IMG/VR virus record: IMGVR_UViG_3300032285_001531
Strand: one strand, 5' to 3'
DNA length: 64,000 nucleotides
DNA from: a virus
Lineage: Duplodnaviria; Caudoviricetes
Shown here: positions 1 through 64,000 of the stretch, piece after piece
Numbering within the stretch: position 1 is the stretch's first letter
Layout: each line of letters begins with the position of its first letter
Made by a program: the position numbers and the translations under genes
Notes under the pieces: generated by a model
What the model saw: only the letters and a program-made list of their open reading frames with translations
The model's database searches: none
Told to the model about the DNA's origin: nothing

Positions 1-6
1 TAAATA
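1..6 (+). promoter_or_regulatory. TAAATA putative phage late promoter
   Basis: TAAATA upstream of ATG 30; the same hexamer recurs 4-7 nt before starts at 4102, 31590, 33996, 44049 and (minus) 50656; resembles the T4 late promoter TATAAATA. Confidence 0.45.
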
Positions 7-29
7 CTTAATATATTTGGAATTATATC

Positions 30-1109
30 ATGAAAATAAACTCATTACTAGAATCTACAACATCAGGATCAGTAGCATCAGTCTCTACTCCTGTTGGAAA
101 AATGCAAAAACGTGGAGGGTCTATGTTTAAGGGAAAAACTACTAACAAACCCTTTTACGAAGAAAAGAAGGACTGCGGCTGCCCTGCTGAATGCACATGC
201 AGAAAAGTAGATGAAGCATTTGATACTACTAATCCAAAAGAATATCTCATTACTGTTCATCATCAAACACAAGATGGAGAGAGTGGTAAAGCTGAATATA
301 AAATTACTAAGGCAAATGATGCCCGTCATGCTAAAAATATAGCAATGCTTAGGCATAGAAATGCGTTAGAAGTTAAAGGTATTAAATCCAAATCAATGCA
401 TTGTAGTAGTCAAGATGTTAAAAATGTAGACGAAGGTGCAATGCCCCAATCAGTAATCAGAGCCAAAGAGAATATTCGTATGGCCAGCGATGAAGAAAAC
501 AAGAAACGTTTTGCTGGTAAAACTAAAGAAGAATTAGCAAGCATGGCACGTAGACATGGTTATAAAGATAAAAATCCTTATGCTAAATTTCATGACGGTA
601 AAACAGGAATCAATGAAGGTTCAATTAGTAACGCATTAGTTGCAGTAGAGGAAGCTAGACTAAGCGAAGAAGATTTAATTTTAATGCCAGGACAAGGTGT
701 TAGATTCAAAAAAGAATTAATGCCAAAGAAAACAGACCATGAAATTGAAATGGCACGTGGTCAATTATATCAATCAGCAAAAAATGCAAAAGACATCTGT
801 GGCATGCTAAAAGGTATCAGCGAAATACAAGGCATTGACGCATGGGTACAATCAAAAATTACCACAGCAGCAGACTACCTAGAAACAGTACGTGCATATT
901 TAGAATCTAAGTATGAAATGCAACATGAAATTGATGAGGCTACCCCACGTGAAAAATTTAACAAGGGTTTGAAAAAAGCAGGATACGATCCACATAAAGG
1001 TGCAGATCGTTTGTTGGCATTACTTGCTAAACAAGCAGAAGAACGCAAGAAGTTTGAAAAAGAACTGCCTTTTGTTTATGGTGATAAAGACAAGGATGAA
1101 CAGAAATGA
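30..1109 (+). CDS. Hypothetical, probable internal head protein
   Basis: 359 aa; N-terminus MKINSLLE; charged segments bounded by xxE motifs (VDE, INE, IDE). Confidence 0.6.
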   Translation: MKINSLLESTTSGSVASVSTPVGKMQKRGGSMFKGKTTNKPFYEEKKDCGCPAECTCRKVDEAFDTTNPKEYLITVHHQTQDGESGKAEYKITKANDARHAKNIAMLRHRNALEVKGIKSKSMHCSSQDVKNVDEGAMPQSVIRAKENIRMASDEENKKRFAGKTKEELASMARRHGYKDKNPYAKFHDGKTGINEGSISNALVAVEEARLSEEDLILMPGQGVRFKKELMPKKTDHEIEMARGQLYQSAKNAKDICGMLKGISEIQGIDAWVQSKITTAADYLETVRAYLESKYEMQHEIDEATPREKFNKGLKKAGYDPHKGADRLLALLAKQAEERKKFEKELPFVYGDKDKDEQK

Positions 1110-2371
1110 GAGCATTTGAATTTTTAATTGAGAACGAAGAAGCTGCATCAAATTTACCAGGTGCAGTTAATGGAGTTAAGATTATGACACCGCAACAATT
1201 TGTTGGTGACGAAGAAGAAGTGGATGAAGCTACTAAACTACCTGCACCACAAAAACAATTTGGTGGGCAAGAGTTTCAGGACTACATGCAACGTATTGTA
1301 GGTACGCCTGATATTGATAAAAAAACTGGTCAACCTAAAGTAGATAAAAAGGGCAAAGAAAAGTATGTGTCTGGTAAATTAAAAACAGACAAGTTTAAAA
1401 TGCCATATATCCATCGTAGCAGTGTTGTTGAATACTATGATGAAAAAGGTAAGAAATTCAATGAAGATGCAGTTATTAATGCATTGAAAGTGCGCAAAGA
1501 TTCATTGTTGAAACAAAATGAAAAAATGAAGCACAGTAATGGTGCATTAGAGCAGTTCTTCAATGTAGGCTTTGCAGCACTAACAGGTATCGCAGTAGAT
1601 GAAAGCACTGATAAGTTAATCATTGTTAATACTTGTCCAGGTGCCGGTGCATGTAAAGTAGATTGCTTTGCTATGAAGGGCGGTAAGATTCAATTTAAAG
1701 GTGGTTGGTTAAGTGATGGTCGTATTCTAACAGAATTACTAAATGACCCGCAGGGTTTCAGTAGTAGACTATCAAATGAGATTGCTAAAGAAGAAGCATT
1801 AGGTAAAAAAGGTGGCTATAGTGTTACAGTGCGTTGGCATGACGCAGGTGATTTCTTTAGTCCTGAATATTTGGACCTAGCATTAGATATTGCAAAGCGT
1901 TTCCCTAATGTTAAATTCTATGCTTATACTAAAATGGCTGGTGCAGCACTAGCAAATAAGCCAAGTAACTTTATCATCAACTGGTCAGAAGGCGCACATA
2001 CTTCACAAGAGAAACAAATCAAATCACAAGATCCACAGTTGACGCAGACTAAGAACAGTCGTATTGTTCCTGAGAAACTATTTTGGGACTTACTAAAGAA
2101 AGACGAGAAAGGCAACCTAGACAAAGAGGGTGCTAATGCTAAAGGTGAAGGTGGTCGTTGGGTAACAAGCGGACCAGAAGCAACACAAGAACTAAAACAA
2201 CGTTTAGCACAAGCATATGGTCTAAGTGCAAACAGTATTCTGTCATATGATGAGTACATCTCTAAAGGCAAAAACTCTCCTATGAAGTGGAACGTTATAG
2301 TTGCACCTGGTGAGGGTGATCTTAGCGCAAATGATCCAAACGTATTAAGTACATTATTATTGAGGCACTAA
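1106..2371 (+). CDS. Gp88-like (radical-SAM-like) protein with CTS-like N-terminus
   Basis: NTCPGAGACKVDC Cys cluster, VRWHDAGDF and FYAYTK motifs; N-terminus MRAFEFLIE. Confidence 0.65.
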   Translation: MRAFEFLIENEEAASNLPGAVNGVKIMTPQQFVGDEEEVDEATKLPAPQKQFGGQEFQDYMQRIVGTPDIDKKTGQPKVDKKGKEKYVSGKLKTDKFKMPYIHRSSVVEYYDEKGKKFNEDAVINALKVRKDSLLKQNEKMKHSNGALEQFFNVGFAALTGIAVDESTDKLIIVNTCPGAGACKVDCFAMKGGKIQFKGGWLSDGRILTELLNDPQGFSSRLSNEIAKEEALGKKGGYSVTVRWHDAGDFFSPEYLDLALDIAKRFPNVKFYAYTKMAGAALANKPSNFIINWSEGAHTSQEKQIKSQDPQLTQTKNSRIVPEKLFWDLLKKDEKGNLDKEGANAKGEGGRWVTSGPEATQELKQRLAQAYGLSANSILSYDEYISKGKNSPMKWNVIVAPGEGDLSANDPNVLSTLLLRH

Positions 2372-2372
2372 A

Positions 2373-2816
2373 ATGTTAGCAGATAGTTTAAAAGTAGTAT
2401 TAGCAAGTAGTTTCACTTTTTATTTAAAAGCACACAACTTTCATTGGAACGTTGAAGGTTCCAATTTCTCAGAATATCATAAATTTTTGGATGAGTTGCA
2501 AGCTGAAGTGTTTGAGAATGCGATTGACCGTAGCGCAGAATTTATTCGTGTACTTGACCATTATGCTCCAGGTAGCTTGACACGTTTTCATGAATTAAGT
2601 ATAATTGAAGATCAGGTAAAAGTACCACGTGCTGAGTTAATGATTGCTGAATTATACGAAGATAATGCCAAAATCATTGAGATGTTAAAGCAAGTGTTTA
2701 CAATAGCAGAAGAAGCTAACGAAGAAGGCATTGCCAATTTCATAGCAGAACGTATTGATGCACATGGTAAACATTCATGGATGCTACGTAGTTTTCTCAA
2801 AACAAATAGAGAATAA
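2373..2816 (+). CDS. dps: Dps / ferritin-like DNA-binding protein
   Basis: HNFHWNVEG, HKFLDEL, D-x-x-AE ferroxidase motifs, KHSWML C-terminus; 147 aa. Confidence 0.92.
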   Translation: MLADSLKVVLASSFTFYLKAHNFHWNVEGSNFSEYHKFLDELQAEVFENAIDRSAEFIRVLDHYAPGSLTRFHELSIIEDQVKVPRAELMIAELYEDNAKIIEMLKQVFTIAEEANEEGIANFIAERIDAHGKHSWMLRSFLKTNRE

Positions 2817-2875
2817 TGGATCCAAACAACACACCAGACAATGATTTACCTGTAATACCTTATGGGGAACATTAA
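2816..2875 (+). CDS. 19-aa micropeptide MDPNNTPDNDLPVIPYGEH
   Basis: Fills the gap exactly, with TAATG stop/start overlaps at both ends; below the ORF-track cutoff. Confidence 0.5.
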   Translation: MDPNNTPDNDLPVIPYGEH

Positions 2876-3093
2876 TGGAAGAAATCACATCAGATAACAT
2901 CGATCAAATGAGGGAGAAGTTTAAGCCTAAGAAAAAGGCTAACATTATTCCAGAAGAATTGATGAGCAAATCTGCAAGTTATGATGACAAACTACTCTTA
3001 GCTAAACTTCTTTCCGAAAAAGAAAGTAAACGAGTAATCTTAGTTATAAAACAAATGCTTAAAGCAGATAGTAGTAAATCAGGGATCAAATAA
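2875..3093 (+). CDS. Hypothetical protein
   Basis: 72 aa, coupled to both neighbours. Confidence 0.65.
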   Translation: MEEITSDNIDQMREKFKPKKKANIIPEELMSKSASYDDKLLLAKLLSEKESKRVILVIKQMLKADSSKSGIK

Positions 3094-3308
3094 TGGTTGC
3101 CGAAATGTTGATGTATGGCTTTGTTAGTGCCTTTGGATGGTGGGGAGCAAATCATTATATTATTGAACCACACCTTGAATCTAAACCTGTATTAATGGAA
3201 AAAGAAAAGCAAGAACAGAAATGCACTGACTGGGAAGAAAAAAAGAATCCAGACGGAACGATTAATAGATTTAGAACCTGCGAATCGTTATCAAAGACTT
3301 CACCTTAG
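3093..3308 (+). CDS. Small membrane-anchored protein
   Basis: Hydrophobic N-terminus, C-terminal Cys pair. Confidence 0.65.
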   Translation: MVAEMLMYGFVSAFGWWGANHYIIEPHLESKPVLMEKEKQEQKCTDWEEKKNPDGTINRFRTCESLSKTSP

Positions 3309-3374
3309 GACCGTGAGGGCGCGGCTGCTGCGTTATCCAGAGGAGTCGTGCCCCGAGGGTAAAAGTGAGCCTAA
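3305..3374 (+). ncRNA. Candidate structured RNA in the desaturase 5' leader
   Basis: GC-rich island: TTAGG 3305-09/CCTAA 3370-74, GGGCGCGGC 3317-25/GTCGTGCCC 3345-53 (two G-U pairs), TCC-AGA-GGA hairpin, GA/GA internal loop. Confidence 0.45.
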
Positions 3375-3380
3375 CTAATT

Positions 3381-4085
3381 ATGACAATACTACTTTATAC
3401 ACTAATCACTACACACATTACAATTCTATGTGTCACACTATTTTTACATCGTGGACAAGCACATAAAGGATTTGTATTTCATCCTACATTAAGTCACTTC
3501 ATGCGTTTTTGGCTATGGCTTACAACTGGGATGATTACAAAAGAATGGGTAGCAGTACATAGAAAACATCATCAACTTACTGACATACAAGGTGATCCAC
3601 ATAGCCCACATGTATATGGTATACAGAAAGTAATGATTGAAGGTGCATTATTATATCATGAAGCAGCAAAAGACGAGAACATGGTAAAGCATTATGGAGT
3701 AGGAACTCCTGATGACTGGGTAGAACAAAACGTATATACTAAACATAGTAAGTTAGGAATCAGTTTACTATTAGTATTAGACATGCTATTCTTTGGGTAT
3801 TGGGGAGTAGTAGTTTGGGGAATACAAATGATATGGATACCCTTCTGGGCTGCAGGAGTTATTAATGGCTTAGGACATTGGTATGGATATCGCAATACTG
3901 ACACTAAAGACTTCTCTACAAACATCACAAAAATAGGTATTGTTGTGGGTGGAGAAGAACTACACAACAATCATCACGCTGAACCCGCAAATCCAAAATT
4001 CAGCAGAAAATCCAATGAATTTGATATCGGTTGGCTATATTTTCGCATATTTTCTCTTTTAGGTCTTGCTACGCTACGAGACTAA
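3381..4085 (+). CDS. Membrane fatty acid (delta-9 type) desaturase
   Basis: Three His boxes HRGQAH, HRKHH, HNNHH; hydrophobic segments; FDIGW C-terminal motif. Confidence 0.92.
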   Translation: MTILLYTLITTHITILCVTLFLHRGQAHKGFVFHPTLSHFMRFWLWLTTGMITKEWVAVHRKHHQLTDIQGDPHSPHVYGIQKVMIEGALLYHEAAKDENMVKHYGVGTPDDWVEQNVYTKHSKLGISLLLVLDMLFFGYWGVVVWGIQMIWIPFWAAGVINGLGHWYGYRNTDTKDFSTNITKIGIVVGGEELHNNHHAEPANPKFSRKSNEFDIGWLYFRIFSLLGLATLRD

Positions 4086-4101
4086 AACGATAAATATATG
4101 A

Positions 4102-4986
4102 ATGAGAATTACCGATTTTAAAATACACGATACCGAAAAACTAGACCATATACTAGTAAAACTCTGCCAAATGGTTATTAATGGCCAAAAGCAGGATAGT
4201 GACTATTTTGGTATGGTTGCTGCTTGTGTCCTAGACACCCATAATGAAGAAGTCTGTGCCCTAAACTATGTAGTAAAAGACGGCAAACATGTACATGCAG
4301 AACGAGCAGCAATAGACAAATATCACAAACAATATGGTGATATTCCAGCTGGTAGCATTATCATTACAACTTGCAGTCCATGCAGTGAAATGATGACTGA
4401 GCGTTACGGAGATTCTTGTACTAACTTAATAGAAGAAGTTGGTGTACATAAAGTATATTGCGGATACGAAGATCCTACACAAGATAGCAGTGAAAATTAT
4501 GTTCATAAAACATTCCATGTAAAACAAACCCGCAATGAAAAGATTATAGAACTATGCAAATCGTTTGCGGACACTTTCTTAGAAAAAGAAAAGATTGCTG
4601 AAACTAAACATATTATGGAAGAAATTAGAAAAGTCAATGCAGATGAGTTAACTCCAAAGTTTGTTGCATGGGCTAGTAAAATACTAAAATTAGAAACTAC
4701 ACCAGAAATAGAATTAAGCTACGATACAGAAGAAGCGCAAGACGGACATCATACTGGTCGTCATACTGAAGGTGATAACAAAGTTTGGGTATATGCTAAG
4801 AACAGAAACTTAGTTGACATATATCGTACAATATTCCATGAATTAGTTCACGTAAGACAAGGTGAATTAAACATGATTAAGCCCGGTGATAGTTATCCCG
4901 GCAGTCCAATAGAACAACAAGCTGATGTACTTGCAGGTAAGTATATCAAAGTATTTGGAGCAGAACATCCGGAGATTTTTCAATGA
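4102..4986 (+). CDS. Zn-deaminase domain fused to a zincin-like HExxH domain
   Basis: HVHAE...TTCSPC...C in the N-terminal half; TIFHELVHVRQ...E in the C-terminal half. Confidence 0.7.
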   Translation: MRITDFKIHDTEKLDHILVKLCQMVINGQKQDSDYFGMVAACVLDTHNEEVCALNYVVKDGKHVHAERAAIDKYHKQYGDIPAGSIIITTCSPCSEMMTERYGDSCTNLIEEVGVHKVYCGYEDPTQDSSENYVHKTFHVKQTRNEKIIELCKSFADTFLEKEKIAETKHIMEEIRKVNADELTPKFVAWASKILKLETTPEIELSYDTEEAQDGHHTGRHTEGDNKVWVYAKNRNLVDIYRTIFHELVHVRQGELNMIKPGDSYPGSPIEQQADVLAGKYIKVFGAEHPEIFQ

Positions 4987-7061
4987 AGATTAAAAACGTT
5001 ATAAGCGAAGATTTACCCCCACCAGAAAATGCACGTAAGACACAGATTGCTGGCACATTACCTACATACAAGAAGGCAGCTGCCATGCTTGATAAGACAG
5101 GTGTAAAGGGCAAGGCATTAGACTTTGGTGCAGGATTAGGTTTAGGCACAGGTGAGTTAGGAAAAGATGCAGAAAGCTATGAGCCTTATCCAGGCGAAAA
5201 GTTCAAGCCACACTTTGTCGATGTAACACAGATACCAGATAATGCATATCATAAGATTGTAAACTTAAATGTATTGAATGTTGTTCCAAATGCAGGTGAT
5301 CAAAGAATACGTGATGCCATTGTTAAGAACATTGGTCGTGTACTAGCACCAGGTGGTGTAGCAATTATTACTACACGTGGTAAAGATGTATTAACTATCA
5401 AAGGTACTCCTGGCGAAGAGCCAATGAGCATGATTAGTAAGATAGGTACATATCAAAAAGGCTTCTCGCAAACTGAACTAAAACAATATGTTCAAAGTGT
5501 ATTAGGTGACGGCTTTGATGTATCTAGTGTTAAGTTAGGCCCAGCTGGTGTAATGATTAAGAAACATGACCAGTATAACGAAGAATGGAGTGCCAAATAC
5601 AAGCGTAGTATTAATTGTAGTCATCCAAAAGGATTTAGTCAAAAAGCACATTGTGCTGGTAAGAAGAAGCACAATGAAAGTGTTGAGATGGAAATGGTAT
5701 GTGAAGATTGCGGCATGTGCCAAACACACGGAGATAATACAAAAGATAAATTAGATGAGTTGAAATGCTGGTCTGGATATCATAGAGTTGCCGGTACCAA
5801 AGCAGGCTTTCCGGGTAGTTGTGCAAAAAATAAAACTAACGAGGAACAAGATATGTCAGAAGGTCGTGAACAATGTCCTGAATGCGGTGGTGCAATGTAT
5901 TCAGAAGAAATGATTAATGAAAAGAAAGATGCTTGCTACTATAAAGTAAAAAGCCGTTACAAAGTATGGCCAAGTGCCTATGCTAGTGGTGCATTAGTTA
6001 AGTGCCGTAAAAAGGGTGCAAGTAATTGGGGTAATAGTACTAATGAAGATATCGTTTCAGAATATGTAGACCAATTAGATGAGAATTTACATCAGTGGTT
6101 TAAAGAAAAATGGGTACGATTTGGTCCAGATGGTAAGATACGTGGTGATTGTGCTAGAGGTGATGACAGTGAGGGTAAGCCAAAATGTTTACCACAGAGT
6201 AAAGCACACAATTTAGGTAAAAAAGGTCGTGCAAGTGCAGCATCAAGAAAGCGCAGAGAAGATCCTAATCCAGAGCGTACTGGTCCAGCAATCAATGTTA
6301 ACACTAAGAAAAAATCAAATGAAGGTATGGCAGAAGCAACCGGAGACAAGCCATTTGATAATATGATGAAGGGCATTGTTAAAGGTACTACAAAACAAGC
6401 TACTGCTGATCGTAAAGAAAAAGAAAAACAAAGTCAAGAAAGAGCAAGAGCCGCATTTGGAAATATGTTTGGCGGTGGTAATCCTGCAGACAAACTAAGT
6501 ATCAGAAAAAAAACTGACGAAGGCAACGATTTTAACAGAATGATGAATAAGATTAGTTCTTCAGAATCATTGCACACTAGAGAAGCATTAGAACTAATGT
6601 CTGAACTTATGCATCAAGCAGGTGCATCATACAAAGAAGCACTACAGCAAGCAAGTTTAAGTTTTGAAATTGAACCTTCTAAATTACATAAGTTATATCA
6701 GCAAGAAATCACTAGTCTAGAAGAAGGTGAGACATGGGCAAAGCATAACAACCCACGTGCTGGTGGCATGAGTAAGAAATCAGTAAACAGTTATCGCCGT
6801 AGCCATCCTGGCAGTAAAATACAAACAGCAGTTACTACTAAGCCAAGTAAGTTAAAGAAAGGTAGTAAAGCAGCTAAACGCCGTAAGAGTTTCTGCGCTA
6901 GAATGCGTGGCATGAAGAAACATCGTACTGGTGCAAAGACAGCGAGAGATCCAAATAGCAACATCAATAAGTCATTACGTAGATGGCATTGCGAAAGCAT
7001 TGAACAAATGCAAGAGTTGGTAATGTTAGCCGAACAGTTTATTGCAAAACATAAAAAATGA
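4983..7061 (+). CDS. Class I SAM methyltransferase domain followed by concatenated small basic/Cys modules
   Basis: ALDFGAGLG motif I and NLNVLNVV; then Lys/Arg-rich units (CSHPKGFSQKAHC, KDACYYKVK..WPSAYASG, RRKSFCARM) between acidic xxE spacers. Confidence 0.7.
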   Translation: MKIKNVISEDLPPPENARKTQIAGTLPTYKKAAAMLDKTGVKGKALDFGAGLGLGTGELGKDAESYEPYPGEKFKPHFVDVTQIPDNAYHKIVNLNVLNVVPNAGDQRIRDAIVKNIGRVLAPGGVAIITTRGKDVLTIKGTPGEEPMSMISKIGTYQKGFSQTELKQYVQSVLGDGFDVSSVKLGPAGVMIKKHDQYNEEWSAKYKRSINCSHPKGFSQKAHCAGKKKHNESVEMEMVCEDCGMCQTHGDNTKDKLDELKCWSGYHRVAGTKAGFPGSCAKNKTNEEQDMSEGREQCPECGGAMYSEEMINEKKDACYYKVKSRYKVWPSAYASGALVKCRKKGASNWGNSTNEDIVSEYVDQLDENLHQWFKEKWVRFGPDGKIRGDCARGDDSEGKPKCLPQSKAHNLGKKGRASAASRKRREDPNPERTGPAINVNTKKKSNEGMAEATGDKPFDNMMKGIVKGTTKQATADRKEKEKQSQERARAAFGNMFGGGNPADKLSIRKKTDEGNDFNRMMNKISSSESLHTREALELMSELMHQAGASYKEALQQASLSFEIEPSKLHKLYQQEITSLEEGETWAKHNNPRAGGMSKKSVNSYRRSHPGSKIQTAVTTKPSKLKKGSKAAKRRKSFCARMRGMKKHRTGAKTARDPNSNINKSLRRWHCESIEQMQELVMLAEQFIAKHKK

Positions 7062-7969
7062 GAGCAATAGAGTTTTTAGTAGAGTATGATCGTGCTAAGA
7101 CGATGATGAACTTAGGTAATATCCTACATCAAAAAATGTTGAAGGATCGTACTGTACAACGTATATTCGGTGATGACCCTGTAGAGATAATCGATCCGGC
7201 TGTGATAATTGAATTTGCATTAGATAGATTTCAAGAGGCAGATCCTAGTCCTAACAAACAATATGTTCAATGGATAGCAAGAACCTATGCTAAAGATCCT
7301 AACTTCAAATTTGAAGATGTATTAAGTACTGTTCATCCATACTTAGAAAAGTTTTATAAACTAATCAAACGTAAAAAGATTCCTAGTCCACAAAACGATA
7401 TAAACAAGTATTCTGATTTTAAAGTTTTTATGGGAGTACTGGATCAATTTCCTGATCCAGACGGTGAAGCAATACAAAAAGATAAAGGTCATGCTTTCAC
7501 ACTATACGAAGATGATAAGTGGAGAGTTATAGTACCACAAGATGAACCAGCAGCATGTTATTATGGTCAAGGCTCACGTTGGTGTACTAGTGCAACCAAA
7601 GCTAGAAACATGTTTAGCTATTATAATAATATATCTCCATTGCTTATTGCGATTCCAAAAGATCCATTTCATCCAGGTGAGAAGTATCAATTACACTTTG
7701 GTATATCAATTGATGATTACCCAATGAAAAGTGATAGTGATATAGAAGATTATATTAATCAAAATGATGACATGTCTGATTCAGGACTTGATGAAGTACT
7801 TGAGTATGGTCAAATAATGGATGAGCATGATGATCCAATGTCATTCTATGATATGACACGTAGATTGGGTGGTAGTTGGGATGGAATTATTGACGCATAC
7901 ATTGCTAAATTCCCAGATCGTAAATGGCAATTACTTATGAATTTAGAACAAGTTGAAGGTCGTGATTAA
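7058..7969 (+). CDS. Hypothetical with CTS-like N-terminus
   Basis: MRAIEFLVE; ACYYGQGSRWCTS motif. Confidence 0.7.
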   Translation: MRAIEFLVEYDRAKTMMNLGNILHQKMLKDRTVQRIFGDDPVEIIDPAVIIEFALDRFQEADPSPNKQYVQWIARTYAKDPNFKFEDVLSTVHPYLEKFYKLIKRKKIPSPQNDINKYSDFKVFMGVLDQFPDPDGEAIQKDKGHAFTLYEDDKWRVIVPQDEPAACYYGQGSRWCTSATKARNMFSYYNNISPLLIAIPKDPFHPGEKYQLHFGISIDDYPMKSDSDIEDYINQNDDMSDSGLDEVLEYGQIMDEHDDPMSFYDMTRRLGGSWDGIIDAYIAKFPDRKWQLLMNLEQVEGRD

Positions 7970-10689
7970 TGAGAGCAACTGAGTTCATCACAGAAGCATT
8001 TGATAAGCCCTATGCATATAACTGGCAGCGTGGTGATCATGGTGATTACGATATACTAGTTAAATTACCAGACGGTTCACCACTAAACATTTCATTCAAT
8101 CACGAAGGTGATGACGTATGGCATGTTGCATTTGATCGTGGGCATAGTCAAGAAATCACTGGTGAAGGTGATGCACAAAGAATATTTGCCACAGTATTAC
8201 ACAGCATTAAACAATTCATTGGTAAACAACATCCAGAGAAGTTATATTTCTCTGCAAGCAAACAAGTTGAACCAGGGCAACGCAGCGAGAGCAGAGCGAA
8301 TTTATATAGTAGAATGATCAAGCGTTATGCTAGTTCTATGGGATATGACTCTGTTACTGATGACTTTGGTAGAGATAGTGTAACGTATATACTAAACAAA
8401 AAGCAAGGTGTGACAGAAGATACCGAAAACAGCATGTCTACTGAAGATATGATTGCTTATCTAAGACAACACCATGATAGTAATCTTCATCAGGACTACA
8501 TAAATCACTTAAACACATTCAGTAAGTTTGTACTACGAGATATTCCAGTGAACACAATTAAAACAGAGTTACCTGGCCTAGATAAAGCAAAAGTAGAACA
8601 ATATAAAAAAATGGATTTCAGCAAGGCACCTCCTATTGTAATGGGAAATGGTCATATCTTAGATGGTTATCACAGAACAACAGTAGCAAAAGCATTAGGT
8701 ATTCCTACTATCAAAGGTTATGTTGGTATTAAACATCAAGGTGTGGCGGAAGGCTCGGAAAACAATGGAATTAGTTTCAAGGTACAAAAAGGTAAAAACA
8801 AATTTGCAACTACTTTAAGTGTTGGTGTCAACCCAGTAGGAGTATACCAATATGATGCTGATACAGGTCGTAGTGTGGCCGAGGTTTATCCAGAATTCAA
8901 AGGCAAAGGATTAGGTAAATTATTAGTTTTACATGCTATCTATACCGCGGCCAAATTGGGATTAGATTTCCAAGAAGATGAATCAAGAACTTCAGAGTAT
9001 GATAATGTATTAGATAGTTTGAGTAGCAACGGTTATATTGTAGATGACGATGGTTATTGGTATGTTACCGGCGAAGGTGAACAATATCTACAACAAGCAT
9101 TAAAGCAAGATGTGGCGGAAGGCTCATTAAACGAAATTTACAAAATGCCGCCTACTAAAGATAGTAGTCAAGGAATGGCAATTTGGGCTTACAATGATGC
9201 AGTAGAAAAAAAGTCGCCTGTGTTTTATAGAGATAACAATGTAATAATTTTCAAATTCAATGAATATTTACTGCGATATATCATATTGCAAGATGGAAAC
9301 CCTGTGTTATATATCGGGTTAAGTAGATTCCTTGATGGATATAAATCCGGTACTGTTGCTACTGAAATAGAAGGGCGCGGCAAGGGTCTGGCACAAAAAG
9401 CATATTTGAATGCCAGTGATATTTTAGGTGTACCAATATATAGTGATACCACACAAACTGATGCAAGTAGGTTGGGTATATGGGATAAACTGATTCAACA
9501 ATATCCAGATAGAATTGTTGGGTACGATCAAAAAACTAACAAGGATTTACCTTTGTCAATGTCTGATAAAGGACCAATAGTGAATCAAAACCAACCAATA
9601 TATGTTAACAATAAAGATACTAATAAACCAATAGCACCAAATCAACGATATAGAACAAGAATTTTAAAACTACTACCTATCAAGCAAGGTGTGGCAGAAG
9701 GCAGAGAAAATTATAATGGTATAAATTTGTTACTTCAGCGAGATGATGATGAAGTTTTTGTTAAAGCCTCAGCAGGTGGTAGAGAATTAGGTCATGTATT
9801 GTTTGTAGATGAAGGTGACTACTTAATGCCACAAGACCTAGAAGTTGATGAACGTTTTCAAGGTCAAGGTATTGCTCAAACAATGTATGACTATGTTAAA
9901 AGCAAAGGATATAAGATACGCCGTAGTGGTCAGCAAACTGCTGCAGGTGCAGGCTTCTGGGACAAACATCGCCCTGAACAGAATGTTTGGGAAGGTACAG
10001 CAGACGATATTAACAAAATGTTTAACAACATGTATGATCCGTTGACAACAAATTTACAACGTGTAGCATTGATGGCTATGCAGGGTAGACAAGATGAAGC
10101 GGGAATGCAGTTGAATCGTGTAATCAAAGATGCAAGTCCAGAAGCACAAAAGAAAATTATTGATGCTGTAAACAATATCAAACCAGTAACAATCAATGGC
10201 AAAGTAGCAGACAGTTCAACATTAGATAAAAGTCATACACATCAAGACTGGATCTTAAACACATTTATTCCTTGGGTAAAGAAAACTATTGGTCATCAAG
10301 ATGTTACTGAAGATGCAACACCTACAATGGGTATCAATGTAAGAAGTGACGGTGATATTGACTATGCTAGTTTAATCATTGATGGCAAGAAAAAATATGA
10401 ATCTCGTCAGACTGATAGTCTTAGACCATATGTTGGTAAAACAGTTGCAATTGTTAGAACTGGTAAAGGTCCTGCAGTTGCAATTGGTCAAGTAACAGTA
10501 GGTGACCCAATTGTAGTAGATGCAGAAAAGTTTGACAAAATGCGCAAACAACATTTAGTACCACAAGGCAGCAAGTTTGATATAGGTATCGATGCTACCA
10601 AATATCTATATCCAATGATTAATCCAGTTCGTTGGGATAATGAAAAACTAGTAAAACAAAAAGGTATTGTTGCTAGAAAGATTGATTAA
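7969..10689 (+). CDS. Polyvalent polyprotein: unknown domain, ParB/Srx-like, 3x GNAT, unknown domain, ASCH
   Basis: MRATEFITE; ILDGYHR (ParB-like); FKGKGLG, GRGKGLA, FQGQGIA (GNAT motif A); GINVRSD..IIDGKKKYESR (ASCH); six Q(G/D/N)V(A/T/W)E linkers. Confidence 0.8.
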   Translation: MRATEFITEAFDKPYAYNWQRGDHGDYDILVKLPDGSPLNISFNHEGDDVWHVAFDRGHSQEITGEGDAQRIFATVLHSIKQFIGKQHPEKLYFSASKQVEPGQRSESRANLYSRMIKRYASSMGYDSVTDDFGRDSVTYILNKKQGVTEDTENSMSTEDMIAYLRQHHDSNLHQDYINHLNTFSKFVLRDIPVNTIKTELPGLDKAKVEQYKKMDFSKAPPIVMGNGHILDGYHRTTVAKALGIPTIKGYVGIKHQGVAEGSENNGISFKVQKGKNKFATTLSVGVNPVGVYQYDADTGRSVAEVYPEFKGKGLGKLLVLHAIYTAAKLGLDFQEDESRTSEYDNVLDSLSSNGYIVDDDGYWYVTGEGEQYLQQALKQDVAEGSLNEIYKMPPTKDSSQGMAIWAYNDAVEKKSPVFYRDNNVIIFKFNEYLLRYIILQDGNPVLYIGLSRFLDGYKSGTVATEIEGRGKGLAQKAYLNASDILGVPIYSDTTQTDASRLGIWDKLIQQYPDRIVGYDQKTNKDLPLSMSDKGPIVNQNQPIYVNNKDTNKPIAPNQRYRTRILKLLPIKQGVAEGRENYNGINLLLQRDDDEVFVKASAGGRELGHVLFVDEGDYLMPQDLEVDERFQGQGIAQTMYDYVKSKGYKIRRSGQQTAAGAGFWDKHRPEQNVWEGTADDINKMFNNMYDPLTTNLQRVALMAMQGRQDEAGMQLNRVIKDASPEAQKKIIDAVNNIKPVTINGKVADSSTLDKSHTHQDWILNTFIPWVKKTIGHQDVTEDATPTMGINVRSDGDIDYASLIIDGKKKYESRQTDSLRPYVGKTVAIVRTGKGPAVAIGQVTVGDPIVVDAEKFDKMRKQHLVPQGSKFDIGIDATKYLYPMINPVRWDNEKLVKQKGIVARKID
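8404..10314 (+). repeat. Dispersed in-frame linker repeat CAAG(G/A)TGTGGCGGAAGGC (QGVAEG)
   Basis: Copies starting at 8404, 8737, 9106, 9685, 9979 (degenerate) and 10297; the copies at 8737 and 9106 match at 19 of 20 nt. Confidence 0.85.
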
Positions 10690-10701
10690 TCTCCAATTTA
10701 G

Positions 10702-10730
10702 TTGTATTCTTAACACATTTCTGCTATAAT
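10702..10730 (+). promoter_or_regulatory. sigma70-type promoter with extended -10, leaderless
   Basis: TTGTAT-17-TATAAT preceded by TGn; ATG 10737 follows after a 6-nt gap. Confidence 0.7.
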
Positions 10731-10736
10731 AATCTT

Positions 10737-11348
10737 ATGAACAAGATTGGCAATTTTGAATCCATTGGTTGTGATTGTGAGTTTGGATTGGTTCAACGAA
10801 CCTTGAATTACGAACCTATGACTTTATTAAGATGGTCTAGTATAAATTTACACAGTTTAGTTAGAATGATTGACGATGATTTTAAAGATTTAAAAAATAT
10901 TGATACATATGATATTGATAGAAATGACGATTTAGAATACATGGTTACTAATACAAGTTATCATCTTTGGTCACATACTGACACACGACATGACACTTCC
11001 AAATCTGAATTAATAGAATCATCCTTCAAACGAATAAATTATTTGCAACGTCAATTTGTAAAGGAAGCAAAAAATAATAAAAAAATATATGTTCACAAAT
11101 CTAAAAGTATTACTACTGAAGAAATGCAATTATTATATAATGCAATGAAATCATTAGGTGCTGATAGAATTTTATTTGTACTAAAAGACATTGACCTAAA
11201 AAATACGTTTGTTGAATCAGAATTTGGTTTGATTGCTTACATATCTGATTTTTATCCAAACACAAAGTTTGATGAATGGGAATCTATTCTTGATTATGCA
11301 CTTGAGTACTTTAATGAAAATAACATATCCCATAATAAATCAGTCTAA
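10737..11348 (+). CDS. Hypothetical Cys-motif protein (DUF1796-like, tentative)
   Basis: N-terminal FESIGCDCEFG...LLRWS resembles the DUF1796 SLGxxC start; first gene of the ligase-ACP cassette. Confidence 0.45.
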   Translation: MNKIGNFESIGCDCEFGLVQRTLNYEPMTLLRWSSINLHSLVRMIDDDFKDLKNIDTYDIDRNDDLEYMVTNTSYHLWSHTDTRHDTSKSELIESSFKRINYLQRQFVKEAKNNKKIYVHKSKSITTEEMQLLYNAMKSLGADRILFVLKDIDLKNTFVESEFGLIAYISDFYPNTKFDEWESILDYALEYFNENNISHNKSV

Positions 11349-12462
11349 CGAATTTAGAAAAACAGTTATAGAACAACTTTACTATTTGTCCGAACATATT
11401 AATTCTTTACAAATTGAAAATGATATGTTAATAATTAGTATAGATGATCCTTTATGTGTTGATGAAGCTGAAATTATAACATCGGTAAAAAGAATAATAG
11501 AAACTACGGAAAAAAGTTTTAGAGCCTTTAAAGAAACAATTTCATATGAATCGGAAAACAAATCTACTTACAACTTAGATCCTAATATATGGTTAATTGA
11601 AAACGGTGATTTATTAACACATAGTAATGGAACATATGTTTATACTGGTACTTTAGCAAAAGTTATTACTGGATTAGATAATTTCTTACAAAAATTATGT
11701 ATTAAGTTTGGAGCAGTTGAATATATATTTCCAACTACTATGCCGTTTGACTCATTAAACAACTCAGGATACATAAAATCTTTCCCACAACATGTAGGAT
11801 TTATTTCATATGGTCAAAAAGGATACGATGGTTTTACAAAATTAGTAACTGCTTTAGATGATAATCAAGTTGAAAAATACTTAGGAGACGTTAAATTAAT
11901 ACTAGCACCTACTGTTTGCCATCATTTATTTCAAACTATTAAACTTTCTAAATCTACTAAGAAATTGATTGTTACCGGAAGTTCAAAATGTCATAGAAAT
12001 GAAGATAAAACTGCATATGGAATTGAAAGATTAAACAGTTTCAACATGCGTGAAATAATTTTTATTGATGAACCCGATATAGTATCAAATAAACTAACAG
12101 AGTTTTCAAATATATTAAATGATATTTTTACTAAATGGAATATTTATTTTATAAAAATGAATGCTACTGACCCGTTCTTTGCAGGGGAAATGTCAAATAA
12201 AAAAATATATCAATCTATGCTAGATTTAAAAAACGAGTACAAATTTCATTTACCTTATAGTAATAAATGGCTTGCTACAACTTCTATAAATTATCATAGA
12301 GATAATATACTATATGGATTTGATATTAATACTGATAAGTTGCATTCAGGTTGTATAGCATTTGGATTAGAAAGAATTGCATTAAGTTTATTCTCTCAGT
12401 TTGGTACTAATACTAAAGAATGGCCTACAAATTTAACAGAAGATTTGGGGATTAACCTATGA
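11314..12462 (+). CDS. Class II aaRS-like (SerRS-like) amino acid:[carrier protein] ligase
   Basis: LAPTVCHH, motif 2 CHRNE..ERLNSFNMRE, TSINYHRD, motif 3 SGCIAFGLER; adjacent ACP gene; start moved from 11233 to ATG 11314. Confidence 0.8.
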   Translation: MKITYPIINQSNEFRKTVIEQLYYLSEHINSLQIENDMLIISIDDPLCVDEAEIITSVKRIIETTEKSFRAFKETISYESENKSTYNLDPNIWLIENGDLLTHSNGTYVYTGTLAKVITGLDNFLQKLCIKFGAVEYIFPTTMPFDSLNNSGYIKSFPQHVGFISYGQKGYDGFTKLVTALDDNQVEKYLGDVKLILAPTVCHHLFQTIKLSKSTKKLIVTGSSKCHRNEDKTAYGIERLNSFNMREIIFIDEPDIVSNKLTEFSNILNDIFTKWNIYFIKMNATDPFFAGEMSNKKIYQSMLDLKNEYKFHLPYSNKWLATTSINYHRDNILYGFDINTDKLHSGCIAFGLERIALSLFSQFGTNTKEWPTNLTEDLGINL

Positions 12463-12710
12463 TAGAAGATATTGTAAAATCAGTAATAGAAAAATATGCA
12501 AAAAAACCTATTACCAAAACAGAAAATTTTATTGAAGAAACTGATATTGATTCTTTATCATTAATAAACGTGTTAATGGATTTAGAAGAAGAACTTAACA
12601 TTGAATTTGATTTATCTGTTATGGTCATAGAAGATGTCAGTACCCTAGAAGATATGGTAAATTACGTTACAAAATTAAAGAATCAAGCGTTGCAAATCAG
12701 CAAAAATTAA
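12459..12710 (+). CDS. Acyl/aminoacyl carrier protein
   Basis: 83 aa, acidic; IDSLSLINVLMDLEEELNIEF with the phosphopantetheine Ser. Confidence 0.88.
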   Translation: MIEDIVKSVIEKYAKKPITKTENFIEETDIDSLSLINVLMDLEEELNIEFDLSVMVIEDVSTLEDMVNYVTKLKNQALQISKN

Positions 12711-12718
12711 TATATAAT
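12690..12718 (+). promoter_or_regulatory. sigma70-type promoter for dsbA-like/polymerase
   Basis: TTGCAA-17-TATAAT overlapping the end of the ACP gene. Confidence 0.6.
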
Positions 12719-12741
12719 TAACTCTTTTATAAGGAAATAAC

Positions 12742-13011
12742 ATGGATACTATTGAATCAAGAACCTTTACCCTCGATCAAAAGACAAAGCTTACCCAAAT
12801 TATCAATGAAGGTATGGCAGTAATGCAAGAGATTGATGACTTGAATGGTGGCTTATCAGACACTATTAAAGCAGTAGCAGAAGAAATGGAAATCAAACCT
12901 AGCGTATTAAAGAAAGCTATTCGTGTAGCACACAAAATGGAATTAGGTAAAACTCAACAAGAGCAAGAATTACTAGAAAACATTCTCACAACTGTAGGAA
13001 AAACTCTTTAA
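12742..13011 (+). CDS. T4 DsbA-like dsDNA-binding protein
   Basis: 89 aa, helical; IKAVAEEMEIKPSVLKKAIRVAHK pattern; directly upstream of the polymerase. Confidence 0.55.
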   Translation: MDTIESRTFTLDQKTKLTQIINEGMAVMQEIDDLNGGLSDTIKAVAEEMEIKPSVLKKAIRVAHKMELGKTQQEQELLENILTTVGKTL

Positions 13012-15710
13012 TGTATGTAGACGCAATTCACGACAGGGATAATGATAAAATCCATGTCGTAGAACGTACACCTGACGGCAAACGCAGATATCAAGAATAT
13101 CCTGCGAACTATGTGTTATATTACAGTGATCCTAAAGGCAAGTATCGTAGCCTCTATGGTGATTCAGTAAGCAGATTCAGTACACGTAAGCGTGGTGAAT
13201 TTGAAAAGGAACGTAGAATACAATCAAACAAACAATTGTTTGAGAGTGATATTAATGTGGTGTTTAGATGTCTAAGTGACAACTATCTTAATGTTGATGC
13301 TCCTAAACTACATACTTGTTTCTTTGACATTGAGGTTGACTTTGATCCTGACAAAGGATTCAGTCCAACTACAGATCCATTCAATCCAGTAACAGCAATC
13401 TCATTATACTTAGATTGGCAAGACTTACTGGTCACACTATGTATTGCACCAAAGCATATGAGTGATGAAACTGCATGGGAAATAACAAAGAAGTTTGAAA
13501 ACTGTTTGTTATTTAAAACCGAAACAGAAATGTTCGAAACCTTTTTTCAACTTATTGAAGATGCAGATGTAATGACTGGTTGGAACTCAGAGGGATATGA
13601 TATACCTTACATGGTTAATCGTGTCACTAGAGTAATGAGTAAAGATGATACACGTAGATTTTGTCTATTAGGTCAACTACCTAAGCCTAGAACATATGAA
13701 CGTTTTGGTAAAGAAGAACAAACATACGACTTGATTGGTCGTATTCATATGGACTATTTGCAATTGTATAAGAAGTATAACTACGAATCACGACATAGCT
13801 ATAAACTAGATGCAATTGGTGAGATGGAAGTTGGTGAGAACAAAACTCAATACGAAGGTACCCTTGATCAATTATACAATAAAGACTGGGAAAAGTTCTT
13901 GGAGTATAACAGACAAGATACGATGTTGTTAGTTAAGATTCACAATAAATTAAAATTCTTAGACCTAGCAAATGCACTAGCACATGAAAATACTGTGCTG
14001 TTGCCAACTGTTATGGGTTCAGTTGCAATGATTGAACAGGCTATTTTTAATGAAGCACATGAACGTGGATTAGTTGTACCTGACAAAAATAGAAAGGAAC
14101 ACAATGATGAACAACAAGCAGCAGGTGCCTATGTTGCTACGCCGAAAAGAGGCATGCACGAATATGTTGGTGCCGTCGATATCAACTCGCTCTATCCCTC
14201 GGTTATTAGGGCCCTCAACATGGCGCCAGAAACAATTGTCGGTCAAGTTAGACAAACCCTAACTAATCAATACATGCGAGATAAAGGTCTACGTCTTGCA
14301 ATGGAAAAGAAAAGATATAAAGAAGGTGATGATGAAGTTACCGGTAGTGTACTATGGGAGGGATTATTTAGTGCGTTAGAGTATACCGCAGTAATGAATC
14401 AAGAACGTGGCACTATATTAACTATTGATTTTGAAGATGGTCGTAGTGAAGAACATAGTGCTGCTGAAATATGGAAGATGATATTTGATAGCAATAGACC
14501 ATGGATGCTTAGTGCTAACGGTACAATCTTTACATACGAACAAGAAGGAGTTATTCCTGGTCTATTATCACGTTGGTACAGTGATCGTAAAGACATGCAA
14601 AAGAAACTCAGAGAATCAACTACTGATGAAGATAAAGAGTACTGGGATAAACGACAATTGGTTCGTAAGATTTTACTTAACTCTGCATACGGTGCATTGT
14701 TGAATGAACATTGTCGTTTCTATGATAAGCGTATTGGTCAAAGTGTTACATTAAGTGGTCGTCAAATTGTTAAACACATGATGAGCCAAATCAATGAATG
14801 TATCGCAGGTGACTATAACCATGAAGGTGAAGCAATTGTTTATGGTGATACTGACTCATGTTATTTCTCAGCATACAGTGTATTGAAACCTGAAATAGAT
14901 AAAGGTGAAGTACAATGGGATAAAGATATGTGTATTCAATTGTATGACAATATCGCAGACCAAGCTAATGAAAGTTTTCCTGCATTTATGGAGAAAGCAT
15001 TTCATGCTCCTCGTAAGAATGGTGCAATCATTAAAGCAGGTCGTGAACTGATTGGTGATCGTAGTATCTTTATTACAAAGAAGCGTTATGCTATTAATAT
15101 CTATGACAAAGAGGGTAAGCGTAAAGATACAAACGGTAGTACTGGGCAAATTAAAGCTATGGGTTTAGATTTGAAACGTGCTGACACGCCTAAATATGTA
15201 CAAGAGTTTTTGATGAGTGTATTGCAATGTGTACTAGATGGTGGCACACGTGATACCGTAATTGATATGATTAAAACATTTAAATTGCAATTGGCTCAAC
15301 AAGAACCTTGGACTAAAGGTAGCCCTAAATCAGTGAATAAGTTAACTATGTATGGTGACAAAGAAAAGGCAGCAGGTAAAACTAACATGCCTGGTCACGT
15401 AAGAGCAGCGTTAAACTATAACTATTTGCGTAATGCTAATAGTGACAACTATAGTCAAAAGATTGTAGATGGTATGAAAATTGTAGTATGTAAACTTAAA
15501 CCTAATCCATTAGGATATACAAGTATTGCATACCCAACTGACGAACTTAGATTACCTAAATGGTTCTGTGAGTTACCATTTGACGATTATGAAATGGAAA
15601 AAACACTAGTTGATGAAAAGATTGATAACTTGTTAGGAGTTATGAATTGGGACTTAAGAATAAGCACTGACGTTAATTCTACGTTTGATGACTTCTTTTC
15701 GTTCGGGTAA
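13011..15710 (+). CDS. polB: DNA polymerase family B (T4 gp43-like)
   Basis: Exonuclease DIE, GWNSEGYD, YNRQD; polymerase DINSLYPS, KILLNSAYG, YGDTDS, KKRY. Confidence 0.97.
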   Translation: MYVDAIHDRDNDKIHVVERTPDGKRRYQEYPANYVLYYSDPKGKYRSLYGDSVSRFSTRKRGEFEKERRIQSNKQLFESDINVVFRCLSDNYLNVDAPKLHTCFFDIEVDFDPDKGFSPTTDPFNPVTAISLYLDWQDLLVTLCIAPKHMSDETAWEITKKFENCLLFKTETEMFETFFQLIEDADVMTGWNSEGYDIPYMVNRVTRVMSKDDTRRFCLLGQLPKPRTYERFGKEEQTYDLIGRIHMDYLQLYKKYNYESRHSYKLDAIGEMEVGENKTQYEGTLDQLYNKDWEKFLEYNRQDTMLLVKIHNKLKFLDLANALAHENTVLLPTVMGSVAMIEQAIFNEAHERGLVVPDKNRKEHNDEQQAAGAYVATPKRGMHEYVGAVDINSLYPSVIRALNMAPETIVGQVRQTLTNQYMRDKGLRLAMEKKRYKEGDDEVTGSVLWEGLFSALEYTAVMNQERGTILTIDFEDGRSEEHSAAEIWKMIFDSNRPWMLSANGTIFTYEQEGVIPGLLSRWYSDRKDMQKKLRESTTDEDKEYWDKRQLVRKILLNSAYGALLNEHCRFYDKRIGQSVTLSGRQIVKHMMSQINECIAGDYNHEGEAIVYGDTDSCYFSAYSVLKPEIDKGEVQWDKDMCIQLYDNIADQANESFPAFMEKAFHAPRKNGAIIKAGRELIGDRSIFITKKRYAINIYDKEGKRKDTNGSTGQIKAMGLDLKRADTPKYVQEFLMSVLQCVLDGGTRDTVIDMIKTFKLQLAQQEPWTKGSPKSVNKLTMYGDKEKAAGKTNMPGHVRAALNYNYLRNANSDNYSQKIVDGMKIVVCKLKPNPLGYTSIAYPTDELRLPKWFCELPFDDYEMEKTLVDEKIDNLLGVMNWDLRISTDVNSTFDDFFSFG

Positions 15711-15787
15711 ACTAGTTTTGTTTTTCGCAATAAAATCCGTTATAATAGATGCAATACATTCCTAAATAAATCATAAGGAGAAATTTA

Positions 15788-16513
15788 ATGAAGGACAATT
15801 TACAAGATTTGATATCACATATACATGGTCTAAGTGATATTGACATTATTAAAATTATGGGTACTGATACTGAAACAAACTTTGCAGCAGTATCACAAGA
15901 TCAAAATGGTAGAATCGTTATTGAAGGTGGCTTTAAGAATACTGATGCAGAATTCATTGGCACATTCGGTCTACCAAATCTAAACAAACTCAAAACTATT
16001 TTAGGTTTTGATGACTATGACGATGGTTCAAAGATTCACACTAAGCGTGACAATGATGTTGCTAAAGCAATTCATTTTGAAAACAAGACAGGTGATTTCA
16101 TTAACGAATATCGTTTAATGTCAGAAGCTATTGTTAAAGAAAAAGTAAGTAATGTTATTTTCAAAGGTGCAACTTGGAACGTAGAATTCAATCCTACAGT
16201 AGATAACATTGGTAGATTGAAGCGTCAAGCACAAGCTAATAGCGAAGAAACTATTTTCAAACTTAAGATTGAAAACGGTGATGTAAAGATTTACTTTGGT
16301 GATCCAGCAACACATAATGGTAACTTTGTATTTCATTCTAAAGTATCTGGTACTATTAGCAATGTATTACAATTCCCAGTAAGTCTTGTTATTCAAGTAT
16401 TGAACATGGCAGGTGACAAAACAATGCGTGTTAGTGAAAAAGGTATCTTAGAAATCACTATTGACAGTGGCATTGCAACTTATCGTTACTTGATTCCTGC
16501 TCAATCAAAATGA
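15788..16513 (+). CDS. Sliding clamp (gp45/PCNA-like)
   Basis: 241 aa immediately after the polymerase; beta/alpha pattern ending YRYLIPA. Confidence 0.65.
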   Translation: MKDNLQDLISHIHGLSDIDIIKIMGTDTETNFAAVSQDQNGRIVIEGGFKNTDAEFIGTFGLPNLNKLKTILGFDDYDDGSKIHTKRDNDVAKAIHFENKTGDFINEYRLMSEAIVKEKVSNVIFKGATWNVEFNPTVDNIGRLKRQAQANSEETIFKLKIENGDVKIYFGDPATHNGNFVFHSKVSGTISNVLQFPVSLVIQVLNMAGDKTMRVSEKGILEITIDSGIATYRYLIPAQSK

Positions 16514-16899
16514 TAAAAGGCATTATGCAATCAGGTAAGTATTTGCATGTATCAGGGGGATATCCTTCTGCACCAAATATTAATTCTACGCAAAATAGAC
16601 AAACATCTAATTCACCATCTTCAGGTGACGTTCGTTATAACGCAACTGTAGCGGGATTAGAGATATATGATGGTTATAATTGGGTGTCATGGAATCCTTC
16701 ATATGCCAGTGTTGGGTTATCGCCTGAAGCAGAAGAACTACTTGACTGGGCCAAAGAAAAGCGCAACAAAGAACTTGAAGTAGAAAAACTAGCAAAAGTT
16801 AATCCAGCAGTTCATGATTTACTTGAGCAGATTAAAGAAAAGCAAGATCAACTTGAAATGGTAACAACATTACTAAAATCACCAGAGACAACATCTTAA
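16510..16899 (+). CDS. Hypothetical protein
   Basis: 129 aa, coupled to clamp and TGT-like genes. Confidence 0.7.
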   Translation: MIKGIMQSGKYLHVSGGYPSAPNINSTQNRQTSNSPSSGDVRYNATVAGLEIYDGYNWVSWNPSYASVGLSPEAEELLDWAKEKRNKELEVEKLAKVNPAVHDLLEQIKEKQDQLEMVTTLLKSPETTS

Positions 16900-18473
16900 T
16901 GGAAAAAGACGATTTAACAAGTAAACAAAATCCTGATTGGGCATTGTTTTTACCTGCACTTAGTACATTCTATATTACTGGGTTAGGTAAACAGCGTAAA
17001 GGTGAAGAGTACTTTCCACCTGAACGTATACCAAAAGGTATTCCTGACTTAGAAGGATTGAATTTTCTTAATAGTCAAAAGGCATTATTCCCATACAAGT
17101 GGGCATTGTATTCTGCAGGTCATTCTGAATTAGATCCTAAGAAACAGGGCAATAGTGAAAGCATTGTACACGAACGTGAAAAAGGTACATTCATGTTAGG
17201 TGATTCAGGTGGATTTCAAATCTTAAAAGGTCAATGGCCTGCTGATTGGAAAGATCCTAATTGTCCTAAAGCAAAAAAGAAACGTGAACAGGTACTTGCA
17301 TGGATGGAAACATACATGGACTATGGCATGGTACTTGATATACCTTCACAATCATTGACTACATATCATTTACAAGATCCGAAAACACTTAAGAAAGATG
17401 AAAAGGGTAATATTATACCTGGCTCAGGTGTTTCACTGCATGGTATTAAAACTATTGAAGATGCTATTAAAGCTACACATATCAATAACAAATATTTTAT
17501 TGAGAATCGTATTGGTAAATGTAAGTTCTTAAATGTATTACAAGGTCGTAATCATACTCAAGCTGCTGAATGGTATAATGAGATGAAAGACTATTGTGAT
17601 CCTAAAAAGTATCCTGATAATCATTTTAATGGTTGGGCTATGGGAGGTCAAACTAAGATTGACATTAGCCTTTTTCTTAAATCATTAGTTAATATCATAC
17701 ATGATGACTTGTTACAAGAAGGTGTACATGATTGGATACACTGTTTAGGCACTAGTATATTAGAATGGGCATTGATATTCAGTGATGTACAACGAGCATT
17801 ACGCAAACATGCTAATCCAAAAGTAACTATTAGTTTTGACTGTGCAAGCCCATTCTTTAGTGCTGCTAAAGGCTTAGCATACTTTAACAATAATTTTGAA
17901 CACAATAAGAAGTGGTCTTATCAAATGGAAAAGACTGCTGAGAAAAAAGCATATGCTACTGATACCCGCAAATATAGAGATGGTGTATTAGCTGATGGCA
18001 TACATGAGATATTTGCCGACAGTCCTGTGACTGCAAATATGACAATGCAAGACTTATGTTATCGTGGTCAAGGCTTTCTTGGTCAACATGGTAAAGAAAC
18101 TAAAACAAGCTGGGATACATTAAGCTATACGTTATTGCAAGGTCATAATGTATATCAACATATGGTTGCTGTGCAAGAAGCTAATCGCAAATATGATACT
18201 AATATTATCCCAAGCATGTTGATACATGAAAAACATGAGCGTATACTGTTCAGTAACGTAGTAGAAGAAATCTTTAGTTTAAAAGATAGGCAAAAAAGTT
18301 TAGATAAAATTGAAGAATATAATTGGTTTTGGAATCAGTTTAAGAGTGGTAGTCAAGGTATGAGTGGTAGAAAAACTACTAATTCAGATACTATATATGG
18401 TGAATTTTTTACAGTAGCAGACGCACCACAAGTTATTGAAGTTCCTGAAGAAGAACCGGAAGATTTTAGATAA
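16899..18473 (+). CDS. dpdA: TGT-fold transglycosylase, DpdA-like (7-deazaguanine insertion into DNA)
   Basis: GDSGGFQ, MVLDIP, NVLQG, WAMGG, IHCLG, SFDCASP; clustered with folE/queD/queE. Confidence 0.8.
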   Translation: MEKDDLTSKQNPDWALFLPALSTFYITGLGKQRKGEEYFPPERIPKGIPDLEGLNFLNSQKALFPYKWALYSAGHSELDPKKQGNSESIVHEREKGTFMLGDSGGFQILKGQWPADWKDPNCPKAKKKREQVLAWMETYMDYGMVLDIPSQSLTTYHLQDPKTLKKDEKGNIIPGSGVSLHGIKTIEDAIKATHINNKYFIENRIGKCKFLNVLQGRNHTQAAEWYNEMKDYCDPKKYPDNHFNGWAMGGQTKIDISLFLKSLVNIIHDDLLQEGVHDWIHCLGTSILEWALIFSDVQRALRKHANPKVTISFDCASPFFSAAKGLAYFNNNFEHNKKWSYQMEKTAEKKAYATDTRKYRDGVLADGIHEIFADSPVTANMTMQDLCYRGQGFLGQHGKETKTSWDTLSYTLLQGHNVYQHMVAVQEANRKYDTNIIPSMLIHEKHERILFSNVVEEIFSLKDRQKSLDKIEEYNWFWNQFKSGSQGMSGRKTTNSDTIYGEFFTVADAPQVIEVPEEEPEDFR

Positions 18474-18484
18474 CAGAGGATATT

Positions 18485-18691
18485 ATGTACGAAGGTAAAA
18501 TCAAACAGTTAGAAGAAGCACATAAAGTGTTGAACAAACAAATAGATGATATGGAACGTAATCACCCACATGTTGAGGTAGATAAACTATCTGAAATGAA
18601 GAAGCGTAAATTAATGTTACGTGATGAGATAAGTCGCCTAAATAAATTACAATGGGAACATGACCACGACAGTGTGGACTTAGGAGAATAA
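18485..18691 (+). CDS. DUF465/YdcH-like small coiled-coil protein
   Basis: LEEAHKVLNKQI...MKKRKLMLRDEI. Confidence 0.7.
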   Translation: MYEGKIKQLEEAHKVLNKQIDDMERNHPHVEVDKLSEMKKRKLMLRDEISRLNKLQWEHDHDSVDLGE

Positions 18692-18692
18692 T

Positions 18693-19145
18693 ATGGATCA
18701 AAGAGAAATGGCATTAGCTGAAACTAGAATTAGAATCAAACAAACTGCTAAACGTATGATATTTGTTACCTTTCAAAAAGAAGGTATTCATAGATATCCT
18801 GCAGCAGCAACAGATCCTAACTTATGTACAGCAGGTGAATATGACGTATCGTTTCTTGCTAATCCACATCGTCATATATTTCATTTCAATGTTAATATTG
18901 AAGTGTTTCACAATGACCGTGATATAGAATTTATTCAATTCAAGCGTTGGCTAGAAGGTCTTTATAGCAAAGACATACTTGAATTGGATTTTAAAAGCTG
19001 CGAAATGATTAGCGATGACTTATATGAACAAATCGCTAGTCGTTACCCAGATCGTGACATTGAAATCACTGTAAGCGAAGATGGTGAGAACGGTGCAACG
19101 ATACATTATAGTACTACTAAACCACATTTATCAATAACACTTTAA
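18693..19145 (+). CDS. QueD-like T-fold protein, DpdL-type (putative CDG decarboxylase)
   Basis: LANPHRHIF matches LxxxHRHxF instead of QueD CxxxHGH; SCEMI and VSEDGENGA T-fold motifs. Confidence 0.7.
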   Translation: MDQREMALAETRIRIKQTAKRMIFVTFQKEGIHRYPAAATDPNLCTAGEYDVSFLANPHRHIFHFNVNIEVFHNDRDIEFIQFKRWLEGLYSKDILELDFKSCEMISDDLYEQIASRYPDRDIEITVSEDGENGATIHYSTTKPHLSITL

Positions 19146-19154
19146 GGAAACAAA

Positions 19155-19358
19155 ATGGCAAAACTAGAAATCAAACCTAATCATAAAGTTCGTGCAATCT
19201 TTGACGATTTAGAAAAGTATCGCAACTTCTGCGTTGACTTTGGTTACAAGTTTGATGAGGCGCATTTGTATGATATGCGTGTATTCTCATACCGTCAACA
19301 TGCTAAACAATTAGCAGGTAAGAATCCAAAGGATCAATGGGCAGAGGATATGAGATAA
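19155..19358 (+). CDS. Hypothetical protein
   Basis: 67 aa, SD AAGGA. Confidence 0.7.
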   Translation: MAKLEIKPNHKVRAIFDDLEKYRNFCVDFGYKFDEAHLYDMRVFSYRQHAKQLAGKNPKDQWAEDMR

Positions 19359-19750
19359 TGGCTGTCTATACTATATCAACTAAAGAAAAGAAAAGCGTTG
19401 AAGAACGTGAGATTTGGGTTAAAGATGATTTAACTATCATTCGTATTAATGGCTTTCGTTGGGGTTCATATACAATTGAATTAGATGACGATGAAGAACT
19501 AGATATAGACCCAAACAATCCAGATGGCATAGACATGAACTGTTGCGGTTACGATGCAGAACTAGTTAGTATGGATGATGGTTGGTACGGTGATGTAGAG
19601 TATCCAGAAAGCATGAGTGATGAAGAACGTGAACGTATGGATGAAATATGGGACGAAGATTATTATGAAGGTTGGGAAGGTGAAGGTTGGATGCAAACTG
19701 ACACTGAAGCAATGTTCTATGGTCCATTAGAAATAACTAAGGAAGATTAA
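19358..19750 (+). CDS. Acidic hypothetical protein (paralog of 55497-56036)
   Basis: VYTISTKEKKSV...FRWGS; start at TAATG 19358. Confidence 0.7.
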   Translation: MAVYTISTKEKKSVEEREIWVKDDLTIIRINGFRWGSYTIELDDDEELDIDPNNPDGIDMNCCGYDAELVSMDDGWYGDVEYPESMSDEERERMDEIWDEDYYEGWEGEGWMQTDTEAMFYGPLEITKED

Positions 19751-20943
19751 TGCAAACATTATATTACATGGGTTTAGAACCCTATAAGGCAAGATATACT
19801 CTACAGTTACAAGAGTGGAATCGTGCTGTATTTGAACGTAGGGGAATAAACTATGTAATAGTTCCTGGTGAAACACTAAGTAATGACAAAGCCATTGTAA
19901 CGGGTCAAGTGTTAGATGCACATGGTCGCAGTTACTTTGGCATGAGTCAAATGATGAATCTAGTTAAATTAATGAAAGCAGGAGAAATTAATCATGCAGA
20001 TGTTATATACTTTGAGGACATGTTTCAACCCGGCATTGAGAGCCTACCTTATATTATTGATCAAATCCCTCATACTATGCGTCCTCGTATTGCTGTTCGT
20101 TGCCTTGCACAAACTATTGACCCCGATGATTTCGTTCATGTATGGGGTATGCAAGACTGGATGGGTCACTATGAAAAGATGGTTGATTCGTTCGTAGATA
20201 TTACACTTGCTACTAATGAAGAAATGGTAGCACATATGAAAATAGCAGGATGGAAGTCAAAGATTTATAATATCAGTGGCTTAGCATTCGGTAAAGATGA
20301 AGTACGTAATAGAATAGAAGGTGAACTAAAGCCATTCAATGAACGAACATATCGTGTTGGTTTTGCCGCACGTTGGGATCAGGAGAAACAACCTGACTTC
20401 TATATGGACTTGATTGAAGAATACAATCGTATACAAAGTATGGCATATAATGATTTTCCTAAAGTAGAGTTTTGCGTATTCAGTGGTAGTAAATTAAAAA
20501 GTAATAATAGTAGTTACATGGAACGCACAAAGAAATTGCAACAAGAAGGTAAGCTTGTTATATATGAGGATTTAGAAAAGAATGATTACTATAATTTGCT
20601 TAATGATACTCGTGTCTTGTTTAATTGTGCCCTACAAGATTGGGTTTCCAACACAGTCAGTGAAGCAGATACTCTTGGCTGTAACGTTTTATACCCTGCT
20701 TATAGGTCTTTCCCTGAAACTTTTGCTAATGACAGTGACAGGCTTTACATTCCTTGGTCAATGAATGATGCACTTGACAAGTTATTAAAACTATTAAAGC
20801 ATCCACATAAAGATATCGGTAAAATCAGTGACTATAATGATAAGACAATTGACAGAATTTGTGATATAATAACTGGTCAGGGCGAAAGATACTTGCGTAT
20901 GGATACTGACTATCGTAAGCATGTTAGCGAGACAAAATATTAA
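19750..20943 (+). CDS. GT-B glycosyltransferase (GT4-like)
   Basis: FAARWDQEKQPD, FNCALQDWVSNTVSEA, YPAYRSFPE. Confidence 0.8.
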   Translation: MQTLYYMGLEPYKARYTLQLQEWNRAVFERRGINYVIVPGETLSNDKAIVTGQVLDAHGRSYFGMSQMMNLVKLMKAGEINHADVIYFEDMFQPGIESLPYIIDQIPHTMRPRIAVRCLAQTIDPDDFVHVWGMQDWMGHYEKMVDSFVDITLATNEEMVAHMKIAGWKSKIYNISGLAFGKDEVRNRIEGELKPFNERTYRVGFAARWDQEKQPDFYMDLIEEYNRIQSMAYNDFPKVEFCVFSGSKLKSNNSSYMERTKKLQQEGKLVIYEDLEKNDYYNLLNDTRVLFNCALQDWVSNTVSEADTLGCNVLYPAYRSFPETFANDSDRLYIPWSMNDALDKLLKLLKHPHKDIGKISDYNDKTIDRICDIITGQGERYLRMDTDYRKHVSETKY

Positions 20944-21161
20944 TGACTGCTATATTTACATATCTTTTTATAGGTGGAGTGTTAGGATTTCTAATAGGAT
21001 TGAACAAGCACCAAACACCTACTGGTCTTATTAACTATAATATTTTAAAAAACGAACGAGATGAATCTGAGAGAAAACTTTTGTATTACAAAAAGGTAAT
21101 CAAAGACCTAGTAGAAGATAATCGTAAGCTAGTAAAAGAATTAGAAGAACATAATAAATGA
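20943..21161 (+). CDS. Small membrane-anchored coiled-coil protein
   Basis: Hydrophobic N-terminus. Confidence 0.6.
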   Translation: MTAIFTYLFIGGVLGFLIGLNKHQTPTGLINYNILKNERDESERKLLYYKKVIKDLVEDNRKLVKELEEHNK

Positions 21162-22141
21162 AAACAGTTGTAATTACCGGTTCAAATGGTTTTATAGGAA
21201 GTCATACTGCAAAAGTGTTTCGCAAAGCAGGTTACTATGTTGTGGGTATAGATAACAAATATACTATACCTGCAAATAAAGATTACTGTAATGAAGTTAG
21301 AATAGGTGATTATGACACTGTAGGCGCCTTTGCTATTCAGTATCATCAAGCTAATGCCATTGTGCATTGTGCTGCCAATTCACTTGTGGGACCAAGTATA
21401 AGTAATCCCTACAGTTATTATAACAATAATGTAGCAAAATTAAATCAATTTTTAAACACTTTACATGACATATATAATTGGCACGGTAGTATTATTTTTT
21501 CAAGTAGTGCTGCAGTGTATGGAACTAACTCTGATGAATCAATAAAAGAGAATGCCAACAAAGATCCAATAAGCCCATATGGTCGTAGTAAGTTAATGGG
21601 CGAACACATAATTAACGATTATTGTATTGCACATGGATATAAAGCAATTGCATTGCGTTATTTCAATGCAACTGGATGTGACATTGATGGTGAATTAGGT
21701 TGTATTAAGGATGATACTCATTTAGTTCCACGTGTTTCTACTGCAGCCTTGAATGAAAAATCATTAATCATTAATGGTAACGATTTCAACACTCCTGACG
21801 GTACATGCATACGTGATTACTTGCATGTAACTGACATTGCTAATGCACATTTAGCTGCTGTAGAGTTAAGTATGGGTTACAGTGAAGGTGAATTTGAAGT
21901 ATTCAATTTGGGTACTGGCACAGGATATAGTAACTTAGAAATTGCCAATGCATTCGTAGAGCATAATAAGATACCTTTAACTTGGGCATTTGGTCCTAGA
22001 CAAATAGGTGATCCTGATAAGCTAGTTGCAGATCCAATTAATTTTATACATGAAACTGGCTGGATGCCAGAACATAGTGATTTAGAAACAATAGTAACCA
22101 CAACTTTTGACTTCATGAAAAAAATGTATTACAATAATTGA
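21158..22141 (+). CDS. galE: UDP-glucose 4-epimerase (GalE-like)
   Basis: ITGSNGFIG, FSSSAAVYG, YGRSK, LRYFNA, DGTCIRDYLHV. Confidence 0.9.
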   Translation: MKTVVITGSNGFIGSHTAKVFRKAGYYVVGIDNKYTIPANKDYCNEVRIGDYDTVGAFAIQYHQANAIVHCAANSLVGPSISNPYSYYNNNVAKLNQFLNTLHDIYNWHGSIIFSSSAAVYGTNSDESIKENANKDPISPYGRSKLMGEHIINDYCIAHGYKAIALRYFNATGCDIDGELGCIKDDTHLVPRVSTAALNEKSLIINGNDFNTPDGTCIRDYLHVTDIANAHLAAVELSMGYSEGEFEVFNLGTGTGYSNLEIANAFVEHNKIPLTWAFGPRQIGDPDKLVADPINFIHETGWMPEHSDLETIVTTTFDFMKKMYYNN

Positions 22142-22210
22142 AATAAATAGTTATGTAACACAAAGGTTACAAATAGTCAACAAAAAACCATCACAACGGA
22201 GGGTTATCAA

Positions 22211-22894
22211 ATGAGTTTTAATAAGACAAAAACAGATCCTATTTTAGGACAACAAGTACACGAACATTTAGTAAAAATGGGAGTTGAAACTCCAATGAAT
22301 GCTAATAATCGGGACCGTAAAGAAAAGATTGAATTAATTGAGAGCTATTTCGAAGGCATAATGATGGCTTTGGGTTTAGACTTACAAGATGATAGTCTTA
22401 ACGAAACACCTAAGCGTGTTGCTAAGATGTATGTTAACGAAATCTTTTGGGGATTAGATTATGATGCATTCCCTAAATGTACTACAGTAGACAACAAGAT
22501 GAATTACAACGAAATGGTAGTAGAACGCAATGTATCAGTGCAAAGTAACTGTGAACATCACTTTGTTATCATTGACGGTCTTGCTACAGTTGCGTATGTG
22601 CCTAATCAAAAAGTATTAGGACTAAGCAAAATCAATCGTATTGTAGAATACTTTAGTAAGCGTCCACAGATACAAGAACGACTAACAGAGCAAATCTTTC
22701 ACACACTATGCTATATCCTTGAAACAGACGATGTTGCAGTTCTTATAAATGCTAGACATTATTGTGTGCGTAGCAGGGGAGTCGAAGATGCCGGAAGTTC
22801 TACCGTTACTAGTAGATTAGGCGGTGGTTTCAAAACTGATCCTGCTGCAAGAGCAGAATTTATGAGGATGGTTTCTTTAAGCGACCTAAATTAA
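22211..22894 (+). CDS. folE: GTP cyclohydrolase I
   Basis: ETPKRVAKMY, SNCEHH, GLSKINRIV, QIQERLT, HYCVRSRG. Confidence 0.96.
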   Translation: MSFNKTKTDPILGQQVHEHLVKMGVETPMNANNRDRKEKIELIESYFEGIMMALGLDLQDDSLNETPKRVAKMYVNEIFWGLDYDAFPKCTTVDNKMNYNEMVVERNVSVQSNCEHHFVIIDGLATVAYVPNQKVLGLSKINRIVEYFSKRPQIQERLTEQIFHTLCYILETDDVAVLINARHYCVRSRGVEDAGSSTVTSRLGGGFKTDPAARAEFMRMVSLSDLN

Positions 22895-22952
22895 GAGAAT
22901 TTGTTGCAGGATCATCAGGAAATAGATGTTGTAAAAACTAGAGGATTAGAAG

Positions 22953-23426
22953 ATGATATTCAATCACATTAAGAAACTTAAAGCAGAAGGTAAGAAGATA
23001 GGTATAACATTTTCTACCTTCGACTTGTTACATGCAGGTCATATTGCTATGCTAAGTGAAGCAAAGAATCATTGTGATTATCTTATTGCTGGCTTACAAA
23101 CTGATCCAACAATAGATAGACCTGATACTAAGAATAAACCTGTGCAAAGTATTGTAGAACGACAAATTCAATTGTCAGCATGTCGTTATGTTGATGAAGT
23201 GGTTGTGTATCAAACTGAACAAGACTTAATTGACTTATTATTGATTCTACCAATAGATGTTAGAATACTAGGTGTAGAGTATGAGAACAAAGACTTTACC
23301 GGTAAGAAAGAATGCTGGGATCGTGACATTGAATTAGTATTCAATGGGCGTGATCATAGTTTCAGTTCTAGTAGTCTGCGTAAACGTGTTGCTAATGCAC
23401 AAATAGTTAATAAATTAAACAAATAA
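22953..23426 (+). CDS. Cytidylyltransferase (TagD/RfaE-like)
   Basis: TFSTFDLLHAGH, LIAGLQTD, SSSSLR. Confidence 0.88.
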   Translation: MIFNHIKKLKAEGKKIGITFSTFDLLHAGHIAMLSEAKNHCDYLIAGLQTDPTIDRPDTKNKPVQSIVERQIQLSACRYVDEVVVYQTEQDLIDLLLILPIDVRILGVEYENKDFTGKKECWDRDIELVFNGRDHSFSSSSLRKRVANAQIVNKLNK

Positions 23427-23430
23427 AAAT

Positions 23431-23473
23431 AGCGGTCTAGGCAATCACCCCGCTCTACAAATTCTGCTGCCTA
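23431..23473 (+). ncRNA. Candidate H-type pseudoknot, preQ1-I riboswitch-like, upstream of queD
   Basis: AGCGG 23431-35/CCGCT 23450-54; loop TAGGCA 23438-43 pairs with TGCCTA 23468-73. Confidence 0.45.
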
Positions 23474-23494
23474 TGATAATGTAGGAAAATAGTT

Positions 23495-24025
23495 ATGACA
23501 ATCGTTAGTAAAGACAATGTTTGGGGAATGCCGACTAAACAATACAAATACACTAGTACCAAAGAATACCACGATGCATTTCCATGTGCATATCGTCAAT
23601 GGAGAGCAGACAGCCATTGTAACTTGATTCATGGTTATAGTTTTAGTATGAAGTTTTACTTTGGTACTGACAGTTTAGATGTACGTAATTGGGCTGCTGA
23701 CTATGGTGGATTAAAAGAACTAAAAGGTATACTGGAAGATCAGTTTGACCATACGTTACTTGTAGCACAAGATGATCCAGAGTTAGAAACATTCAAATTA
23801 TTACAAGAAAAGAAACTTGCTAAATTGACAATTCTTCCAAAATTAGGATGTGAAGGTTTAGCCGATATGCTTTACAAGTACGTGAATGGAGTGTATATTT
23901 CTGATATGTGGGGAGAGGGTGAAGCTGAACGTCTTTGGTGTTATCGTGTAGAAGTACGTGAAACTCAAAGTAACATGGCTTTTAGAGAAGGTCATAGACA
24001 TTGGAATGAGGACTTGTTTAAATGA
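23495..24025 (+). CDS. queD: 6-carboxy-tetrahydropterin synthase
   Basis: CNLIHGYS, DQFDHTLL, CEGLA, VEVRET. Confidence 0.88.
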   Translation: MTIVSKDNVWGMPTKQYKYTSTKEYHDAFPCAYRQWRADSHCNLIHGYSFSMKFYFGTDSLDVRNWAADYGGLKELKGILEDQFDHTLLVAQDDPELETFKLLQEKKLAKLTILPKLGCEGLADMLYKYVNGVYISDMWGEGEAERLWCYRVEVRETQSNMAFREGHRHWNEDLFK

Positions 24026-24579
24026 AAACATTAGTTAGTTATGCCGAGGTTGAACTACATTGTTTAACTATAGCAAAACAAATGAGCAAAGACAAATGGA
24101 TACCTGATTATATTGTAGGTATAACACGTGGTGGACTTTTACCTGCTGTCTTGCTAAGTAACTGGTTTGACTGTAAAATGTACACATTAGATGTAAGACT
24201 GCGTGATGGTAAAGGTGATGGATGCGAAAGCAATCTATGGATGCCCGAAGATGCAATCGGGTATGTACCAGAAGATCAACGTGGTGAAAGTGGCACACGA
24301 GTAGATCCGGCACATCGTAAGAATATATTAATCGTTGATGATATTAATGATACTGGTGCTACTATCAATTGGATTATGCAAGATTGGAAGAAAAGTTGTT
24401 TACCTAACAATAGTGCATGGGATACAGTATGGGGAAACAATGTAAAAGTTGCTACACTATTTGATCGTGGACTATCAAGCAATAGTGAAATGCCGCATCA
24501 GTATACAGGTGTATTAGTTACACAAGACAATGATCCGGGTTGGGTTGTATTTCCCTGGGAAAGCTGGTGTGGAGAATAA
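24022..24579 (+). CDS. Type I phosphoribosyltransferase (purine PRT-like)
   Basis: VGITRGG, ILIVDDINDTGAT PRPP loop, WVVFPWE. Confidence 0.9.
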   Translation: MKTLVSYAEVELHCLTIAKQMSKDKWIPDYIVGITRGGLLPAVLLSNWFDCKMYTLDVRLRDGKGDGCESNLWMPEDAIGYVPEDQRGESGTRVDPAHRKNILIVDDINDTGATINWIMQDWKKSCLPNNSAWDTVWGNNVKVATLFDRGLSSNSEMPHQYTGVLVTQDNDPGWVVFPWESWCGE

Positions 24580-24590
24580 TAGGAGAATAT

Positions 24591-24794
24591 ATGAAAGAAC
24601 TTACAATTATAGAAAAAACTAATTTTAAATTAAAACTAAAACAATGGAAATGTGAAACACCTAACGAATTAAATTCTATTGAATTTGTACAAGAACAAAT
24701 CAATGATGAGGGTGATGTAACTACAACGTCAACATATAACTTTTTTATGACTGATGCTGAACTTAAAAAATTGGCTGAGAGTTTATCACAATGA
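24591..24794 (+). CDS. Hypothetical protein
   Basis: AGGAG SD before ATG 24591. Confidence 0.7.
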   Translation: MKELTIIEKTNFKLKLKQWKCETPNELNSIEFVQEQINDEGDVTTTSTYNFFMTDAELKKLAESLSQ

Positions 24795-25660
24795 GTAAAT
24801 TAAAGATTGCTGAGTTGTTCTACAGCATTCAAGGGGAAGGAAGGTACATGGGTGTACCTTCTGTCTTTTTAAGAACATTCGGATGTAACTTCAAATGTCA
24901 AGGATTTGGTATGCCTAAGGGTGAACTAAGTCATGAGGCAGATGAAGTCGCACGTACACACAATGAAATAGAAACTTTCTTCAACTACAAAGACTTACCT
25001 TTAGTTAAGACAGGATGTGATAGTTATGCTAGCTGGCATCCAAGTTTCAAAGACTTAAGTCCTATGCTTACAACTGATGCTATTGTAGAACGTATTATGG
25101 AAATGCTTCCATATAATGAATGGCGTGAAGAACATCTAGTTATTACTGGTGGTGAACCACTACTAGGATGGCAGAAGTCATATATTGATTTACTTCAACA
25201 TCCTAAGATGCAGTCATTAAAAGAAATTACATTTGAAACAAATGGCACTCAACCGTTATCGCAAGAGTTACAAGACTATTTGCGTTGGAAGCCTGATAGT
25301 TGGACACATCATAAAGGTTATTTTGCATTAACATTTAGTGTAAGTCCTAAACTAACTAGCAGTGGTGAAAAACACGAAGATGCAATCAAGCCTGAAATCG
25401 TAGTTGACTATGAACGTTTCGGTTATACATATCTTAAGTTTGTTGTTGCTACAGAAGAAGATGCACAAGAGGCATTAGAAGTGACTAAGATGTATAGAGA
25501 AGCAGGATTCGTTGGACCTGTATACTTAATGCCAGTGGGTGGTGTTGAGAGTGTATATTCATTAAACAATCGTAGAGTAGCAGACCTTGCTATGAAACAT
25601 GGTTTACGTTATAGTGATAGACTACAAGTGCCTCTCTTTAAGAATGAGTGGGGAACATGA
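24791..25660 (+). CDS. queE: 7-carboxy-7-deazaguanine synthase (radical SAM)
   Basis: FYSIQGEG, FLRTFGCNFKC..CDS, ITGGEP, ETNG, SVSPK, RLQV. Confidence 0.93.
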   Translation: MSKLKIAELFYSIQGEGRYMGVPSVFLRTFGCNFKCQGFGMPKGELSHEADEVARTHNEIETFFNYKDLPLVKTGCDSYASWHPSFKDLSPMLTTDAIVERIMEMLPYNEWREEHLVITGGEPLLGWQKSYIDLLQHPKMQSLKEITFETNGTQPLSQELQDYLRWKPDSWTHHKGYFALTFSVSPKLTSSGEKHEDAIKPEIVVDYERFGYTYLKFVVATEEDAQEALEVTKMYREAGFVGPVYLMPVGGVESVYSLNNRRVADLAMKHGLRYSDRLQVPLFKNEWGT

Positions 25661-25887
25661 TGGGATATTCTTATGAAGGACAAAAGTATGTAGTCTATGA
25701 TTACATACTAATTTGGAATTTACAATTTTGTTGGTTCCCAAAAAAATGTCATAGGTCAAATAAATTAATTTGGCTTAAACATGCATATAAAGGTATTCAT
25801 AAATTAACTGGTCCTGGTTATAACATTGACGTAGAAGTATGGCATCATCCATACGAACATATGAGATTTATTTTAGAGGCAGTATGA
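25657..25887 (+). CDS. Hypothetical protein
   Basis: ATGA overlaps at both ends; FCWFPKKC motif is similar to FAWLP in 54430-54663. Confidence 0.6.
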   Translation: MMGYSYEGQKYVVYDYILIWNLQFCWFPKKCHRSNKLIWLKHAYKGIHKLTGPGYNIDVEVWHHPYEHMRFILEAV

Positions 25888-27233
25888 GAACGTATGATAA
25901 ACGTATAGCATTTTTAGTTAGTTATCAAACATTGATTCCTCATGGGGGCATAGGACAATTCACTAAAAGTTTTATTGAGTTGATGGATAGCCACAATATC
26001 AAAGTAGATATCATAACTGACAAGAAACCACAAGACAGTGAATTCATTAAATCAATCAATACTAATATAATCTATCCAGATGAGTCATTACCATATACCG
26101 ATCATAGTGCTATCTTTATGTACGGTGATAGTTATTGCTTTGAACGTATGGCAAACTTTCGTAATTCAATTATCAAAGCATTGACAAATAATCTATATGA
26201 TGCAATGATATGTAATACTTATGAAACTGTACAAGTTGCAAGTACTATGGGTCTAGAAGATGTTATTCAAATCATTGCCTATACACACTTAGAAAGTCAA
26301 ATATTCAAAGATACTAAGAATCCTTTCTTACACAGTGTTAATGACATGATGCGTAAGCAATTAGAACTTAATGGATTATATGTGGGTACTCAAAGTAAAT
26401 TTAATCAATTGAATATTAGTGACACTGCATATCATCTTCCTATTCCAATCACAGAACAAGAGTTGTTAAAAGAATATCATAAACCTAGAGAAGGTGTATT
26501 GTTTATCGGTCGGTGGGAAGAAGGAAAGAATCCTGAACTATACTTAGATTTAATTGAGCAAACTAAATTACCTGCAAAAGTAATGACTAGTGCAAATGGT
26601 GCTAAAAAGTTTGAAGAACGACTGAAGAAGATCGGTGTCAAGTATGATATTCGTGTAGGTATCTTAGGCCCAGAGAAAGTTGATTTTATCACTGGTAGTC
26701 GTGTTGCATTTAATCCTAGCACAGTTGAAAGCTATGGTATGGCTTTTCATGAACAGCATATTCAATTGCCTACGTTTGTATTAGAGAATCAGCGTTGGAC
26801 AAAAAACTTTAATAGTAGTTACTTTTTGACAACTAATAAGAAAAACATGGCTAAGGATGTATTAGACATGTATAATCATAGTACTGATGCAAGTTTATGG
26901 TATGAGACTGGATCTTTGAAACATGCACAACAAATTGAAGCAGATATATTTCATAAATGGAATGAGTGTTTTAACAGTTTCACCCCAAAGCAAAGTAATA
27001 GCAATACAGCAAAAATATTGACTTATGATACCGTTGTTTATGCTGATTATATTAAAGATTTGGATAGAAATATGGTGTGTATTGATGACATACGAAGTGT
27101 GTTGACAAACAAGAAGAAGTATGCTACTATCTTGTATACTGATAACCACACAATATTATCAAAAGATAAAGATTATGTGCCAGTTATTAAAGATGAAACA
27201 GATTCATTCACTGATTTATTTGAATTTATATAA
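25884..27233 (+). CDS. GT-B glycosyltransferase (GT4-like)
   Basis: HGGIGQF, FIGRWEEGKNPE, PSTVESYGMAFHE; start moved to ATG 25884. Confidence 0.82.
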   Translation: MRTYDKRIAFLVSYQTLIPHGGIGQFTKSFIELMDSHNIKVDIITDKKPQDSEFIKSINTNIIYPDESLPYTDHSAIFMYGDSYCFERMANFRNSIIKALTNNLYDAMICNTYETVQVASTMGLEDVIQIIAYTHLESQIFKDTKNPFLHSVNDMMRKQLELNGLYVGTQSKFNQLNISDTAYHLPIPITEQELLKEYHKPREGVLFIGRWEEGKNPELYLDLIEQTKLPAKVMTSANGAKKFEERLKKIGVKYDIRVGILGPEKVDFITGSRVAFNPSTVESYGMAFHEQHIQLPTFVLENQRWTKNFNSSYFLTTNKKNMAKDVLDMYNHSTDASLWYETGSLKHAQQIEADIFHKWNECFNSFTPKQSNSNTAKILTYDTVVYADYIKDLDRNMVCIDDIRSVLTNKKKYATILYTDNHTILSKDKDYVPVIKDETDSFTDLFEFI

Positions 27234-27421
27234 TGATAACTATACCACATGACAAAATAAATGTAGTACATCATTATTTGAATACAGAAGTATCAAAGCG
27301 CCAATATTATTTTCACTCTGAGTTTGGAAATCATGATTGGAAAATTGAACGAAGTAATACTGATTGGGTATTACATGCCGATGTTAAACATGAAACATAT
27401 ATTGCATTAAGGTTTTTATGA
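27233..27421 (+). CDS. Small hypothetical (possible member of the short paralog family)
   Basis: C-terminus KHETYIALRFL. Confidence 0.6.
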   Translation: MITIPHDKINVVHHYLNTEVSKRQYYFHSEFGNHDWKIERSNTDWVLHADVKHETYIALRFL

Positions 27422-28476
27422 CATTTAATCAAAACGTAAAACGTATCGGCTTTGCTTGTAAATGGGCAGAGATCAACAAGAAGGGCGAAATTGCTAGTAC
27501 TGAAGGCTTAAACACCGGCGGTACTACTATGGCATGGGCAAATCGTCAAAGCCGTCGTGTTGCTGAAGAAAAAGTAATTGAGGTTGCTAAACGCAACATT
27601 ATGAACACTCATGCACTAATCAAAAAGGTAGCTACATTACCTAACGAATTGCGTATGTTACGTCTTACTAGTGACATGCTAAGTTTCTACACACATCCTG
27701 ATTGGCACGACTTCTGGCAATCTACTGATGTACAAAATAGTCTAGCACATTGGTTTGCACCATTAGGTGAGACTGCACGTGCTAATGATGTTCGTATTAG
27801 TTTTCACCCTGATCAATTTGTAGTTTTAGCAAGTGATCGTCCTGAGGTAGTAAATAAATCTATAGAGGAGTTTGAATATCATGTCTCAATGGCCAATTGG
27901 ATGGGCTTCGGCAAACAATTTCAAGACTGTAAAATCAACGTACACATATCGGGTAGAGCCGGTACCGAAGGTCTACGGAGTGCCTACAAACGACTCAGCC
28001 CCGAAGCAAGAAATTGCATCACAATCGAAAATGAAGAAATAAGTTATGGACTCAACGACTGTCTTACTATCTCTGACATCTGTCCTATTGTTATGGATAT
28101 TCATCACCATTGGATTAAAAGTAATGGTGAATACATCGACCCTAAAGATCCTCGGATCAAAATGGTGGTGGAAAGTTGGCGAGGTGTTAGGCCTGTCATG
28201 CATTTCAGCACTAGCCGTGAAGATATTCTTGTTGGTCACTCTCCCGATATTAGGCCTGATCTTGAAACTCTTCTCCTAGCAGGACATAAAAAACAATTTT
28301 TACGTGCGCACAGCGACTACTATTGGAACAACGAGGTTAACCAATGGGCATTGTCATTCAATGACCAATTCGATATAATGTGCGAGAGTAAAGCTAAGAA
28401 TCTAGCTAGTTTTAAATTATACGAAGGAAGTAAAAATGTTAAAGAAACTAAAGAACTTATTCTCGAAGAAGCCTAA
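27418..28476 (+). CDS. uvsE: UV damage endonuclease UvsE/UvdE
   Basis: RIGFAC, LRLTSD, SFHPDQF, NVHISG, TIENEE, DIHHH, HSDY, MCESKAK. Confidence 0.92.
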   Translation: MTFNQNVKRIGFACKWAEINKKGEIASTEGLNTGGTTMAWANRQSRRVAEEKVIEVAKRNIMNTHALIKKVATLPNELRMLRLTSDMLSFYTHPDWHDFWQSTDVQNSLAHWFAPLGETARANDVRISFHPDQFVVLASDRPEVVNKSIEEFEYHVSMANWMGFGKQFQDCKINVHISGRAGTEGLRSAYKRLSPEARNCITIENEEISYGLNDCLTISDICPIVMDIHHHWIKSNGEYIDPKDPRIKMVVESWRGVRPVMHFSTSREDILVGHSPDIRPDLETLLLAGHKKQFLRAHSDYYWNNEVNQWALSFNDQFDIMCESKAKNLASFKLYEGSKNVKETKELILEEA

Positions 28477-28843
28477 GAAAGAAGTAAAAGAAGTAGTAAT
28501 TAAGGCTCCTAAGAAAAAAGAACTAACACCTAAAGAAGAAGCTACATCTAAAGGTGAACCATATATTGCTATCTTAAAAGTAGAAATTGATGATAACAAT
28601 ATGAATAACGGTGCGTTTGATTTAGATTGGAATGATAAGTTTGTCATCAATCTAATACGTGCCGGATATAAACAACGTGATGATGATACTGATACTATTA
28701 TTGTTGAGCGTTGGTTTCAAAATGTATGTCGTAACATAGCGTTAGAGTTGTATGAGCAGGGACAAGCGGACCCAGATAAACGTGAACCACGTTATGGGCT
28801 TAATAAACGAGATTTAGGTAACAATAGAACAGAAGTTTCCTAA
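28436..28843 (+). CDS. Hypothetical protein
   Basis: 135 aa; GAFDLDWNDKF motif. Confidence 0.75.
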   Translation: MLKKLKNLFSKKPKKEVKEVVIKAPKKKELTPKEEATSKGEPYIAILKVEIDDNNMNNGAFDLDWNDKFVINLIRAGYKQRDDDTDTIIVERWFQNVCRNIALELYEQGQADPDKREPRYGLNKRDLGNNRTEVS

Positions 28844-28869
28844 ATAAAAAATAATAGTAGGAGTATGTA

Positions 28870-30087
28870 ATGGCAAAGTTTTCTTTCAACTATTCAACTG
28901 CAGAAGTTAAAGAACGACCTGTAAACGAGTTGGATAAAAAGCCAGGCGACTATGATATTATCTCATTGGAAGATGAGATACTTTCAGTTATGTCAAAAGT
29001 TAAATTTGATTCTAATAATCTTAACTTGAATAAACCACAGCATGTTAGTGAAATGCCTGATTTTATGAAGTTAAAAGTTAGATTATTAAAAGTTGCTAGA
29101 GCAATACAACGTCCATACATGATGAACCACGCACTTAATATTTCATATGGATGGGATTCACGTAGACCATTATTTCCTGTTGTAGTTTATAATCCTTTAA
29201 CAGACGAATATTGGATTATTGAGGGTAATCATACTAGTATTGCTCAAGGTTATCGTGCGGCTACAGGTTCTTTCCCTGACTTCAATTCTGAAGAATGGCT
29301 CAATTTTGAAATTAAATGTCAAGTTGTTACATTAAACCCTGATAAAAACGGCAACGTAGATATGAGTTTTTGCCGCGATCATTTTACAGGCACCAACGGT
29401 GATGATAGAGAACCGTTAGATGAGTTTGATTTTTACAAAAACTATGTATTAAAGGTGCGTCAAGATTATGCAGGTGATCTGCAAAAATGTGACGATGATA
29501 ATGCAAAAAAATATTACAACTTACAAGTAACTGCAGAATCATGGGACTTAACTCCGGTTCATCCCAGAAGCGGTAGAAACACAATGCTTCCCGGTGCAAT
29601 TACTCATATCAAAGCTTTTACGAAATTAAAGATTGATGATATAAATTTTATAGGTAAAAATCACAAAGAGTTTTGGGACAATGAAGTTGTTGATGCAATT
29701 GAATTAGATCCACTTGCTACTTTGCGAAAACTTATTGACAAAAATAAATCTGATCCAGATGAATTTCATAGTAAACAACATAAAAAATTCATGTACGAGA
29801 TGGCTGCAGTAATGCAAAAATTTGGTACTACACCTTCAGGCTTCAAAGATTTTGCGGTTGACGTATGGAAAGAGTATTATCAGAGAACAGCACTACTTGT
29901 AGAAAAGAAAATTCCAGCACCCCCTAAGGATTTTTCATTGATCTTATGGTTAAGATTACACAAAAAAGTGGGCGGTAAATACAATTGTATTCCTAACAGC
30001 GTGTACACACGTTTTATAGAAAATGATGTAGATGTTATTGAATGCTTACCAAAAGCTAAAAAGAAATTTTTTAAAGATTTTGCATAA
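28870..30087 (+). CDS. ParB-like N-terminal domain protein (tentative)
   Basis: PVVVY..YWIIEGNHT resembles ParB/DndB DGxH. Confidence 0.5.
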   Translation: MAKFSFNYSTAEVKERPVNELDKKPGDYDIISLEDEILSVMSKVKFDSNNLNLNKPQHVSEMPDFMKLKVRLLKVARAIQRPYMMNHALNISYGWDSRRPLFPVVVYNPLTDEYWIIEGNHTSIAQGYRAATGSFPDFNSEEWLNFEIKCQVVTLNPDKNGNVDMSFCRDHFTGTNGDDREPLDEFDFYKNYVLKVRQDYAGDLQKCDDDNAKKYYNLQVTAESWDLTPVHPRSGRNTMLPGAITHIKAFTKLKIDDINFIGKNHKEFWDNEVVDAIELDPLATLRKLIDKNKSDPDEFHSKQHKKFMYEMAAVMQKFGTTPSGFKDFAVDVWKEYYQRTALLVEKKIPAPPKDFSLILWLRLHKKVGGKYNCIPNSVYTRFIENDVDVIECLPKAKKKFFKDFA

Positions 30088-30089
30088 TC

Positions 30090-30509
30090 ATGTACAATTA
30101 TTCATATCTTGCATTGATACACGGTAAATGGAAACAAGGTGTTTGTGAAGTTGTAAAAGACAGATTTAAAGGTTATAACAAAGGCAACTTTAGTTTTTAT
30201 CCTTGTTTACTACATGTCATAGAAGAGGGACATGAGGAGCAGGTTAGTATATTAGAAACTAAAACGTTAGCCATTCTGTATGATTACCTTGAAAATCCTG
30301 AATTTTACACTAAACCAACAGAATATGTTGATCCTAAGTTTGAACATATAGATGAAAACTATATTAAAAATGTTATAGAGAAAATAATAAAGGAAAATAA
30401 TCTTAATTTTAGAAAAGTCAAAGAGGAGTTTCTCAAAGAATCAATTAAAGATCCTGACTTCTTAGAAAAAATAAGAATGTTTCCTGAAAAATATCTTGAA
30501 GGCTGTTGA
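30090..30509 (+). CDS. Hypothetical, GIY-YIG/T5orf172-like (tentative)
   Basis: YSY..GKWKQG..KDRFKGYNKGN..E pattern. Confidence 0.4.
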   Translation: MYNYSYLALIHGKWKQGVCEVVKDRFKGYNKGNFSFYPCLLHVIEEGHEEQVSILETKTLAILYDYLENPEFYTKPTEYVDPKFEHIDENYIKNVIEKIIKENNLNFRKVKEEFLKESIKDPDFLEKIRMFPEKYLEGC

Positions 30510-30511
30510 AC

Positions 30512-30540
30512 TTGACAGTGAATAGTAATTCTGTTATATT
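30512..30540 (+). promoter_or_regulatory. sigma70-type promoter, leaderless
   Basis: TTGACA-17-TATATT; ATG 30547 after a 6-nt gap. Confidence 0.7.
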
Positions 30541-30546
30541 ATACTT

Positions 30547-31551
30547 ATGAAAAAATACGCACTCATAGACACAGCTAACACATTCTTCCGTGCCCGTCAT
30601 GTGGCTAGTCGCAATACTGACACATGGGGTAAAATCGGCATGGCTCTACATTTATCACTTGCAAGTGTTAATCAAATTGCAAGAAAGTTTGGAGTAGACC
30701 ATGTAGTATTCTGCTTAGAGGGCCGTTCATGGCGTAAGGATTATTACGAGCCATACAAAAAAAATCGTATTGTTGATGCACAAGCACAAACAGATTCCGA
30801 ACGTGAAGAAAATGAAATGTTCTGGGATACATACGAAAAGTTCACAACTTATCTTATTGAAAAGACAAATGTAAGTGTAATCAGACATCCAGAAGCTGAG
30901 GCTGATGATGTTATCGCACGATTCATTCATTTACATCCTGATGATGAACACTTTATCATATCTAGTGACACTGACTATATTCAATTAATTGCACCTAATG
31001 TTAAGCAATACAATGGTGTTACTAATCAATTAATCACATTAGAAGGTTACTTTGACGATAGAGATAGACCTATCGTAGATAAGAAAACAAAAGAAACAAA
31101 GTTATTAGGTGACCCTGAGTTTGTTTTATTTGAAAAATGTATGCGTGGTGATGCAACTGATAATGTATTCAGTGCATATCCAGGTGTACGTACTAAAGGT
31201 TCTAAGAATAAAGTTGGTCTTACAGAAGCGTTTGAGGATCGTACTAAACAAGGCTTCAACTGGAATAACTTAATGTTGCAGAAGTGGGCCGATCATAACG
31301 GTGTAGAACATCGTGTTAGAGATGATTATGAACGTAATCGCACATTGATTGATCTTAAGGCACAACCACAAGAAATCAAAGATAAAGTTGATGAAGCTAT
31401 TATTACAGGAGTGCGTACTAATTCAACTCCTCAAGTAGGTATTCACTTTATGAAATTTTGTGGTAAGTATGAACTTACTAAAATTAGTGAACAAGCAGAA
31501 GCATACGCAAAATGGTTAAACAGTCCTTATACTGGATCATTAGTTAAATAA
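30547..31551 (+). CDS. rnh: 5'-3' exonuclease / T4 RNase H
   Basis: LIDTAN, EADDVIA, SSDTD, GDATDNV. Confidence 0.92.
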   Translation: MKKYALIDTANTFFRARHVASRNTDTWGKIGMALHLSLASVNQIARKFGVDHVVFCLEGRSWRKDYYEPYKKNRIVDAQAQTDSEREENEMFWDTYEKFTTYLIEKTNVSVIRHPEAEADDVIARFIHLHPDDEHFIISSDTDYIQLIAPNVKQYNGVTNQLITLEGYFDDRDRPIVDKKTKETKLLGDPEFVLFEKCMRGDATDNVFSAYPGVRTKGSKNKVGLTEAFEDRTKQGFNWNNLMLQKWADHNGVEHRVRDDYERNRTLIDLKAQPQEIKDKVDEAIITGVRTNSTPQVGIHFMKFCGKYELTKISEQAEAYAKWLNSPYTGSLVK

Positions 31552-31589
31552 GACATCATTTGGGAACGGAAAAATGACTAAATATTTTA

Positions 31590-31805
31590 ATGCTATATAT
31601 CTCAAATTCGGGGCTTACTACAATGTACATAGTAACTAATGACGAAGGTCAAATACTATTATACACCTCAGACTCAAGAATGGCAAATTACGTAAATGCT
31701 AGAAGTAAGGGAATTGATTCTGAATTTCGTTTACGTGTTGGCGGTGATCCGGGAACTAAAACATCTAAATCTATTTGGCATCACGTTAGACAATTCTATA
31801 AATGA
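31590..31805 (+). CDS. Hypothetical protein
   Basis: 71 aa after TAAATA. Confidence 0.55.
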   Translation: MLYISNSGLTTMYIVTNDEGQILLYTSDSRMANYVNARSKGIDSEFRLRVGGDPGTKTSKSIWHHVRQFYK

Positions 31806-31999
31806 CAGTTGCAGTAAATATACATAATCTAGAAAGCACCGAGGAAGTAGAAAAGTTAATAACCTATGCGGTAAAAAACTGTAAGGGCTTTAGGGGTGCT
31901 GCGTATAAAGATGAATTTGGTTTAGACTGTCCACTAGGAGTACAATTTTTTTTTGACACCGAAGAGGATGCAATCATTTTTAACTTGAAGGATATATGA
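31802..31999 (+). CDS. Short paralog family (F-x-x-E-x-DA-x-x-F-x-L-K/R)
   Basis: FFFDTEEDAIIFNLK. Confidence 0.7.
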   Translation: MTVAVNIHNLESTEEVEKLITYAVKNCKGFRGAAYKDEFGLDCPLGVQFFFDTEEDAIIFNLKDI

Positions 32000-32205
32000 T
32001 GTACGTTGACCAAATGAAGTATTGGTATAAATTGGTAGATCATTACTATGACAATGAACATTGGAAATGCAGTGATGTTGCTCCCACTGGCAGTATTAGT
32101 GAATGGATAAAACATGAATTCGATGGTATTATTGATTGGCAAGATAAGAAAATATACTTTAATGATCCTAAAAGACTTTCTTGGTTTGTTCTTAAATGGT
32201 CATGA
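31996..32205 (+). CDS. Short paralog family
   Basis: YFNDPKRLSWFVLKWS. Confidence 0.7.
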   Translation: MMYVDQMKYWYKLVDHYYDNEHWKCSDVAPTGSISEWIKHEFDGIIDWQDKKIYFNDPKRLSWFVLKWS

Positions 32206-32393
32206 CATATCCAGTAAAAATATATTGGAAAAATGGTGATAGTATTAGTGACTGGAACGAGAAATGCATTCAAGTTATGGAACACTTTGGATTGCCAGGA
32301 AACAAATATACTACTACAGTAACAGATGAACACATGACTTTTAATTTTAACCAATCAGAAGATGCAGTATTATTCAAGCTAAAATGCCTGTAA
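32202..32393 (+). CDS. Short paralog family
   Basis: FNFNQSEDAVLFKLKCL. Confidence 0.7.
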   Translation: MTYPVKIYWKNGDSISDWNEKCIQVMEHFGLPGNKYTTTVTDEHMTFNFNQSEDAVLFKLKCL

Positions 32394-32399
32394 TAATCT

Positions 32400-32618
32400 A
32401 TGATTGAGATTGTACTTCACAAGCGTAGTCCAGATCAAATAATTAATATTGTTCGCAGTATGAAAGAACATGGAATGGTAGAAGGTAAGGACTTTGCTTT
32501 TAGGTATAATCAAAGTAAATGGGATCCATTTGATTATGAAGCCATATCTGCCGAGCATACTGTGTTTGTATTCTATGAAGAAAAGTATGCTACTTGGTTT
32601 CAGTTGAGGTGGGCATGA
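32400..32618 (+). CDS. Short paralog family
   Basis: FVFYEEKYATWFQLRWA. Confidence 0.7.
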   Translation: MIEIVLHKRSPDQIINIVRSMKEHGMVEGKDFAFRYNQSKWDPFDYEAISAEHTVFVFYEEKYATWFQLRWA

Positions 32619-32842
32619 TTACACTGCACCGACATCAGTGGGTAAAGATTAAAGAACAGTTAAAAGAAGAATACAAAGAGACTCCTTCGGTAATGTTATT
32701 TCGTATGAAGATGAAAACAGTATTAGGTTTTACTATTCGTGAAAATAACTATTGGGATGATGACGTAGAACGTAGGCATATTGTATACCTTGATTTTTTT
32801 GATGACCAAAAAGAAATTGTATTCAGATTAAAATATCTATGA
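32615..32842 (+). CDS. Short paralog family
   Basis: LDFFDDQKEIVFRLKYL. Confidence 0.7.
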   Translation: MITLHRHQWVKIKEQLKEEYKETPSVMLFRMKMKTVLGFTIRENNYWDDDVERRHIVYLDFFDDQKEIVFRLKYL

Positions 32843-33036
32843 CTTATACTCGCCGACACCCTTATACCCATATTAAGAATTTTCAAACTCAAAATGAGTC
32901 AACCGAACATATTAAATGGTGTCGTAGAAATTTAGGTGAACGTGGCAGAGACTGGGACTTTGTTGGATCCATAAATCTAACTGTTATGATATATACCGAA
33001 AAATACATTTCTTTTTATAAACTCATTTATGAATGA
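32839..33036 (+). CDS. Short paralog family
   Basis: HIKWCRRNLG..IYTEKYISFYKLIYE. Confidence 0.65.
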   Translation: MTYTRRHPYTHIKNFQTQNESTEHIKWCRRNLGERGRDWDFVGSINLTVMIYTEKYISFYKLIYE

Positions 33037-33080
33037 CCAAAACATTTTACTTGTCATATGTTTAATGTTATAATTAATAC

Positions 33081-33536
33081 ATGGAAGAAGTATATTACAA
33101 AAAAGTCGGACGTAAATATGTAGAAGTAGCACGTGGTGATGTAATTGATAGTTTTCCTATTGGCGCATCATTAGTTATCGCTGAACCAGGTACAACAATG
33201 AAGTACTATAAGATTGATCCTGCATTAGCTCCAATGGTAGCAGCAAGTCAAAATGCCAAACAAATATTAAGTAAAGTTCTTATGGATGAACTATCACTAC
33301 GTCCTAGTAAAAAACTATACACAGAAGAACAAGCTACTGCTTGGAAAAAACTAAGCGAAACATTAGGAGAAGAAATTCATCCACTAGCATGGCCTAGTGT
33401 CTATGCAGCAGTAGAAGCAGCTATGAAAGTGTTGCAAGAGGATGCTAAACATATGTTAAAGTATCCTGCAGTAAAAAAAGCATACGAAGAATTTTTATTA
33501 GTATACAAATTAACTAAGGAAGAATATGACAAATAA
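33081..33536 (+). CDS. Hypothetical protein, leaderless
   Basis: 151 aa; TGnTATAAT 33066-74, then ATG after a 6-nt gap. Confidence 0.75.
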   Translation: MEEVYYKKVGRKYVEVARGDVIDSFPIGASLVIAEPGTTMKYYKIDPALAPMVAASQNAKQILSKVLMDELSLRPSKKLYTEEQATAWKKLSETLGEEIHPLAWPSVYAAVEAAMKVLQEDAKHMLKYPAVKKAYEEFLLVYKLTKEEYDK

Positions 33537-33999
33537 TCTGATAGCAAAGCCAGTAGTTAAAAATCAGTACTGGATCGTTACAGACGGTAAACATAAAGTG
33601 GGCAATGTACTTGCTACTGGATCTGGGTATGAAGTAAAGATCGGAAATGCAAAGAAAGAATATCCTAATACTAAAACAATTGCTAATAAAGAGCATATTG
33701 AATTTGTTGCTCCTATTAAATCAGTAAAGAAAGATATTAATCCATATAGTGAATATCCTACAGGAACTAATAAAGTCTATAACAGTGTTTTGGATGTAAA
33801 GCGTAAGATTCACTTATTTACTAAAACTCCAAAAAGTAAGTGTTATTATGCAGCAGGGTGGTTTGTAGTTAAGCAGGGGACGGAATACATGGTAATGCTG
33901 AGTCCTAAATACATCTTTGTACAACGATATGAGTGTTATGGTCCATTTGCTACTAAAACCGAAGCAGGAGACACAAAAAACTTGATAAATACAATATGA
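33526..33999 (+). CDS. Hypothetical protein
   Basis: 157 aa. Confidence 0.75.
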   Translation: MTNNLIAKPVVKNQYWIVTDGKHKVGNVLATGSGYEVKIGNAKKEYPNTKTIANKEHIEFVAPIKSVKKDINPYSEYPTGTNKVYNSVLDVKRKIHLFTKTPKSKCYYAAGWFVVKQGTEYMVMLSPKYIFVQRYECYGPFATKTEAGDTKNLINTI

Positions 34000-34208
34000 T
34001 CCATATTAAAAGATTTATAGATAAAGTTGCTAGTATGGAAGGTAAACAAGGAAGGGACGTAATACTACCCATAGCTGATGCTAGGTCTTTACGTGACGAA
34101 ATAGCAAAATTAATTATTGACCGTCATGGCGAAGCAGTAGCAGAAACAACTCCGAGGCCACAGAACAACGAGGTTATTCAAGTTGAAGTTAAGGGCGGTC
34201 GATGGTAA
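33996..34208 (+). CDS. Hypothetical protein
   Basis: 70 aa after TAAATA. Confidence 0.7.
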   Translation: MIHIKRFIDKVASMEGKQGRDVILPIADARSLRDEIAKLIIDRHGEAVAETTPRPQNNEVIQVEVKGGRW

Positions 34209-34212
34209 CTTA

Positions 34213-34506
34213 ATGAGTAGAACACAACCCAAAGTCATATTAGAAATAGTAGACAAAACTACTTACAAAAATGATCAAATTGTAGAGGCTGCAGGTATAT
34301 GGGCAGTATTCTACGATGGGCAACCTATTAACCTCAAAAGCCAACACTATATTGATAGTGAGTCCGTACCTAAATACAAGAAAACTAGTTTCAGTAATCC
34401 GGGACATGCACGTAATCTGTGTAGAAAGTTAAATGCCCAATTCAAAACAGACAAATTTAGTGTAGTGTTTATGAACTCGGGTACAAAAGTGTACCCTGAT
34501 GAATAA
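34213..34506 (+). CDS. Hypothetical protein
   Basis: MSRTQPK..YKKTSFSNPGHA. Confidence 0.75.
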   Translation: MSRTQPKVILEIVDKTTYKNDQIVEAAGIWAVFYDGQPINLKSQHYIDSESVPKYKKTSFSNPGHARNLCRKLNAQFKTDKFSVVFMNSGTKVYPDE

Positions 34507-34903
34507 GCATAATATAAAATGTGCAATCACAGAAGCCGTATTAAAAGAATTACCTGAAGGAAAAGTAATACCTATACAAAGTGCTATGTCATCATGGTGG
34601 GTAAACTTTAGAAATGAAGGTGGAATGCGATTAACCGATGTTGGATTAAAAGCATTTAAGAACGCAAACATTCAATCATACACATATGATGTAGATATTG
34701 ATAGACTAGTGGACGGTGGCATGAGTTACACCACATTATTACTACAGTGCAATAACAAGATTAATTGTCCGTATTATATAGGAAGATTTAAAGATAACAA
34801 GCAACCATATATAAAGATATTTGACGATAAGATAGCTATGCTTATTAGTTTATACGGCGATTTTTACGATTATTTAATTAGTGTTAAAAAGAAAACTAAA
34901 TAA
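34499..34903 (+). CDS. Hypothetical protein
   Basis: 134 aa. Confidence 0.7.
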   Translation: MNKHNIKCAITEAVLKELPEGKVIPIQSAMSSWWVNFRNEGGMRLTDVGLKAFKNANIQSYTYDVDIDRLVDGGMSYTTLLLQCNNKINCPYYIGRFKDNKQPYIKIFDDKIAMLISLYGDFYDYLISVKKKTK

Positions 34904-34919
34904 TTTTGTCGGAGGCGAT

Positions 34920-35075
34920 ATGACTGAAGAAAAGAAAAGCAAGAACCCATTCATTAACATGGCAAACGCAGCAAAAAAAGCAACAACAGTACCAGTGCAA
35001 CAAGGGAAAGCTCCTAAACCAAGCAAAGGATTTGGGGCAAAGAACGTAGTAAGAAGAACCGGACGAGGACGATAA
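34920..35075 (+). CDS. Small basic protein
   Basis: GGAGG SD; ends RRTGRGR. Confidence 0.65.
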   Translation: MTEEKKSKNPFINMANAAKKATTVPVQQGKAPKPSKGFGAKNVVRRTGRGR

Positions 35076-35076
35076 C

Positions 35077-35253
35077 ATGAAACTAATCACAGTAGCATTA
35101 ACAGCAGTATTAGCAGTTGGAACAGTATACGCAGCAGAACCAGCAAAATCAGGTACTACTGCAGAAGCGCCAGCAAAGGGTAAACTCTTGCTAGCCAAAA
35201 AGAAAGACCATAGTAAGGATGACGCAAAGCCTGTTAAAAAGAGTAAGAAGTAA
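35077..35253 (+). CDS. Small secreted Ala/Lys-rich protein (58 aa, not in ORF track)
   Basis: MKLITVALTAVLAVGTVYA signal peptide, then AEPAKSG...KKSKK. Confidence 0.65.
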   Translation: MKLITVALTAVLAVGTVYAAEPAKSGTTAEAPAKGKLLLAKKKDHSKDDAKPVKKSKK

Positions 35254-35294
35254 TATTTTTTACGCAGTACAGCATTATAAATAGTTTTACAGTT

Positions 35295-35319
35295 TTTGAG
35301 GTTCTGCAAAAACCTCAAA
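35295..35319 (+). other. 9-bp hairpin in the 5' leader of 35345
   Basis: TTTGAGGTT/AACCTCAAA, downstream of TATAAATA and upstream of a CA-rich leader with AGGAG. Confidence 0.5.
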
Positions 35320-35344
35320 CATACACATACACAAGGAGAAAAAT

Positions 35345-35611
35345 ATGTTTAATTTCAATATGTTCGATCAGAACGCATTCAAGGATTTGTATACAGCAAA
35401 TTTCTACATCGATATGCTACAAAAGACCAAATCTGTATTAACTGATAAAGTTATTACTGATCCAGTACTAAACAAAGCAGCACATGAGTTTTTAGATGCA
35501 CAAACAGTGTTTGCTAAAATGGTAGCTACTAACACTACTACTATTGCAAAACATAGCATTGATTCAATTAGCAAAACTTATTTTCCAAATAGTAAGTCAA
35601 AGGCCGAATAA
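35345..35611 (+). CDS. Hypothetical helical protein (phasin-like, tentative)
   Basis: 88 aa, amphipathic; strong SD. Confidence 0.6.
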   Translation: MFNFNMFDQNAFKDLYTANFYIDMLQKTKSVLTDKVITDPVLNKAAHEFLDAQTVFAKMVATNTTTIAKHSIDSISKTYFPNSKSKAE

Positions 35612-35754
35612 TGTTTGTACTACTAAACAAGGCTTTCAATAGCCTGTTCGGTGATAACCACGGCTCAGAAGTTGAACAGTACATTATAAGTAAGAATCCA
35701 AAAAATGCAGGTGATGTCGAATACTGGTTACAACAATACACTTACTCTACTAAT
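35611..35754 (+). CDS. Small protein (47 aa, not in ORF track)
   Basis: TAATG overlap; EQYIISKNPKNAGDVEYW. Confidence 0.55.
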
Positions 35755-35846
35755 AGAAATAAGTTATAAAATTGAATTACCCAGAAAGGTTTAAGCTACC
35801 TCAAAAAGCTGTATAATGTAACACTCACACACATAGGAGATTTAAA

Positions 35847-36122
35847 ATGAGTACAGAACTACCAAAACTACCAGAAGTAAAATTTAACAAGAACGGTTAC
35901 GAACTACGCACTGATATATTATCAATGGCTAAAGACATTGCAATGCAAGACTTTACTATGAAATTTCAAGGTTGGGAACTGACTGCAAAACGTGATGAAA
36001 AAACAGGTCAGATCGTTACACAAGTTGGTATGCCAGAGTTTCCAGGATTAGAAAAAATCCTAGAAAATGCAGAAAAGATGTATGGCTTTGTTAATCAAAG
36101 CACTAGTAAAGATAAGAAGTAA
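35847..36122 (+). CDS. Hypothetical protein
   Basis: 91 aa, AGGAG SD. Confidence 0.75.
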   Translation: MSTELPKLPEVKFNKNGYELRTDILSMAKDIAMQDFTMKFQGWELTAKRDEKTGQIVTQVGMPEFPGLEKILENAEKMYGFVNQSTSKDKK

Positions 36123-36139
36123 TCTATAATACTTCACAC

Positions 36140-36170
36140 AAAGCCCGTTAATTCGGGCTTTACCTTTTTG
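36140..36170 (+). terminator. Rho-independent terminator
   Basis: AAAGCCCG-TTAATT-CGGGCTTT followed by T-rich sequence. Confidence 0.65.
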
Positions 36171-36206
36171 TTTACAAAGTTATTAATTTTAGTATATAAT
36201 ATCAGT

Positions 36207-36959
36207 ATGAAAGACCTTACACTTTATTGCAACTGCTATCCAGAACACGAGAACCAGCACACACAATATATGCAAAAGAACTTAATGTGTGGTTCTAGTA
36301 ATATATCTGAAGAATATCGTAGAGAACTATTAAAAAAGAATTTTTACTTTGATGATAACGGATACAATATTTCAGAACTTAACAACTACTTAGGTGATTT
36401 AACCGGATTATATTATATTTGGAAGAATACCTCTGAGGGTATTATTGGTACTAATCAGTATCGTAGACATTGGCTTGAAGAAGAAGTTGATAATCTAAAG
36501 TTTGATGAAAGAACCTTTTATATTTCTGCCCCTTTTAAATTCAACAATAGTGTATATGACCAATTCATTGAAAGTCATGGATCAATGATGATGAATGTTT
36601 TATATGAAGCTGCTAAGCATAAAAAAATTCATCTTACTACAGAAGATGTAGAGCAGTTAAAGAATATCAATGTACTATCCTCTTGTAATATGTTTTTCTC
36701 TCATAGAGATATTTTTAATAAACTTTGCGAGATTCATTTTGAAACTATGTTTGAGATTTATAATGGTGTTAAATATGCACTGCCATTTATACAAGATGAT
36801 AATCCATGGCATGTAAATCAACCTAGAACATTGGCATTTCTTTCAGAGAGAATATTAACATTAACATATTTGAACATAAACAAATATATACCTAATACTA
36901 AAATAAAATCAGTGTCATGGGTTAATAACGGAACTCTTATACATAAACATGATCATTAA
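36207..36959 (+). CDS. DUF4422-like glycosyltransferase-associated protein, leaderless
   Basis: GTNQYRRHW, SCNMF, AFLSERI; TATAAT 36195-200, then ATG after a 6-nt gap. Confidence 0.7.
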   Translation: MKDLTLYCNCYPEHENQHTQYMQKNLMCGSSNISEEYRRELLKKNFYFDDNGYNISELNNYLGDLTGLYYIWKNTSEGIIGTNQYRRHWLEEEVDNLKFDERTFYISAPFKFNNSVYDQFIESHGSMMMNVLYEAAKHKKIHLTTEDVEQLKNINVLSSCNMFFSHRDIFNKLCEIHFETMFEIYNGVKYALPFIQDDNPWHVNQPRTLAFLSERILTLTYLNINKYIPNTKIKSVSWVNNGTLIHKHDH

Positions 36960-36961
36960 TA

Positions 36962-38230
36962 ATGAACTTAACTGAAATCAGCAAACAATTCAATCCCGCA
37001 TACATTAAGAACTATGATAACTTTGATTCGTCAAAAGATAGTGTCTTATATGCAGGACCTTATTGGAATCATTTAGAACTTGAAGCGATACTTGATAGTG
37101 TACTCAACGGCAACTGGATAGTAAGTGGTCCTAAAGTAGAACAGTTTCAGGATGAATTCGCTAAGAAGTTTAACGTTGGTTATAGCCACATGGTCAATAG
37201 TGGTAGTAGTGCTAATCTAGTTATGATAGCAGCATTGAAGAAACGTTTTCGTTGGAATGACAACGATGAAATTATTGTTAGCCCGGTTGGCTTCCCTACA
37301 ACTATTGCACCTATTGTACAAAACAAACTAACACCCAAGTTTATTGACATTGAGTTTGATACATTGAACTTTGATGTTAATTTAATAGAAGAGGCAATAA
37401 ACAAAAAAACACGAGCAATCATTGTAAGTCCTGTACTAGCTAATCCACCTGACATGGACAGAATCAAACAGATATGCGTTGACAATGATTTGTTATTGAT
37501 TGGTGATAACTGTGATAGTCTTGGTACATTATACAATGATAAGCCATTAAGTGATTACTATTATAGTTGGAGTTGTAGTTTCTATCCCGCACATCATATC
37601 AGCACTGGTGAAGGTGGAATGGTGTCAAGTAACGATAAGTTTCTTATTGACTTAGTGCGTAGTATTAGTTGGTGGGGTAGAGATTGTTATTGTACAGGTG
37701 TTAACAACACATTGAGTTGTGGTACATGTGGTAAGCGTTTTGATTACTGGCTAGAGAACTATGATGGTATTATTGACCACAAGTATATCTATAGTAACAT
37801 GGGATACAATCTTAAGCCACTTGACTTACAAGGTGCAGTTGGTTCAGTACAACTAACTAAGGTAGATGATATATGCACTAAACGCAAACATAATAAAGAA
37901 CAGATAGAACAAATGCTCGTGCGTCATTTAGGTATTGTACCTGTTAAAGTATATAAGAACGCTGACCCTAGTTGGTTCGGTGTACCTATTGTATGTCGTA
38001 AACAGGGTGAGAAAGAGTTATTAGTAGCTCATTTTGAAGCAAACAGAATACAAACACGTAATTATTTTGGTGGCAATATCTTATTGCACCCGGCGTATAA
38101 ACACTTAGGTGACTACAAGAAATTCCCTAATGCAAACAAAGTATTAGACTATGTTTTTTTCTTGGGTTGCAGTCCGTTGTATAACGACAGTGTATTAGAT
38201 TATTTTAATGAAGTGATTAAGAAATGGTAA
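36962..38230 (+). CDS. rfbH: RfbH/DdhC-like CDP-4-keto-6-deoxyglucose 3-dehydrase (DegT/DnrJ family)
   Basis: VNSGSSANL, GDNCDSLG, SFYPAHHISTGEGG (His in place of the Schiff-base Lys), CYC..CGTCG Fe-S motif. Confidence 0.85.
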   Translation: MNLTEISKQFNPAYIKNYDNFDSSKDSVLYAGPYWNHLELEAILDSVLNGNWIVSGPKVEQFQDEFAKKFNVGYSHMVNSGSSANLVMIAALKKRFRWNDNDEIIVSPVGFPTTIAPIVQNKLTPKFIDIEFDTLNFDVNLIEEAINKKTRAIIVSPVLANPPDMDRIKQICVDNDLLLIGDNCDSLGTLYNDKPLSDYYYSWSCSFYPAHHISTGEGGMVSSNDKFLIDLVRSISWWGRDCYCTGVNNTLSCGTCGKRFDYWLENYDGIIDHKYIYSNMGYNLKPLDLQGAVGSVQLTKVDDICTKRKHNKEQIEQMLVRHLGIVPVKVYKNADPSWFGVPIVCRKQGEKELLVAHFEANRIQTRNYFGGNILLHPAYKHLGDYKKFPNANKVLDYVFFLGCSPLYNDSVLDYFNEVIKKW

Positions 38231-39009
38231 ATTTATTCGGTAAAGGATTTATTGGGACACGATACTCAAATATATATCCATGCGTAGTCAATGAGCGTAA
38301 TGATTTGGTGCCTAAAATATCAAATGTATTATACATGATAAGCACTACGGACAACTACAATGTTAATGTAAATCCATATATTGATATTGAAACTAATCTT
38401 ACTACACTAATACGTGTATTAGAAAACTGCAAGAATAAGAACATGACATTCAACTTTATAAGTAGTTGGTTTGTCTATGGAAATAGTACATTACCATGTA
38501 GTGAAGATAGCGTATGTAATCCAAAAGGATTCTACAGTATCACTAAAAGGACAGCAGAGCAATTATTAATAGAATACTGTGAAAAATACGATATAAAATA
38601 CCGTATATTAAGATTAGCTAATGTCATAGGACCAAATGATAAAAACGTATCAGCGAAAAAGAACGTGTTGACCTATGTAGCTAATAGATTACTGCTTGGA
38701 CTTGATGTTGAACTATATGATGGTGGAGATTTTTACCGTGATTACATACATGTAGATGATGCGTGTAGAGCAATCAATCTTATATTAGAGAAGGGTGAAC
38801 TCAACACCATCTACAATGTAGGTAACAACGAGTCAATAAAATTTAAAGACGCTGTTAATTATATAGCAACATTAACTAAATCAAAATCTGTAATAACCAA
38901 CGTACCCGGAGAAGTATACGATATGAGTTTAGATTGTAGAAAGTTATTCGATTTGGGATATAGTCCGGAATACAATACGGATGCAATGTTACAAACGTTA
39001 CTGTCCTAA
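38224..39009 (+). CDS. NAD-dependent epimerase/dehydratase
   Basis: GKGFIG, FISSWFVYG, YSITK, RDYIHVDD. Confidence 0.88.
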   Translation: MVNLFGKGFIGTRYSNIYPCVVNERNDLVPKISNVLYMISTTDNYNVNVNPYIDIETNLTTLIRVLENCKNKNMTFNFISSWFVYGNSTLPCSEDSVCNPKGFYSITKRTAEQLLIEYCEKYDIKYRILRLANVIGPNDKNVSAKKNVLTYVANRLLLGLDVELYDGGDFYRDYIHVDDACRAINLILEKGELNTIYNVGNNESIKFKDAVNYIATLTKSKSVITNVPGEVYDMSLDCRKLFDLGYSPEYNTDAMLQTLLS

Positions 39010-39071
39010 TTCTTTACAACAAATCCACTGTGTTGTAAACTACTTTCATCAATCAACTAAAGGAGTTTTAA

Positions 39072-39362
39072 ATGAAAAAAGCAATACTTATTACAATTTT
39101 TGCATTGTTATCAACCAACAGTTATGCAAAAGACAACAGCGAAAGCGTAGGAATCTGTGCAGGTCATTACTATATGCTCATGCAATATGATAAAGTTGAA
39201 GAAATTATCAAACGTGCATCAGATGTTGCAAAAATGAAACAAGCTGCAAATGCTTGGATAGAAGTAATTTTGCGAGATGCAGAGAATGGCACTGATTTTG
39301 CATCAATACAAGCAAGAAAAGCATGTGTAATTGATTTAAAAATAAAATCATTTCCTAACTAA
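39072..39362 (+). CDS. Secreted hypothetical protein
   Basis: Signal peptide ending SYA; two Cys. Confidence 0.7.
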   Translation: MKKAILITIFALLSTNSYAKDNSESVGICAGHYYMLMQYDKVEEIIKRASDVAKMKQAANAWIEVILRDAENGTDFASIQARKACVIDLKIKSFPN

Positions 39363-39367
39363 AAGGC

Positions 39368-39396
39368 TTGACCTTGAATCATTTTGGGCATATACT
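39368..39396 (+). promoter_or_regulatory. Early sigma70-type promoter (repeat family)
   Basis: TTGACC-17-TATACT, spacer contains AATCATTTTGG. Confidence 0.75.
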
Positions 39397-39426
39397 AGCT
39401 TCACTAACTTAAATAAGGGGCTCAAA

Positions 39427-39738
39427 ATGAAACTGCAAATGAACGACACAGTAACTTGGTCTAGCGCAGCAGGTCAACTGACTGGTGTTATTACTAATAT
39501 TGTATTAGATTTAAATGCAGCAAGAAAAGTTGTTCCTTGGATTGATATCAAAACTGATAAAACTACAGTAAGACTGTGTGCTACTGATAGCAATCTTATA
39601 ATGATGAAAGTTCAATTAGTAGTTGATGCACCAAAAATGGTTGAACGTACAAACATCATGACCGGCAAGAAATTCATGGAGCCTGCAGATCGTCCCTACT
39701 TCTGCTCACCAAGTTCAGAAACTTTCTGGACAATGTAA
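39427..39738 (+). CDS. Hypothetical early protein
   Basis: 103 aa; ends YFCSPSSETFWTM. Confidence 0.75.
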   Translation: MKLQMNDTVTWSSAAGQLTGVITNIVLDLNAARKVVPWIDIKTDKTTVRLCATDSNLIMMKVQLVVDAPKMVERTNIMTGKKFMEPADRPYFCSPSSETFWTM

Positions 39739-39746
39739 AATAGTTG

Positions 39747-39802
39747 TTGACTCTAAATCGTTTTGGATATATCATATACACATACACTAACAACACAGGA
39801 GC
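39747..39802 (+). promoter_or_regulatory. Early promoter plus leader cassette (repeat of 52406-52460)
   Basis: TTGACT-17-TATCAT..CATACACTAACAACACAGGAGC. Confidence 0.75.
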
Positions 39803-39807
39803 AAAAC

Positions 39808-40071
39808 ATGTCTAAATTAACCGCTTATGTAGATCGCAAAAACGCTTTTGGTTTACTATTTAATAGTAAATTCCGTCAGTTAAGTTTACAAAATGCTGCT
39901 GACCGTCAATCAATTGCTAATAGCATTGATGCTGAGTTAAGTCCAGAGAACTTAACTTGCGATGGCGAATTAAGCCGTTCACAAGTACAAGCTCGTTATA
40001 ACGAGTTGATGGCTATTGCAAAAGAGTTGCAAAAGTTGGATCCTGCTGTTAAATTTTACGATTATAACTAA
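39808..40071 (+). CDS. Hypothetical early protein
   Basis: LSPENLTCDGE motif; start after the AGGAG SD. Confidence 0.75.
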   Translation: MSKLTAYVDRKNAFGLLFNSKFRQLSLQNAADRQSIANSIDAELSPENLTCDGELSRSQVQARYNELMAIAKELQKLDPAVKFYDYN

Positions 40072-40081
40072 GAGGTATAAC

Positions 40082-40270
40082 ATGAATAACTTAGAAATTT
40101 TAGCAAATGACATCGCCTTCCTGAGCAATGATAGTCTTGCTAAACTCGCAGAAATTTTAGTACGTGACTATACTACCCGTGCTAATGTTATGGAAGCAAA
40201 GTTGAACAGTTCATTGTTTGATCATGACATCAAAAACATGACTGCTGATATTGATATTATAGGGAGTTAA
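40082..40270 (+). CDS. Hypothetical protein
   Basis: GAGG SD. Confidence 0.7.
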   Translation: MNNLEILANDIAFLSNDSLAKLAEILVRDYTTRANVMEAKLNSSLFDHDIKNMTADIDIIGS

Positions 40271-40272
40271 TC

Positions 40273-40644
40273 ATGGGTTTAGATATGTATGCTTATGTTG
40301 CAAATAAAGAAAGCAACCATTCTAGTGAATCAGCTAGTCAGGAAATAGCTTACTGGCGTAAGCATCCTAACTTACATGGTTGGATGGAAAGACTGTGGCG
40401 TAGTAAAAATGATTTACATGATCTAAATGATCCTATGTTCAACGGTGTTGAACTTGAGTTAACCTTCGATGATATTATGCAATTAGAAAAGGACATTAAC
40501 AATGGCACTCTACCCGGTACTTCAGGCTTCTTTTTTGGTAATAATGCTGACGATTATTATAAAGGGCAAGATTTGGAGTTCGTGTACGAAGCTAAATCAA
40601 GACTGTTCTTAGGTCAACGTGTGTTTTATAATTCAAGCTGGTAG
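40273..40644 (+). CDS. Hypothetical phage protein
   Basis: MGLDMYAY..YWRKHPNLHGWM. Confidence 0.8.
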   Translation: MGLDMYAYVANKESNHSSESASQEIAYWRKHPNLHGWMERLWRSKNDLHDLNDPMFNGVELELTFDDIMQLEKDINNGTLPGTSGFFFGNNADDYYKGQDLEFVYEAKSRLFLGQRVFYNSSW

Positions 40645-40652
40645 GATATTAA

Positions 40653-41984
40653 ATGAGCGCAAGCTGGATCAATAAATTAAACGAATCGGATAGCAGACTT
40701 CACAAAGAAGATGTTATCCGACAAGCATTGGAAGCTGCCGTATTAGGTAGTGAAAATGCTATTACCTTTTTGAGTTTCACTAAAGCATGTTACAATCCTT
40801 ATGTAACGTTTGGTGTTAAACAACTACCAGAAACATTTGGTATTGAAGATGCTGAGAATCCTTGGGCTGAGTTTAATAGTTTGATGTGTGACCTATCCCA
40901 ACGTAGATTGACTGGACACGCTGCACGTGATGCTATTCAATCTATGAGTGAAAGATTTGATAGCAATGAATGGAACACGTTCTTAAAGCCTGTGCTAGGT
41001 AAAGACTTACGTGCAGGTATCAGTGATAAAACAATCAACAAAATTTGTAATAATACTGATTACGAAGTGCCTATATTTGGTTGTCAACTAGCAACCAATT
41101 GTGAAGGTCGCCCTGAGATGAAGGGCAAGAAAAGATTAGAGCCAAAGCTTGATGGTGTTCGTGTTATTATGGTAGTACAGATACAAGACATAGACAATAT
41201 CTATGTTACAAGTTTTAGCCGTAATGGTAAACACTTTAGTAACTTTGGTCACATTGAAAAACAAGTTGCTGACTATGCCTCACAGTTTATGTACTTAAGT
41301 GCAGGCTTATCAGGTGGTTATATACTTGACGGTGAAGTTGTAGGTAATAGCTTCCAAGAACTAATGCGTCAAGCAAGACGTAAAGAAAACGTACAAGCAG
41401 AAGATAGTGTGTTTCATATCTTTGACATTCTTCCAATAGAAGATTTCAACAGAGGTTATTGGAATGCACAATTGCACAAACGTATTGCTATTTTAGAGAA
41501 AGTGCGTACAATAATAGATCGTATGCCTAACGTAGAATTATTAGACCATATTATGGTTGATCTTGACTATAGTGAAGGGCATGACCAACTCAATCGTTAT
41601 GCTAAAGATATGGTTAATCTAGGCTATGAAGGCATTATGATTAAAGATGTTGATGCACCCTATGTATGTAAACGTAGTACTGACTGGATGAAGTGGAAGC
41701 CAACTATCACAGTTGATTTAACTGTTATTGCAATTGAACAAGGTACAGGACGTAACAGCGAACGATTAGGTGCATTAGTATGCGAAGGTGAAGATGATGG
41801 TAAGCATATCACTGTTAACGTAGGTAGTGGTTATAGTGATGAAGATAGAGAAGAATACTGGTCTAACCAAGATGCAGTGATAGGAAGAACTGCAGAAGTA
41901 TTATGTGATGCAGTGACACAAAATAGAGATGGCACGTACAGTTTACGTTTCCCTCGCTTTGTGCGATTTAGGGACGACAAATAA
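40653..41984 (+). CDS. lig: ATP-dependent DNA ligase
   Basis: EPKLDGVR, LDGEV, FDIL, EGIMIK, WMKWK, LRFPRF. Confidence 0.95.
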   Translation: MSASWINKLNESDSRLHKEDVIRQALEAAVLGSENAITFLSFTKACYNPYVTFGVKQLPETFGIEDAENPWAEFNSLMCDLSQRRLTGHAARDAIQSMSERFDSNEWNTFLKPVLGKDLRAGISDKTINKICNNTDYEVPIFGCQLATNCEGRPEMKGKKRLEPKLDGVRVIMVVQIQDIDNIYVTSFSRNGKHFSNFGHIEKQVADYASQFMYLSAGLSGGYILDGEVVGNSFQELMRQARRKENVQAEDSVFHIFDILPIEDFNRGYWNAQLHKRIAILEKVRTIIDRMPNVELLDHIMVDLDYSEGHDQLNRYAKDMVNLGYEGIMIKDVDAPYVCKRSTDWMKWKPTITVDLTVIAIEQGTGRNSERLGALVCEGEDDGKHITVNVGSGYSDEDREEYWSNQDAVIGRTAEVLCDAVTQNRDGTYSLRFPRFVRFRDDK

Positions 41985-42211
41985 TGAGAAGATGGCAAGA
42001 GTATGAAAATAACACGCAATACTATTATGATGATAGTGATGGTATGGTGATTGGACAAGTGCATAGATTTGGTACCTCTAACAGTGTATACACTGCTACA
42101 GTAAAGCCTGATAATATTGACCATGTATTAGGCCAGTTTGTTAGTTCAGACTATGCACGAAACGCAGTACAAAATTTTTGGGATGTACAAGATAGGACAT
42201 TGATAGGATAA
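41984..42211 (+). CDS. Hypothetical protein
   Basis: TAATG coupled. Confidence 0.7.
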   Translation: MRRWQEYENNTQYYYDDSDGMVIGQVHRFGTSNSVYTATVKPDNIDHVLGQFVSSDYARNAVQNFWDVQDRTLIG

Positions 42212-42444
42212 TGAACGAACGAATTAAAGAACTTGCTAAAGAGGCTACTATATTTTATAGTAACGGACAAGAACTAACTTTTGACAAACGAAAGTTCGCC
42301 GAGTTGATTGTTCAGGAATGTATCGGTAAAGTAACAAAAGTGTCCGATAGTATTAAAGAATTTGATTCTGATAATGCTGATGGGATTGATTTGTGTGATC
42401 TTATTACCTATCATATTAAGAAACATTTCGGAGTTGAAGAATGA
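42211..42444 (+). CDS. Hypothetical protein
   Basis: MNERIKELA..FAELIVQEC..IKKHFGVEE. Confidence 0.75.
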   Translation: MNERIKELAKEATIFYSNGQELTFDKRKFAELIVQECIGKVTKVSDSIKEFDSDNADGIDLCDLITYHIKKHFGVEE

Positions 42445-42662
42445 AAACATTTGATACATTTGAAGAAGTAGTTGGTATGAACCATTGCATGAAAAAGCCT
42501 ATTGTGGTTCATGCTAAAAAGATGGATGTAGAATTTCGTGTTAACACACTAGAAGGTAATTATAAGCAAGGTAAGCCTGGTGATTATCTTATGCGTGGAA
42601 TAGATGGCGAACTATATATATGTGATGGTCCTATCTTTGAAAAAACATACGATTGGGTATAA
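42441..42662 (+). CDS. Hypothetical protein
   Basis: TLEG..GKPGDYL..GIDGELY..IFEKTY. Confidence 0.75.
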   Translation: MKTFDTFEEVVGMNHCMKKPIVVHAKKMDVEFRVNTLEGNYKQGKPGDYLMRGIDGELYICDGPIFEKTYDWV

Positions 42663-42664
42663 GA

Positions 42665-42805
42665 ATGGAAAGTTTTGAACTAATACAACTATGGATAGTA
42701 TACTTTGCATTACAATGTGTATTATTTTATAGATGGATAGGTATAGACGGAATGATCGGTTCCATGGTCGGCACATTAGCCGTAATGTTATTTCATTATC
42801 TATGA
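42665..42805 (+). CDS. Small membrane protein (46 aa, not in ORF track)
   Basis: MESFELIQLWIVYFALQCVLFYRWIGIDGMIGSMVGTLAVMLFHYL; ATGA overlap with the next gene. Confidence 0.55.
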   Translation: MESFELIQLWIVYFALQCVLFYRWIGIDGMIGSMVGTLAVMLFHYL

Positions 42806-43044
42806 TAACAAAAGTTAAAGCCACCAAGGCTGTAAAAAAGGCTGCAAAGAAAGTTGCAGTAAAAAAGCCAGCAGTAAAAAAGGTTAAATTCAAACCAATT
42901 GATGAGAATGATTATGGTCCTGATTTAACTCATTTTACCTGTTTGTCTTGTAAAAATAAATTTTATGACATACAATTATATTTTAAAGACACTAAATCTA
43001 AAAAGTGTTTATCATGTATTAAATTTCCAAAGGACAGCAAATGA
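42802..43044 (+). CDS. Lys/Ala-rich protein with C-terminal Zn finger
   Basis: KKAAKKVAVKK; CLSC..CLSC; start moved to 42802. Confidence 0.65.
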   Translation: MITKVKATKAVKKAAKKVAVKKPAVKKVKFKPIDENDYGPDLTHFTCLSCKNKFYDIQLYFKDTKSKKCLSCIKFPKDSK

Positions 43045-43637
43045 AAACTTATACAATTGAAATTTATAGTCGAGGTCTTGATGTAGGTATCGGCAAGATT
43101 ACTCAAGCACAATATGAATATTGGAGTGATGAGGATCGTGAATATGATTTGACTGAAGCACTTCAGGACAATTTTGATTATGAAGAACATGAAACTCCTG
43201 AAGAATGTAAACTATATGAATACTATAATGAGTATGAAGATGTATTATTCACATTTGGTCCTGATTTTGAATATCATGAAATGACCATCAAAGATGAAGA
43301 TAACAATATCTTGTACATGGGTGATGTTGATGGATTAGTGTCCGAACATGATCCAGATTATGAAATTGATATGATTGATGGTGGTGATCGTGATTACTAC
43401 ATGAGTGTCATGGAACCTGGTTACTATCTACAATGGTGTAACGGTGGTAAAGGATTGTATTTTGATGGTCAGTTTGAAGCAGAAAGTTTTGATCCAAAGA
43501 AACTAAAATTCAAACGTGTAGAAACTGACTTTGGTGAAGTACTAGATGGCATTTCGTATGATGATGAAAGTATAGAAAATGTTGCCGGCGATTATGATAT
43601 TAAATCATTTGAAGCACGTGTACATTACGTAGAGTAA
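43041..43637 (+). CDS. Acidic hypothetical protein
   Basis: 198 aa, D/E/Y-rich. Confidence 0.75.
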   Translation: MKTYTIEIYSRGLDVGIGKITQAQYEYWSDEDREYDLTEALQDNFDYEEHETPEECKLYEYYNEYEDVLFTFGPDFEYHEMTIKDEDNNILYMGDVDGLVSEHDPDYEIDMIDGGDRDYYMSVMEPGYYLQWCNGGKGLYFDGQFEAESFDPKKLKFKRVETDFGEVLDGISYDDESIENVAGDYDIKSFEARVHYVE

Positions 43638-43644
43638 ATACTAC

Positions 43645-43860
43645 ATGGATACATCATTCGTTGGTAAAAAACATATATTCCCTGATGGGGTAGAACTCGA
43701 AATAACTCAAATCAAAAGACGTGAGGATGAACCTTGGGTTACATATACTATCAAGCAAGGAAACAGTATTCCTAGAAAATTAGTTATGAAAGTATCTGAG
43801 TTTGTAGGATTATATGGACATTTATTTGGATTAAAAGATGCTCCTCCGAAACGTCCTTAA
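43645..43860 (+). CDS. Hypothetical protein
   Basis: 71 aa. Confidence 0.7.
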   Translation: MDTSFVGKKHIFPDGVELEITQIKRREDEPWVTYTIKQGNSIPRKLVMKVSEFVGLYGHLFGLKDAPPKRP

Positions 43861-44035
43861 CTATATTAGATATAGTGGGTTAGGTATTACTATTACTGTA
43901 AATCCATTTCATTGGAGATATATTCCACATTTCCGCTACAGATATGACATAGAATGGTCTGACAAAGATATACAAATTTGGGGTTCTTGGTTATTCTTAA
44001 AAATACAGCTACTAATTAGTGATGGCTCTTGGTGA
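43838..44035 (+). CDS. Hypothetical protein
   Basis: 65 aa, Trp-rich. Confidence 0.55.
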   Translation: MLLRNVLNYIRYSGLGITITVNPFHWRYIPHFRYRYDIEWSDKDIQIWGSWLFLKIQLLISDGSW

Positions 44036-44048
44036 TAAATATTAGATT

Positions 44049-45758
44049 ATGATATTCGCAACTATTATTCTTTTTACCGCTGTACTGCTTAGCGCAGTAG
44101 CAGCTTGGTACTCAATAGCAGGTCTTACTGCTATTTTCTCCGCGGCTGTGATACCTGTAATTATTATGGGCGGTACTATGGAGCTTGGTAAGGTTGTCGC
44201 TACAGTTTGGTTACACAATAACTGGAAACGTGCTAACTGGGCATTCAAATCTTATTTGATTCCTGCTATTGCTTTCTTAATGATACTTACAAGTATGGGT
44301 ATCTTTGGTTTCTTAAGTAAAGCACACAGTGATCAAGGTCTAGTATCAGGCGATGCAATGAGTAAAGTTGCTATCTATGATGAAAAGATTAACACAGAAA
44401 AAGACAATGTTGCACAGGCTAAAAAAGCCCTAGAACAAATGAACACGCAGGTTGACCAGATGATGGGTCGTACTGATAGTGATACCGGTGCTCAACGTGC
44501 TGTTAATATTCGTAAGGGTCAAGCTAAAGAACGTGCTGCCCTACAAGCAGAGATTACAAAATCACAAAAGATAATTCAACAGTTACAAGAAGAACGTGCG
44601 CCAATTGCTGCAGAGTTTCGTAAGGTAGAGGCTGAAGTAGGACCTATCAAGTATATTGCTGCGCTTATCTATGGTGACAACCCTGATGCCAACGTATTAG
44701 AACGTGCTGTGCGTTGGGTTATTATTCTTATCGTTGTCGTATTCGATCCGTTAGCACTATGTTTGATTCTTGCAGGTAACAAACAAATTGAATGGGCACG
44801 TGCAGATAAACTTGCTAAACGTAAAGAAGATATAGTTGAGGCTGAAGAAGAAATTTGTGATGTAACTACATTCTTTGATTCATTAAGAAATCAATCTGAA
44901 AAAGAAAAGATTGAAGATGAACAGGCTGAGATTGAAGAGGCTAATAGTAAGTTAGCAGAGATTGAGCCTGAGCATAAGATTGAAATTATTGAACCTGAAG
45001 TTATCAAGCCAGTAATAGAAACTGTTCCCGAGCCAGTTTATGAATCAGTAATGCCTGAGCCACTTCCAGTAGAGCCAGAAGTTATTGTTGAATCTGAAAT
45101 TGAACCATTAACTGACTTTGAAGCAATAGTTGATACTCCAGTTGAGGAAGTAGTTGAATATCCAATACGAGCAATCGTTGAGCATGTTGAAGAACCTGCA
45201 GTTGGTAACTGGGCTCCTGCTATTGGACATGTTGAAGTTGTTGAAACAGTTGATGTAGTTGATACATCAATTGAAGAAGAATTTCCAGAAGTTGAATTTA
45301 GACCATTCACTGAAGAAGAAATTAAAGTGTTAGATAAAGGTCCTGAAATTGAAACAGAAGGACAAACACTTGAAGCATTCAAAAGAATAGGTGATGGCTA
45401 TGTTCAGTATGAAGGCAAGCGTATGCACGAACGTGTATTACGTGTATCTAATCCAGACTTGTTTAGCATCTATGAAGGTAATGGTGCAAACAGTACATTA
45501 TTTGGTACTGCATTCCCACAGTATGCAGCATCAGGTGATATCTATGTCAGAGTTGATGTTCTACCCCATCGTGTTTACAAATTCAGTAAAGACAAATGGA
45601 TAGAAATTAGCAAAGAGACAAGTGATACCTATTTATATAATGACAAGTATATGAACTATTTGATTGAAAAAATAGGATCAGGCGAAGTAGATCCAGACTT
45701 ATTGACATCAACTGAGCAAGAAATGGTTGAGCAATATATCAAAAAGGGTTCCCAATAA
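44049..45758 (+). CDS. Multi-pass membrane protein with coiled coil and acidic Pro/Val-rich linker
   Basis: N-terminal TM helices, EVGPIKYIA..FDPLA motif. Confidence 0.8.
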   Translation: MIFATIILFTAVLLSAVAAWYSIAGLTAIFSAAVIPVIIMGGTMELGKVVATVWLHNNWKRANWAFKSYLIPAIAFLMILTSMGIFGFLSKAHSDQGLVSGDAMSKVAIYDEKINTEKDNVAQAKKALEQMNTQVDQMMGRTDSDTGAQRAVNIRKGQAKERAALQAEITKSQKIIQQLQEERAPIAAEFRKVEAEVGPIKYIAALIYGDNPDANVLERAVRWVIILIVVVFDPLALCLILAGNKQIEWARADKLAKRKEDIVEAEEEICDVTTFFDSLRNQSEKEKIEDEQAEIEEANSKLAEIEPEHKIEIIEPEVIKPVIETVPEPVYESVMPEPLPVEPEVIVESEIEPLTDFEAIVDTPVEEVVEYPIRAIVEHVEEPAVGNWAPAIGHVEVVETVDVVDTSIEEEFPEVEFRPFTEEEIKVLDKGPEIETEGQTLEAFKRIGDGYVQYEGKRMHERVLRVSNPDLFSIYEGNGANSTLFGTAFPQYAASGDIYVRVDVLPHRVYKFSKDKWIEISKETSDTYLYNDKYMNYLIEKIGSGEVDPDLLTSTEQEMVEQYIKKGSQ

Positions 45759-45773
45759 TTTACCCAAAAACTG

Positions 45774-45802
45774 TTGTACTTGAATCCAAACCGCAGTATA
45801 CT
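45774..45802 (+). promoter_or_regulatory. sigma70-type promoter
   Basis: TTGTAC-17-TATACT. Confidence 0.55.
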
Positions 45803-45834
45803 ACAAACTCTTAAACTTTACTAAGGATTTACAA

Positions 45835-46506
45835 ATGAAAAAGCTTTCAATTGCAGCCGCAATAGCACTCGCTTTGGTTGGTTGTTCTTCAATTTCAGGT
45901 AAGCAAAACAACGGTATTACTCCATCTGCAGATGCTACTGCTCCAATAAAAGAAACTAAAATCAGTACTACATTTACTGATGAAGGTGTAAAGATTGTTT
46001 ATACTACATTTGGTAAACTAGAACGTATTGAAGTTACAGGTCAGGCTCCTGCTTGGAAACGTAACGTCAACATATTAGCTGAGGGTGATGCAATGGACAA
46101 ATTAGTTAAGTTTGTTCATGGTAAAAATGTTTCAAGTGAACGCCGGGTTAAAATCATGAGTAAAGCAATAGACAATGCAAGTGATATCACTGTTAACAAG
46201 TTCAAAAGTAATGAAGGCACATTTGATACTACTGACAAAGAACTCGAAGCCGATATCAACAATAATCGTAACAATGAAGGTTCGCAGAAAGATAATACTG
46301 CAAAGCGCAATGCACGTGTAGTAGATCAAACCGTAACTGAAGCTGTGACTGAAATCACATCAAAAGGTTTCTTACACGGTGTTCGCAAGATTGGTGAATC
46401 AATCAAAGATGACGGTAAAACTTATGTTGCAGTTTATCAGTGGAGCGAACAAGATGCTAATATTGCTGCACAAGTTCGTGATTCAATGCGCAAAAATCAA
46501 AGATGA
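45835..46506 (+). CDS. Lipoprotein
   Basis: Lipobox LVGC. Confidence 0.8.
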   Translation: MKKLSIAAAIALALVGCSSISGKQNNGITPSADATAPIKETKISTTFTDEGVKIVYTTFGKLERIEVTGQAPAWKRNVNILAEGDAMDKLVKFVHGKNVSSERRVKIMSKAIDNASDITVNKFKSNEGTFDTTDKELEADINNNRNNEGSQKDNTAKRNARVVDQTVTEAVTEITSKGFLHGVRKIGESIKDDGKTYVAVYQWSEQDANIAAQVRDSMRKNQR

Positions 46507-47606
46507 GATATCTAATAACTCTGTTGTTGGCATGTATGTTAAGTGCATGTGCAACAACAGATGGCCCAACTTTAGTAAAACATTCAACACCTAAAGATGT
46601 GCGTGGACCATATAAGGTTTATGCATATGGTCAAACTGTAGTTGAAGCTAAGAAATTATGCTTTAGATATGCAGTTGAACTTGCTATGGGTGTTGCTATT
46701 CAAACTGAACGTGAAATAGTTAATAATGAAGTTGCTAAAAATTACATTCTAAGCCATAGTTCAGGTTTTATTGAAAGTTACAAGATACTAGAAATACGTC
46801 AAGGCAATGAAACAAGTTCTGGACAGTTCTTAGTTCAGATGGAAGTAATGATTCGTCCTACAATACGTGATGAATATGTTTTGTATTCTGCGAAATCTAA
46901 TCAAAAAATTGACGGTGACTTTCTTGCTGGCTCTATTAGCACATACGAAGACCAACGCAAGAGTGGTGATAAACTACTAATGAGTGTCTTAAAAGACTAT
47001 CCTGAAAAAGCATTAGAGTTAGAAGTACAACCAATTAACTTTAAAATGGATGACAGAAACAGATACGTGTATGCTGAGTTTACATACCGAGTTAGATTCA
47101 GCGACAGATATCTTCAATCATTGTCACAAGTATTAAGTCAGGTTAAAGATAGGGACTGTAGTACTTTCTGTAGTGGAATTTATAGTTTTGTTGTGCAATA
47201 TAGAAAACAAAATGATAAGTTACTTGATACAGTAGACCGTTATTACTTTAATGATTTAAATAGACCTGAACTTGCATATAATTGGTTTGGTGGAGATTAT
47301 TTCCCTCAATCTGTAAATGCATTAACTGGCCATGTAATTGATAATAGCAGATATGCTATCAAAGTAGATTTTATAGATACCAGTAAAAGAATATTGAACA
47401 CAGTTTGTTACTATAGTCCAAGTGCTAATAAGTACAAAAATTATAGCGGAAAAAGAACTGAGTTTGGAGTATCGAGTGAGTGGAACCCAAAAGAGACTTT
47501 TATTATTGATCTGAACAAGCCCAAAAATAGAATTAGGGCAAACATTGATTCTGTCAATAATATCACATTGTCTGCGGTGAAACCGCACTTGTGTACCGAC
47601 AAATAA
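46503..47606 (+). CDS. Lipoprotein
   Basis: Lipobox LSAC. Confidence 0.75.
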   Translation: MRYLITLLLACMLSACATTDGPTLVKHSTPKDVRGPYKVYAYGQTVVEAKKLCFRYAVELAMGVAIQTEREIVNNEVAKNYILSHSSGFIESYKILEIRQGNETSSGQFLVQMEVMIRPTIRDEYVLYSAKSNQKIDGDFLAGSISTYEDQRKSGDKLLMSVLKDYPEKALELEVQPINFKMDDRNRYVYAEFTYRVRFSDRYLQSLSQVLSQVKDRDCSTFCSGIYSFVVQYRKQNDKLLDTVDRYYFNDLNRPELAYNWFGGDYFPQSVNALTGHVIDNSRYAIKVDFIDTSKRILNTVCYYSPSANKYKNYSGKRTEFGVSSEWNPKETFIIDLNKPKNRIRANIDSVNNITLSAVKPHLCTDK

Positions 47607-47645
47607 TTTTCTAAGACAATTGGAAGGTTATGATAAGTATTATAT

Positions 47646-48842
47646 ATGGAAGAAGAAAACAAACTAAATCACTGCAGTTTTTGCGGAACTAATAAAGAAT
47701 TTGTTAAGAAGCTTATAGTAGGGGACGGAGTAGCAATTTGTAGCGACTGCGTTGAATTATGTGATGACCTGATTATGGATGATTTTAAGATAGAATCTCC
47801 TAAATCAGAACCCAACTATGATCCTGACAAAATCAAAGCTTATTTGGATGAACACGTAATAGGTCAAGATAGTGCTAAGATTGTACTAAGTGTAGCAATC
47901 AGCAATCATTATAAACGTATTACTCACCCACCTAAAGACCTTGAGATTCAAAAGGGTAATGTACTAATCGTTGGACCTACAGGTTCAGGTAAAACATTGC
48001 TTGCCAAAACAGTTGCAAAATATCTTAAGGTTCCCTTCATTGTTGCTGATGCTACTAGCCTAACTGAAGCTGGTTATGTTGGTGATGATGTAGAGTCAAT
48101 GATTACTATGCTTGTTAATGCTGCAGGAGGTGATGTAGCTTTAGCTGAACAGGGTATTATATTTGTTGATGAAATAGATAAAATCGCACGTAAAGGCGAA
48201 AGTACAAGTATTACCCGTGATGTAAGTGGTGAAGGTGTACAGCAAGCATTATTAAAGCTAGTTGAAGGTACGACTTGCAGAGTATCATCACAAGGTGGCA
48301 GAAAGCATCCGGGCAATGATATGAATGAAATAAACACTAAGAACATATTATTCATTGCAGGAGGAGCCTTTGTTGGTCTGAAAGACGTTATAGCTACACG
48401 TGAAAATGGAACTAGTATTGGATTTAGTGCAAGCATCAAAGATACAAAAATTGAGGGTGATTTAAGTAAAGTTACTCCGGACGATTTAACAAAGTATGGA
48501 ATGATTCCTGAGTTTATTGGACGTTTTACAACTACAGTCAGTATTAGCGAACTGAACAAAGAACAGTTAATTAAGGTTCTTAAGGATGTGAAAAATAACT
48601 ATATCAGTCAGTATAAATATCTATTCAGTTTAGACAAGATAGAACTAAGTTTTACAGACGAAGCTTTAGAACAGATAGCAGAGAATACATTAACGCTAAA
48701 AACTGGGGCTAGAGGCTTACATACTGAGATTGAGCGTGTATTAATGACACACATGTACAATGTGGGCAGATACAAAGAAAATAATATAAAAACGCTAAAT
48801 ATTACTAAGGATGATGTTTTAGAACCTAAATCAATATTATGA
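47646..48842 (+). CDS. clpX: ATP-dependent Clp protease ATP-binding subunit
   Basis: CSFC..CSDC Zn-binding domain, GPTGSGKT, FVDEIDK, RDVSGEGVQQALL, IGF loop, TGARGL. Confidence 0.96.
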   Translation: MEEENKLNHCSFCGTNKEFVKKLIVGDGVAICSDCVELCDDLIMDDFKIESPKSEPNYDPDKIKAYLDEHVIGQDSAKIVLSVAISNHYKRITHPPKDLEIQKGNVLIVGPTGSGKTLLAKTVAKYLKVPFIVADATSLTEAGYVGDDVESMITMLVNAAGGDVALAEQGIIFVDEIDKIARKGESTSITRDVSGEGVQQALLKLVEGTTCRVSSQGGRKHPGNDMNEINTKNILFIAGGAFVGLKDVIATRENGTSIGFSASIKDTKIEGDLSKVTPDDLTKYGMIPEFIGRFTTTVSISELNKEQLIKVLKDVKNNYISQYKYLFSLDKIELSFTDEALEQIAENTLTLKTGARGLHTEIERVLMTHMYNVGRYKENNIKTLNITKDDVLEPKSIL

Positions 48843-49054
48843 GTGGAAAAAAAGTAATCGTACATGACGGCAATGTTGAGAAAGCATTGCGTAAATTCAA
48901 AAAGAAAGTTGCAGAATCTGGTATTCTGCAAGAAGTACGTGAGCGCCAAGAATATGTCAAACCCAACATCAAACGCAAAGTAGCCAAAAGTCTTGCAAAA
49001 AGACGCTGGAAGAAATTCCTAAAAGATCAAACTCTCCCCAAAAAATTATATTAA
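48839..49054 (+). CDS. rpsU: Ribosomal protein bS21
   Basis: NVEKALRKFKKK..GILQEVRERQEYVKP. Confidence 0.9.
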   Translation: MSGKKVIVHDGNVEKALRKFKKKVAESGILQEVRERQEYVKPNIKRKVAKSLAKRRWKKFLKDQTLPKKLY

Positions 49055-49161
49055 CCTAAATAATTTACTTTTTTACGCAAAAAGTATACACTAAATATAC
49101 AAGTAGATGCCGAAGTCGGGTCTACTTAATGTCATAACTTGCTTATTGAAAGGAGATAAAA

Positions 49162-49608
49162 ATGACAAATTCAACACTAACCCTTCGTGCCCGCGATATT
49201 CCCGCAATTCATAGATTTGGTATCGGTTTCGATACTATGATAGATGAACTACTACGACTATCCTCGGTACAACAAAGTAATTACCCTCCGTATAACCTTC
49301 TAAAAATAGATGAGGACGTTTTCAATATTGAAATCGCCGTTGCTGGATTCAAAGAAGGCGAAATTGAGGTTACCATAGAAAAAAATGTATTGACCGTTAA
49401 GGGTGCTAAAAAAGACGGCATTCCAGAAAACATCGAATACGTACATCATGGCATCAGTACACGTAATTTTGAGCGCACTTTCCCATTAGCTGAACATATT
49501 GAAGTTAAGGGTGCTATCATACGTGACGGTATGCTAGTTATTGATTTGGTCCGTATCATCCCAGAAGATGAGAAGCCCAAATCTATTGCTATTTCTTACG
49601 TAAAGTAA
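49162..49608 (+). CDS. Small heat-shock protein Hsp20 (IbpA-like)
   Basis: NYPPYNL, IAVAGF, HHGISTRNF, DGML, IPEDEKPKSIAI. Confidence 0.93.
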   Translation: MTNSTLTLRARDIPAIHRFGIGFDTMIDELLRLSSVQQSNYPPYNLLKIDEDVFNIEIAVAGFKEGEIEVTIEKNVLTVKGAKKDGIPENIEYVHHGISTRNFERTFPLAEHIEVKGAIIRDGMLVIDLVRIIPEDEKPKSIAISYVK

Positions 49609-49619
49609 TAAACTAAATA

Positions 49620-49649
49620 AAAGTGTGCAGTAATTCTGCTGCACACTTT
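49620..49649 (+). terminator. 11-bp inverted repeat between hsp20 and clpS
   Basis: AAAGTGTGCAG/CTGCACACTTT. Confidence 0.55.
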
Positions 49650-49667
49650 ACTCATATAAGGTAAAAG

Positions 49668-49973
49668 ATGGCAAATTCAGATACAAAACTAAAAATTAAA
49701 CCGAACTTTAAGATTCCGGAACCTCCTATGTACAAAATCATTTATATGAATGATGACCATACAAGCATGGACTTTGTAGTTAGCAGCCTAATTGAACATT
49801 TTAATTATAATGCAGATACCGCTGTCAATATTACACAGAATATTCATGTTGAAGGATCAGCTACAGTAGCAGTGTTACCTTATGAGATAGCCGAACAAAA
49901 GGGTATTGAAGTAACTGTAGATGCAAGATCACAGGGATTTCCGTTACAGGTTAAAATAGAACAAGAAGGTTAA
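49668..49973 (+). CDS. clpS: N-degron adaptor ClpS
   Basis: PPMYKIIYMNDDHTSMDFV..IHVEGSA..EIAE..FPL. Confidence 0.92.
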   Translation: MANSDTKLKIKPNFKIPEPPMYKIIYMNDDHTSMDFVVSSLIEHFNYNADTAVNITQNIHVEGSATVAVLPYEIAEQKGIEVTVDARSQGFPLQVKIEQEG

Positions 49974-50656
49974 ATTTCTATACGTTTAGCCCAATAGGGC
50001 TTGCTTACACAAGGGTTAGACACAAATCTTATTCCACTAAGTGTTGTGTCTATCATCTTATCAGTTGCACCAAAAATCCAATTCTTAACTTTCTTTTCGG
50101 TATCTGCTGTTAAAACCATAGTTGGACAAATGTCATCCGATAATCTGTTAGTATCCCCAAAAAATAGTTTTGTGTCGGGTATACAATTACTAACTACCAC
50201 AATATCCTTAACATCCATATGTAATTGCAATTTTTTGACGGTATTATAAAGATATACTATATCTTCTCTACGATATGATTCTGCTAGTAGGTCCTGCTCT
50301 AAATCAATGATAGGATAATTACCATACCATCCGTTTATTGCGATTAGTGCTACCCCATTTAAAACTACTACGTTATTGTGCAAAAACACTGTATTGTTTG
50401 TGCTGTCACACATCTTTCCTATTTCTTCTACTCTATCTTGTTGAAGCATAAGATCAAAATGTTCTAATCCACCATCGATGTAAAAAACACCTTGATAGAA
50501 TGTAGATAGATAGGTTAGTGTGCGTTGTATTGTTTTTAAATCATGGGACAGATTCCCTGCAACAATGCAGAATAAACTAGTTACTTTATCAGTCCAATCA
50601 AACTTATCCTCAGGATAAAGATCCAAGTCACTGATTATGTCAAAACTAATGCTCAT
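49970..50656 (-). CDS. Degenerate calcineurin-like metallophosphoesterase
   Basis: Fold motifs present, but the metal ligands are substituted (SDLDL, AGNL, DGGLEH, FGAT). Confidence 0.65.
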   Translation of the reverse strand: MSISFDIISDLDLYPEDKFDWTDKVTSLFCIVAGNLSHDLKTIQRTLTYLSTFYQGVFYIDGGLEHFDLMLQQDRVEEIGKMCDSTNNTVFLHNNVVVLNGVALIAINGWYGNYPIIDLEQDLLAESYRREDIVYLYNTVKKLQLHMDVKDIVVVSNCIPDTKLFFGDTNRLSDDICPTMVLTADTEKKVKNWIFGATDKMIDTTLSGIRFVSNPCVSKPYWAKRIEI

Positions 50657-50673
50657 ATAGTATTTATATGGTA

Positions 50674-50691
50674 TCGGGACTTTCGTCCCGA
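50674..50691 (-). terminator. GAAA-tetraloop hairpin
   Basis: TCGGGAC-GAAA-GTCCCGA on the minus strand, right after the stop at 50695. Confidence 0.55.
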
Positions 50692-50694
50692 CTA

Positions 50695-50928
50695 TTATTT
50701 TTCTTTTTTAGCTTTAGGTTTTTTAGCAGCAGGTGTTTTTGCTGTTTTTGGCTTAGCTGTTTTTTTAGCCTTCTTTTCTACTTTAACTGGTTCTTCTACT
50801 TTTAAAGTAAGGGTGGGTGTCATATCTACTGCATCTATTACAGGTTCTTGCGGGCGACTAGTAGGAAATGGCCAAGGTTCCTGTTTTTTTGGTTCTAACC
50901 TAAATAGTTTTTTAACAAAGTCTAACAT
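50695..50928 (-). CDS. Lys/Ala/Pro-rich hypothetical protein
   Basis: AAGGAG SD; PWPFP motif; histone-like tail. Confidence 0.7.
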   Translation of the reverse strand: MLDFVKKLFRLEPKKQEPWPFPTSRPQEPVIDAVDMTPTLTLKVEEPVKVEKKAKKTAKPKTAKTPAAKKPKAKKEK

Positions 50929-51058
50929 ATGAATCTCCTTTATAGTATTTAGAGCCAAATCAAATAAAATATTAATTTAAGCAATATTACCTAAATACTT
51001 TAATAGCTGATATCAATTTGCTATAGTGACTTACTTTCTAATTTTATAAAGGAATCAA

Positions 51059-51646
51059 ATGTCGTTAGTACCAATTGTAATTGAATCAACTAGCAAGGGT
51101 GAACGTAGCTATGACATCTATAGTCGTTTATTGCGTGACCGTGTAATTTTGCTTGAGGGCGAAGTGCATGACCATATGGCAAATCTAATCGTAGCACAAC
51201 TACTCTTTTTGGAATCAGAAGATGATAAGAAAGATATATCCCTTTATATCAACAGTCCCGGCGGCAGTGTTACTGCTGGTATGGCTATTTACGATGCTAT
51301 GCAATTTATCAAGCCTGATGTTTCTACCATCGTTATGGGCCAAGCTTGTAGTATGGGTTCATTGCTTGCTAACGCTGGTGCTAGTGGCAAACGTTTTATC
51401 CTGCCGAACGCAAGACACATGATTCATCAACCATCAGGTGGCGCCCGCGGCCAAGCAACTGATATGTTAATTCAAGTAAATGAAATTATGGAAATGAAAC
51501 GTAATCTAACACAGATTTACGTTAAACATAATAGTGCAGGCAAATCATTTGATGAACTTGCTGCAGATATGGAACGTGATAACTTTATGAGTGCTGACCA
51601 AGCCGTATCATATGGTCTTGCTGATAAAGTAATTACACAACGATAA
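51059..51646 (+). CDS. clpP: ATP-dependent Clp protease proteolytic subunit
   Basis: [15 protein letters not shown], catalytic ACSMGS, MIHQP, ERD. Confidence 0.96.
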
Positions 51647-51655
51647 GGATTACTC

Positions 51656-52150
51656 ATGGCAACCGTATCAGCGCACATCAAACATGAAGTAAAGCATTTT
51701 AGAAATTTTCAGCAATACATACCTAGATATAATTCAATGTGTCCAAAGACCATTGATACATTGTTATATAATGGAATGATTCAAGTAAGTACTGCATTTG
51801 AACATGCACTAGCAAAAGTAGGCAAGTTTGAAGTAGTAAGTGAATCTGGTAGAGATGGAAGTGACGGTAGTGATGCTAAATTAGTCACATCATGTTTTCA
51901 TCGTGGCAAATGTGATGCACATGTATCTAATACAAAAAATAAAACAGGAAAGTTGCGAGTACAAGTTTACGAAAAGCACCAAGATAAGTTTTATTATTTT
52001 GTGATACCGCAACATGAACACTCAACTGTATCATACTTAGAGATACCATTTCATACTGACGGCTCTCCCAAACGTGTAACTTACAACGGTCATATTAGTA
52101 AGTGGTGGGTATTTGAAGTTGAAACCTTTAAGGAACTAGCAACCGCTTGA
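51656..52150 (+). CDS. Hypothetical, possible PD-(D/E)xK nuclease
   Basis: FEHAL..RDGSDGSDAK. Confidence 0.4.
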   Translation: MATVSAHIKHEVKHFRNFQQYIPRYNSMCPKTIDTLLYNGMIQVSTAFEHALAKVGKFEVVSESGRDGSDGSDAKLVTSCFHRGKCDAHVSNTKNKTGKLRVQVYEKHQDKFYYFVIPQHEHSTVSYLEIPFHTDGSPKRVTYNGHISKWWVFEVETFKELATA

Positions 52151-52175
52151 CAATAAAGCCACTTGGTACTATAAT
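52147..52175 (+). promoter_or_regulatory. Consensus sigma70 promoter, leaderless
   Basis: TTGACA-17-TATAAT; ATG 52182 after a 6-nt gap. Confidence 0.8.
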
Positions 52176-52181
52176 ACGGAC

Positions 52182-52409
52182 ATGAAAAAAGAACCTGTAT
52201 TTTATCTCAAGTGGCTTGCAACTTTCGTAACTATAATCGGGGCTGTGGCTACAAGCATTAACATGTATCCACTAGGCCCCGCCTTACTTAATCTAGGTGC
52301 CTTCATTTGGTTGATTGTCTCAATCATGTGGCGTGAGTGGTCATTAATTGTTATTAATGCAACACTTTTATTAATCTATACAGTAGGTCTCCTAATAAAA
52401 ATCAGTTGA
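52182..52409 (+). CDS. Small integral membrane protein
   Basis: Three hydrophobic segments. Confidence 0.75.
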   Translation: MKKEPVFYLKWLATFVTIIGAVATSINMYPLGPALLNLGAFIWLIVSIMWREWSLIVINATLLLIYTVGLLIKIS

Positions 52410-52460
52410 CAGCAAATAATTTTGGGCATATAATATACTCATACGCTAACAAAACAGGAG
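52406..52460 (+). promoter_or_regulatory. Early promoter plus leader cassette (repeat of 39747-39802)
   Basis: TTGACA-17-TATAAT..CATACGCTAACAAAACAGGAGC. Confidence 0.8.
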
Positions 52461-52466
52461 CTGATT

Positions 52467-52676
52467 GTGATTAAAAATACACTAGTAACTCAAAACACTA
52501 AAGTAGTTTATGACAAACGTGGTGTTAAAATTGTTCGTGAACAAAGCTACGGTTGGGGTTGCAACAATTTATCCACAATGTGGTATGTATATCAGGGTGA
52601 TGAAAAGTCTGGTGGCTATACACGTTTAAAACGTGCAAAAGCATGGGCTGAATATATTTCACGTGTAGTTGTTTAA
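52467..52676 (+). CDS. Hypothetical early protein
   Basis: GTG start after AGGAG. Confidence 0.7.
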   Translation: MIKNTLVTQNTKVVYDKRGVKIVREQSYGWGCNNLSTMWYVYQGDEKSGGYTRLKRAKAWAEYISRVVV

Positions 52677-52688
52677 TAGGAGATCAAA

Positions 52689-53033
52689 ATGAATTATACT
52701 AAAGACGATATTGTTTCAATCATCAAAGAAGCTAGATTAGAAGCATACAAAGCGGCTGATAACTTCTTTAAAACTAAATTGAATGGTCGTGATCAAGGTT
52801 GCTGTGGTTTTGCATGGGTTGAAATCTATGGCATTAAAGGTAACACTAAACTCGGTCGTGCTATGAAATCTGCAGGACTAGAAAAATCATATACTGGTGC
52901 ATTTCGTATTTGGAATCCTAGTGGATTTGGTTGCCAAAACATTGATACACTAGAACAAGGCGCACAAGCTGCTGCTGATGTGTTTAAAAAATATGGCTTT
53001 GATAAAGCTTATGCTGGTTCACGTTTAGATTAA
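52689..53033 (+). CDS. Hypothetical early protein
   Basis: CCGFAWV..YAGSRLD. Confidence 0.8.
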   Translation: MNYTKDDIVSIIKEARLEAYKAADNFFKTKLNGRDQGCCGFAWVEIYGIKGNTKLGRAMKSAGLEKSYTGAFRIWNPSGFGCQNIDTLEQGAQAAADVFKKYGFDKAYAGSRLD

Positions 53034-53048
53034 TTAAGGAGATATATT

Positions 53049-53300
53049 ATGGTTATAACTGCAGAAAAAATTGTTCGTATTCTCAAAGATGAACCTCAAT
53101 TCAACCGTAAACGTCATGGTAGTTTGTATGATCGTGGTTCTGCAGACAGTTACTATCATCGTGGTGCTAGGCCACACTGGTGGCCCGAAGGTACTGGTAA
53201 AGGTAAAGAAATTACTGTTTTGACTGCTGCAGAAATTGAAGAATATATTGCAGGCTATGATGATAATGAGCAGTTTGGCGAAAAGAAAAAGTGGGATTAA
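53049..53300 (+). CDS. Hypothetical early protein
   Basis: HGSLYDRGSADSYY. Confidence 0.8.
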   Translation: MVITAEKIVRILKDEPQFNRKRHGSLYDRGSADSYYHRGARPHWWPEGTGKGKEITVLTAAEIEEYIAGYDDNEQFGEKKKWD

Positions 53301-53313
53301 TATTTGGAGCTGA

Positions 53314-53700
53314 ATGATGCTAGAATGGATATTGTTAGTAGTATTAATAGCACTCATATTATTGCTTGCCGTTCATTATGAATGGGATAACGGTACTTTC
53401 TTTTTTATACTTGCTGTAGTTATAATTCCGTGGTCTATTTGGCATTGGCGTGATACTCCTGAAGAATCTGCTGCCAAGTTACAAGAAAGAATACGTGAAC
53501 AGACTGAGAGTGAGCGTCCAAGAAAAATCAATGAAATTGATGGTTGCAGTATCTATGCTTTCTATCGTGTTAGTGATGGTCGTAATCATTACTTTACTAA
53601 ATGCAGTGATAAGGTAACTACAGAAAGTAGTCACACAGAATCATGCGGTAAGAATTGTACTAAACAAGTATCTGAAACTATAGTGACCGAAAAGAAATAA
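53314..53700 (+). CDS. Membrane-anchored hypothetical protein
   Basis: Two N-terminal TM segments, Cys-containing C-terminus. Confidence 0.7.
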   Translation: MMLEWILLVVLIALILLLAVHYEWDNGTFFFILAVVIIPWSIWHWRDTPEESAAKLQERIREQTESERPRKINEIDGCSIYAFYRVSDGRNHYFTKCSDKVTTESSHTESCGKNCTKQVSETIVTEKK

Positions 53701-53762
53701 GTATTGACAGTAAATTTACTCTATAATATAATCTATCTATCGTAAACAAATAGGAGAACAAC

Positions 53763-53975
53763 ATGCTATTTAAAAATCGCAAAGTTATTGATGTAGAAGT
53801 TGACGGAATTGATAAACGTGATTTCCCTGACTTTTGTGATTCATATTTTTCTAGTGCTGTTTGGGCAGATACCGGTGAGTTTCTCACTGATGAAGAATTA
53901 GAAGAAATGACATATGATTGTGCTAGTGAAAAATATGAAATTATCTATGATGATATAGTAAGTGCCTATGAGTAG
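53763..53975 (+). CDS. Acidic hypothetical early protein
   Basis: TTGACA..TATAAT upstream, AGGAG SD; DGID..DFPDFCD. Confidence 0.75.
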   Translation: MLFKNRKVIDVEVDGIDKRDFPDFCDSYFSSAVWADTGEFLTDEELEEMTYDCASEKYEIIYDDIVSAYE

Positions 53976-53978
53976 TAG

Positions 53979-54230
53979 ATGGGCATGAACAGTAAACAAA
54001 GACGAATTGATAGACGGTGTTGGAAGTATAGCGTACCCACATTATGTAGAGATTGGGACGTATACAATGACATGTGGCAATGGTTAGCTAACCGTCATGG
54101 TAAGAAAATTTATAAATGCGGTTGGCGTGAAAGAGTATCATGGGAAGATAGTTATTCCAGTAGATTAAAAGTGACATGGGAATTTCGTAAAGAAAAAGAT
54201 TTGATGGAATTTATATTGAGGTGGTCATGA
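53979..54230 (+). CDS. Short paralog family
   Basis: WEFRKEKDLMEFILRWS. Confidence 0.7.
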   Translation: MGMNSKQRRIDRRCWKYSVPTLCRDWDVYNDMWQWLANRHGKKIYKCGWRERVSWEDSYSSRLKVTWEFRKEKDLMEFILRWS

Positions 54231-54433
54231 GTAAATCTGATTACTGTAATATAAAAACAAGTGTGCCATGGCGTAGTACAGATCAATGGCGTGATCTTAG
54301 AATTTGGTTACTTGACAATGTTAATGCTCTTGACTATGATATATCATATATGGATTCAGATAACAATGAGAAGCGTGTTGTTTGGTTTGCTCATGAAAAA
54401 GATGCTGTATTGTTTACCTTGAGATGGTCATGA
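54227..54433 (+). CDS. Short paralog family
   Basis: WFAHEKDAVLFTLRWS. Confidence 0.72.
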   Translation: MSKSDYCNIKTSVPWRSTDQWRDLRIWLLDNVNALDYDISYMDSDNNEKRVVWFAHEKDAVLFTLRWS

Positions 54434-54663
54434 GTATAGGTAATGCGCTTGAAGGAAAAATATTTGGGTATCCAGAATGTTATACATGGCGGAAAACATT
54501 TGCGTGGTTACCTAGAACTACAGTTTCAGAAAAACGTGTATGGCTTAAACATATATACAAACAAAAATACTATAAAGCAACCCCGTGGTATAGTCAAAAT
54601 TATAAAATGGTACTACATGTAGAATACGCAGGGTTTTTTGATTTATTAAGAGAGACAACATGA
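54430..54663 (+). CDS. Hypothetical protein
   Basis: FAWLP..RVWLK. Confidence 0.65.
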   Translation: MSIGNALEGKIFGYPECYTWRKTFAWLPRTTVSEKRVWLKHIYKQKYYKATPWYSQNYKMVLHVEYAGFFDLLRETT

Positions 54664-55496
54664 AAATAGCAGTATGTAGTGATCTCCATTTAGAGTTTGG
54701 AGATTTAGATTTGCAAAATGATGAGGGCGCAGATGTCCTCATCCTTAGCGGCGATATCTTTATTGCTAATGATTTGAAGAATTATCAAAATGAAGATGGG
54801 TTAGTTATACCGGTTATGCAAAGTTTAGTTGATCGAGGCAAACGTTATAATAATTTTATACTACGTTGCTGTGAACGTTTCCCTGAAGTTATTATGGTGT
54901 CAGGCAATCACGAACACTATCATGGAGACTTTGCTACTACACATGATACTATTCGTAAGTCATTTAGTGATTTAGAAAACTTTAATTATTTGGACAAAGA
55001 CTTTTTAATCATCAAAGGTGTTGTATTCTATGGTGGTACATTATGGACTAACATGAATAATGAAGATCCAATCACTATGATGCAAATACGTGGTGCTATG
55101 AATGACTACATTCAGATTAAGAATACTGGTGCTAATGCAGGTGGAAAATTCTTACCAGAAGATTCAGTAGAGGATCATTATGCGTTTCGTAGAGCATTAG
55201 ACAGTGTGTTGAAAAATTATCCTGATCATAAAGTGGTAGTTGTAGGGCATCATGCGCCAAGTAAGGCAAGTACACATCCTAGATATAAAACTGAAGTTGT
55301 GATGAATGGTGCATATAGTACTGACTTAAACGATTTTATTTTGGATCGTAGACAAATTAAATTATGGACTCATGGGCATACCCATGAACCATTTGATTAT
55401 ATGATTGGCACAACTAGAATAGTATGTAACCCACGAGGTTATATTGACTTTGAGGATCGTGCTGATAATTTTAAATTACAATACGTGGAGATTTAA
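54660..55496 (+). CDS. Calcineurin-like metallophosphoesterase
   Basis: SDLHLE, GD, GNHEHY, HHAP, HGHTH; all metal ligands intact. Confidence 0.92.
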   Translation: MKIAVCSDLHLEFGDLDLQNDEGADVLILSGDIFIANDLKNYQNEDGLVIPVMQSLVDRGKRYNNFILRCCERFPEVIMVSGNHEHYHGDFATTHDTIRKSFSDLENFNYLDKDFLIIKGVVFYGGTLWTNMNNEDPITMMQIRGAMNDYIQIKNTGANAGGKFLPEDSVEDHYAFRRALDSVLKNYPDHKVVVVGHHAPSKASTHPRYKTEVVMNGAYSTDLNDFILDRRQIKLWTHGHTHEPFDYMIGTTRIVCNPRGYIDFEDRADNFKLQYVEI

Positions 55497-56036
55497 ATGA
55501 GTAGAGTATATCAAGTAATATCACTTGAAAAGAAAAATGTTGTTGTTACATATGAAATATTTGAAGATATGGGCAACAATAATATACGTGGTTGGCAAAT
55601 AGAAGAAACATATCGATGGGGTGCAGGATATCGTTCAGTAGATGATCCAATTAGTGAATGGGAAACTAATAACAACGGTATCTATTGTGACTTCAGTTTA
55701 GGTTCAGAATCAGATGATTTAGTTGCTTGCTATTATCAATTTGATGATGGATTCACTGACCAAGAAAAAGCAGATTTAGAAAATAGTTGGGAAGAAGGTG
55801 GTGCTGCTTGGTTATATGATGGAGAGCATAATTGGCAAGTAGAAGATGCAACGGTAGTTATATGTGGTCCGGTAAAAATTAACTTGATTGATGAGTTAAC
55901 AGGTGATATAATCGAAGAAGATATTAAGCCAACATCAAGTAAAGCTGAACTTAGTTGGCAAACAGTTCCTGACGATGAACTCAAAGTTTGGCCTTTCCCA
56001 GTTAATGAGATTTCTGGTAAAACTGATATAAATTAG
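55497..56036 (+). CDS. Acidic hypothetical protein (paralog of 19358-19750)
   Basis: VYQVISLEKKNV..YRWGAG. Confidence 0.75.
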   Translation: MSRVYQVISLEKKNVVVTYEIFEDMGNNNIRGWQIEETYRWGAGYRSVDDPISEWETNNNGIYCDFSLGSESDDLVACYYQFDDGFTDQEKADLENSWEEGGAAWLYDGEHNWQVEDATVVICGPVKINLIDELTGDIIEEDIKPTSSKAELSWQTVPDDELKVWPFPVNEISGKTDIN

Positions 56037-56124
56037 TTAACCTAAACTGTTGCTACAAAGATAACAATTTGCTATACTATGTTCACGTTGATAACTCAGC
56101 GAAATATTTTATAAGGAAAATGTA

Positions 56125-56385
56125 ATGAAAACTAAAGAAACTAAACAAGGTCGTTTATTGCAAGCATTTAAAAGCGGTGAGAAATTAACTGCTAAGCAAA
56201 TCGCAGCACGTTTTGGTATCAAGAATCCAACAGCAACCGTAAGTGATTTACGTTTCAGTGGTTATGCAATCTATGCAAATCCACACAAAGATACTAAGGG
56301 TCAAGTAACTACTAAGTATGAAATCGGCATGCCAAGTCGCCGTGTAGTTGCAGCTGGTTACCGCGCACTTGCATTAGGGTTGTAA
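56125..56385 (+). CDS. Winged HTH DNA-binding protein
   Basis: LTAKQIAARFGIKNPTATVSDLR. Confidence 0.75.
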   Translation: MKTKETKQGRLLQAFKSGEKLTAKQIAARFGIKNPTATVSDLRFSGYAIYANPHKDTKGQVTTKYEIGMPSRRVVAAGYRALALGL

Positions 56386-56405
56386 TCTTAATTGATTAAC
56401 AGTTA

Positions 56406-56431
56406 TGCAGCCTCTGTTTTAAAAGGCTGCA
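56406..56431 (+). terminator. Hairpin after the HTH gene
   Basis: TGCAGCCT/AGGCTGCA; weak U-tract. Confidence 0.45.
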
Positions 56432-56471
56432 ACCTTACCATATTAATAAATAATTAAAAGGGACTAACAAC

Positions 56472-56861
56472 ATGTTTTGGGATACTATATTAATCGCATT
56501 AACATTCTATTCTGGTTATAAACTTGGTAAATTTATACAAATGGTAGAATTACGACTTGCTATACGTAAACTAGCAAAAGATAACGATATTGATTTAGAC
56601 CAATTAATAGGTAATGTTACAGTAGAAGAAAATCCAAATGTGTTACTATTAGAAGCAGAACATATTGACAATGTAATATTGATTTACGACAGATTAAACA
56701 ATGAGTTTATTTGCCAGGCTGAATCAATGGAAGAAGCAGCAGAAAAATTCAATCAAAGAAAAAATAACATGCTAGGTGCATTAACGATAGATAATAAAAA
56801 TATCTATTTTGTTAAAGGTAAAATTTCAAATAATATTATAGACGCACTCAATGAAAGTTAA
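56472..56861 (+). CDS. Membrane-anchored hypothetical protein
   Basis: Hydrophobic N-terminus. Confidence 0.7.
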   Translation: MFWDTILIALTFYSGYKLGKFIQMVELRLAIRKLAKDNDIDLDQLIGNVTVEENPNVLLLEAEHIDNVILIYDRLNNEFICQAESMEEAAEKFNQRKNNMLGALTIDNKNIYFVKGKISNNIIDALNES

Positions 56862-57384
56862 TATCGGCCCGTATCCAAACGGGAACAAATCAAGAAAAGT
56901 ATCAATAAGAATAGACAGGCATGATACCTATAGTATGGATCATACCTTAGCCCTTATCATCCTTCCCATGCTTGTACAATTAAGAAATACTAAGCATGGT
57001 ATTCCACATGAGTTTGCTACAGTAGGTGGTGAGGACTATGATTCACAGGATAGTTTTGATTTCTACAAAGAGAGTCAGGATGAATCATTTAGCAAGGGTT
57101 GCGACCGTTGGGACGAAGTACTAGATAAGATGATTTGGAGTTTTGAACAAATTATAGATGATGACTATGATAGTAAATATCATCACGGTGAAGTTGAGTT
57201 TGAATGGAAAGAACTTGATGAAAAGATACATAATCCAGTAACTGGAAAAGATGAAGTTGCTCATGAAATGATTAACAAAAATAAGAATCATTGGTATGAT
57301 TATGTTGGTCATAGAATGCATGAAGATAGAATACAAGAAGGCTTAGAATTGTTTGGTAAACACTTTAGAAGTTTGTGGGATTAA
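56851..57384 (+). CDS. Hypothetical phage protein
   Basis: DTYSMDHTLA..IQEGLELFGKHFRSLWD. Confidence 0.8.
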   Translation: MKVNIGPYPNGNKSRKVSIRIDRHDTYSMDHTLALIILPMLVQLRNTKHGIPHEFATVGGEDYDSQDSFDFYKESQDESFSKGCDRWDEVLDKMIWSFEQIIDDDYDSKYHHGEVEFEWKELDEKIHNPVTGKDEVAHEMINKNKNHWYDYVGHRMHEDRIQEGLELFGKHFRSLWD

Positions 57385-57915
57385 ATGAAAGAAAAATTTG
57401 CAAAAGCATACATGAAAGTTGCACAAACCTTTGCTGAGTTAAGTTCAGCAAAACGTTTACAAGTAGGTGCAATAGTAGTAAAAGAAGATAGAATTATTAG
57501 TATCGGATACAATGGTATGCCTGCAGGATGGGATAACAATTGTGAAGATAAGACATATATGGAAGCAGGTGGTTGGATGGATCCACCCGAAATATTTGCT
57601 AGATATCCATATGAAGAAGAAATATTTGAACAACTTGGTGATGAAACTATGCAGGTTACCAAACGTAGATATAACTTGAAAACTAAACCGGAGGTACTCC
57701 ATGCGGAAAGCAATGCAATTGCAAAACTTGCTAAATCTAATGACAGTGGTAATGGCAGTACTATGTTTATTACTCATGCCCCTTGTATTGACTGCGCCAA
57801 GCTCATATATCAGTCAGGCATTAATGCTGTATATTATCGTGGAGACTATCGTTCTGACGTGGGTATCGAATTCCTCAAAAAATCAGGAGTAAGTGTTGTC
57901 CAACTCAGTGATTGA
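57385..57915 (+). CDS. dCMP deaminase
   Basis: GYNGMP, HAESNA, THAPCIDC. Confidence 0.93.
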   Translation: MKEKFAKAYMKVAQTFAELSSAKRLQVGAIVVKEDRIISIGYNGMPAGWDNNCEDKTYMEAGGWMDPPEIFARYPYEEEIFEQLGDETMQVTKRRYNLKTKPEVLHAESNAIAKLAKSNDSGNGSTMFITHAPCIDCAKLIYQSGINAVYYRGDYRSDVGIEFLKKSGVSVVQLSD

Positions 57916-58105
57916 TTGGCATACAGTTATTGTTGACTTACGTTACGGAGAGTTAGGTCCTCTTATGGATTGGTGTAAACGTAACTGCAATGATAAATGG
58001 TATGTAAGTGAAAGCGAAGCCGTTCAGTATGATCAGGAAGGCAATTACAGATTTTACTTTGAATCAGAACGAGATTACATAAACTTTATAGTTTGGAAAA
58101 AATGA
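57893..58105 (+). CDS. Short paralog family
   Basis: MDWCKRN..FYFESERDYINFIVW. Confidence 0.7.
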   Translation: MLSNSVIDWHTVIVDLRYGELGPLMDWCKRNCNDKWYVSESEAVQYDQEGNYRFYFESERDYINFIVWKK

Positions 58106-58362
58106 AGCAATTAACTTTTCATAGAGAATCAAATAACTTTGATGACATATTAAATGATTCCGAATTAAAGAAATATACAGGCACTACAATATTTTGGCAT
58201 TGTGGATTATTGATACAAATACCAGATAGTGAAACTAAACTATTAAGTTATATTGAATTAAAGTATGGTGAGAGTATTATCAAATTATGTAAAGACAGAT
58301 CACCTATTCCGTTTGTTCACTATCTTCCGAAGAAGCCTGAGCCTTCGGCTGACAAAGATTAG
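58102..58362 (+). CDS. Hypothetical protein
   Basis: ATGA coupled; last + strand gene of the block. Confidence 0.65.
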   Translation: MKQLTFHRESNNFDDILNDSELKKYTGTTIFWHCGLLIQIPDSETKLLSYIELKYGESIIKLCKDRSPIPFVHYLPKKPEPSADKD

Positions 58363-58453
58363 ATTGAGCCTCAACCATCAAACCAGGTAAAAACTTATAG
58401 AACAACATAGTTTTTACCCAGTAATCCATATACATATCAAACAACGTAAGCAT
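58304..58453 (-). CDS. Possible 49-aa ORF
   Basis: TAATG overlap with the upstream minus gene; convergently overlaps 58102-58362. Confidence 0.3.
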   Translation of the reverse strand: MLTLFDMYMDYWVKTMLFYKFLPGLMVEAQSNLCQPKAQASSEDSEQTE

Positions 58454-58767
58454 TAAGTTTTAGGTCCTGCAGATTGTTCTATAACTTCAACACCAGTACC
58501 TACTCCAAGGATACATGAAGTATCACCGTAAGTATCTATTACTGTAAATGTTTTGGTTTCAGGATTTCCCCAAAAGGATATCATATGTTGACTTGATCCT
58601 AATCCTTTTCCCACTACTATTGGTACCTCAACATATTCTTTTTTTAATGTCTGCACTATAACTGCAGTATCATCACATATTACTTCAAACGGTACAGAAT
58701 GTTGCTCTGCATTACTTAGAGTTGGTGCGATACACAGTATCCCAATCAGAAGGTAAATTTTGTTCAC
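58453..58767 (-). CDS. Secreted hypothetical protein
   Basis: Signal peptide; Cys pair. Confidence 0.7.
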   Translation of the reverse strand: MNKIYLLIGILCIAPTLSNAEQHSVPFEVICDDTAVIVQTLKKEYVEVPIVVGKGLGSSQHMISFWGNPETKTFTVIDTYGDTSCILGVGTGVEVIEQSAGPKT

Positions 58768-60766
58768 GTAGTTCTCCTATTCTTTCTATCATCATATGAT
58801 AGTATTTGTCCATCTCTGAATCAAATTCCCCATGAAGTTGGTTCAGTAGTTCTAATGCTTCATCCCACTTTTGCTTGCGGTAGTGATCCAGCATCAGGTC
58901 ATGTTCTACACGTGATACTAAATATTCTGCCATTGAGTTTGCATCTGTTTTTAATACTGTAAAGATTCTAACACCTTCAGTCTTACCTTTTACTGCTATA
59001 ATATCTAATTCTAATGTGAAGTAATCATCACTTATCTGTTCTGCTGTCTTAGGTCCTAATACAATCTTGACACCATAAGGCTTAGACTGTCCTTCCAAAC
59101 GTGAAGCAAGATTGACACCATCACCAAGGCAAGTATAGTCAAAACGTTGACTAGACCCCATATTTCCCACAACAACAGTATCGGTATTGATTCCCAGACC
59201 CATACCAAAAGCTGGCACACCTTCTTTCGTAATTTCTTCATTGAACTCAGTTAAACTTTCCATCATCTCTAATGCCGTTTTAACAGCATCTTTTGCATGA
59301 TTGCTATTACCTACTGGAGCATTCCAGAAAGCCATTTGTGCATCGCCAATATACTTGTCTAATGTACCTTTGTTTTCTAGTATCTTTTTTGTCATAGCAG
59401 TCATGTACCTATTCATGATCTTTGTAAGACCCTGAACGTCTTTGCCATAATGTTCACTGATTGTTGTAAAGCCACGAACATCAGTAAACATAATAGACAA
59501 TTCTTGGCTTTCTCCACCTAACTTAAGTAGATCGGGTTGTCGTTGCAATTGTGCAACTAAGTCTGGTGATAAGTATGTACCAAACTGTTTCTTAATTTGT
59601 TGTTTTTGTAAAAATTCACTTATGAACTTAATGCCATAGCAATGTAGCATAACCAACACACTACTAACAATAAGCGCAGTGGCATCGACAAGCCATTTGT
59701 ACTTGGTAAAAGTATAAAAACTACCGGGCACAACGCTGCCAATAATAATGACAGATATAATAATTCCAGCATATGTCCACCTTGATATAAAAATAATTAT
59801 TAGACCTACTAGTATCAAGCCTAATATCTCAGCACCGTCTATCCAATCAGGACGTTCGATGTTAACTCCATTAATCATTGTGCCAATTACTGCTGCTTGT
59901 ACATCTTGTGGATATACTGCACCACGTGCTGTTGGTACTGGATTAGCTATACCTGCTGCACTTGTTCCTACGATTACTATTGCACCACCAAAGTCTGCGG
60001 GTAAGTCAACTGCACTTACACTCTTATTACTTTGACTCCAATCAATCCATATACGACCTAATGGATCAGTGCTGATTGGTCCGAACTGAGGTATACGCAT
60101 TTTCTCTACACCTAGTTCATTTAATTTAATTTGAAAACTTGGATCACCTGCAGCAACACGTAATGTTTCTAATGCTATTGAAGGATATAGTAAATCATTT
60201 ACACTTACTACTAAAGGTAATCTACGATTAACACCATCAATCTCAGGCATTACATTTGCAATACCAACACCTGCAGCATTTTCTTCTAATGGGCTTACGT
60301 TAGCAATTAATCCAGGATACACTACAATTCTATCAACAAATTCAGGACGCATAATACTTACACCAACTTGTTTAGGTGTATTCTTACTACGTGCTGAAGG
60401 TGTGTTACTTAATACTACAGGATGAGTTGCTAATGATTCTGCTAGTGCTTCATCTTGTCCGTTACGATCGGCTTCAGGCATTAATATATTCCACACTACA
60501 AGCCCCGCATGACGTTTATATAATTCATCAATTAGATTAGCATATTCATTTCTGGGTAAAGGCCATTGTCCATACTTATCTAGTGTAGCCTCATCTATGT
60601 TTACGGTGTAGATGTTGTTTTGTGTTATAGGTTGACTGATTATTACAGTATCAAAATATCGTAGACGAATTGATTCCACAAATGCAGGATCTGCAATGCG
60701 CAATAATGCTAACAATGCTAGTGTTATTAGTGAAGTCCAAGGGCTTAATAATATTTTCTTAATCAT
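58712..60766 (-). CDS. CHASE2-domain class III adenylate cyclase
   Basis: IDEATLDKYGQWPLPR, PEIDGVNRR (CHASE2), three TM segments, FTDVRGFT, DKYIGDA, GDGVNLASRLE. Confidence 0.92.
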   Translation of the reverse strand: MIKKILLSPWTSLITLALLALLRIADPAFVESIRLRYFDTVIISQPITQNNIYTVNIDEATLDKYGQWPLPRNEYANLIDELYKRHAGLVVWNILMPEADRNGQDEALAESLATHPVVLSNTPSARSKNTPKQVGVSIMRPEFVDRIVVYPGLIANVSPLEENAAGVGIANVMPEIDGVNRRLPLVVSVNDLLYPSIALETLRVAAGDPSFQIKLNELGVEKMRIPQFGPISTDPLGRIWIDWSQSNKSVSAVDLPADFGGAIVIVGTSAAGIANPVPTARGAVYPQDVQAAVIGTMINGVNIERPDWIDGAEILGLILVGLIIIFISRWTYAGIIISVIIIGSVVPGSFYTFTKYKWLVDATALIVSSVLVMLHCYGIKFISEFLQKQQIKKQFGTYLSPDLVAQLQRQPDLLKLGGESQELSIMFTDVRGFTTISEHYGKDVQGLTKIMNRYMTAMTKKILENKGTLDKYIGDAQMAFWNAPVGNSNHAKDAVKTALEMMESLTEFNEEITKEGVPAFGMGLGINTDTVVVGNMGSSQRFDYTCLGDGVNLASRLEGQSKPYGVKIVLGPKTAEQISDDYFTLELDIIAVKGKTEGVRIFTVLKTDANSMAEYLVSRVEHDLMLDHYRKQKWDEALELLNQLHGEFDSEMDKYYHMMIERIGELREQNLPSDWDTVYRTNSK

Positions 60767-60802
60767 CTATCTACCTTATAGTTTGTAATAGTATTTAGAC
60801 AC

Positions 60803-60841
60803 AAAAAAATAGCAGTCTAACTAGATATAATTAGACCGCTA
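60803..60841 (-). terminator. Rho-independent terminator (minus strand)
   Basis: TAGC(A/C)GTCTAA/TTAGAC stem with a 7-nt U-tract; TAAATA at 60792-97 re-initiates for the cyclase. Confidence 0.55.
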
Positions 60842-60864
60842 CCAAAAACTACCGTACTACTTTA

Positions 60865-61008
60865 TTATTGTTGTTCTACTTCCCGCTTCCATTTTTCATG
60901 ATTTTGGATAACTAGTTCTATTAGTTCTATACGGTGTCTAAGTCTTAGATGGATATCCTGCACAGTATAACCATGTTCAATCATACGTAGAATTAATTCA
61001 ATGTTCAT
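60865..61008 (-). CDS. Small ORF (47 aa, not in track)
   Basis: MNIELILRMIEHGYTVQDIHLRL... Confidence 0.4.
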   Translation of the reverse strand: MNIELILRMIEHGYTVQDIHLRLRHRIELIELVIQNHEKWKREVEQQ

Positions 61009-61017
61009 TCTTATAGT

Positions 61018-61611
61018 CTAATGTTTAATATAACTATACATGCCGCACGTGCCTGGGGCACAGTTAATCATAATACTTGCTTGGTCTACTGTAGTTGGAT
61101 TATCCTGTACTACATTGACTGTTGCATTTGTTGCACCGTGTAGATAAACTTTAAACCATTTATCTGATCCTACATCACCGCTTTGGGTAGATGTTATAGT
61201 GTTACCATTATTTACATTATTACCATCAACAATTAAAGTATGAGATCCTGAACCTGTTTGTCCTATAGTAATACTGTTACCATTACCTTGTAAATTCTGT
61301 ATGTTAGCTATGTGATTACCTGAACCACTTTGATTAATGTCTATTGTGTTATTAATTCCGGCTTTAACTTCAACGGTTGCTGTTTTAGCAGCACCTTGTT
61401 GAGTTATTGTAAACACAGAATAATCTACATCACTAATACTGCCTGTGTTTATAGTGGCGGTGTGTCCTAACCCTGTTTGTTCAATAGTAACTGTATTGCC
61501 AGTACCAATTTGATCTACACTAATTGTATTGTCTGCACTCCATGCATAACCCACCACTAATAGTAGTAAAACTAAAACAAAATATAATATAGTAGCTAGT
61601 CTAAAGTTCAT
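61018..61611 (-). CDS. Secreted curlin-like repeat protein
   Basis: Signal peptide; repeats of the type IxQxGxxNxxxIxQxG. Confidence 0.7.
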   Translation of the reverse strand: MNFRLATILYFVLVLLLLVVGYAWSADNTISVDQIGTGNTVTIEQTGLGHTATINTGSISDVDYSVFTITQQGAAKTATVEVKAGINNTIDINQSGSGNHIANIQNLQGNGNSITIGQTGSGSHTLIVDGNNVNNGNTITSTQSGDVGSDKWFKVYLHGATNATVNVVQDNPTTVDQASIMINCAPGTCGMYSYIKH

Positions 61612-61612
61612 C

Positions 61613-62722
61613 TTAATGTTGTGTAATTGTTATATTGCTTGTGCCACCTGCATTGACACGATTCTTAAATTCCATACGTTCTTGATTAATAGTAATAGTC
61701 ACATCTCTAGTTTGTCTTACTGTAGCACATGCAATGTTACTGCCATTATCTTCACGACATAATTGCACAATTGGATCTTCAATGACTGCTACTACACCAG
61801 TTAATGCTACATAATCAGGTAACAGTCTAGCATTAGCATTCTCTAAATAATCCATCTGCGCTTTAAGCATAGCATTAATTAAATCAAGTATATTAACTAG
61901 AAAATCTCTTTCTAAAAAATTAACATCTAATTTACTATACTTGAATGGATCTTGTGTTGCTAATACATTATCTAGTCCTTCATATTTTAAATAATCAACG
62001 TCTAGAAAACCTTTTTTAGTATCACCACGTGCTTCATTGTTGTTCTCAGATTTAACTGGAGTCATAATCAATAAATTATTCATTTGGTCTTCATCCAGTT
62101 TTAATATAACTGGCTTCATAGGTTTTGTTTCACGTGTTTGTACTACAGTAGCCTGAAAAGGTTGATTCATTATCACAACACCTTCATCACTTGTTACACT
62201 AATCTCACCTGTCTTACAATCTGTTTTAACATCACGCCAGCCTACTGGACAACTAGGCAACAACACAATAGTACTACGACCAAGTTCATCTACTGCTGCG
62301 GTGAAGTCTGTACCACGAACACCAATTGTGGCTGATGGAGTATTAACTGCTACTGATTGTGGATTGTTCTTTGCTATTTGACCTGATGCGTAACGTACGG
62401 TACCTAATGCTATATTAACAGCAAGTTTTCCACCTGTCTTGCTGTTAGGATCATAAACAAAATCATCTATAACTAGTTTACTATTCTCCGTTACCTGTAC
62501 CTTTGTGTTGTCTGCGAACGTGAGTCCCACTTTTCCCTGTTGGGTTCTTACCGTATCTAACATCTCCAGTCCAGTCCCTTTGGACCCCGTCAACGTCTGC
62601 TTCTGTCGTAGTATCGAAGGCGGAGTCTGAACTTGTTCCGTTATCGTCCCTATTGCTGCGTTTACGTTCATTGGCGATATGCTCAGCAATAGTAAGGATA
62701 TTCTTAGGTACCATGTTTTCAT
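61613..62722 (-). CDS. FecR-domain protein
   Basis: Signal peptide; ENSKLVID, GTVRYASG, TPSATIGVRGTDF. Confidence 0.85.
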   Translation of the reverse strand: MKTWYLRISLLLLSISPMNVNAAIGTITEQVQTPPSILRQKQTLTGSKGTGLEMLDTVRTQQGKVGLTFADNTKVQVTENSKLVIDDFVYDPNSKTGGKLAVNIALGTVRYASGQIAKNNPQSVAVNTPSATIGVRGTDFTAAVDELGRSTIVLLPSCPVGWRDVKTDCKTGEISVTSDEGVVIMNQPFQATVVQTRETKPMKPVILKLDEDQMNNLLIMTPVKSENNNEARGDTKKGFLDVDYLKYEGLDNVLATQDPFKYSKLDVNFLERDFLVNILDLINAMLKAQMDYLENANARLLPDYVALTGVVAVIEDPIVQLCREDNGSNIACATVRQTRDVTITINQERMEFKNRVNAGGTSNITITQH

Positions 62723-62732
62723 CTCCTTCCCC

Positions 62733-63512
62733 TTATTGGGCAGTTTGTGTTATTGTAAATGAATTAGTACTTCCTGAACTTTGTAAATTAAATGTGTTAT
62801 CACCTGCAGTACCTGATTGAGTTACTGATAATGTATTGCCACTACCTGTAACTGCTAATGTAGCACTATGTCCTAGTACTGCACCACCAGTTTGATTAAT
62901 AGACACATTATTATTAGCACCCGCTATAACCATAGTAGCAGTAGCATTAATACCTACACTAGGAGCTAATGTAATATTACCTGTGTTACCGCCACCGCCT
63001 GTGATACCAATGCTAGGATGTAATCCATCACCAATGATGTTAAAGTTCATTGCATTGTTATTACCACCTGCACTGTTACCAGTAACTACATTGTTTTCAC
63101 CGCTAATTGAAACGTTAGCCTGTGAATTATTACCTACTTGTGTAATACCAATATTGTTACGATTACATTTTCCTGTTTCAGCGTCATTACAATTTATAAG
63201 TGCAATGCCATTGTTACCTGAAACACTGTAGCTGAACACGTTTGTTGAACCTAATGATCCGCCGTTAATACCTAATGTTAAACGATTGTTGATACCTGTT
63301 TGTGTGATTGTTACTGCAGTATCATCACCATATATTTTAGCATTAGCATCTTGTGCTATTCCTATACCCTTAACGGTGTTGCTCGATCCGTCTTGAGTTA
63401 TAGTAATAGTGCTACGATCACCAATTTGATCCAAATAAACTTTGTTGTCCCCTGATATAGCAACACTGGCTAAAGTTAATAACGCCATCATTACTACTAT
63501 TTTTGTTTTCAT
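62733..63512 (-). CDS. Secreted curlin-like repeat protein
   Basis: Signal peptide; NKVYLDQIG, ITQDGSSN, ITQTGINN, ITQVGNNS, INQTG repeats. Confidence 0.72.
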   Translation of the reverse strand: MKTKIVVMMALLTLASVAISGDNKVYLDQIGDRSTITITQDGSSNTVKGIGIAQDANAKIYGDDTAVTITQTGINNRLTLGINGGSLGSTNVFSYSVSGNNGIALINCNDAETGKCNRNNIGITQVGNNSQANVSISGENNVVTGNSAGGNNNAMNFNIIGDGLHPSIGITGGGGNTGNITLAPSVGINATATMVIAGANNNVSINQTGGAVLGHSATLAVTGSGNTLSVTQSGTAGDNTFNLQSSGSTNSFTITQTAQ

Positions 63513-63528
63513 GATTTTTCACGAGTCC

Positions 63529-64000
63529 TTACTTTTTCTTTTTTTTATTGTGCAGGTTCTTAATGACCTGTTTTTTATTGCTAATTTTTCTAGCATGTTT
63601 TTCTTCTTGTTTCATCTTAATAGTAGGCTTACTCATCTTTATAGGTATCATCACTAATACTTTACTTTTTTGAGCAAACCTATTATCATTTGATTCTTTT
63701 GTTTCACTGTGTGTGTCAACTTCTTGTACTTTTGGCTCTTCGGATTTAACTTCTTCCTTAGGCTCTTCTTTTGGTTCTTCTTTTACTTCTACCTTAGGTT
63801 CTTCTTTCTTTACATCTTCTTTTTTTGTTTCCACCTTAGGTTCTTGCTTTGAAGCGGGTATAATTATTACGCCAGGTTTAGTATCTTCAATTGCCCAGAT
63901 ACCTTTACGTGCACCTTCTTTAATCAATTCAAGCACTGCTGCTTCAATTGCACTCTTAACTGCAAATGTCCCTGGCTCATTTACAGTTAACCCTGCTTCA
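63529..64000 (-). CDS. csgG: CsgG-like curli secretion channel, C-terminal part (truncated by window edge)
   Basis: Frame open to the edge: EAGLTVNEPGTFAVKSAIEAAVLELIKEGARKGIW aligns by eye to the CsgG C-terminus; charged low-complexity tail. Confidence 0.75.
   Translation of the reverse strand, partial: EAGLTVNEPGTFAVKSAIEAAVLELIKEGARKGIWAIEDTKPGVIIIPASKQEPKVETKKEDVKKEEPKVEVKEEPKEEPKEEVKSEEPKVQEVDTHSETKESNDNRFAQKSKVLVMIPIKMSKPTIKMKQEEKHARKISNKKQVIKNLHNKKKKK

Follow-up and report, generated by a model that had tools for sequence, protein, structure and literature searches.

The open reading frame at 7969-10689 of the analysed DNA (the window, 64,000 nucleotides of the viral record IMGVR_UViG_3300032285_001531) encodes a protein of 906 amino acids in which seven modules of 11-22 kDa each are separated by six short peptides of the type Q-x-V-x-E-x, and it raises the question what purpose such a repeated linker serves. 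An earlier note on this DNA proposed a dual role: a maturation site releasing separate enzymes in the capsid, and a microhomology through which effector domains are added, lost or shuffled in frame. The six in-frame linkers that it described, from QGVTED at 8404 through QDVTED at 10297, are all present. The gene and its neighbours in the same block are organized as follows.

4089-4096, plus strand: GATAAATA, similar to the T4 late promoter TATAAATA; a weak, single motif 5 nt upstream of the ATG of ORF 4102
4102-4986, plus strand: gene that opens the block, a cytidine/dCMP deaminase (Pfam dCMP_cyt_deam_1, E 1e-9) with a small HExxH zincin-like domain
4983-7061, plus strand: second polyprotein, same operon, with a methyltransferase, a Zn-ribbon-like module, DUF5872 and a basic DUF6321 tail
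7058-7969, plus strand: gene of 303 aa, leader MRAIEFLVE; translational coupling to the genes on either side
7969-10689, plus strand: putative cargo polyprotein gene, 906 aa, with leader, seven modules and six linkers (open reading frame and translation)
7969-7995, plus strand: leader MRATEFITE, similar to the T4 capsid targeting sequence by comparison with MKTYQEFIAE, with I-T-E at its end
7996-8403, plus strand: module 1, DUF6934-like (Pfam DUF6934, E 1.5e-5, under the family cut-off)
8404-8421, plus strand: linker 1, QGVTED, in an AlphaFold segment of pLDDT<50
8422-8736, plus strand: module 2, ParB/sulfiredoxin-like, with a DGYHR motif; folded in the model, weakly similar to ParB-N and sulfiredoxin by Foldseek
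8737-8754, plus strand: linker 2, QGVAEG, consensus DNA, pLDDT<50; left breakpoint of the module 3 cassette
8755-9105, plus strand: module 3, GNAT-like (weak GNAT matches), a recently exchanged cassette as judged from nucleotide identity to other contigs
9106-9123, plus strand: linker 3, QDVAEG, consensus DNA, last five residues at pLDDT<50; right breakpoint of the module 3 cassette
9124-9684, plus strand: module 4, with an R-G-K-G-L motif of the GNAT-like kind and copies in homologues
9685-9702, plus strand: linker 4, QGVAEG, with GCA replacing GCG (sequence)
9703-9978, plus strand: module 5, GNAT acetyltransferase (Pfam Acetyltransf_7, E 1.4e-8, whole-protein scan)
9979-9996, plus strand: linker 5, the variant QNVWEG, which travels with module 5 (sequence and homologues)
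9997-10296, plus strand: module 6, weak DUF4197 match only
10297-10314, plus strand: linker 6, QDVTED (sequence)
10315-10686, plus strand: module 7, ASCH domain (Pfam ASCH, E 7e-6, over the family cut-off)

We lean towards the reading that the protein is a capsid-cargo polyprotein, a polyvalent effector array of an uncultured jumbo phage of the T4 superfamily, and that its linkers are both cut by the prohead protease and used as exchange joints. The leader would act like the T4 capsid targeting sequence (CTS) and carry the chain into the prohead core; leader and six flexible QGVAEG-type linkers would each offer a hydrophobic-x-Glu site. Cleavage after the Glu of each site by a gp21-type (Peptidase_S77) prohead protease would free seven modules comparable in size to the internal proteins of T4, namely a DUF6934-like, a ParB-like, three GNAT-like, one of unknown kind and an ASCH module, which would remain in the head and reach the host with the DNA. 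Independent of cleavage, the linker DNA G-CAAGGTGTGGCGGAAGG is kept constant at synonymous sites over a large gene pool, and at the linker modules become joined in frame by homologous exchange, so that they move between phages as cassettes.

The CTS of T4 is MKTYQEFIAE, and MRATEFITE has the properties of a T4-type targeting peptide, which is N-terminal, 6-10 residues long and ends with hydrophobic-x-Glu. A start of the form MRAxEFxxE was found in 59 of the 118 complete homologues of the 906-aa protein. The leader codons vary freely among homologues, so the leader is conserved at the protein level only. An AlphaFold2 model of residues 138-395, for which a two-module alignment served as input, shows two domains as folded and drops to pLDDT<50 at three linkers; in this model the three linkers are flexible and lie between folded domains. 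Searched against the PDB with Foldseek, the modelled region had no hit at E<=0.001; the hits obtained, to ParB-N, sulfiredoxin and GNAT structures, were all weak. Module 4 gave no match in a Pfam search.

Comparison of the junctions revealed a common rule. When the protein was shuffled 20000 times, one or more Q-x-V-x-E-x matches occurred in only 11 of the shuffled sequences, as compared to six matches in the real one. In 119 homologues the seven modules have 213 distinct upstream contexts, 207 of which carry [VILM]-x-E within 14 residues upstream of the module; for random windows inside modules this figure is 12.7%. At the module 1 junctions P1, directly before the module, is Glu in 67 of 68 distinct contexts and P3 is V, I, L or M in 67 of 68, whereas P2 is taken by nine different residues. 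This pattern of a near-invariant P1 Glu and hydrophobic P3 with a free P2 matches the rule of the T4 gp21-type prohead protease. Module 1 is preceded by EFITE at the N-terminus in the window, by the internal linker QGVTE in a related contig (G001), and by NLTE, ahead of AFDKP, in ORF252 of the cultured T4-like Vibrio phage nt-1. In T4, Alt is cleaved at ITE-6 and LTE-619 (PMC5694885), and the proteases of T4, phiKZ and SPN3US all cleave after Glu (PMC5694885; PMC9026906). We found no published account of a QGVAEG-type linker in the literature.

A protease of the expected type is encoded in relatives. Four linker-bearing jumbo-phage contigs (G001, G004, G006 and G007), of which the DNA polymerase is 62-63% identical to that of the window, harbor a Peptidase_S77 gene; in G001 it lies, at contig positions 151867-152502, beside the portal, scaffold and gp23-type capsid genes, and the propeptide of the G001 capsid protein has four L/I-x-E sites within its first 42 residues. 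In G005, which is 99% complete, no Peptidase_S77 was found. The protease-bearing G007 (complete, 374 kb) has only one or two linkers and few leaders, so heavy linker use is not universal in the clade. Among cultured phages, megablast of positions 4000-14000 gave no match, tblastn of the whole 906-aa protein gave hits for module 1 alone, all of them in KVP40-like Vibrio phages, and the QGVAEG linker was absent from those searched. The maturation half of the proposed dual role is thereby supported only indirectly, by the junction rule, the CTS-like leader and the Peptidase_S77 genes of relatives.

The linkers might instead be uncleaved flexible tethers of intact multi-enzyme chains that act in the cytoplasm or the virion, each linker being kept solely as a spreading recombination joint. 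The breakpoints and DNA conservation described below need no protease, and the polyprotein genes adjoin replication genes. However, tethers leave unexplained why hydrophobic-x-Glu is found in 97% of the degenerate junctions, which are unrelated in sequence and DNA and free at P2, and why I-T-E leaders stand exactly at the linker position on the same module; we regard this explanation as rather unlikely. If the linkers are cut, the co-encoded zincin-like peptidase (the C-terminal domain of ORF 4102-4986) might cut them before packaging or after injection, with the prohead protease uninvolved. The operon itself codes for the HExxH domain, which in another relative (L001) forms a gene of its own with leader MRANQFITE, and MPTase-driven processing of polyvalent proteins was predicted by Iyer et al. 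2017 (PMC5512222). We nevertheless consider this proposal very unlikely: the domain has no convincing peptidase family match (Pfam gives Peptidase_M78 at E 0.16 only) and is missing from the deaminase proteins of G001 and L004, and an invariant P1 Glu with a hydrophobic P3 is the documented signature of the T4, phiKZ and SPN3US prohead proteases. Since the zincin carries a leader itself, it looks like cargo.

The linker is also conserved as a DNA word. The 18-mer CARGRTGTGGCGGAAGGC occurs exactly at 8737 and 9106 and with one mismatch at 9685; by chance 0.03 occurrences would be expected in the window. In the long ORFs of the window GCG accounts for 4% of Ala, GTG for 10% of Val and GGC for 17% of Gly codons, so the linker codons are unusual, as the earlier note had remarked of its GC-rich ones. 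In 31 linkers from loci picked by protein homology GGT was found in 30 of 30, GTG in 28 of 29 and GCG in 26 of 28 cases, against backgrounds of 0.49, 0.20 and 0.07, and the same codon bias is seen in 88 linkers that do not match the search word. The base 5' of CAA is mostly G, irrespective of the residue encoded. Consensus linker DNA gave at least 153 matches in IMG/VR, 150 of them in frame within long ORFs, and the ORFs carrying it have a median open length of 562 aa; a synonymous variant made of common codons occurs 44 times, and none of these ORFs has several linkers. The linker DNA is nearly letter-perfect in hundreds of related genes, and the conservation beyond the protein claimed in the note is confirmed. 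The variants QNVWE and QDVTE use ordinary GTT for Val.

Synonymous conservation could serve translation or the mRNA, for example if an SD-like AAGGUG together with rare GUG and GCG codons paused the ribosome so that each module folds first. AAGGUG is indeed present in the linker, and GCG and GTG make up 4-8% and 10-21% of their codon families. However, GGT, the commonest Gly codon, is also fixed, and likewise the base before CAA, which indicates a fixed word rather than slow codons; the GTT of the QNVWE and QDVTE variants and the breakpoints at linkers are not accounted for either, and we give this explanation little credence. Translational pausing and the cargo polyprotein reading are compatible and not mutually exclusive. 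Internal translation start at the conserved GTG was rejected on inspection of the sequence because the SD-like AAGG sits just one base upstream of it.

The order of the modules is variable. A total of 752 mosaic homologues of the 906-aa protein was found, none of which has the same full architecture, and the module strings of 119 homologues represent 76 different orders. The DNA of module 3 (8740-9123) is 96-99% identical to that in four contigs (G001, G002, L126 and L128) and 89% identical to that in a fifth (L027); in these five contigs the flanks are unrelated and identity stops inside the linkers. Module 2 shares 77% nucleotide identity with L001, again stopping at linkers, copies of module 4 that are 85-91% identical sit within other architectures, and QNVWE in homologues mostly follows a module of the module 5 type. 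When the 277 internal alignment ends (at least 88% identity, redundant contig pairs counted) are considered, 46% fall within 10 nt of a linker, as compared to 0.7% at random; the number of independent linker-to-linker cassettes is about ten. Because the order is not fixed, the linker codons are constrained and breakpoints coincide with linkers, the cassette-array half of the dual role is well supported by these comparisons; neither a fixed domain order nor free codon variation, which the note had set against its own proposal, was found.

We infer that exchange is driven by the shared linker word as such. At 18-19 nt, however, the homology is on the short side for general recombination to be efficient, and selection against out-of-frame or intra-domain joints could alone gather the surviving breakpoints in linkers. 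A bolder proposal, which we think distinctly unlikely, is that the 19-nt word is a dedicated recombination signal, either a Chi-like hotspot or the target of a phage-encoded nuclease whose action sets off gene conversion among phages in the same cell; in that case the polyprotein genes would constitute an integrase-free, in-frame cassette system drawing on a clade-wide library of injected effectors of jumbo phages, with the six residues also serving as prohead protease site. The joint is a translated 18-19 nt word and not the attC-type structured site that, together with an IntI tyrosine recombinase, characterizes integron cassettes: no dyad symmetry was seen in the linker by eye and no integrase was found among the window ORFs scanned. 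The comparison sequences are metagenome assemblies throughout, and shared modules of 380 nt could mislead an assembler, but that the mosaic architectures are chimeras formed at shared repeats is hardly credible, as a linker of 18-19 nt is below the usual assembly k-mer size, identical architectures were met in independent samples (three metagenomes for L001-L003, P0101 as counterpart of the G001 protein, and P0006 for the 556 C-terminal residues of the 906-aa protein), and the reading frames are open (median 562 aa).

Among known systems, the T4 internal proteins IPI-III and Alt share with the present family a leader of the type M-K/R-x-x-E-F-I-x-E with terminal hydrophobic-x-Glu, products of 10-20 kDa, diverse and mostly enzymatic or anti-host cargo, and a gp21-family protease encoded in related phages. 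They differ in being single-module proteins with one or two cuts, whereas the present family chains up to eight or more modules by a dedicated linker; the T4 internal proteins are homologous to none of the present modules, of which the packaging is only predicted. Many head proteins of the jumbo phages phiKZ and SPN3US, such as the inner-body and ejection proteins, are also cut after Glu, by gp175/gp245 at the three-residue motif S/A-x-E and sometimes at multiple sites, but these cuts mostly strip propeptides instead of separating enzyme chains, and neither a DNA-conserved linker nor shuffling has been described.

Similar to polyvalent proteins (PMC5512222), the family unites many effector domains of unrelated kinds in a single phage polypeptide (GNAT, ParB-like, deaminase and methyltransferase, with ART-PolyVal in the L001 relative at E 4e-5, under the cut-off), and both are predicted to be delivered along with the DNA and processed into units. 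Polyvalent proteins contain two to fifteen unrelated effector domains; the seven modules found here are delimited by linkers, homology breakpoints and the fold model (138-395). Of the domains that mark the class, which include MPTase-PolyVal, ART-PolyVal, DdrB-ParB, the LPD families and SNF2/methylase hubs, the window proteins gave no match to PolyVal/LPD Pfam families at E<=0.1, although ParB-like and GNAT folds occur. The polyvalent-protein paper (PMC5512222) names a zincin MPTase as the processor and does not contain the word 'linker', whereas in the present family every module is bounded by a junction peptide with a putative prohead protease signature and DNA-level conservation. The rule ties effector arrays to the capsid-targeting and prohead protease pathway of T4. 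Cutting of polyvalent phage proteins into effectors has been predicted since 2017, and to our knowledge no general cutting site has been defined; the present family offers a concrete candidate rule, hydrophobic-x-Glu with Q-G-V-A-E-G as its commonest form, in at least hundreds of proteins.

As to the exchange of modules, the T-even gp38 adhesins also use short words as in-frame recombination joints, with hypervariable segments between conserved glycine-rich motifs. The gp38 motifs are the structural core of one domain in one gene, whereas the present joints are disordered linkers between autonomous domains, common to many genes and phages, and probably protease sites too. In Rhs proteins the motif at the module border is also a self-cleavage site and hence has a dual role. 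The polymorphic toxins Rhs (PxxxxDPxGL) and CdiA (VENN), which have orphan cassettes, differ in being bacterial; each protein ends in a single variable toxin, immunity genes are present and the homology in the flanks is long, whereas the present family has multi-module arrays with an 18-19 nt flanking word and without immunity genes. The likeness is functional only, as no secretion region, VENN or PxxxxDPxGL motif or immunity gene was found in the translated proteins or neighbours; it consists in a motif at the border of an exchangeable module, inside DNA homology that enables recombination (PMC7043789). With near-identical modules in different chains and a synonymously conserved border word, the family is an unusually clean natural example of in-frame domain shuffling, and suggests a route by which jumbo phages may refresh the repertoire of enzymes that they would inject. 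The linker could also serve engineered phage cargo as a natural joint.

The location of the gene block counts against the capsid-cargo reading: it adjoins the DNA polymerase operon and not a head module, and only one late-promoter-like motif was found. Two ORFs between the polyprotein genes of L001 were suspected to be GIY-YIG homing endonucleases and gave no Pfam match. Spacers related to the linkers, as noted earlier, are present in the upstream ORF 4983-7061, with QDMSEG at 5847 and EGMAEA at 6321. In the same protein one module follows YNE, and the counterpart of this module in an L004 protein follows an N-terminal EFITE.

The window comes from a phage; its family-B DNA polymerase (13011-15710) shares 42-49% identity with the enzymes of Phosso, Atu_ph07, XaC1 and CBB, all jumbo phages. 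The four ORFs at 4102-4986, 4983-7061, 7058-7969 and 7969-10689 are joined by ATGA or TAATG overlaps and therefore form one tight block, which adjoins the replication genes; a single late-promoter-like GATAAATA was found. The last ORF (7969-10689, plus strand) encodes a 906-aa product that starts with MRATEFITE and carries seven modules joined by six linkers of the type QxVxEx. All six were confirmed at the positions reported in an earlier note:

Linker 1, QGVTED, residue 146 of the 906-aa protein, in frame
Linker 2, QGVAEG, residue 257 of the 906-aa protein, in frame
Linker 3, QDVAEG, residue 380 of the 906-aa protein, in frame
Linker 4, QGVAEG, residue 573 of the 906-aa protein, in frame
Linker 5, QNVWEG, residue 671 of the 906-aa protein, in frame
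Linker 6, QDVTED, residue 777 of the 906-aa protein, in frame

Just 11 of 20000 shuffles of the 906-aa protein gave at least one match to the linker motif, against the six observed. The 18-mer CARGRTGTGGCGGAAGGC has three copies in the window with at most one mismatch (0.03 expected).

By Pfam, module 5 is a GNAT and module 7 has an ASCH domain; the signals for module 3 (GNAT) and module 1 (DUF6934) are weaker. In an AlphaFold2 run on residues 138-395 (28-row alignment) two domains were folded with confidence; weak but consistent Foldseek matches pointed to ParB-N and sulfiredoxin for one and to GNAT for the other. The pLDDT was below 50 in residues 138-152, 257-265 and 381-395, segments which take in linkers 1 and 2 entirely and linker 3 for its last five residues. 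By Pfam and this model the linkers separate real domains, and cutting each linker after Glu would give predicted pieces of 11-22 kDa. An 805-aa relative (L001, 1284-3701) combines a cytidylyltransferase-like domain, an HD domain (RelA/SpoT-type HD_4) and a sub-threshold ART-PolyVal domain that directly follows a QGVTED linker. In the window, ORF 4983-7061 ends in a very basic DUF6321 module (6756-7061), which is also the last polyprotein module at the C-termini of proteins from two other loci (L133, L132), often after ...ENF or LEE, and occurs as a solo gene in L164 (7760-8173) and L168 (6671-7105). Judged by its charge, this module could be a DNA-binding analogue of internal proteins.

A protein search in which 8000 candidates were scored gave 752 homologues at E<=1e-5, none of which has the full seven-module architecture. 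Apart from one identical fragment, local alignments at their best span 11-46% of the query, and their identity is 41-94%. When the seven modules were mapped on the 119 best hits of the 752, these fell into 76 distinct module strings, and almost all possible adjacencies occurred; module order is thus not fixed, and the IMG/VR loci give the same shuffled picture. At least one strict linker is present in 112 of the 119 (maximum eight, median spacing 126 residues), and 59 of 118 complete homologous proteins start with MRAxEFxxE. In one relative (L168) the gene again stands immediately upstream of the DNA polymerase, with different modules. In two relatives, L164 (1391-2343) and L166 (9052-14033), the polyprotein gene is flanked by genes for a superoxide dismutase and a solo GNAT; a LysM/SLT lysozyme gene also follows it in L166 only.

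Among the 213 distinct contexts that precede the module copies, 207 show [VILM]-x-E no more than 14 residues before the module start, as compared to 12.7% of random intra-module windows. Module 1 is directly preceded by Glu in 67 of 68 contexts and has V, I, L or M at P3 in 67 of 68, while P2 is occupied by nine different residues, Trp, Asp and His among them. The sequence preceding this module is the N-terminal EFITE in the window, an internal QGVTE in a protein of the related phage contig G001, and, in the cultured Vibrio phage nt-1, which is T4-like, an internal NLTE of ORF252; leader and linker are therefore positionally equivalent. ORF252 (HQ317393.2, 419-1929) is a two-module protein starting with MTIIFE, its neighbor ORF253 starts with MIEFLTE, and ORF252 could be a model in which to study junction cleavage by experiment. 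The QNVWE variant (window 9979-9996 and homologues) mostly stands directly after M5-type GNAT modules, whatever comes next, so the linker up to Glu apparently moves together with the module before it; the residue after Glu seems to go with the downstream one.

The prohead proteases of T4, phiKZ and SPN3US all cut after Glu, T4 Alt being cut at ITE-6 and LTE-619 and the phiKZ and SPN3US substrates at S/A-x-E (PMC5694885; PMC9026906). [quoted passage not shown] G001 (178 kb, about 51% complete), which shares 97% DNA identity with the window in module 3 and 62% amino-acid identity in the polymerase, encodes in order a portal, an acidic core protein, a Peptidase_S77 protease (E 3e-25), a scaffold-like protein and a gp23-type capsid protein (E 1e-98), whose propeptide has four L/I-x-E sites among its first 42 residues. 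Of five other large contigs that carry the linker, three likewise encode Peptidase_S77; in the 99%-complete G005 no significant match to a prohead protease was found. The junction rule, the CTS-like leader and the relatives' protease all agree with the proposal that the linker is a capsid maturation site; from these we infer cleavage, and the linkers are plausibly prohead protease sites. The location of the block beside replication genes, with just one late-promoter-like motif, weakens this reading. Alternatively, they may be uncleaved tethers between the modules, or may be cut by a co-encoded zincin-like domain at the C-terminus of ORF 4102-4986, but that domain matches Peptidase_M78 at E 0.16 only.

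The linker is conserved at the DNA level as well as at the peptide level. In five loci picked solely by module protein homology (31 linkers), CAA was used in 30 of 31 (background 0.79), GGT in 30 of 30 (0.49), GTG in 28 of 29 (0.20), GCG in 26 of 28 (0.07) and GGC in 15 of 22 (0.22). In the window, GCG, GTG and GGC make up 4%, 10% and 17% of their codon families. The same bias was found in a conservative sample of 88 linkers from pattern-selected loci that do not themselves match the search word; linker codons thus do not vary freely. The base before CAA is usually G, independent of the amino acid encoded. The leader MRAxEFIxE provides an internal control, since its synonymous sites vary freely (GCA/GCC/GCT, ATT/ATC/ATA, ACA/ACT). 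The consensus 18-mer occurs in IMG/VR at no fewer than 119 loci with at least 153 matches; among the matches listed, 150 of 153 would be read as QGVAEG within an open frame of at least 100 aa, often several per ORF. A synonymous variant with common codons gave 44 single matches collection-wide, none (0/44) with a second linker in the same ORF. The conserved word might also be read as a translational pause.

Breakpoints map onto the linkers. Window 8740-9123, from linker 2 to linker 3 and including module 3, is 96-99% identical in DNA to G001, another related contig (G002) and two loci (L126, L128), and 89% to L027; the flanks are unalignable and encode other modules. G001 has, in this order, deaminase, ParB-like, module 1, module 3 and another module; G002 has module 1, module 3 and a basic tail. 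Base by base, identity begins inside the left linker and ends at the right linker's end. Among about 130 loci, 46% of 277 internal alignment ends (>=88% identity) lie within 10 nt of a linker centre versus 0.7% at random, and there are about 10 independent cassettes that run from linker to linker over 156-450 nt, redundant pairs being included in both counts. An assembly artefact is unlikely, because the 18-19 nt repeat is shorter than assembler k-mers and identical architectures recur in independent samples. Module order, codon use and breakpoints, three of the checks that the earlier note had proposed, all uphold its idea of in-frame shuffling at the linker, and a recombination role is strongly supported. 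Since the homology is just 18-19 nt, selection among the recombinants that survive may matter as much as the homology itself.

The closest recombination precedent in the T4 superfamily is the exchange within gp38 adhesins at conserved glycine-rich motifs (PMC3157838); a second is found in Rhs and CdiA toxins with their demarcation motifs (PMC7043789). Like the T4 internal proteins and Alt, which combine a CTS with processing by the prohead protease gp21, the window system would work by leader and cleavage, extended to module chains. In spirit it falls among the polyvalent proteins, for which Iyer et al. 2017 invoked zincin MPTases and described no linker (PMC5512222); a full-text literature search found no phage paper with QGVAEG. 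Polyvalent-protein processing and effector shuffling gain a concrete, testable sequence rule.

Several further genes were noted. Window 2373-4085, within the block of leader-bearing genes, holds a fatty-acid desaturase (PF00487, E 3e-8) and a Dps/ferritin-like ORF, called from its N-terminal motif and from a PF00210 gene that L168 has in the corresponding position. The stretch at 10737-12710, more AT-rich (30% GC) than its flanks, has a class II aaRS-like gene (tRNA-synt_2b, E 6.5e-6) next to a small, acidic ORF of 83 aa, which could encode a carrier protein. The DNA polymerase closest to that of the window (75-76% identity) is found on G003, the contig of L001, at 130865-134522, split into two open frames about 920 nt apart; the gap could be an intron, intein or endonuclease insertion. 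Finally, 58712-60766 (minus strand) encodes a 684-aa protein; Pelagibacter phage HTVC008M and the Methylophilales Melnitz phages have adenylate/guanylate cyclase-like proteins to which it is 38-39% identical.

Follow-up and report, generated by a model that had tools for sequence, protein, structure and literature searches.

A jumbo-phage cassette of an amino acid:carrier protein ligase homolog, a carrier protein and a DUF1796-like cysteine protein as a proposed aminoacyl transfer module

Three coupled genes occupy positions 10737-12710 on the + strand of the window analyzed here, a 64-kb stretch of DNA from a ~350-kb jumbo phage. Read as ORFs, they encode a soluble 203-aa protein of a DUF1796-like family with a SIGCDC motif in its N-terminus (gene 1, 10737..11348, +), a 382-aa SerRS-like protein related to the class II aaRS-like amino acid:carrier protein ligases (gene 2, 11314..12462, +) and an 83-aa acyl or peptidyl carrier protein (ACP; gene 3, 12459..12710, +). 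The ligase ORF opens at 11233 and its true start is the ATG at 11314, because independent gene calls on other contigs choose that ATG and homologs align from residue 1. Gene 1 and the ligase gene overlap by 35 nt, and the ACP is translationally coupled to the ligase by a 4-nt ATGA overlap. The three overlapping frames were found where a first-pass annotation had placed them, and the AT-rich stretch it had remarked upon is real: the cassette has a GC content of 0.269 as against 0.351 for the window, making it the second lowest among 311 two-kb windows, and GC is low throughout all three genes. Comparison with a 93%-identical relative (L001) yielded dN/dS values of 0.21, 0.23 and 0.19 for gene 1, the ligase and the ACP respectively, which correspond to purifying selection. 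With dN/dS values of ~0.2 and uniformly low GC, all three are real genes that moved as a unit. They are flanked upstream by a gene for a 906-aa GNAT/ASCH protein and downstream by a dsbA-like gene and a family-B DNA polymerase, in agreement with the earlier description of the flanks.

An extended -10-like motif, TGCTATAAT, is present at 10722..10730 on the + strand, 6 nt before the gene 1 ATG, and the intervening stretch contains no Shine-Dalgarno sequence; in L001 its counterpart is TGTTATAAT. Motifs of the extended -10 type are not enriched in the window (11 observed vs 8.2 expected) and a -35/-10 scan did not report this site. As the candidate promoter of a leaderless transcript, the element is only a pattern in the letters. 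The T4-type late promoter TATAAATA is not found near the cassette, and its 4 occurrences in the window lie below the chance expectation.

The gene 2 product contains a SerRS-type class II aaRS catalytic core in which both motifs 2 and 3 are present. Its best family is NCBIfam NF005479, amino acid:[carrier protein] ligase, and its best match in the PDB is Bll0957 (E 4e-25). Structural alignment gave a TM of 0.87 by target and an rmsd of 2.6. Ligases of the Bll0957, Atu2573 and Bll6282 type (Mocibob et al. 2010, 2013) were reportedly shown in 2010 to charge carrier proteins. The phage protein has in common with them (PDB 3mey, 4h2s) the truncated SerRS-type class II core, at 26-28% identity and an rmsd of 2.3-2.8 over about 290-300 residues, as well as the Cys/Glu/Cys positions of the zinc site and, likewise, a small DSL-bearing carrier protein encoded next door. 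C202, E247 and C347 of the phage protein, invariant in 31 family members, occupy the same alignment positions as the zinc-binding Cys, Glu and Cys residues in Bll0957. They are predicted Zn ligands of the phage enzyme too, and are the very residues that had been singled out as candidates from the motifs PTVCHH (Cys), MRE (Glu) and GCIAFG (Cys). The phage ligase differs from the Bll0957 type in being encoded by a phage, in its partnership with a DUF1796-like Cys enzyme and in its length, which is greater by about 60 residues. At its N-terminus it has an additional alpha/beta domain of ~70-85 aa (about residues 1-80) that is absent from Bll0957. In low-rmsd superpositions the aligned range of the ligase model begins at residues 68-73, leaving this N-terminal domain unmatched.

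The ligase lacks the full ~165-aa N-terminal tRNA-binding domain of type-2 SerRS, with the SerRS HMM match beginning at ligase residue 57 versus model position 160, and it has 382 aa versus about 520 aa for full-length type-2 SerRS. The profiles for type-2 (methanogen-type) SerRS, NF002120 and TIGR00415, are matched below their cut-offs (114.1 bits vs 611 and 69.9 vs 489.55). Both the scores and the shorter N-terminal part favor an amino acid:carrier protein ligase over the canonical SerRS that had been named as the alternative. The equivalog cut-off of NF005479 is also not reached (132.6 bits vs 357), and in a phylogenetic tree the ligase falls in a clade separate from the Bll0957-like proteins, on a long branch with 100/100 support; it therefore belongs to a distinct subfamily of ~390 aa rather than being an equivalog.

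The assignment of gene 3 as an ACP with a DSL motif is solid: it matches PF00550 with an E-value of 2.1e-8 (34.8 bits vs a cut-off of 20.8), ACP families of NCBIfam and PHROG, and ACPs of known structure in the PDB at E 5e-5. Its phosphopantetheine site is the DSL at residues 31-33, with Ser32. Precomputed Pfam annotations of identical metagenome contigs and local HMMs recovered no PPTase between positions ~1,300 and 62,150, so that the earlier statement that the window has none holds for about 61 of its 64 kb.

The genomic neighborhoods of the ~390-aa ligase subfamily are informative with regard to its likely function. In 79 of 87 loci an ACP gene reads in the same direction as the ligase gene and lies less than 300 bp from it, and among 90 sequences scanned (89 loci and the window) MBOAT is present in 23 and DltD in 9. 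Cellular relatives of the ligase adjoin a DltB-like MBOAT gene, in some cases together with DltD, and some of the loci contain an ORF of 46-47 aa in the position of DltX. Others occur with genes for NeuB, a CMP-sugar cytidylyltransferase, capsule synthesis, a sulfotransferase, GT2 or DegT, including placements in nonulosonic-acid and glycan clusters; in L011, for instance, DegT is encoded two genes upstream of the ligase relative. The phage ligase itself nests in a proteobacterial clade in which MBOAT is found in 9 of 16 loci, and in its sister, L002, the MBOAT gene is accompanied by a DltD-like gene detected by jackhmmer. As the subfamily is embedded in Dlt-like, nonulosonic-acid and amino-sugar loci, these contexts suggest a role in the aminoacylation of surface glycans. 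A 2022 review stated that the biological role of carrier-protein charging by aaRS-like ligases 'remains unknown' (PMC9437257), and the contexts described here would suggest a job for this enzyme class. As a separate observation, L011 also encodes a 404-aa ACP-fused protein with weak DltD/SGNH-like leads (Atlas score 0.82), which we record as a lead only.

The gene 1 protein has no significant match in Pfam, including PF08795 and PF08942, although it shares its fold with PDB 2g6t (C. acetobutylicum CAC2185) and with models of DUF1796. A profile search of solved structures recovered no sequence link, and the connection to 2g6t is by fold only. Matches to Pan_kinase and DUF7602 (E 0.013 and 0.014, below the cut-off) are noise, and those to Duffy-binding proteins (E about 0.07-0.1) are due to chance. 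Sequence searches identified relatives in bacteria amounting to about 2000 cluster representatives at 50% identity, and of 53 diverse relatives only 5 touch PF08795, weakly (best E 0.0066). The gene 1 family, as judged from sequence, is related to DUF1796 and DUF1919 but separate from them and unmodelled in Pfam; the two named families carry the annotation 'putative papain-like cysteine peptidase', and the phage protein has their fold without a significant Pfam match. The family displays an invariant Cys14 and near-invariant Glu15, Arg21, His80 and Arg99, with His80 and Arg99 conserved in at least 90% of the 53 relatives, and a confident structure model places Cys14 at a strand-to-helix junction. 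Members are fused to TPR and glycosyltransferase domains, AFDB entries combine the fold with DUF4422 and GT61 domains, and the DUF1796/DUF1919 superfamily as a whole shows fusions to GT61, DUF4422 and GT2 domains and has been named in EPS and capsule loci (PMC5901230, PMC3609815). The open-access literature yielded no demonstrated activity for any DUF1796/DUF1919 member, nor a functional study of DUF1796, of DUF1919, of aaRS-like ligases with MBOAT/DltD or of FkbH in glycan contexts.

We surveyed the gene 1 family at 80 bacterial loci, each from a different species, and found an ACP within 3 kb in 23. In 20 of these 23 a loader gene lies <500 bp from the ACP, namely an FkbH-like gene in 18 and an AMP-binding adenylase in 2. 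The FkbH-like, AMP-binding or aaRS-like loaders at different loci point to an arrangement in which gene 1 and the ACP are constant and the loader varies. At the remaining 57 loci an ACP is lacking within 3 kb, and the family as a whole is therefore not strictly carrier-dependent. Loaders of the FkbH type, which form glyceryl-S-ACP on dedicated ACPs, belong to the zwittermicin, oxazolomycin and tetronate pathways. In the 18 alphaproteobacterial and other loci found here, an FkbH-like gene and an ACP flank a gene 1 relative, which parallels the ligase, ACP and gene 1 of the phage, with the difference that the acyl group would be glyceryl in the former and aminoacyl in the latter; moreover, these loci are glycosyltransferase and radical-SAM clusters and not polyketide clusters. 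Of two alphaproteobacteria with a gene 1 homolog, Nitrospirillum amazonense (L150) encodes an FkbH-like gene and an ACP next to it, whereas in Rhodopila globiformis (L157) neither turned up within 8 kb. No earlier description of a link between FkbH and the gene 1 family was found in the open-access literature. The suggestion in the first-pass annotation that gene 1 may be a Cys transacylase is backed by this context, with an invariant Cys and with carriers and loaders repeatedly nearby, and gene 1 is proposed to be an aminoacyl-S-ACP-dependent, Cys-dependent transferase.

Co-occurrence of the genes elsewhere, which had been put forward as a check, was also found. L001 has all three at ~90% amino acid identity, and in L008/L009 a gene 1 relative (49% identity) directly precedes a ligase relative (48%). 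No gene 1 domain was detected in 80 cellular ligase loci, and hence the pairing of gene 1 with the ligase rests on the phage lineage and one diverged short contig. A megablast search of phage databases with the cassette gave no match, and tblastn against 50,697 phage records recovered a ligase relative in a single doubtful one, MT835751.1 ('UNVERIFIED Bacteriophage sp.'). This record has a ligase and an ACP without the gene 1 domain, and was rejected as a phage precedent on account of the bacterial-looking ABC transporter, IS66 transposase, HAD and CYTH genes nearby. A single-protein search of IMG/VR gave no match, and a profile search recovered five AT-rich contigs (L175-L179) that are not relatives of the cassette and have ligase-like ORFs of 456-490 aa with no ACP beside them. 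The outcome of the phage-database search fits the earlier remark that no characterized phage example is known.

The same phage contig encodes several genes of sugar metabolism. On the + strand Pfam matches identify a DUF4422 glycosyltransferase-like gene (36285-36959), with a GC content of 0.283 that is low like that of the cassette, a DegT/DnrJ/EryC1 sugar aminotransferase (36962-38230) and an NAD-dependent epimerase/dehydratase (38224-39009). GalE-like and cytidylyltransferase-like genes are found at 21-23.5 kb, and 7-deazaguanine and putative glycosyltransferase genes at about 17-27 kb. It is possible, by conjecture from these matches, the low GC of the DUF4422 gene, the fusions of the gene 1 fold to DUF4422 and GT61 domains and the DegT gene of L011, that the sugar genes at 36285..39009 supply an acceptor for the cassette.

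Taken together, we consider there to be about an even chance that the cassette is a cytoplasmic module of a loader, a carrier and a Cys-dependent aminoacyl transferase, acquired horizontally by the jumbo phage. In such a pathway the ACP would be converted to its holo form by the host AcpS or Sfp, or by a phage PPTase encoded outside the window, a step that is well supported. The Zn-dependent SerRS-like ligase would then use ATP to attach a small amino acid as a thioester to the phosphopantetheine of the ACP, which is well supported by homology, the amino acid being Gly, Ala or Ser by analogy. Gene context and conserved residues suggest that gene 1 would take the aminoacyl group from aminoacyl-S-ACP, probably as a thioester on Cys14 with the assistance of His80, and hand it to an acceptor; the protein being soluble, it would act in the cytoplasm. 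More speculatively, the acceptor might be an amino sugar, a nucleotide sugar or a glycan, perhaps provided by the phage DegT, dehydratase, DUF4422, GalE-like and cytidylyltransferase-like genes, and the pathway would then end in an aminoacylated glycan that decorates a structure of the phage or the host. An amino sugar is our leading guess for the acceptor, purely by inference.

This logic is reminiscent of the Dlt system (DltA, DltC, the MBOAT DltB, DltD and DltX) of Gram-positive bacteria, in which an ATP-dependent loader forms an aminoacyl-S-carrier whose cargo is transferred to a cell-envelope polymer. The sequence of loader, carrier and transfer is common to both, and a carrier and MBOAT, in some cases with DltD, are encoded beside cellular relatives of the phage ligase. 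The loader of Dlt, however, is an AMP-binding adenylase whereas that of the phage is a class II aaRS homolog. Further, neither MBOAT nor DltD was detected at window positions ~1,300-62,150 (~61 kb) by precomputed Pfam annotation and local HMMs, and a soluble Cys enzyme stands in their place, which implies a cytoplasmic acceptor. AlmEFG of Vibrio cholerae, which Hankins et al. in 2012 reportedly found to add glycine to lipid A, is likewise a three-gene module of an amino-acid loader, a dedicated carrier and a transferase. There Gly passes from the carrier to a glycolipid on the cytoplasmic side. AlmE resembles DltA and AlmG belongs to the LpxL family of acyltransferases; the phage ligase and gene 1 have homology to neither.

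Several other readings of the cassette deserve consideration. The ligase and ACP could function as proposed without gene 1, which would then be carrier-independent (e.g. a glycan modifier using CoA thioesters or none), with the aminoacyl group of aminoacyl-S-ACP being passed by a host Dlt-like MBOAT/DltD pair or by a phage enzyme encoded outside the window to an envelope polymer of the host. The MBOAT genes in 9 of 16 loci of the phage ligase clade, the MBOAT and DltD-like genes of its sister L002 and the 57 of 80 gene 1-family loci without an ACP nearby are in line with this, but the 35-nt overlap of gene 1 with the ligase, their common anomalous GC and their second co-occurrence at 48-49% identity tie gene 1 to the loader. 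In addition, no MBOAT or DltD was detected in about 61 kb of the window, and a hand-off to a host enzyme would require a cognate fit of that enzyme to the phage ACP; we regard this reading as fairly unlikely. It is unlikely, too, that gene 1 acts beside a ligase and ACP of the proposed function as a hydrolase and not as a transferase. It might then be a thioesterase or peptidase freeing or proofreading the amino acid on the ACP, or else a protease with no connection to the carrier. The closest families to have a name carry the annotation of putative papain-like cysteine peptidases and a Cys/His pair suits hydrolysis as well as transfer; however, that annotation is automatic, with no function given in open-access papers, a cycle of loading and hydrolysis would be futile and of no obvious use, and the TPR and glycosyltransferase fusions and glycan loci better suit a modifying enzyme.

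Alternatively, the aminoacyl group might be destined for a hypermodified base of the phage DNA, or its sugar, in a new DNA-hypermodification module tied to the 7-deazaguanine and glycosyltransferase genes. The cassette does lie beside replication genes and 4-14 kb from the deazaguanine, GalE-like, cytidylyltransferase-like and putative glycosyltransferase genes, and the solubility of gene 1 would place it in the cytoplasm. Yet the contexts found for relatives of the ligase and gene 1 are all of the glycan, capsule or Dlt-like kind, with none in a DNA-modification setting, and the amino-acid-bearing thymidine hypermodifications that are known to us are made by other chemistry and work without a carrier protein, which makes this destination quite improbable. 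A true, if truncated, seryl-tRNA synthetase that charges tRNA beside an incidental ACP is a very improbable identity for the ligase: it has only about 70-85 N-terminal residues in place of about 165, its sequence scores favor the amino acid:carrier protein ligases (114 bits as against the type-2 SerRS cut-off of 611), no tRNA gene is present in the window and the coupling to an ACP is kept in 79 of 87 loci. The interpretation offered by the first-pass annotation is supported overall, with nothing found to contradict it among the points examined.

A more far-reaching version of the proposed transferase module, which we rate as rather unlikely, would make gene 1 the founder of a new class of carrier-dependent acyltransferases that combine a DUF1796-like fold with a nucleophilic Cys. 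Such enzymes would transfer the group supplied by the loader, namely aminoacyl with an aaRS-like ligase, glyceryl with FkbH or acyl with an adenylase, and in this phage would aminoacylate a phage-made amino sugar destined for virion DNA or proteins. If true, viruses would thereby gain their first carrier-protein-dependent hypermodification pathway, and the aaRS-like amino acid:carrier protein ligases their first physiological role. The transferase module as such offers the first testable functional hypothesis for the large family with the DUF1796-like fold, namely acyl transfer from loaded carrier proteins, and would, if true, add to phage biology an auxiliary or modification pathway of a new type. 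The phage cassette is a compact, soluble version made up of three proteins, which should lend itself readily to reconstitution in vitro.

Fold relatives of gene 1 also occur in other phages and in giant viruses. The profile search of IMG/VR recovered five high-GC contigs with genes of the gene 1 family, and in one of these (L173) the gene adjoins an ACP that is next to an integrase.

The three-gene cassette proposed by the first-pass annotation, which combined an amino acid:carrier-protein ligase with an acyl carrier protein (ACP) and a cysteine protein, is real, and that interpretation stands on all the points that could be tested. The genes are carried on a 349,679-bp contig, and the window is a piece of a jumbo phage genome; the phage has a T4-like family-B DNA polymerase, and the nearest DNA matches of this polymerase are jumbo phages (e.g. 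XaC1, PA5oct and Atu_ph07). On the forward strand, gene 1 (10737-11348, 203 aa) overlaps by 35 nt with the ligase gene (11314-12462, 382 aa, in an ORF open from 11233), which in turn shares an ATGA with the gene for the ACP (12459-12710, 83 aa). The ATG at 11314 is called independently as the ligase start on other contigs, and the homologues align from it. In a ~93% identical copy, L001, all three genes are kept, with dN/dS values against the window of 0.21 (gene 1), 0.23 (ligase) and 0.19 (ACP), and they are therefore functional genes. The GC content of the cassette is 26.9%, as against 35.1% for the window and 35-37% for its neighbors, and is the second lowest among 311 two-kb windows, which suggests acquisition as one unit from a lower-GC donor. 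The sequence TGCTATAAT at 10722-10730, 6 nt 5' of the gene 1 ATG, is found where there is no ribosome-binding site, and L001 has TGTTATAAT at this position. Motifs of this type show no enrichment across the window; as a sequence pattern it is a candidate promoter of the cassette.

The top family recovered for the ligase is NF005479, 'amino acid--[acyl-carrier-protein] ligase' (E 1.5e-38, 132.6 bits), with the type-2 seryl-tRNA ligase family at 114.1 bits, and it scores far under the equivalog cut-offs of both. Likewise, its sequence match to Bll0957, the closest solved structure (E 3.9e-25), is better than those to solved type-2 SerRS (E 1.2e-13 and 1.6e-10). The residues singled out by the first-pass annotation (Cys in PTVCHH, Glu in MRE, Cys in GCIAFG) do align with the Cys, Glu and Cys of Bll0957 and are invariant in 31 family members. 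An AF2 model (pLDDT 90.1) superimposes on Bll0957 with a TM of 0.87 (normalized by target) and an rmsd of 2.6. In this model residues 1 to ~70-85 are predicted to form a small beta-alpha-beta-beta-alpha-beta domain, which is absent from Bll0957 and no more than half as large as the tRNA-binding domain of SerRS; no tRNA gene is present in the 64-kb window. The phage protein differs from Bll0957 both in this additional N-terminal domain and in scoring under the curated cut-off, and by its sequence affinities is a member of the amino acid:carrier-protein ligase superfamily that is not a Bll0957 equivalog and belongs to a distinct subfamily.

A word-indexed search recovered, excluding near copies, 51 relatives of ~380-400 aa with 25-38% identity, and a genome scan for the family recovered 270 loci, 80 of which were fetched. 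In 79 of 87 ligase loci an ACP gene is found within 300 bp on the same strand, a conserved context that marks the family as one of carrier-protein ligases. Among 90 sequences (89 loci and the window), 23 are accompanied by a DltB-like MBOAT and 9 by DltD. The MBOAT-type loci are proteobacterial, verrucomicrobial or acidobacterial, frequently lie within glycosyltransferase clusters, and in several cases contain an ORF of 46-47 aa in the DltX position. Loci with ligase, ACP and MBOAT include L002-L007, L012-L016, L022, L027 and L035 among others, some also with DltD; these would constitute a Dlt-like system in which a class II aaRS homolog takes the place of DltA. The searchable literature yielded no description of a Dlt-like system with such a loader, and no paper in its open-access part connects MBOAT or DltD with aaRS-like ligases. 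A maximum-likelihood tree splits the ~390-aa family from Bll0957-like proteins (support 100/100). The sister of the phage ligase in this tree, to be read with caution given its long branches and skewed composition, is the ligase of L002 (99/99), where an MBOAT and a DltD-like protein are also encoded, and the two ligases are nested in a proteobacterial clade with an MBOAT in 9 of 16 loci. A large Chloroflexota group is typified by NeuB, a CMP-sugar cytidylyltransferase, a capsule-synthesis protein (Capsule_synth), a sulfotransferase and GT2. In L017-L089, which are mostly from Chloroflexota/Anaerolineales, the ligase and ACP occur with a NeuB that carries a fused xylose-isomerase-like TIM barrel, and these contexts suggest aminoacylated nonulosonic acids or capsule. 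In an Alteromonadaceae locus (L011) a DegT sugar aminotransferase lies two genes 5' of the ligase relative, and between them is an ACP-fused protein of no recognized type. A 2022 review states that the biological role of carrier aminoacylation by aaRS-like ligases 'remains unknown' (PMC9437257), and the above contexts offer a lead to their physiology.

The phage ACP matches PF00550 (34.8 against a gathering score of 20.8), has the DSL motif at residues 31-33, and is similar to generic type II ACPs. No PPTase, MBOAT or DltD is found among the precomputed Pfam hits for ~1,300-62,150 of the window.

Gene 1 has no Pfam, NCBIfam or PHROG family match, and a word-indexed search recovered only its near copy. 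Exhaustive searching by phmmer recovered 1998 cluster representatives (E<=1e-3), most of which contain it as a ~200-aa C-terminal domain of larger proteins, commonly after TPR repeats. Across 53 diverse members G11, C14, G17, L30 and W181 are invariant, and F7, E15, F16, Q20, R21, E26, P27, R32, L41, H80, R99, L103, V119 and L146 are at least 90% conserved, with FESLGxNCEFGLVQR as the family signature. In a confident model (pLDDT 91.5) Cys14 lies where a strand gives way to a helix, and His80 at a strand end. Its fold matches in AlphaFold DB clusters, BFVD and the ESM Atlas are the 'putative papain-like cysteine peptidase' (DUF1796) and DUF1919; giant-virus and phage proteins are among the relatives, and some are fused to GT61, DUF4422 or GT2 domains. 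PF08795 is recovered marginally by sequence, in 5 of the 53 members (best E 0.0066). In the searchable literature DUF1919 is mentioned only as an unexplained gene of EPS and capsule loci.

The contexts of this domain were surveyed in 80 loci from 80 bacterial species, mostly Acetobacteraceae, Rhodospirillales and Beijerinckiaceae. None has an aaRS-like ligase within 8 kb; an ACP is encoded within 3 kb in 23 and is absent from this range in 57. FkbH enzymes charge ACPs with a glyceryl unit. Within 500 bp of the ACP, 18 of the 23 loci have an FkbH-like gene and two an AMP-binding adenylase, and the remaining three have no recognized loader. Pfam confirms the loaders of L120 (FkbH_N), L142 and L100 (both AMP-binding). 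In L120 FkbH_N is next to a 1534-aa GT2+GT9 protein and radical-SAM enzymes, and L145 encodes a fusion of TPR, WcbI and gene-1 domains with an adjoining ACP. An aaRS-like ligase is the loader in the phage lineage and, separately, in the short metagenome contigs L008/L009, where the gene for a 399-aa protein, 49% identical to gene 1 in its C-terminal domain, is separated by 10 nt from a downstream ligase gene with 48% identity to that of the phage. Thus the gene-1 domain and the carrier are constant and the loading enzyme is variable, a pattern most simply explained if the loaded carrier is the substrate of the domain. The invariant Cys and conserved His fit an acyl-enzyme thioester mechanism, and sequence cannot separate hydrolysis from transfer. 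A large enzyme family without annotation thereby gains a hypothesis for its function. Modules of gene 1, loader and ACP among L093-L169 (L120, 280-8618; L142, 6642-10564; L145, 9115-13833) are surrounded by giant GT2+GT9 proteins, B12/radical-SAM enzymes and WcbI domains; judged by gene content, they constitute a putative undescribed carrier-dependent glycan or protein acylation module of Alphaproteobacteria. In L173 (IMG/VR, 69% GC; 7767-9366) a gene-1-family gene is directly followed by an ACP at the contig end, near a phage integrase and an HNH endonuclease, and may be a prophage-borne pair.

In the proposed mechanism, holo-ACP would be formed by a host PPTase, or by a phage PPTase encoded elsewhere in the genome, and the ligase, by homology, would generate an aminoacyl-adenylate and thioesterify the amino acid to the phosphopantetheine arm; we consider these steps highly probable. 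Characterized relatives of the ligase use Gly or Ala. The aminoacyl group would then pass to Cys14 of the gene 1 protein and onward to a nucleophile on a cytoplasmic acceptor, which we favor by a small margin over its not doing so. The order of loader, carrier and transferase is that of the Dlt and AlmEFG systems. However, their loader is an adenylase whereas that of the cassette is a class II aaRS homolog, and in place of the MBOAT/DltD pair of Dlt or the LpxL-type acyltransferase of AlmEFG the proposed transferase is a soluble DUF1796-like Cys enzyme.

The acceptor may, speculatively, be a carbohydrate, a tentative suggestion to which we give somewhat less than an even chance. It is made because every context of the two families is of a glycan, capsule or Dlt-like type, glycosyltransferases occur fused to the gene-1 fold, and the phage encodes its own sugar toolkit. 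The latter includes a low-GC (0.283) DUF4422 GT-like gene (36285-36959), a DegT/DnrJ/EryC1 aminotransferase (36962-38230), an NAD-dependent epimerase/dehydratase (38224-39009), a GalE-like epimerase (21158-22141) and a cytidylyltransferase-like protein (22953-23426). The amino-sugar module at 36285-39009 is a speculative source of the acceptor; an obvious product would be an N-aminoacylated amino sugar, which could be attached to proteins of the virion, to phage DNA or to the host envelope.

A ligase relative was found in one of 50,697 phage records, MT835751.1 ('UNVERIFIED Bacteriophage sp.'), where an NTP_transf_5 gene and the gene for an unannotated protein of 518 aa adjoin the ligase and ACP. 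This record was rejected as a phage precedent, as it looks bacterial (ABC-transporter genes, IS66 transposase, HAD and CYTH) and is without gene 1. Ligase-like ORFs of 456-490 aa on IMG/VR contigs of ~30% GC (L175-L179) have no adjoining ACP and combine an N-terminal aaRS core with a ~200-aa extension, probably representing a different viral aaRS-like family.

Elsewhere in the window, a ferritin-like protein (2373-2816) and a membrane fatty-acid desaturase (PF00487; 3381-4085) are encoded upstream of the late-protein block. A proteostasis cluster (47646-51646) comprises a ClpX-like AAA+ protein (47646-48842), ribosomal protein S21 (48839-49054), HSP20 (49162-49608), ClpS (49668-49973) and ClpP (51059-51646). 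On the reverse strand, 58712-62722 encodes a CHASE2 and guanylate/adenylate cyclase protein (58712-60766) and a FecR-like protein (61613-62722), signaling genes that are unusual in a phage, with a weak curlin-repeat protein between them (61018-61611).

Follow-up and report, generated by a model that had tools for sequence, protein, structure and literature searches.

In T-even phages, alpha- and beta-glucosyltransferases glucosylate 5-hydroxymethylcytosine. A different system, the DpdL/DpdA3 dDG system of the Cellulophaga phages phiST and phiSM, combines FolE, QueD and QueE with a DpdL protein carrying an L-x3-HRH-x-F signature, lacks QueC, uses a TGT-superfamily transglycosylase and is placed among replication genes. 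Plain 7-deazaguanine was measured in phiST DNA, and DpdL has been proposed to be the decarboxylase of 7-carboxy-7-deazaguanine (CDG); its heterologous expression failed (Hutinet et al. 2023, PMC10516641). HuiG, a Glyco_transf_4-domain enzyme of huimycin biosynthesis, N-glycosylates a 7-deazaguanine free base (bioRxiv 10.64898/2026.04.15.718813), and the tubercidin and toyocamycin pathways combine CDG or preQ0 with a PRPP transferase and a GMP-reductase homologue. The Pseudomonas jumbo phage PA5oct (Wroclawvirus) has DNA that is resistant at G-containing restriction sites and that sensors of hypermodified DNA detect; the published PA5oct work names QueE and PTPS only and mentions neither a transglycosylase subfamily nor a glycosyltransferase (PMC12191111). 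Our literature search found no paper linking glycosyltransferases to the 7-deazaguanine DNA-modification module.

The locus described here lies within 64,000 nucleotides of a caudoviricete genome (IMG/VR record IMGVR_UViG_3300032285_001531), referred to below as the window. It shares with the phiST/phiSM system the FolE, QueD, QueE and signature-bearing DpdL proteins, the absence of QueC, a TGT-superfamily transglycosylase and a position among replication genes. It differs in that the transglycosylase (524 aa, no Pfam match) is of another subfamily, and in that the module also incorporates GalE, a nucleotidyltransferase and one or two GT4 glycosyltransferases; the phiST genome has no GT4s, GalE or nucleotidyltransferase, and carries MazG-like and kinase-like genes instead. 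Judged from its genes, the stretch may encode a 7-deazaguanine DNA-modification module of the DpdL type and, built into it, a glycosylation branch that places a sugar on the deazaguanine of DNA, a reading that we regard as about evenly poised between right and wrong.

In the window, the module genes and the two genes ahead of them all lie on the + strand. The module begins immediately after replisome genes, and a polymerase is found upstream in nearly all related loci; in the window, a family B DNA polymerase (13011-15710; Pfam DNA_pol_B, 1.4e-43), given as context only, is followed by the conserved p241 (15788-16513; phrog_12062), which separates it from the DpdA-like gene. The p241 HMM matches coincide with annotated genes in loci L086 and L090, and its homologues are annotated as a sliding clamp in Phosso and as a structural protein in PA5oct. 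The preliminary description had placed the module at 18693-27233 with dpdA at its start; the gene content stands, but the dpdA-like gene occupies 16899-18473, just upstream of that start, and 18693-19145 is a DpdL-type gene. The ten genes it named (dpdA, dpdL, the first GT4, galE, folE, the cytidylyltransferase, queD, PRT, queE and the second GT4) are all present in the order claimed and mostly stop/start-coupled, with overlaps borne out at 19750, 20943, 21158/21161, 24022/24025, 24791/24794 and 27233.

The DpdA-like DNA guanine transglycosylase has no sequence match in Pfam, NCBIfam or the PDB. Its AF2 model finds DpdA (7ui4) as the best Foldseek match, followed by approximately 45 TGT/QTRT1 entries, its Atlas features indicate TGT/DpdA, and both catalytic Asp motifs, LGDSGGFQ (D102) and TFDCASP (D314), are kept and invariant. 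More than 7500 homologues were found, and PA5oct has one that adjoins QueE and is 31% identical. The protein thus appears, from sequence and model, to represent a divergent and undescribed subfamily unseen by Pfam and common to PA5oct and Phosso. Between it and DpdL lies p68 (18485-18691), a small coiled-coil-like protein kept in this clade and conserved in 56 loci by tblastn and HMM searches.

DpdL itself (18693-19145; phrog_17812) is a QueD-like T-fold metalloprotein in which the signature reads FLANPHRHIF and H33, H59, H61 and E104 are invariant; the three His and the Glu are thus retained, without the QueD catalytic Cys, and tblastn matches phiST gp040 and 28 other phage records. The remaining deazaguanine enzymes are FolE (GTP cyclohydrolase I, 22211-22894; Pfam, 3.9e-61), a QueD of the CPH4 synthase family (23495-24025; Pfam PTPS, 9.3e-15) and QueE, the radical-SAM 7-carboxy-7-deazaguanine synthase (24791-25660; phrog_2076, 3.6e-53), which the NCBIfam QueE models match below their cut-off. 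The QueD motif is C-x3-H-G-Y, a variant of the usual C-x3-H-G-H, and HGY outnumbers HGH by 66 to 6 in related loci.

The first glycosyltransferase, GT_a (19750-20943), is preceded by p67 (19155-19358), a small basic protein whose place in this clade is always between DpdL and GT_a and which occurs in 68 of 95 loci (L001-L095) and 33 of the 79 loci of the GT_a-seeded scan described below, and by the very acidic p137 (19337-19750; pI 4.05, no family match), whose slot is taken by a 259-aa nucleotidyltransferase-cupin fusion in many relatives. The window protein reaches only E 0.007 on Pfam; 25 of 40 GT_a homologues match Glycos_transf_1, and the AF2 model (pLDDT 94.5) matches BshA, MshA and glycogen synthase in Foldseek. 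The donor-binding residues R208 and K213 are invariant, E305 is nearly so, and the N-terminal acceptor domain is unusually conserved. The second enzyme, GT_b (25839-27233, although it probably starts at 25884), is assigned to GT4 clusters by Atlas (0.98; the Atlas record begins at residue 16), carries the motifs GRWEEGK and E-x7-E, and can be aligned by hhalign with the GT_a family across the donor-binding part (84%); it follows p79 (25648-25887), a small ORF conserved in 15 loci. Both proteins are thereby confirmed as genuine GT-B/GT4 enzymes, and GT_a would be the module's core enzyme for sugar transfer, judging from sequence and fold. Further sugar genes lie in the same window at 36168-39009.

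In T-even glucosylation and here alike, GT-B fold enzymes are encoded among DNA-metabolism genes, would add an optional second layer to a base that is already non-canonical, and are patchy among related phages with a variable sugar toolkit. Here, unlike in the T-even case, the sugar would go onto a purine analogue that has no hydroxymethyl group, both GT_a and GT_b are GT4-like rather than GT63/GT72, the T4 alpha/beta-glucosyltransferases are absent from the top 50 structural matches of GT_a, and no hydroxymethylase was found among the scanned ORFs of the window or in complete jumbo relatives. The absence of a hydroxymethylpyrimidine synthase, reported earlier, holds in that no thymidylate-synthase-family gene occurs among the window ORFs scanned (nearly all ORFs of at least 195 aa); the only thymidylate synthase found in complete jumbo relatives is of the ThyA type (Asn), so nothing there points to hydroxymethylcytosine as an acceptor.

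The structural neighbourhood of GT_a also bears on a second reading, in which the enzyme acts on the free 7-deazapurine base (CDG or 7-deazaguanine) and yields either a soluble huimycin-type metabolite or a base that DpdA then inserts. The closest folds (BshA, MshA, SenB and LmbT) act on small-molecule acceptors, the most constant neighbour of GT_a is DpdL, which is base-acting according to Hutinet 2023, and GT_a is acidic (pI 5.5), although nearly all proteins of this phage are acidic too. HuiG performs such a glycosylation on a preQ0-derived base: it is a GT4-type enzyme that transfers GlcNAc from UDP-GlcNAc onto a nitrogen atom of a base of the 7-deazaguanine type, which FolE, QueD, QueE and QueC produce, and it is the only precedent found for GT4-type glycosylation of 7-deazaguanine. 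HuiG is likened to GT_a by enzyme description, not by sequence; it belongs to an actinomycete secondary-metabolite cluster without DpdA, and its acceptor is the O-methylated preQ0 free base. On the other hand, DpdA is present in every GT_a-seeded module, pointing to DNA as the destination, and a soluble secondary metabolite is of no obvious use to a lytic phage. In TGT structures the 2-amino face of the base is buried and a free N9 is required, so a pre-glycosylated base should fit poorly. We consider free-base glycosylation quite unlikely.

GT_a is followed by p72 (20943-21161), a small protein whose N-terminal helix is hydrophobic, recognised from the ORF list and sequence and without family match, and by the UDP-glucose 4-epimerase GalE (21158-22141; TIGR01179, 278 bits against a cut-off of 262). 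GalE comes directly after GT_a in 48 of the 79 GT_a-seeded loci, all four distant copies tested score above the TIGR01179 cut-off, and GalE is probably the supplier of a UDP-galactose-type donor for GT_a. The HxGH nucleotidyltransferase of the cytidylyl/adenylyl-transferase family (22953-23426; Pfam CTP_transf_like, 2.9e-12) resembles rfaE domain II (80 bits), TagD (60 bits) and ECT, all below cut-off, with ECT and TagD as PDB matches; it probably activates a second sugar phosphate or a polyol phosphate. Given the other sugar genes of the genome, several pathways could share GalE and the nucleotidyltransferase.

An SDR-family gene such as galE after GT_a, and a DpdL that is a PTPS/QueD-like T-fold protein with three His and Glu but no QueD catalytic Cys, are also compatible with a pterin branch, in which DpdL converts the FolE product to a pterin that GT_a glycosylates, and CDG goes into DNA by a separate route through QueD, QueE and DpdA. 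Cyanobacterial pteridine glycosides are made by BGluT-type GT4 enzymes, the host of one GT_a phage is Synechococcus PCC 7942, and the decarboxylase role of DpdL is so far only proposed. This branch is nevertheless very improbable: in phiST, where 7-deazaguanine was measured in the DNA, DpdL is accompanied by no other decarboxylase candidate, the DNA of Vibrio phage VP1 is fully 7-deazaguanine (known here from DNA composition alone), the SDR is a true GalE equivalog and not a sepiapterin reductase, and no BGluT-like protein is among the top reviewed-protein fold matches of GT_a. We know of no use that a phage would have for pterin glycosides.

The type I purine phosphoribosyltransferase (PRT; 24022-24579; Pfam Pribosyltran, 1.5e-12; PDB matches to the purine PRTs 1vdm and 4z1o) lies between queD and queE and recalls the tubercidin and toyocamycin pathways, as do the GuaC-equivalog GMP reductases inside the module of 13 related loci; tubercidin synthesis likewise begins from CDG without QueC. 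The window differs in lacking a GMP reductase, a UbiD decarboxylase and the adenylosuccinate enzymes. PRT occurs in just two of the nearest loci, but also in 20 of the 79 GT_a-seeded loci, BUCT-ZZ01 and PA5oct, and is an accessory module member. It is dispensable in most close relatives, and the constant presence of a DpdA favours base exchange plus guanine salvage.

The gene arrangement is far from chance: it recurs in two sets of related loci, of 80 and 79, and among cultured phages of several lineages. The 80 loci keep the order PolB-clamp-DpdA-DpdL-p67-GT_a-FolE-NTase-QueD-QueE-GT_b-GalE, in which the position of GalE and the NTase may shift; GT_b, GalE and the nucleotidyltransferase remain within the module despite such changes. 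The 79 loci come from a GT_a-seeded scan centred on a distant, 32%-identical GT_a relative; DpdL adjoins GT_a in 75 of them, the other four being contig ends. The pair is seen with two unrelated DpdA families (GT_b, too, lies within the module in BUCT-ZZ01-type loci with the other DpdA family) and spans at least six cultured phage lineages: PA5oct (hhalign 99.6%), ACP17, BUCT-ZZ01, Phosso, BUDD/X1 and BCSR5. PA5oct has the layout PolB-clamp-DpdA-GT_a-DpdL-(SDR-like)-PRT-QueE with the same DpdA subfamily, and differs in that neither GT_b nor the HxGH nucleotidyltransferase was detected within ~10 kb of DpdA and only a 172-aa SDR-like gene is found. The neighbourhood-conservation check proposed in the preliminary description was thus run, and the glycosyltransferases do not assort independently of dpdA.

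No GT_a was found in the whole genome records of seven cultured DpdL phages including phiST, a search that recovered its positive controls; for this reason GT_a seems to be an optional step added downstream of DpdL. On the DpdL tree GT_a-positive and GT_a-negative phages are interleaved, forcing at least two changes, and therefore the same DpdL works with or without the glycosyltransferase, which is what a later and optional step would produce.

These patterns also weigh on the possibility that the glycosyltransferases act outside deazaguanine, on some protein of phage or host, on the cell envelope or on a different DNA base, and share no more than an early/middle replication-gene operon with the que/dpd genes. 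The phage does have other glycosyltransferase and sugar genes, most GT4 enzymes belong to envelope synthesis, any pathway could draw on GalE and the NTase, and the sugar genes of the module vary, with DegT and kinase-NTase fusions in some relatives. Yet GT_a was never found without an adjoining DpdL, across differently organised phage families and both DpdA families; where the module lacks it, so does the rest of the genome; and its family is essentially viral, with only 8 matches in 185,579 species genomes, each of them on a MAG contig (59-71% identity). A T4-type late promoter motif is absent from 13-35 kb, and co-transcription alone cannot explain strict pairing through many rearrangements. 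We hold an unrelated target to be unlikely; glycosylation of the virion or host surface, raised earlier as the alternative, is weakened for GT_a by its confinement to the DpdL-adjacent slot of 7-deazaguanine modules.

The adjacency of GT_a and DpdL is a functional link that does not by itself give the identity of the acceptor. Co-conservation with the module upholds the earlier proposal of a link between the glycosyltransferases and a deazapurine; as for its specific chemistry, the acceptor atom, the choice of DNA over free base and the sugar are things we purely infer. In the preferred reading, that of a sugar placed on the deazaguanine of DNA, FolE, QueD and QueE make CDG from GTP and GalE a UDP-galactose-type donor, on the strength of their family membership, and DpdL would convert CDG to 7-deazaguanine (as proposed by Hutinet 2023). 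The DpdA-like transglycosylase, encoded directly behind the polymerase and clamp genes, would swap guanine for the deazaguanine base in replicated phage DNA, and GT_a would add a hexose, most likely after the base is in DNA. In this clade a second sugar, for which the HxGH nucleotidyltransferase would be the activating enzyme, may be added by GT_b, and PRT would most likely recycle the released guanine to GMP, again feeding FolE. It is important to point out that plain 7-deazaguanine has no hydroxyl and that retaining GT4 enzymes normally give O-glycosides, which counts against this scheme. Minimal modules among the 79 GT_a-seeded loci hold no hydroxylase, conserved oxygenase or other hydroxyl-creating enzyme, and the sugar would therefore have to be joined as an N-glycoside, as a C-glycoside or, on CDG, as an acyl-glycoside, with HuiG as the one precedent found. 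The same lack leaves two earlier ideas, the CDG carboxyl as acceptor and a CDP-polyol, at the level of conjecture.

Sugar-transferring enzymes are thus encoded within the gene set that exchanges guanine for 7-deazaguanine not only in this giant uncultured freshwater phage but also in hundreds of related phages and in several grown in the laboratory. If the preferred reading is true, the DNA of such phages may hold a sugar-decorated purine that is so far undescribed.

All genes between 13 and 58 kb of the window lie on the + strand, and a megablast search of GenBank phages with the 11.7-kb region returned no match, i.e. no close DNA relative. The ten genes that the preliminary description had named were all recovered with one coordinate correction: the interval had been taken to begin with dpdA, and 18693-19145 encodes DpdL, the proposed decarboxylase of 7-carboxy-7-deazaguanine (CDG), the dpdA-like gene lying just upstream at 16899-18473.

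The DpdA-like protein (524 aa, + strand) has over 7500 homologues in the databases, none of which bears a name, and no match by sequence or profile in Pfam (including TGT, PF01702, and DpdA, PF23859), NCBIfam, PHROG or the PDB. Since sequence and profile searches of the PDB gave nothing, a fold prediction was needed; the top Foldseek PDB match of the resulting AF2 model (pLDDT 72, pTM 0.79) is the DNA preQ0 insertase DpdA (7ui4, E 1.8e-5) and the next 49 are nearly all TGT, QTRT1 or ArcTGT, at modest TM-scores of 0.34-0.50. Language-model features point to TGT/DpdA at 0.93 and 0.88. LGDSGGFQ (D102) and TFDCASP (D314) are invariant in an alignment of 21 homologues, and we take them to be the DSGG(F/Y)Q and (M/T)FDC motifs, i.e. 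Asp102 and Asp280 of Z. mobilis TGT. On fold and motifs we accept this protein as a predicted TGT-superfamily enzyme whose sequence falls outside every described DpdA subfamily. A homologue is carried by the Pseudomonas jumbo phage PA5oct, the DNA of which is G-modified (PMC12191111) and in which a deazaguanine system has been noted (PMC7824862). A second, unrelated DpdA family, with the same predicted role, is common to phages ACP17, BUDD and BUCT-ZZ01. Homologues of p241 (15788-16513), the conserved protein encoded between the polymerase and DpdA, bear, as annotation only, the names 'DNA polymerase III sliding clamp beta' in phage Phosso and 'structural protein' (virion mass spectrometry) in PA5oct. 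Isoelectric point was discarded as an indicator of DNA binding, since acidity is shared by nearly every protein of the window phage.

DpdL (150 aa, + strand) has no Pfam match and carries FLANPHRHIF, an instance of the L-x3-H-R-H-x-F motif that replaces the C-x3-H-G-H of QueD and that Hutinet et al. 2023 give as the DpdL signature (PMC10516641). Across 15 diverse homologues H59 and H61 are invariant and R60 nearly so, and the protein is 34% identical to gp040 of phage phiST (E 6e-9, tblastn; HMM E 2e-39).

Family searches confirmed six of the ten named genes, all on the + strand: GalE, a UDP-glucose 4-epimerase (21158-22141; TIGR01179, 278.1 bits, above the equivalog cut-off of 262.3), FolE (22211-22894; Pfam, 3.9e-61), an HxGH nucleotidyltransferase, NTase (22953-23426; Pfam CTP_transf_like), QueD (23495-24025; Pfam PTPS), the type I purine phosphoribosyltransferase PRT (24022-24579; resembling 1vdm and 4z1o) and QueE (24791-25660; phrog_2076, 3.6e-53). 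The best NCBIfam models for NTase, rfaE domain II and TagD, both score under their cut-offs, and its best solved relatives in the PDB are ethanolamine-phosphate and glycerol-3-phosphate cytidylyltransferases. QueD in this phage group has the motif C-x3-H-G-Y (CNLIHGY) rather than the canonical C-x3-H-G-H (HGY in 66 of 73 related QueD genes, HGH in six); the tyrosine stands in place of a zinc-binding histidine. DpdA, FolE, QueD, QueE and DpdL are present, and no QueC was found in the module or the window ORFs scanned. An Rfam scan of 16.5-27.5 kb at a permissive E of up to 1 matched no RNA family, including at 23431-23494 upstream of queD, so any preQ1-riboswitch-like element there is not recognisable as a member of a known family. 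The T4-type late promoter TATAAATA does not occur in 13-35 kb, and its count in the window is below chance expectation, which is weak evidence.

The first glycosyltransferase, GT_a (19750-20943, + strand), is GT4-type by structure and homologues. Its AF2 model (pLDDT 94.5) has the two Rossmann domains of a GT-B fold, and its best structural matches are BshA, MshA, glycogen synthase and PimA (E 1e-13 to 1e-9, TM 0.6-0.7), with SenB and LmbT also among them, all pointing to the class of retaining GT4/GT5 enzymes. Sequence signals are fainter: the window protein matches only Glyco_trans_1_2 in Pfam, at 16.7 bits and a cut-off of 25, and of 40 diverse homologues 25 match Glycos_transf_1 with E-values no higher than 0.01, the best being 4.5e-10. 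An alignment of 40 sequences shows no variation at R208, K213 or P215 and very little at E305; R208, K213 and E305 correspond to the Arg/Lys and Glu that bind the NDP-sugar in such enzymes. Strong conservation also extends to the N-terminal acceptor domain; this is unusual for GT4 enzymes and suggests one specific acceptor. The T4 alpha- and beta-glucosyltransferases (AGT and BGT) are absent from the 50 best PDB matches of GT_a, and the likeness to them goes no further than role and fold class. GT_b (25839-27233, + strand, probable start 25884) has GT4 features, namely Atlas neighbours in GT4 clusters (0.98) and the motifs GRWEEGK and E-x7-E, and shares with GT_a only the donor-binding half. 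Sequence and profile searches of the PDB gave weak matches only for both proteins.

A locus search with a single protein gave four loci, and an alignment was used as query instead. Eighty IMG/VR loci with a DpdA 65-83% identical to that of the window keep the module gene order, which reads PolB, p241, p129, DpdA, (p68), DpdL, p67, GT_a, FolE, NTase, QueD, QueE, (p79), GT_b, GalE; NTase and GalE shift position in some, always within the block, and PRT is found in only two. As these 80 loci are one clade, distant relatives of GT_a were surveyed too. At an E cut-off of 0.001 the family numbers 798 representatives, and a scan for loci that took a 32%-identical member as its centre yielded 79 new, HMM-annotated ones. 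DpdL stands beside GT_a in 75 of the 79, the other four ending at the contig end, and GalE directly follows GT_a in 48; all four such GalE genes tested pass the equivalog cut-off, at 275-348 bits. The DpdA family of the window is found in 53 and the other family in nine, with PRT in 20, NTase in 18 and GT_b in 13. Among 185,579 cellular species genomes GT_a has eight matches (59-71% identity), all on MAG contigs and probably binned phage DNA. The independent assortment from dpdA that would have refuted the preliminary description is not seen; the glycosylation genes are tied to the deazapurine genes, and a functional link between the two sets is strongly supported by this gene neighbourhood. 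It is against this neighbourhood that a rival has to be weighed in which the glycosyltransferases act on an unrelated acceptor; we regard it as unlikely.

Further genes occur in the modules of these relatives. A GuaC-equivalog GMP reductase (558 bits, cut-off 397) lies between GT_a and FolE at L148:9374-10483 and in 12 other loci, all with PRT, and is not found in the window; it could serve to dispose of or salvage the guanine that is released, or belong to a nucleotide-level route like that to toyocamycin. Of the toyocamycin/tubercidin nucleotide-level pathway the window has PRT only, with neither a GMP-reductase homologue nor adenylosuccinate enzymes seen. Directly upstream of GT_a, about 38 relatives and L025:12432-13208 carry a 250-280-aa protein in which an HxGH nucleotidyltransferase is fused to a cupin; the window has in this slot an unrelated, very acidic 137-aa protein (19337-19750). 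A small 2OG-Fe(II) oxygenase between DpdA and DpdL (L076:11553-12107; eight loci) could create a hydroxyl acceptor in the phages that carry it. Short DegT-like aminotransferases (L134:7944-8528; six loci), a P-loop kinase-nucleotidyltransferase fusion (L057:12376-13167; 12 loci) and a Bax1-I membrane protein (L048:16422-17108; eight loci) are also seen within the module.

Among cultured phages, the DpdL/GT_a module is present in at least six lineages. The gene order is QueD-FolE-x-DpdA-GT_a-DpdL-QueE in ACP17, QueE-PRT-x-QueD-FolE-GT_b-DpdA-DpdL-GT_a in Synechococcus phage BUCT-ZZ01 and PolB-p241-DpdA-GT_a-DpdL-SDR-PRT-QueE in PA5oct and ten near-identical Pseudomonas jumbo phages, the GT_a of PA5oct being identified by hhalign (99.6%); the other carriers are Phosso, Xanthomonas phages BUDD and X1 and Burkholderia phage BCSR5. 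Profile searches of the whole records of seven DpdL phages, RHph_I1_18, phiST, Bakedbeans, Ahp1, D479, MA9V-3 and Roos, found no GT_a, and three of three positive controls were recovered. On the DpdL tree phages with and without GT_a are interleaved, Ahp1 nesting with PA5oct at a support of 100/98; well-supported branches force at least two changes in GT_a and the best tree needs six. A separate DpdL subfamily in GT_a phages was rejected on account of this interleaving, the tree being short and weakly resolved. Judged by gene content, GT_a is strictly nested in DpdL-type deazaguanine modules and repeatedly gained or lost, the pattern expected for an optional tailoring step downstream of DpdL; GT_b and NTase behave like it in fewer lineages. 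The glucosylation of hydroxymethylcytosine in T-even phages is a parallel to GT_a as an optional layer. Complete replacement by plain 2'-deoxy-7-deazaguanosine (dDG) has been measured in phiST (PMC10516641) and in Vibrio phage VP1.

Phages without GT_a show other arrangements of DpdL. It forms the C-terminal part of a 383-aa protein in Vibrio phage Bakedbeans (L094:9245-10396), the N-terminal part of which has no Pfam match, and of a 293-aa protein in Chryseobacterium phage MA9V-3 (L185:9431-10312). Its neighbours are a macro-domain (Appr-1-p processing) protein in Rhizobium phage RHph_I1_18 (L091:10408-11232), a MazG-like pyrophosphatase and a kinase-like ATPase in phiST (L092) and a dNMP kinase in Vibrio phage D479 (L184), which hints at nucleotide-level steps in those systems.

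To our knowledge, every sugar-bearing DNA base is a hydroxymethylpyrimidine. This acceptor was rejected: no thymidylate-synthase-family gene is found among the window ORFs scanned, which bears out the earlier statement that a hydroxymethylpyrimidine synthase is missing from the window, and in the complete genomes of jumbo relatives the one such gene is of ThyA type and has the dUMP-specific Asn. Phage DNA is known to contain eight derivatives of 7-deazaguanine, none of which bears a sugar, and the words 'sugar' and 'glycosyltransferase' do not occur in the paper that describes them (Hutinet 2023; PMC10516641); our literature searches yielded no account of a glycosylated deazaguanine as a DNA base. 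By family function, FolE, QueD and QueE yield CDG and GalE a UDP-galactose-type sugar; a branch to a pterin glycoside is highly improbable. DpdL would convert CDG to 7-deazaguanine, as proposed by Hutinet 2023 (PMC10516641), and the DpdA-like enzyme, encoded beside the polymerase and the clamp-like gene, would swap guanine for deazaguanine in DNA. GT_a would then put a hexose on, GT_b could attach a second, NTase-activated sugar and PRT may return the released guanine to GMP. The cupin of the nucleotidyltransferase fusion upstream of GT_a corresponds to the C-terminal part of mannose-1-phosphate guanylyltransferase/mannose-6-phosphate isomerase, and this isomerase type suggests that the second sugar may resemble mannose or heptose. 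No gene to make a hydroxyl is found in the minimal modules (loci L089, L096 and L100, and ACP17), so the sugar would have to be attached through an N- or C-glycosidic bond or as an ester on CDG.

For glycosylation of a deazaguanine-type base a single precedent was found, HuiG, a Glyco_transf_4-domain enzyme that transfers GlcNAc onto a nitrogen of a preQ0-derived free base (bioRxiv 10.64898/2026.04.15.718813). Together with the nearest structural neighbours of GT_a, which use small-molecule acceptors, this precedent speaks for the main rival, namely that GT_a glycosylates the free base and yields a free-base product, an outcome we hold to be quite unlikely. A sugar-bearing deazaguanine in DNA is a chemically plausible reading of the gene content, for which we see about even chances. 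The full reading falls a little short of that balance and is put forward tentatively: guanine would be replaced by a glycosylated 7-deazaguanine that is inserted by a new DpdA subfamily; its hexose, probably galactose-type, would come from GT_a, acting as a GT4 enzyme that forms N- or C-glycosides, and in the clade of the window GT_b would lengthen it to a disaccharide. The modification would occur widely among freshwater jumbo phages and also in cultured phages such as PA5oct, ACP17 and BUCT-ZZ01.

Several genes elsewhere in the window deserve mention. A UvdE UV-damage endonuclease (27418-28476) follows GT_b, with one 62-aa ORF between. A second sugar cassette at 36168-39009 comprises a DUF4422 glycosyltransferase-like gene, a DegT/DnrJ aminotransferase (1.1e-66) and an epimerase/dehydratase that matches its model from about position 83 on and may be N-terminally truncated or mis-started. 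A ferritin-like protein (2373-2816) and a fatty-acid desaturase (3381-4085) lie near the window start, and a ClpX-like ATPase with a zinc finger and a ClpP protease are phage-encoded at 47646-48842 and 51059-51646. At 58712-63512 the coding strand switches to - and the sign of the GC skew flips; this bacterial-looking block encodes a fusion of a CHASE2 sensor with an adenylate/guanylate cyclase (684 aa), a FecR-domain protein and two curlin-repeat proteins.

A glycosylated deazapurine, if true, would be a new class of DNA hypermodification and the first known instance, in DNA of any kind, of a purine analogue that bears a sugar, and its acceptor without a hydroxyl would demand unusual glycosyltransferase chemistry. 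Expression of DpdL and DpdA of the GT_a phage ACP17 in E. coli gave no product (PMC10516641), for which such a base could account, as it could for the chemically undefined G-modification of the therapy-relevant PA5oct. The seven DpdL phages without GT_a can serve as natural controls to the at least six cultured lineages that bear it. The finding would bear on the restriction enzymes, DNA glycosylases and END-type nucleases able to sense such phages, and on sequencing bias, as very abundant freshwater phages with heavily modified DNA may be under-recovered.
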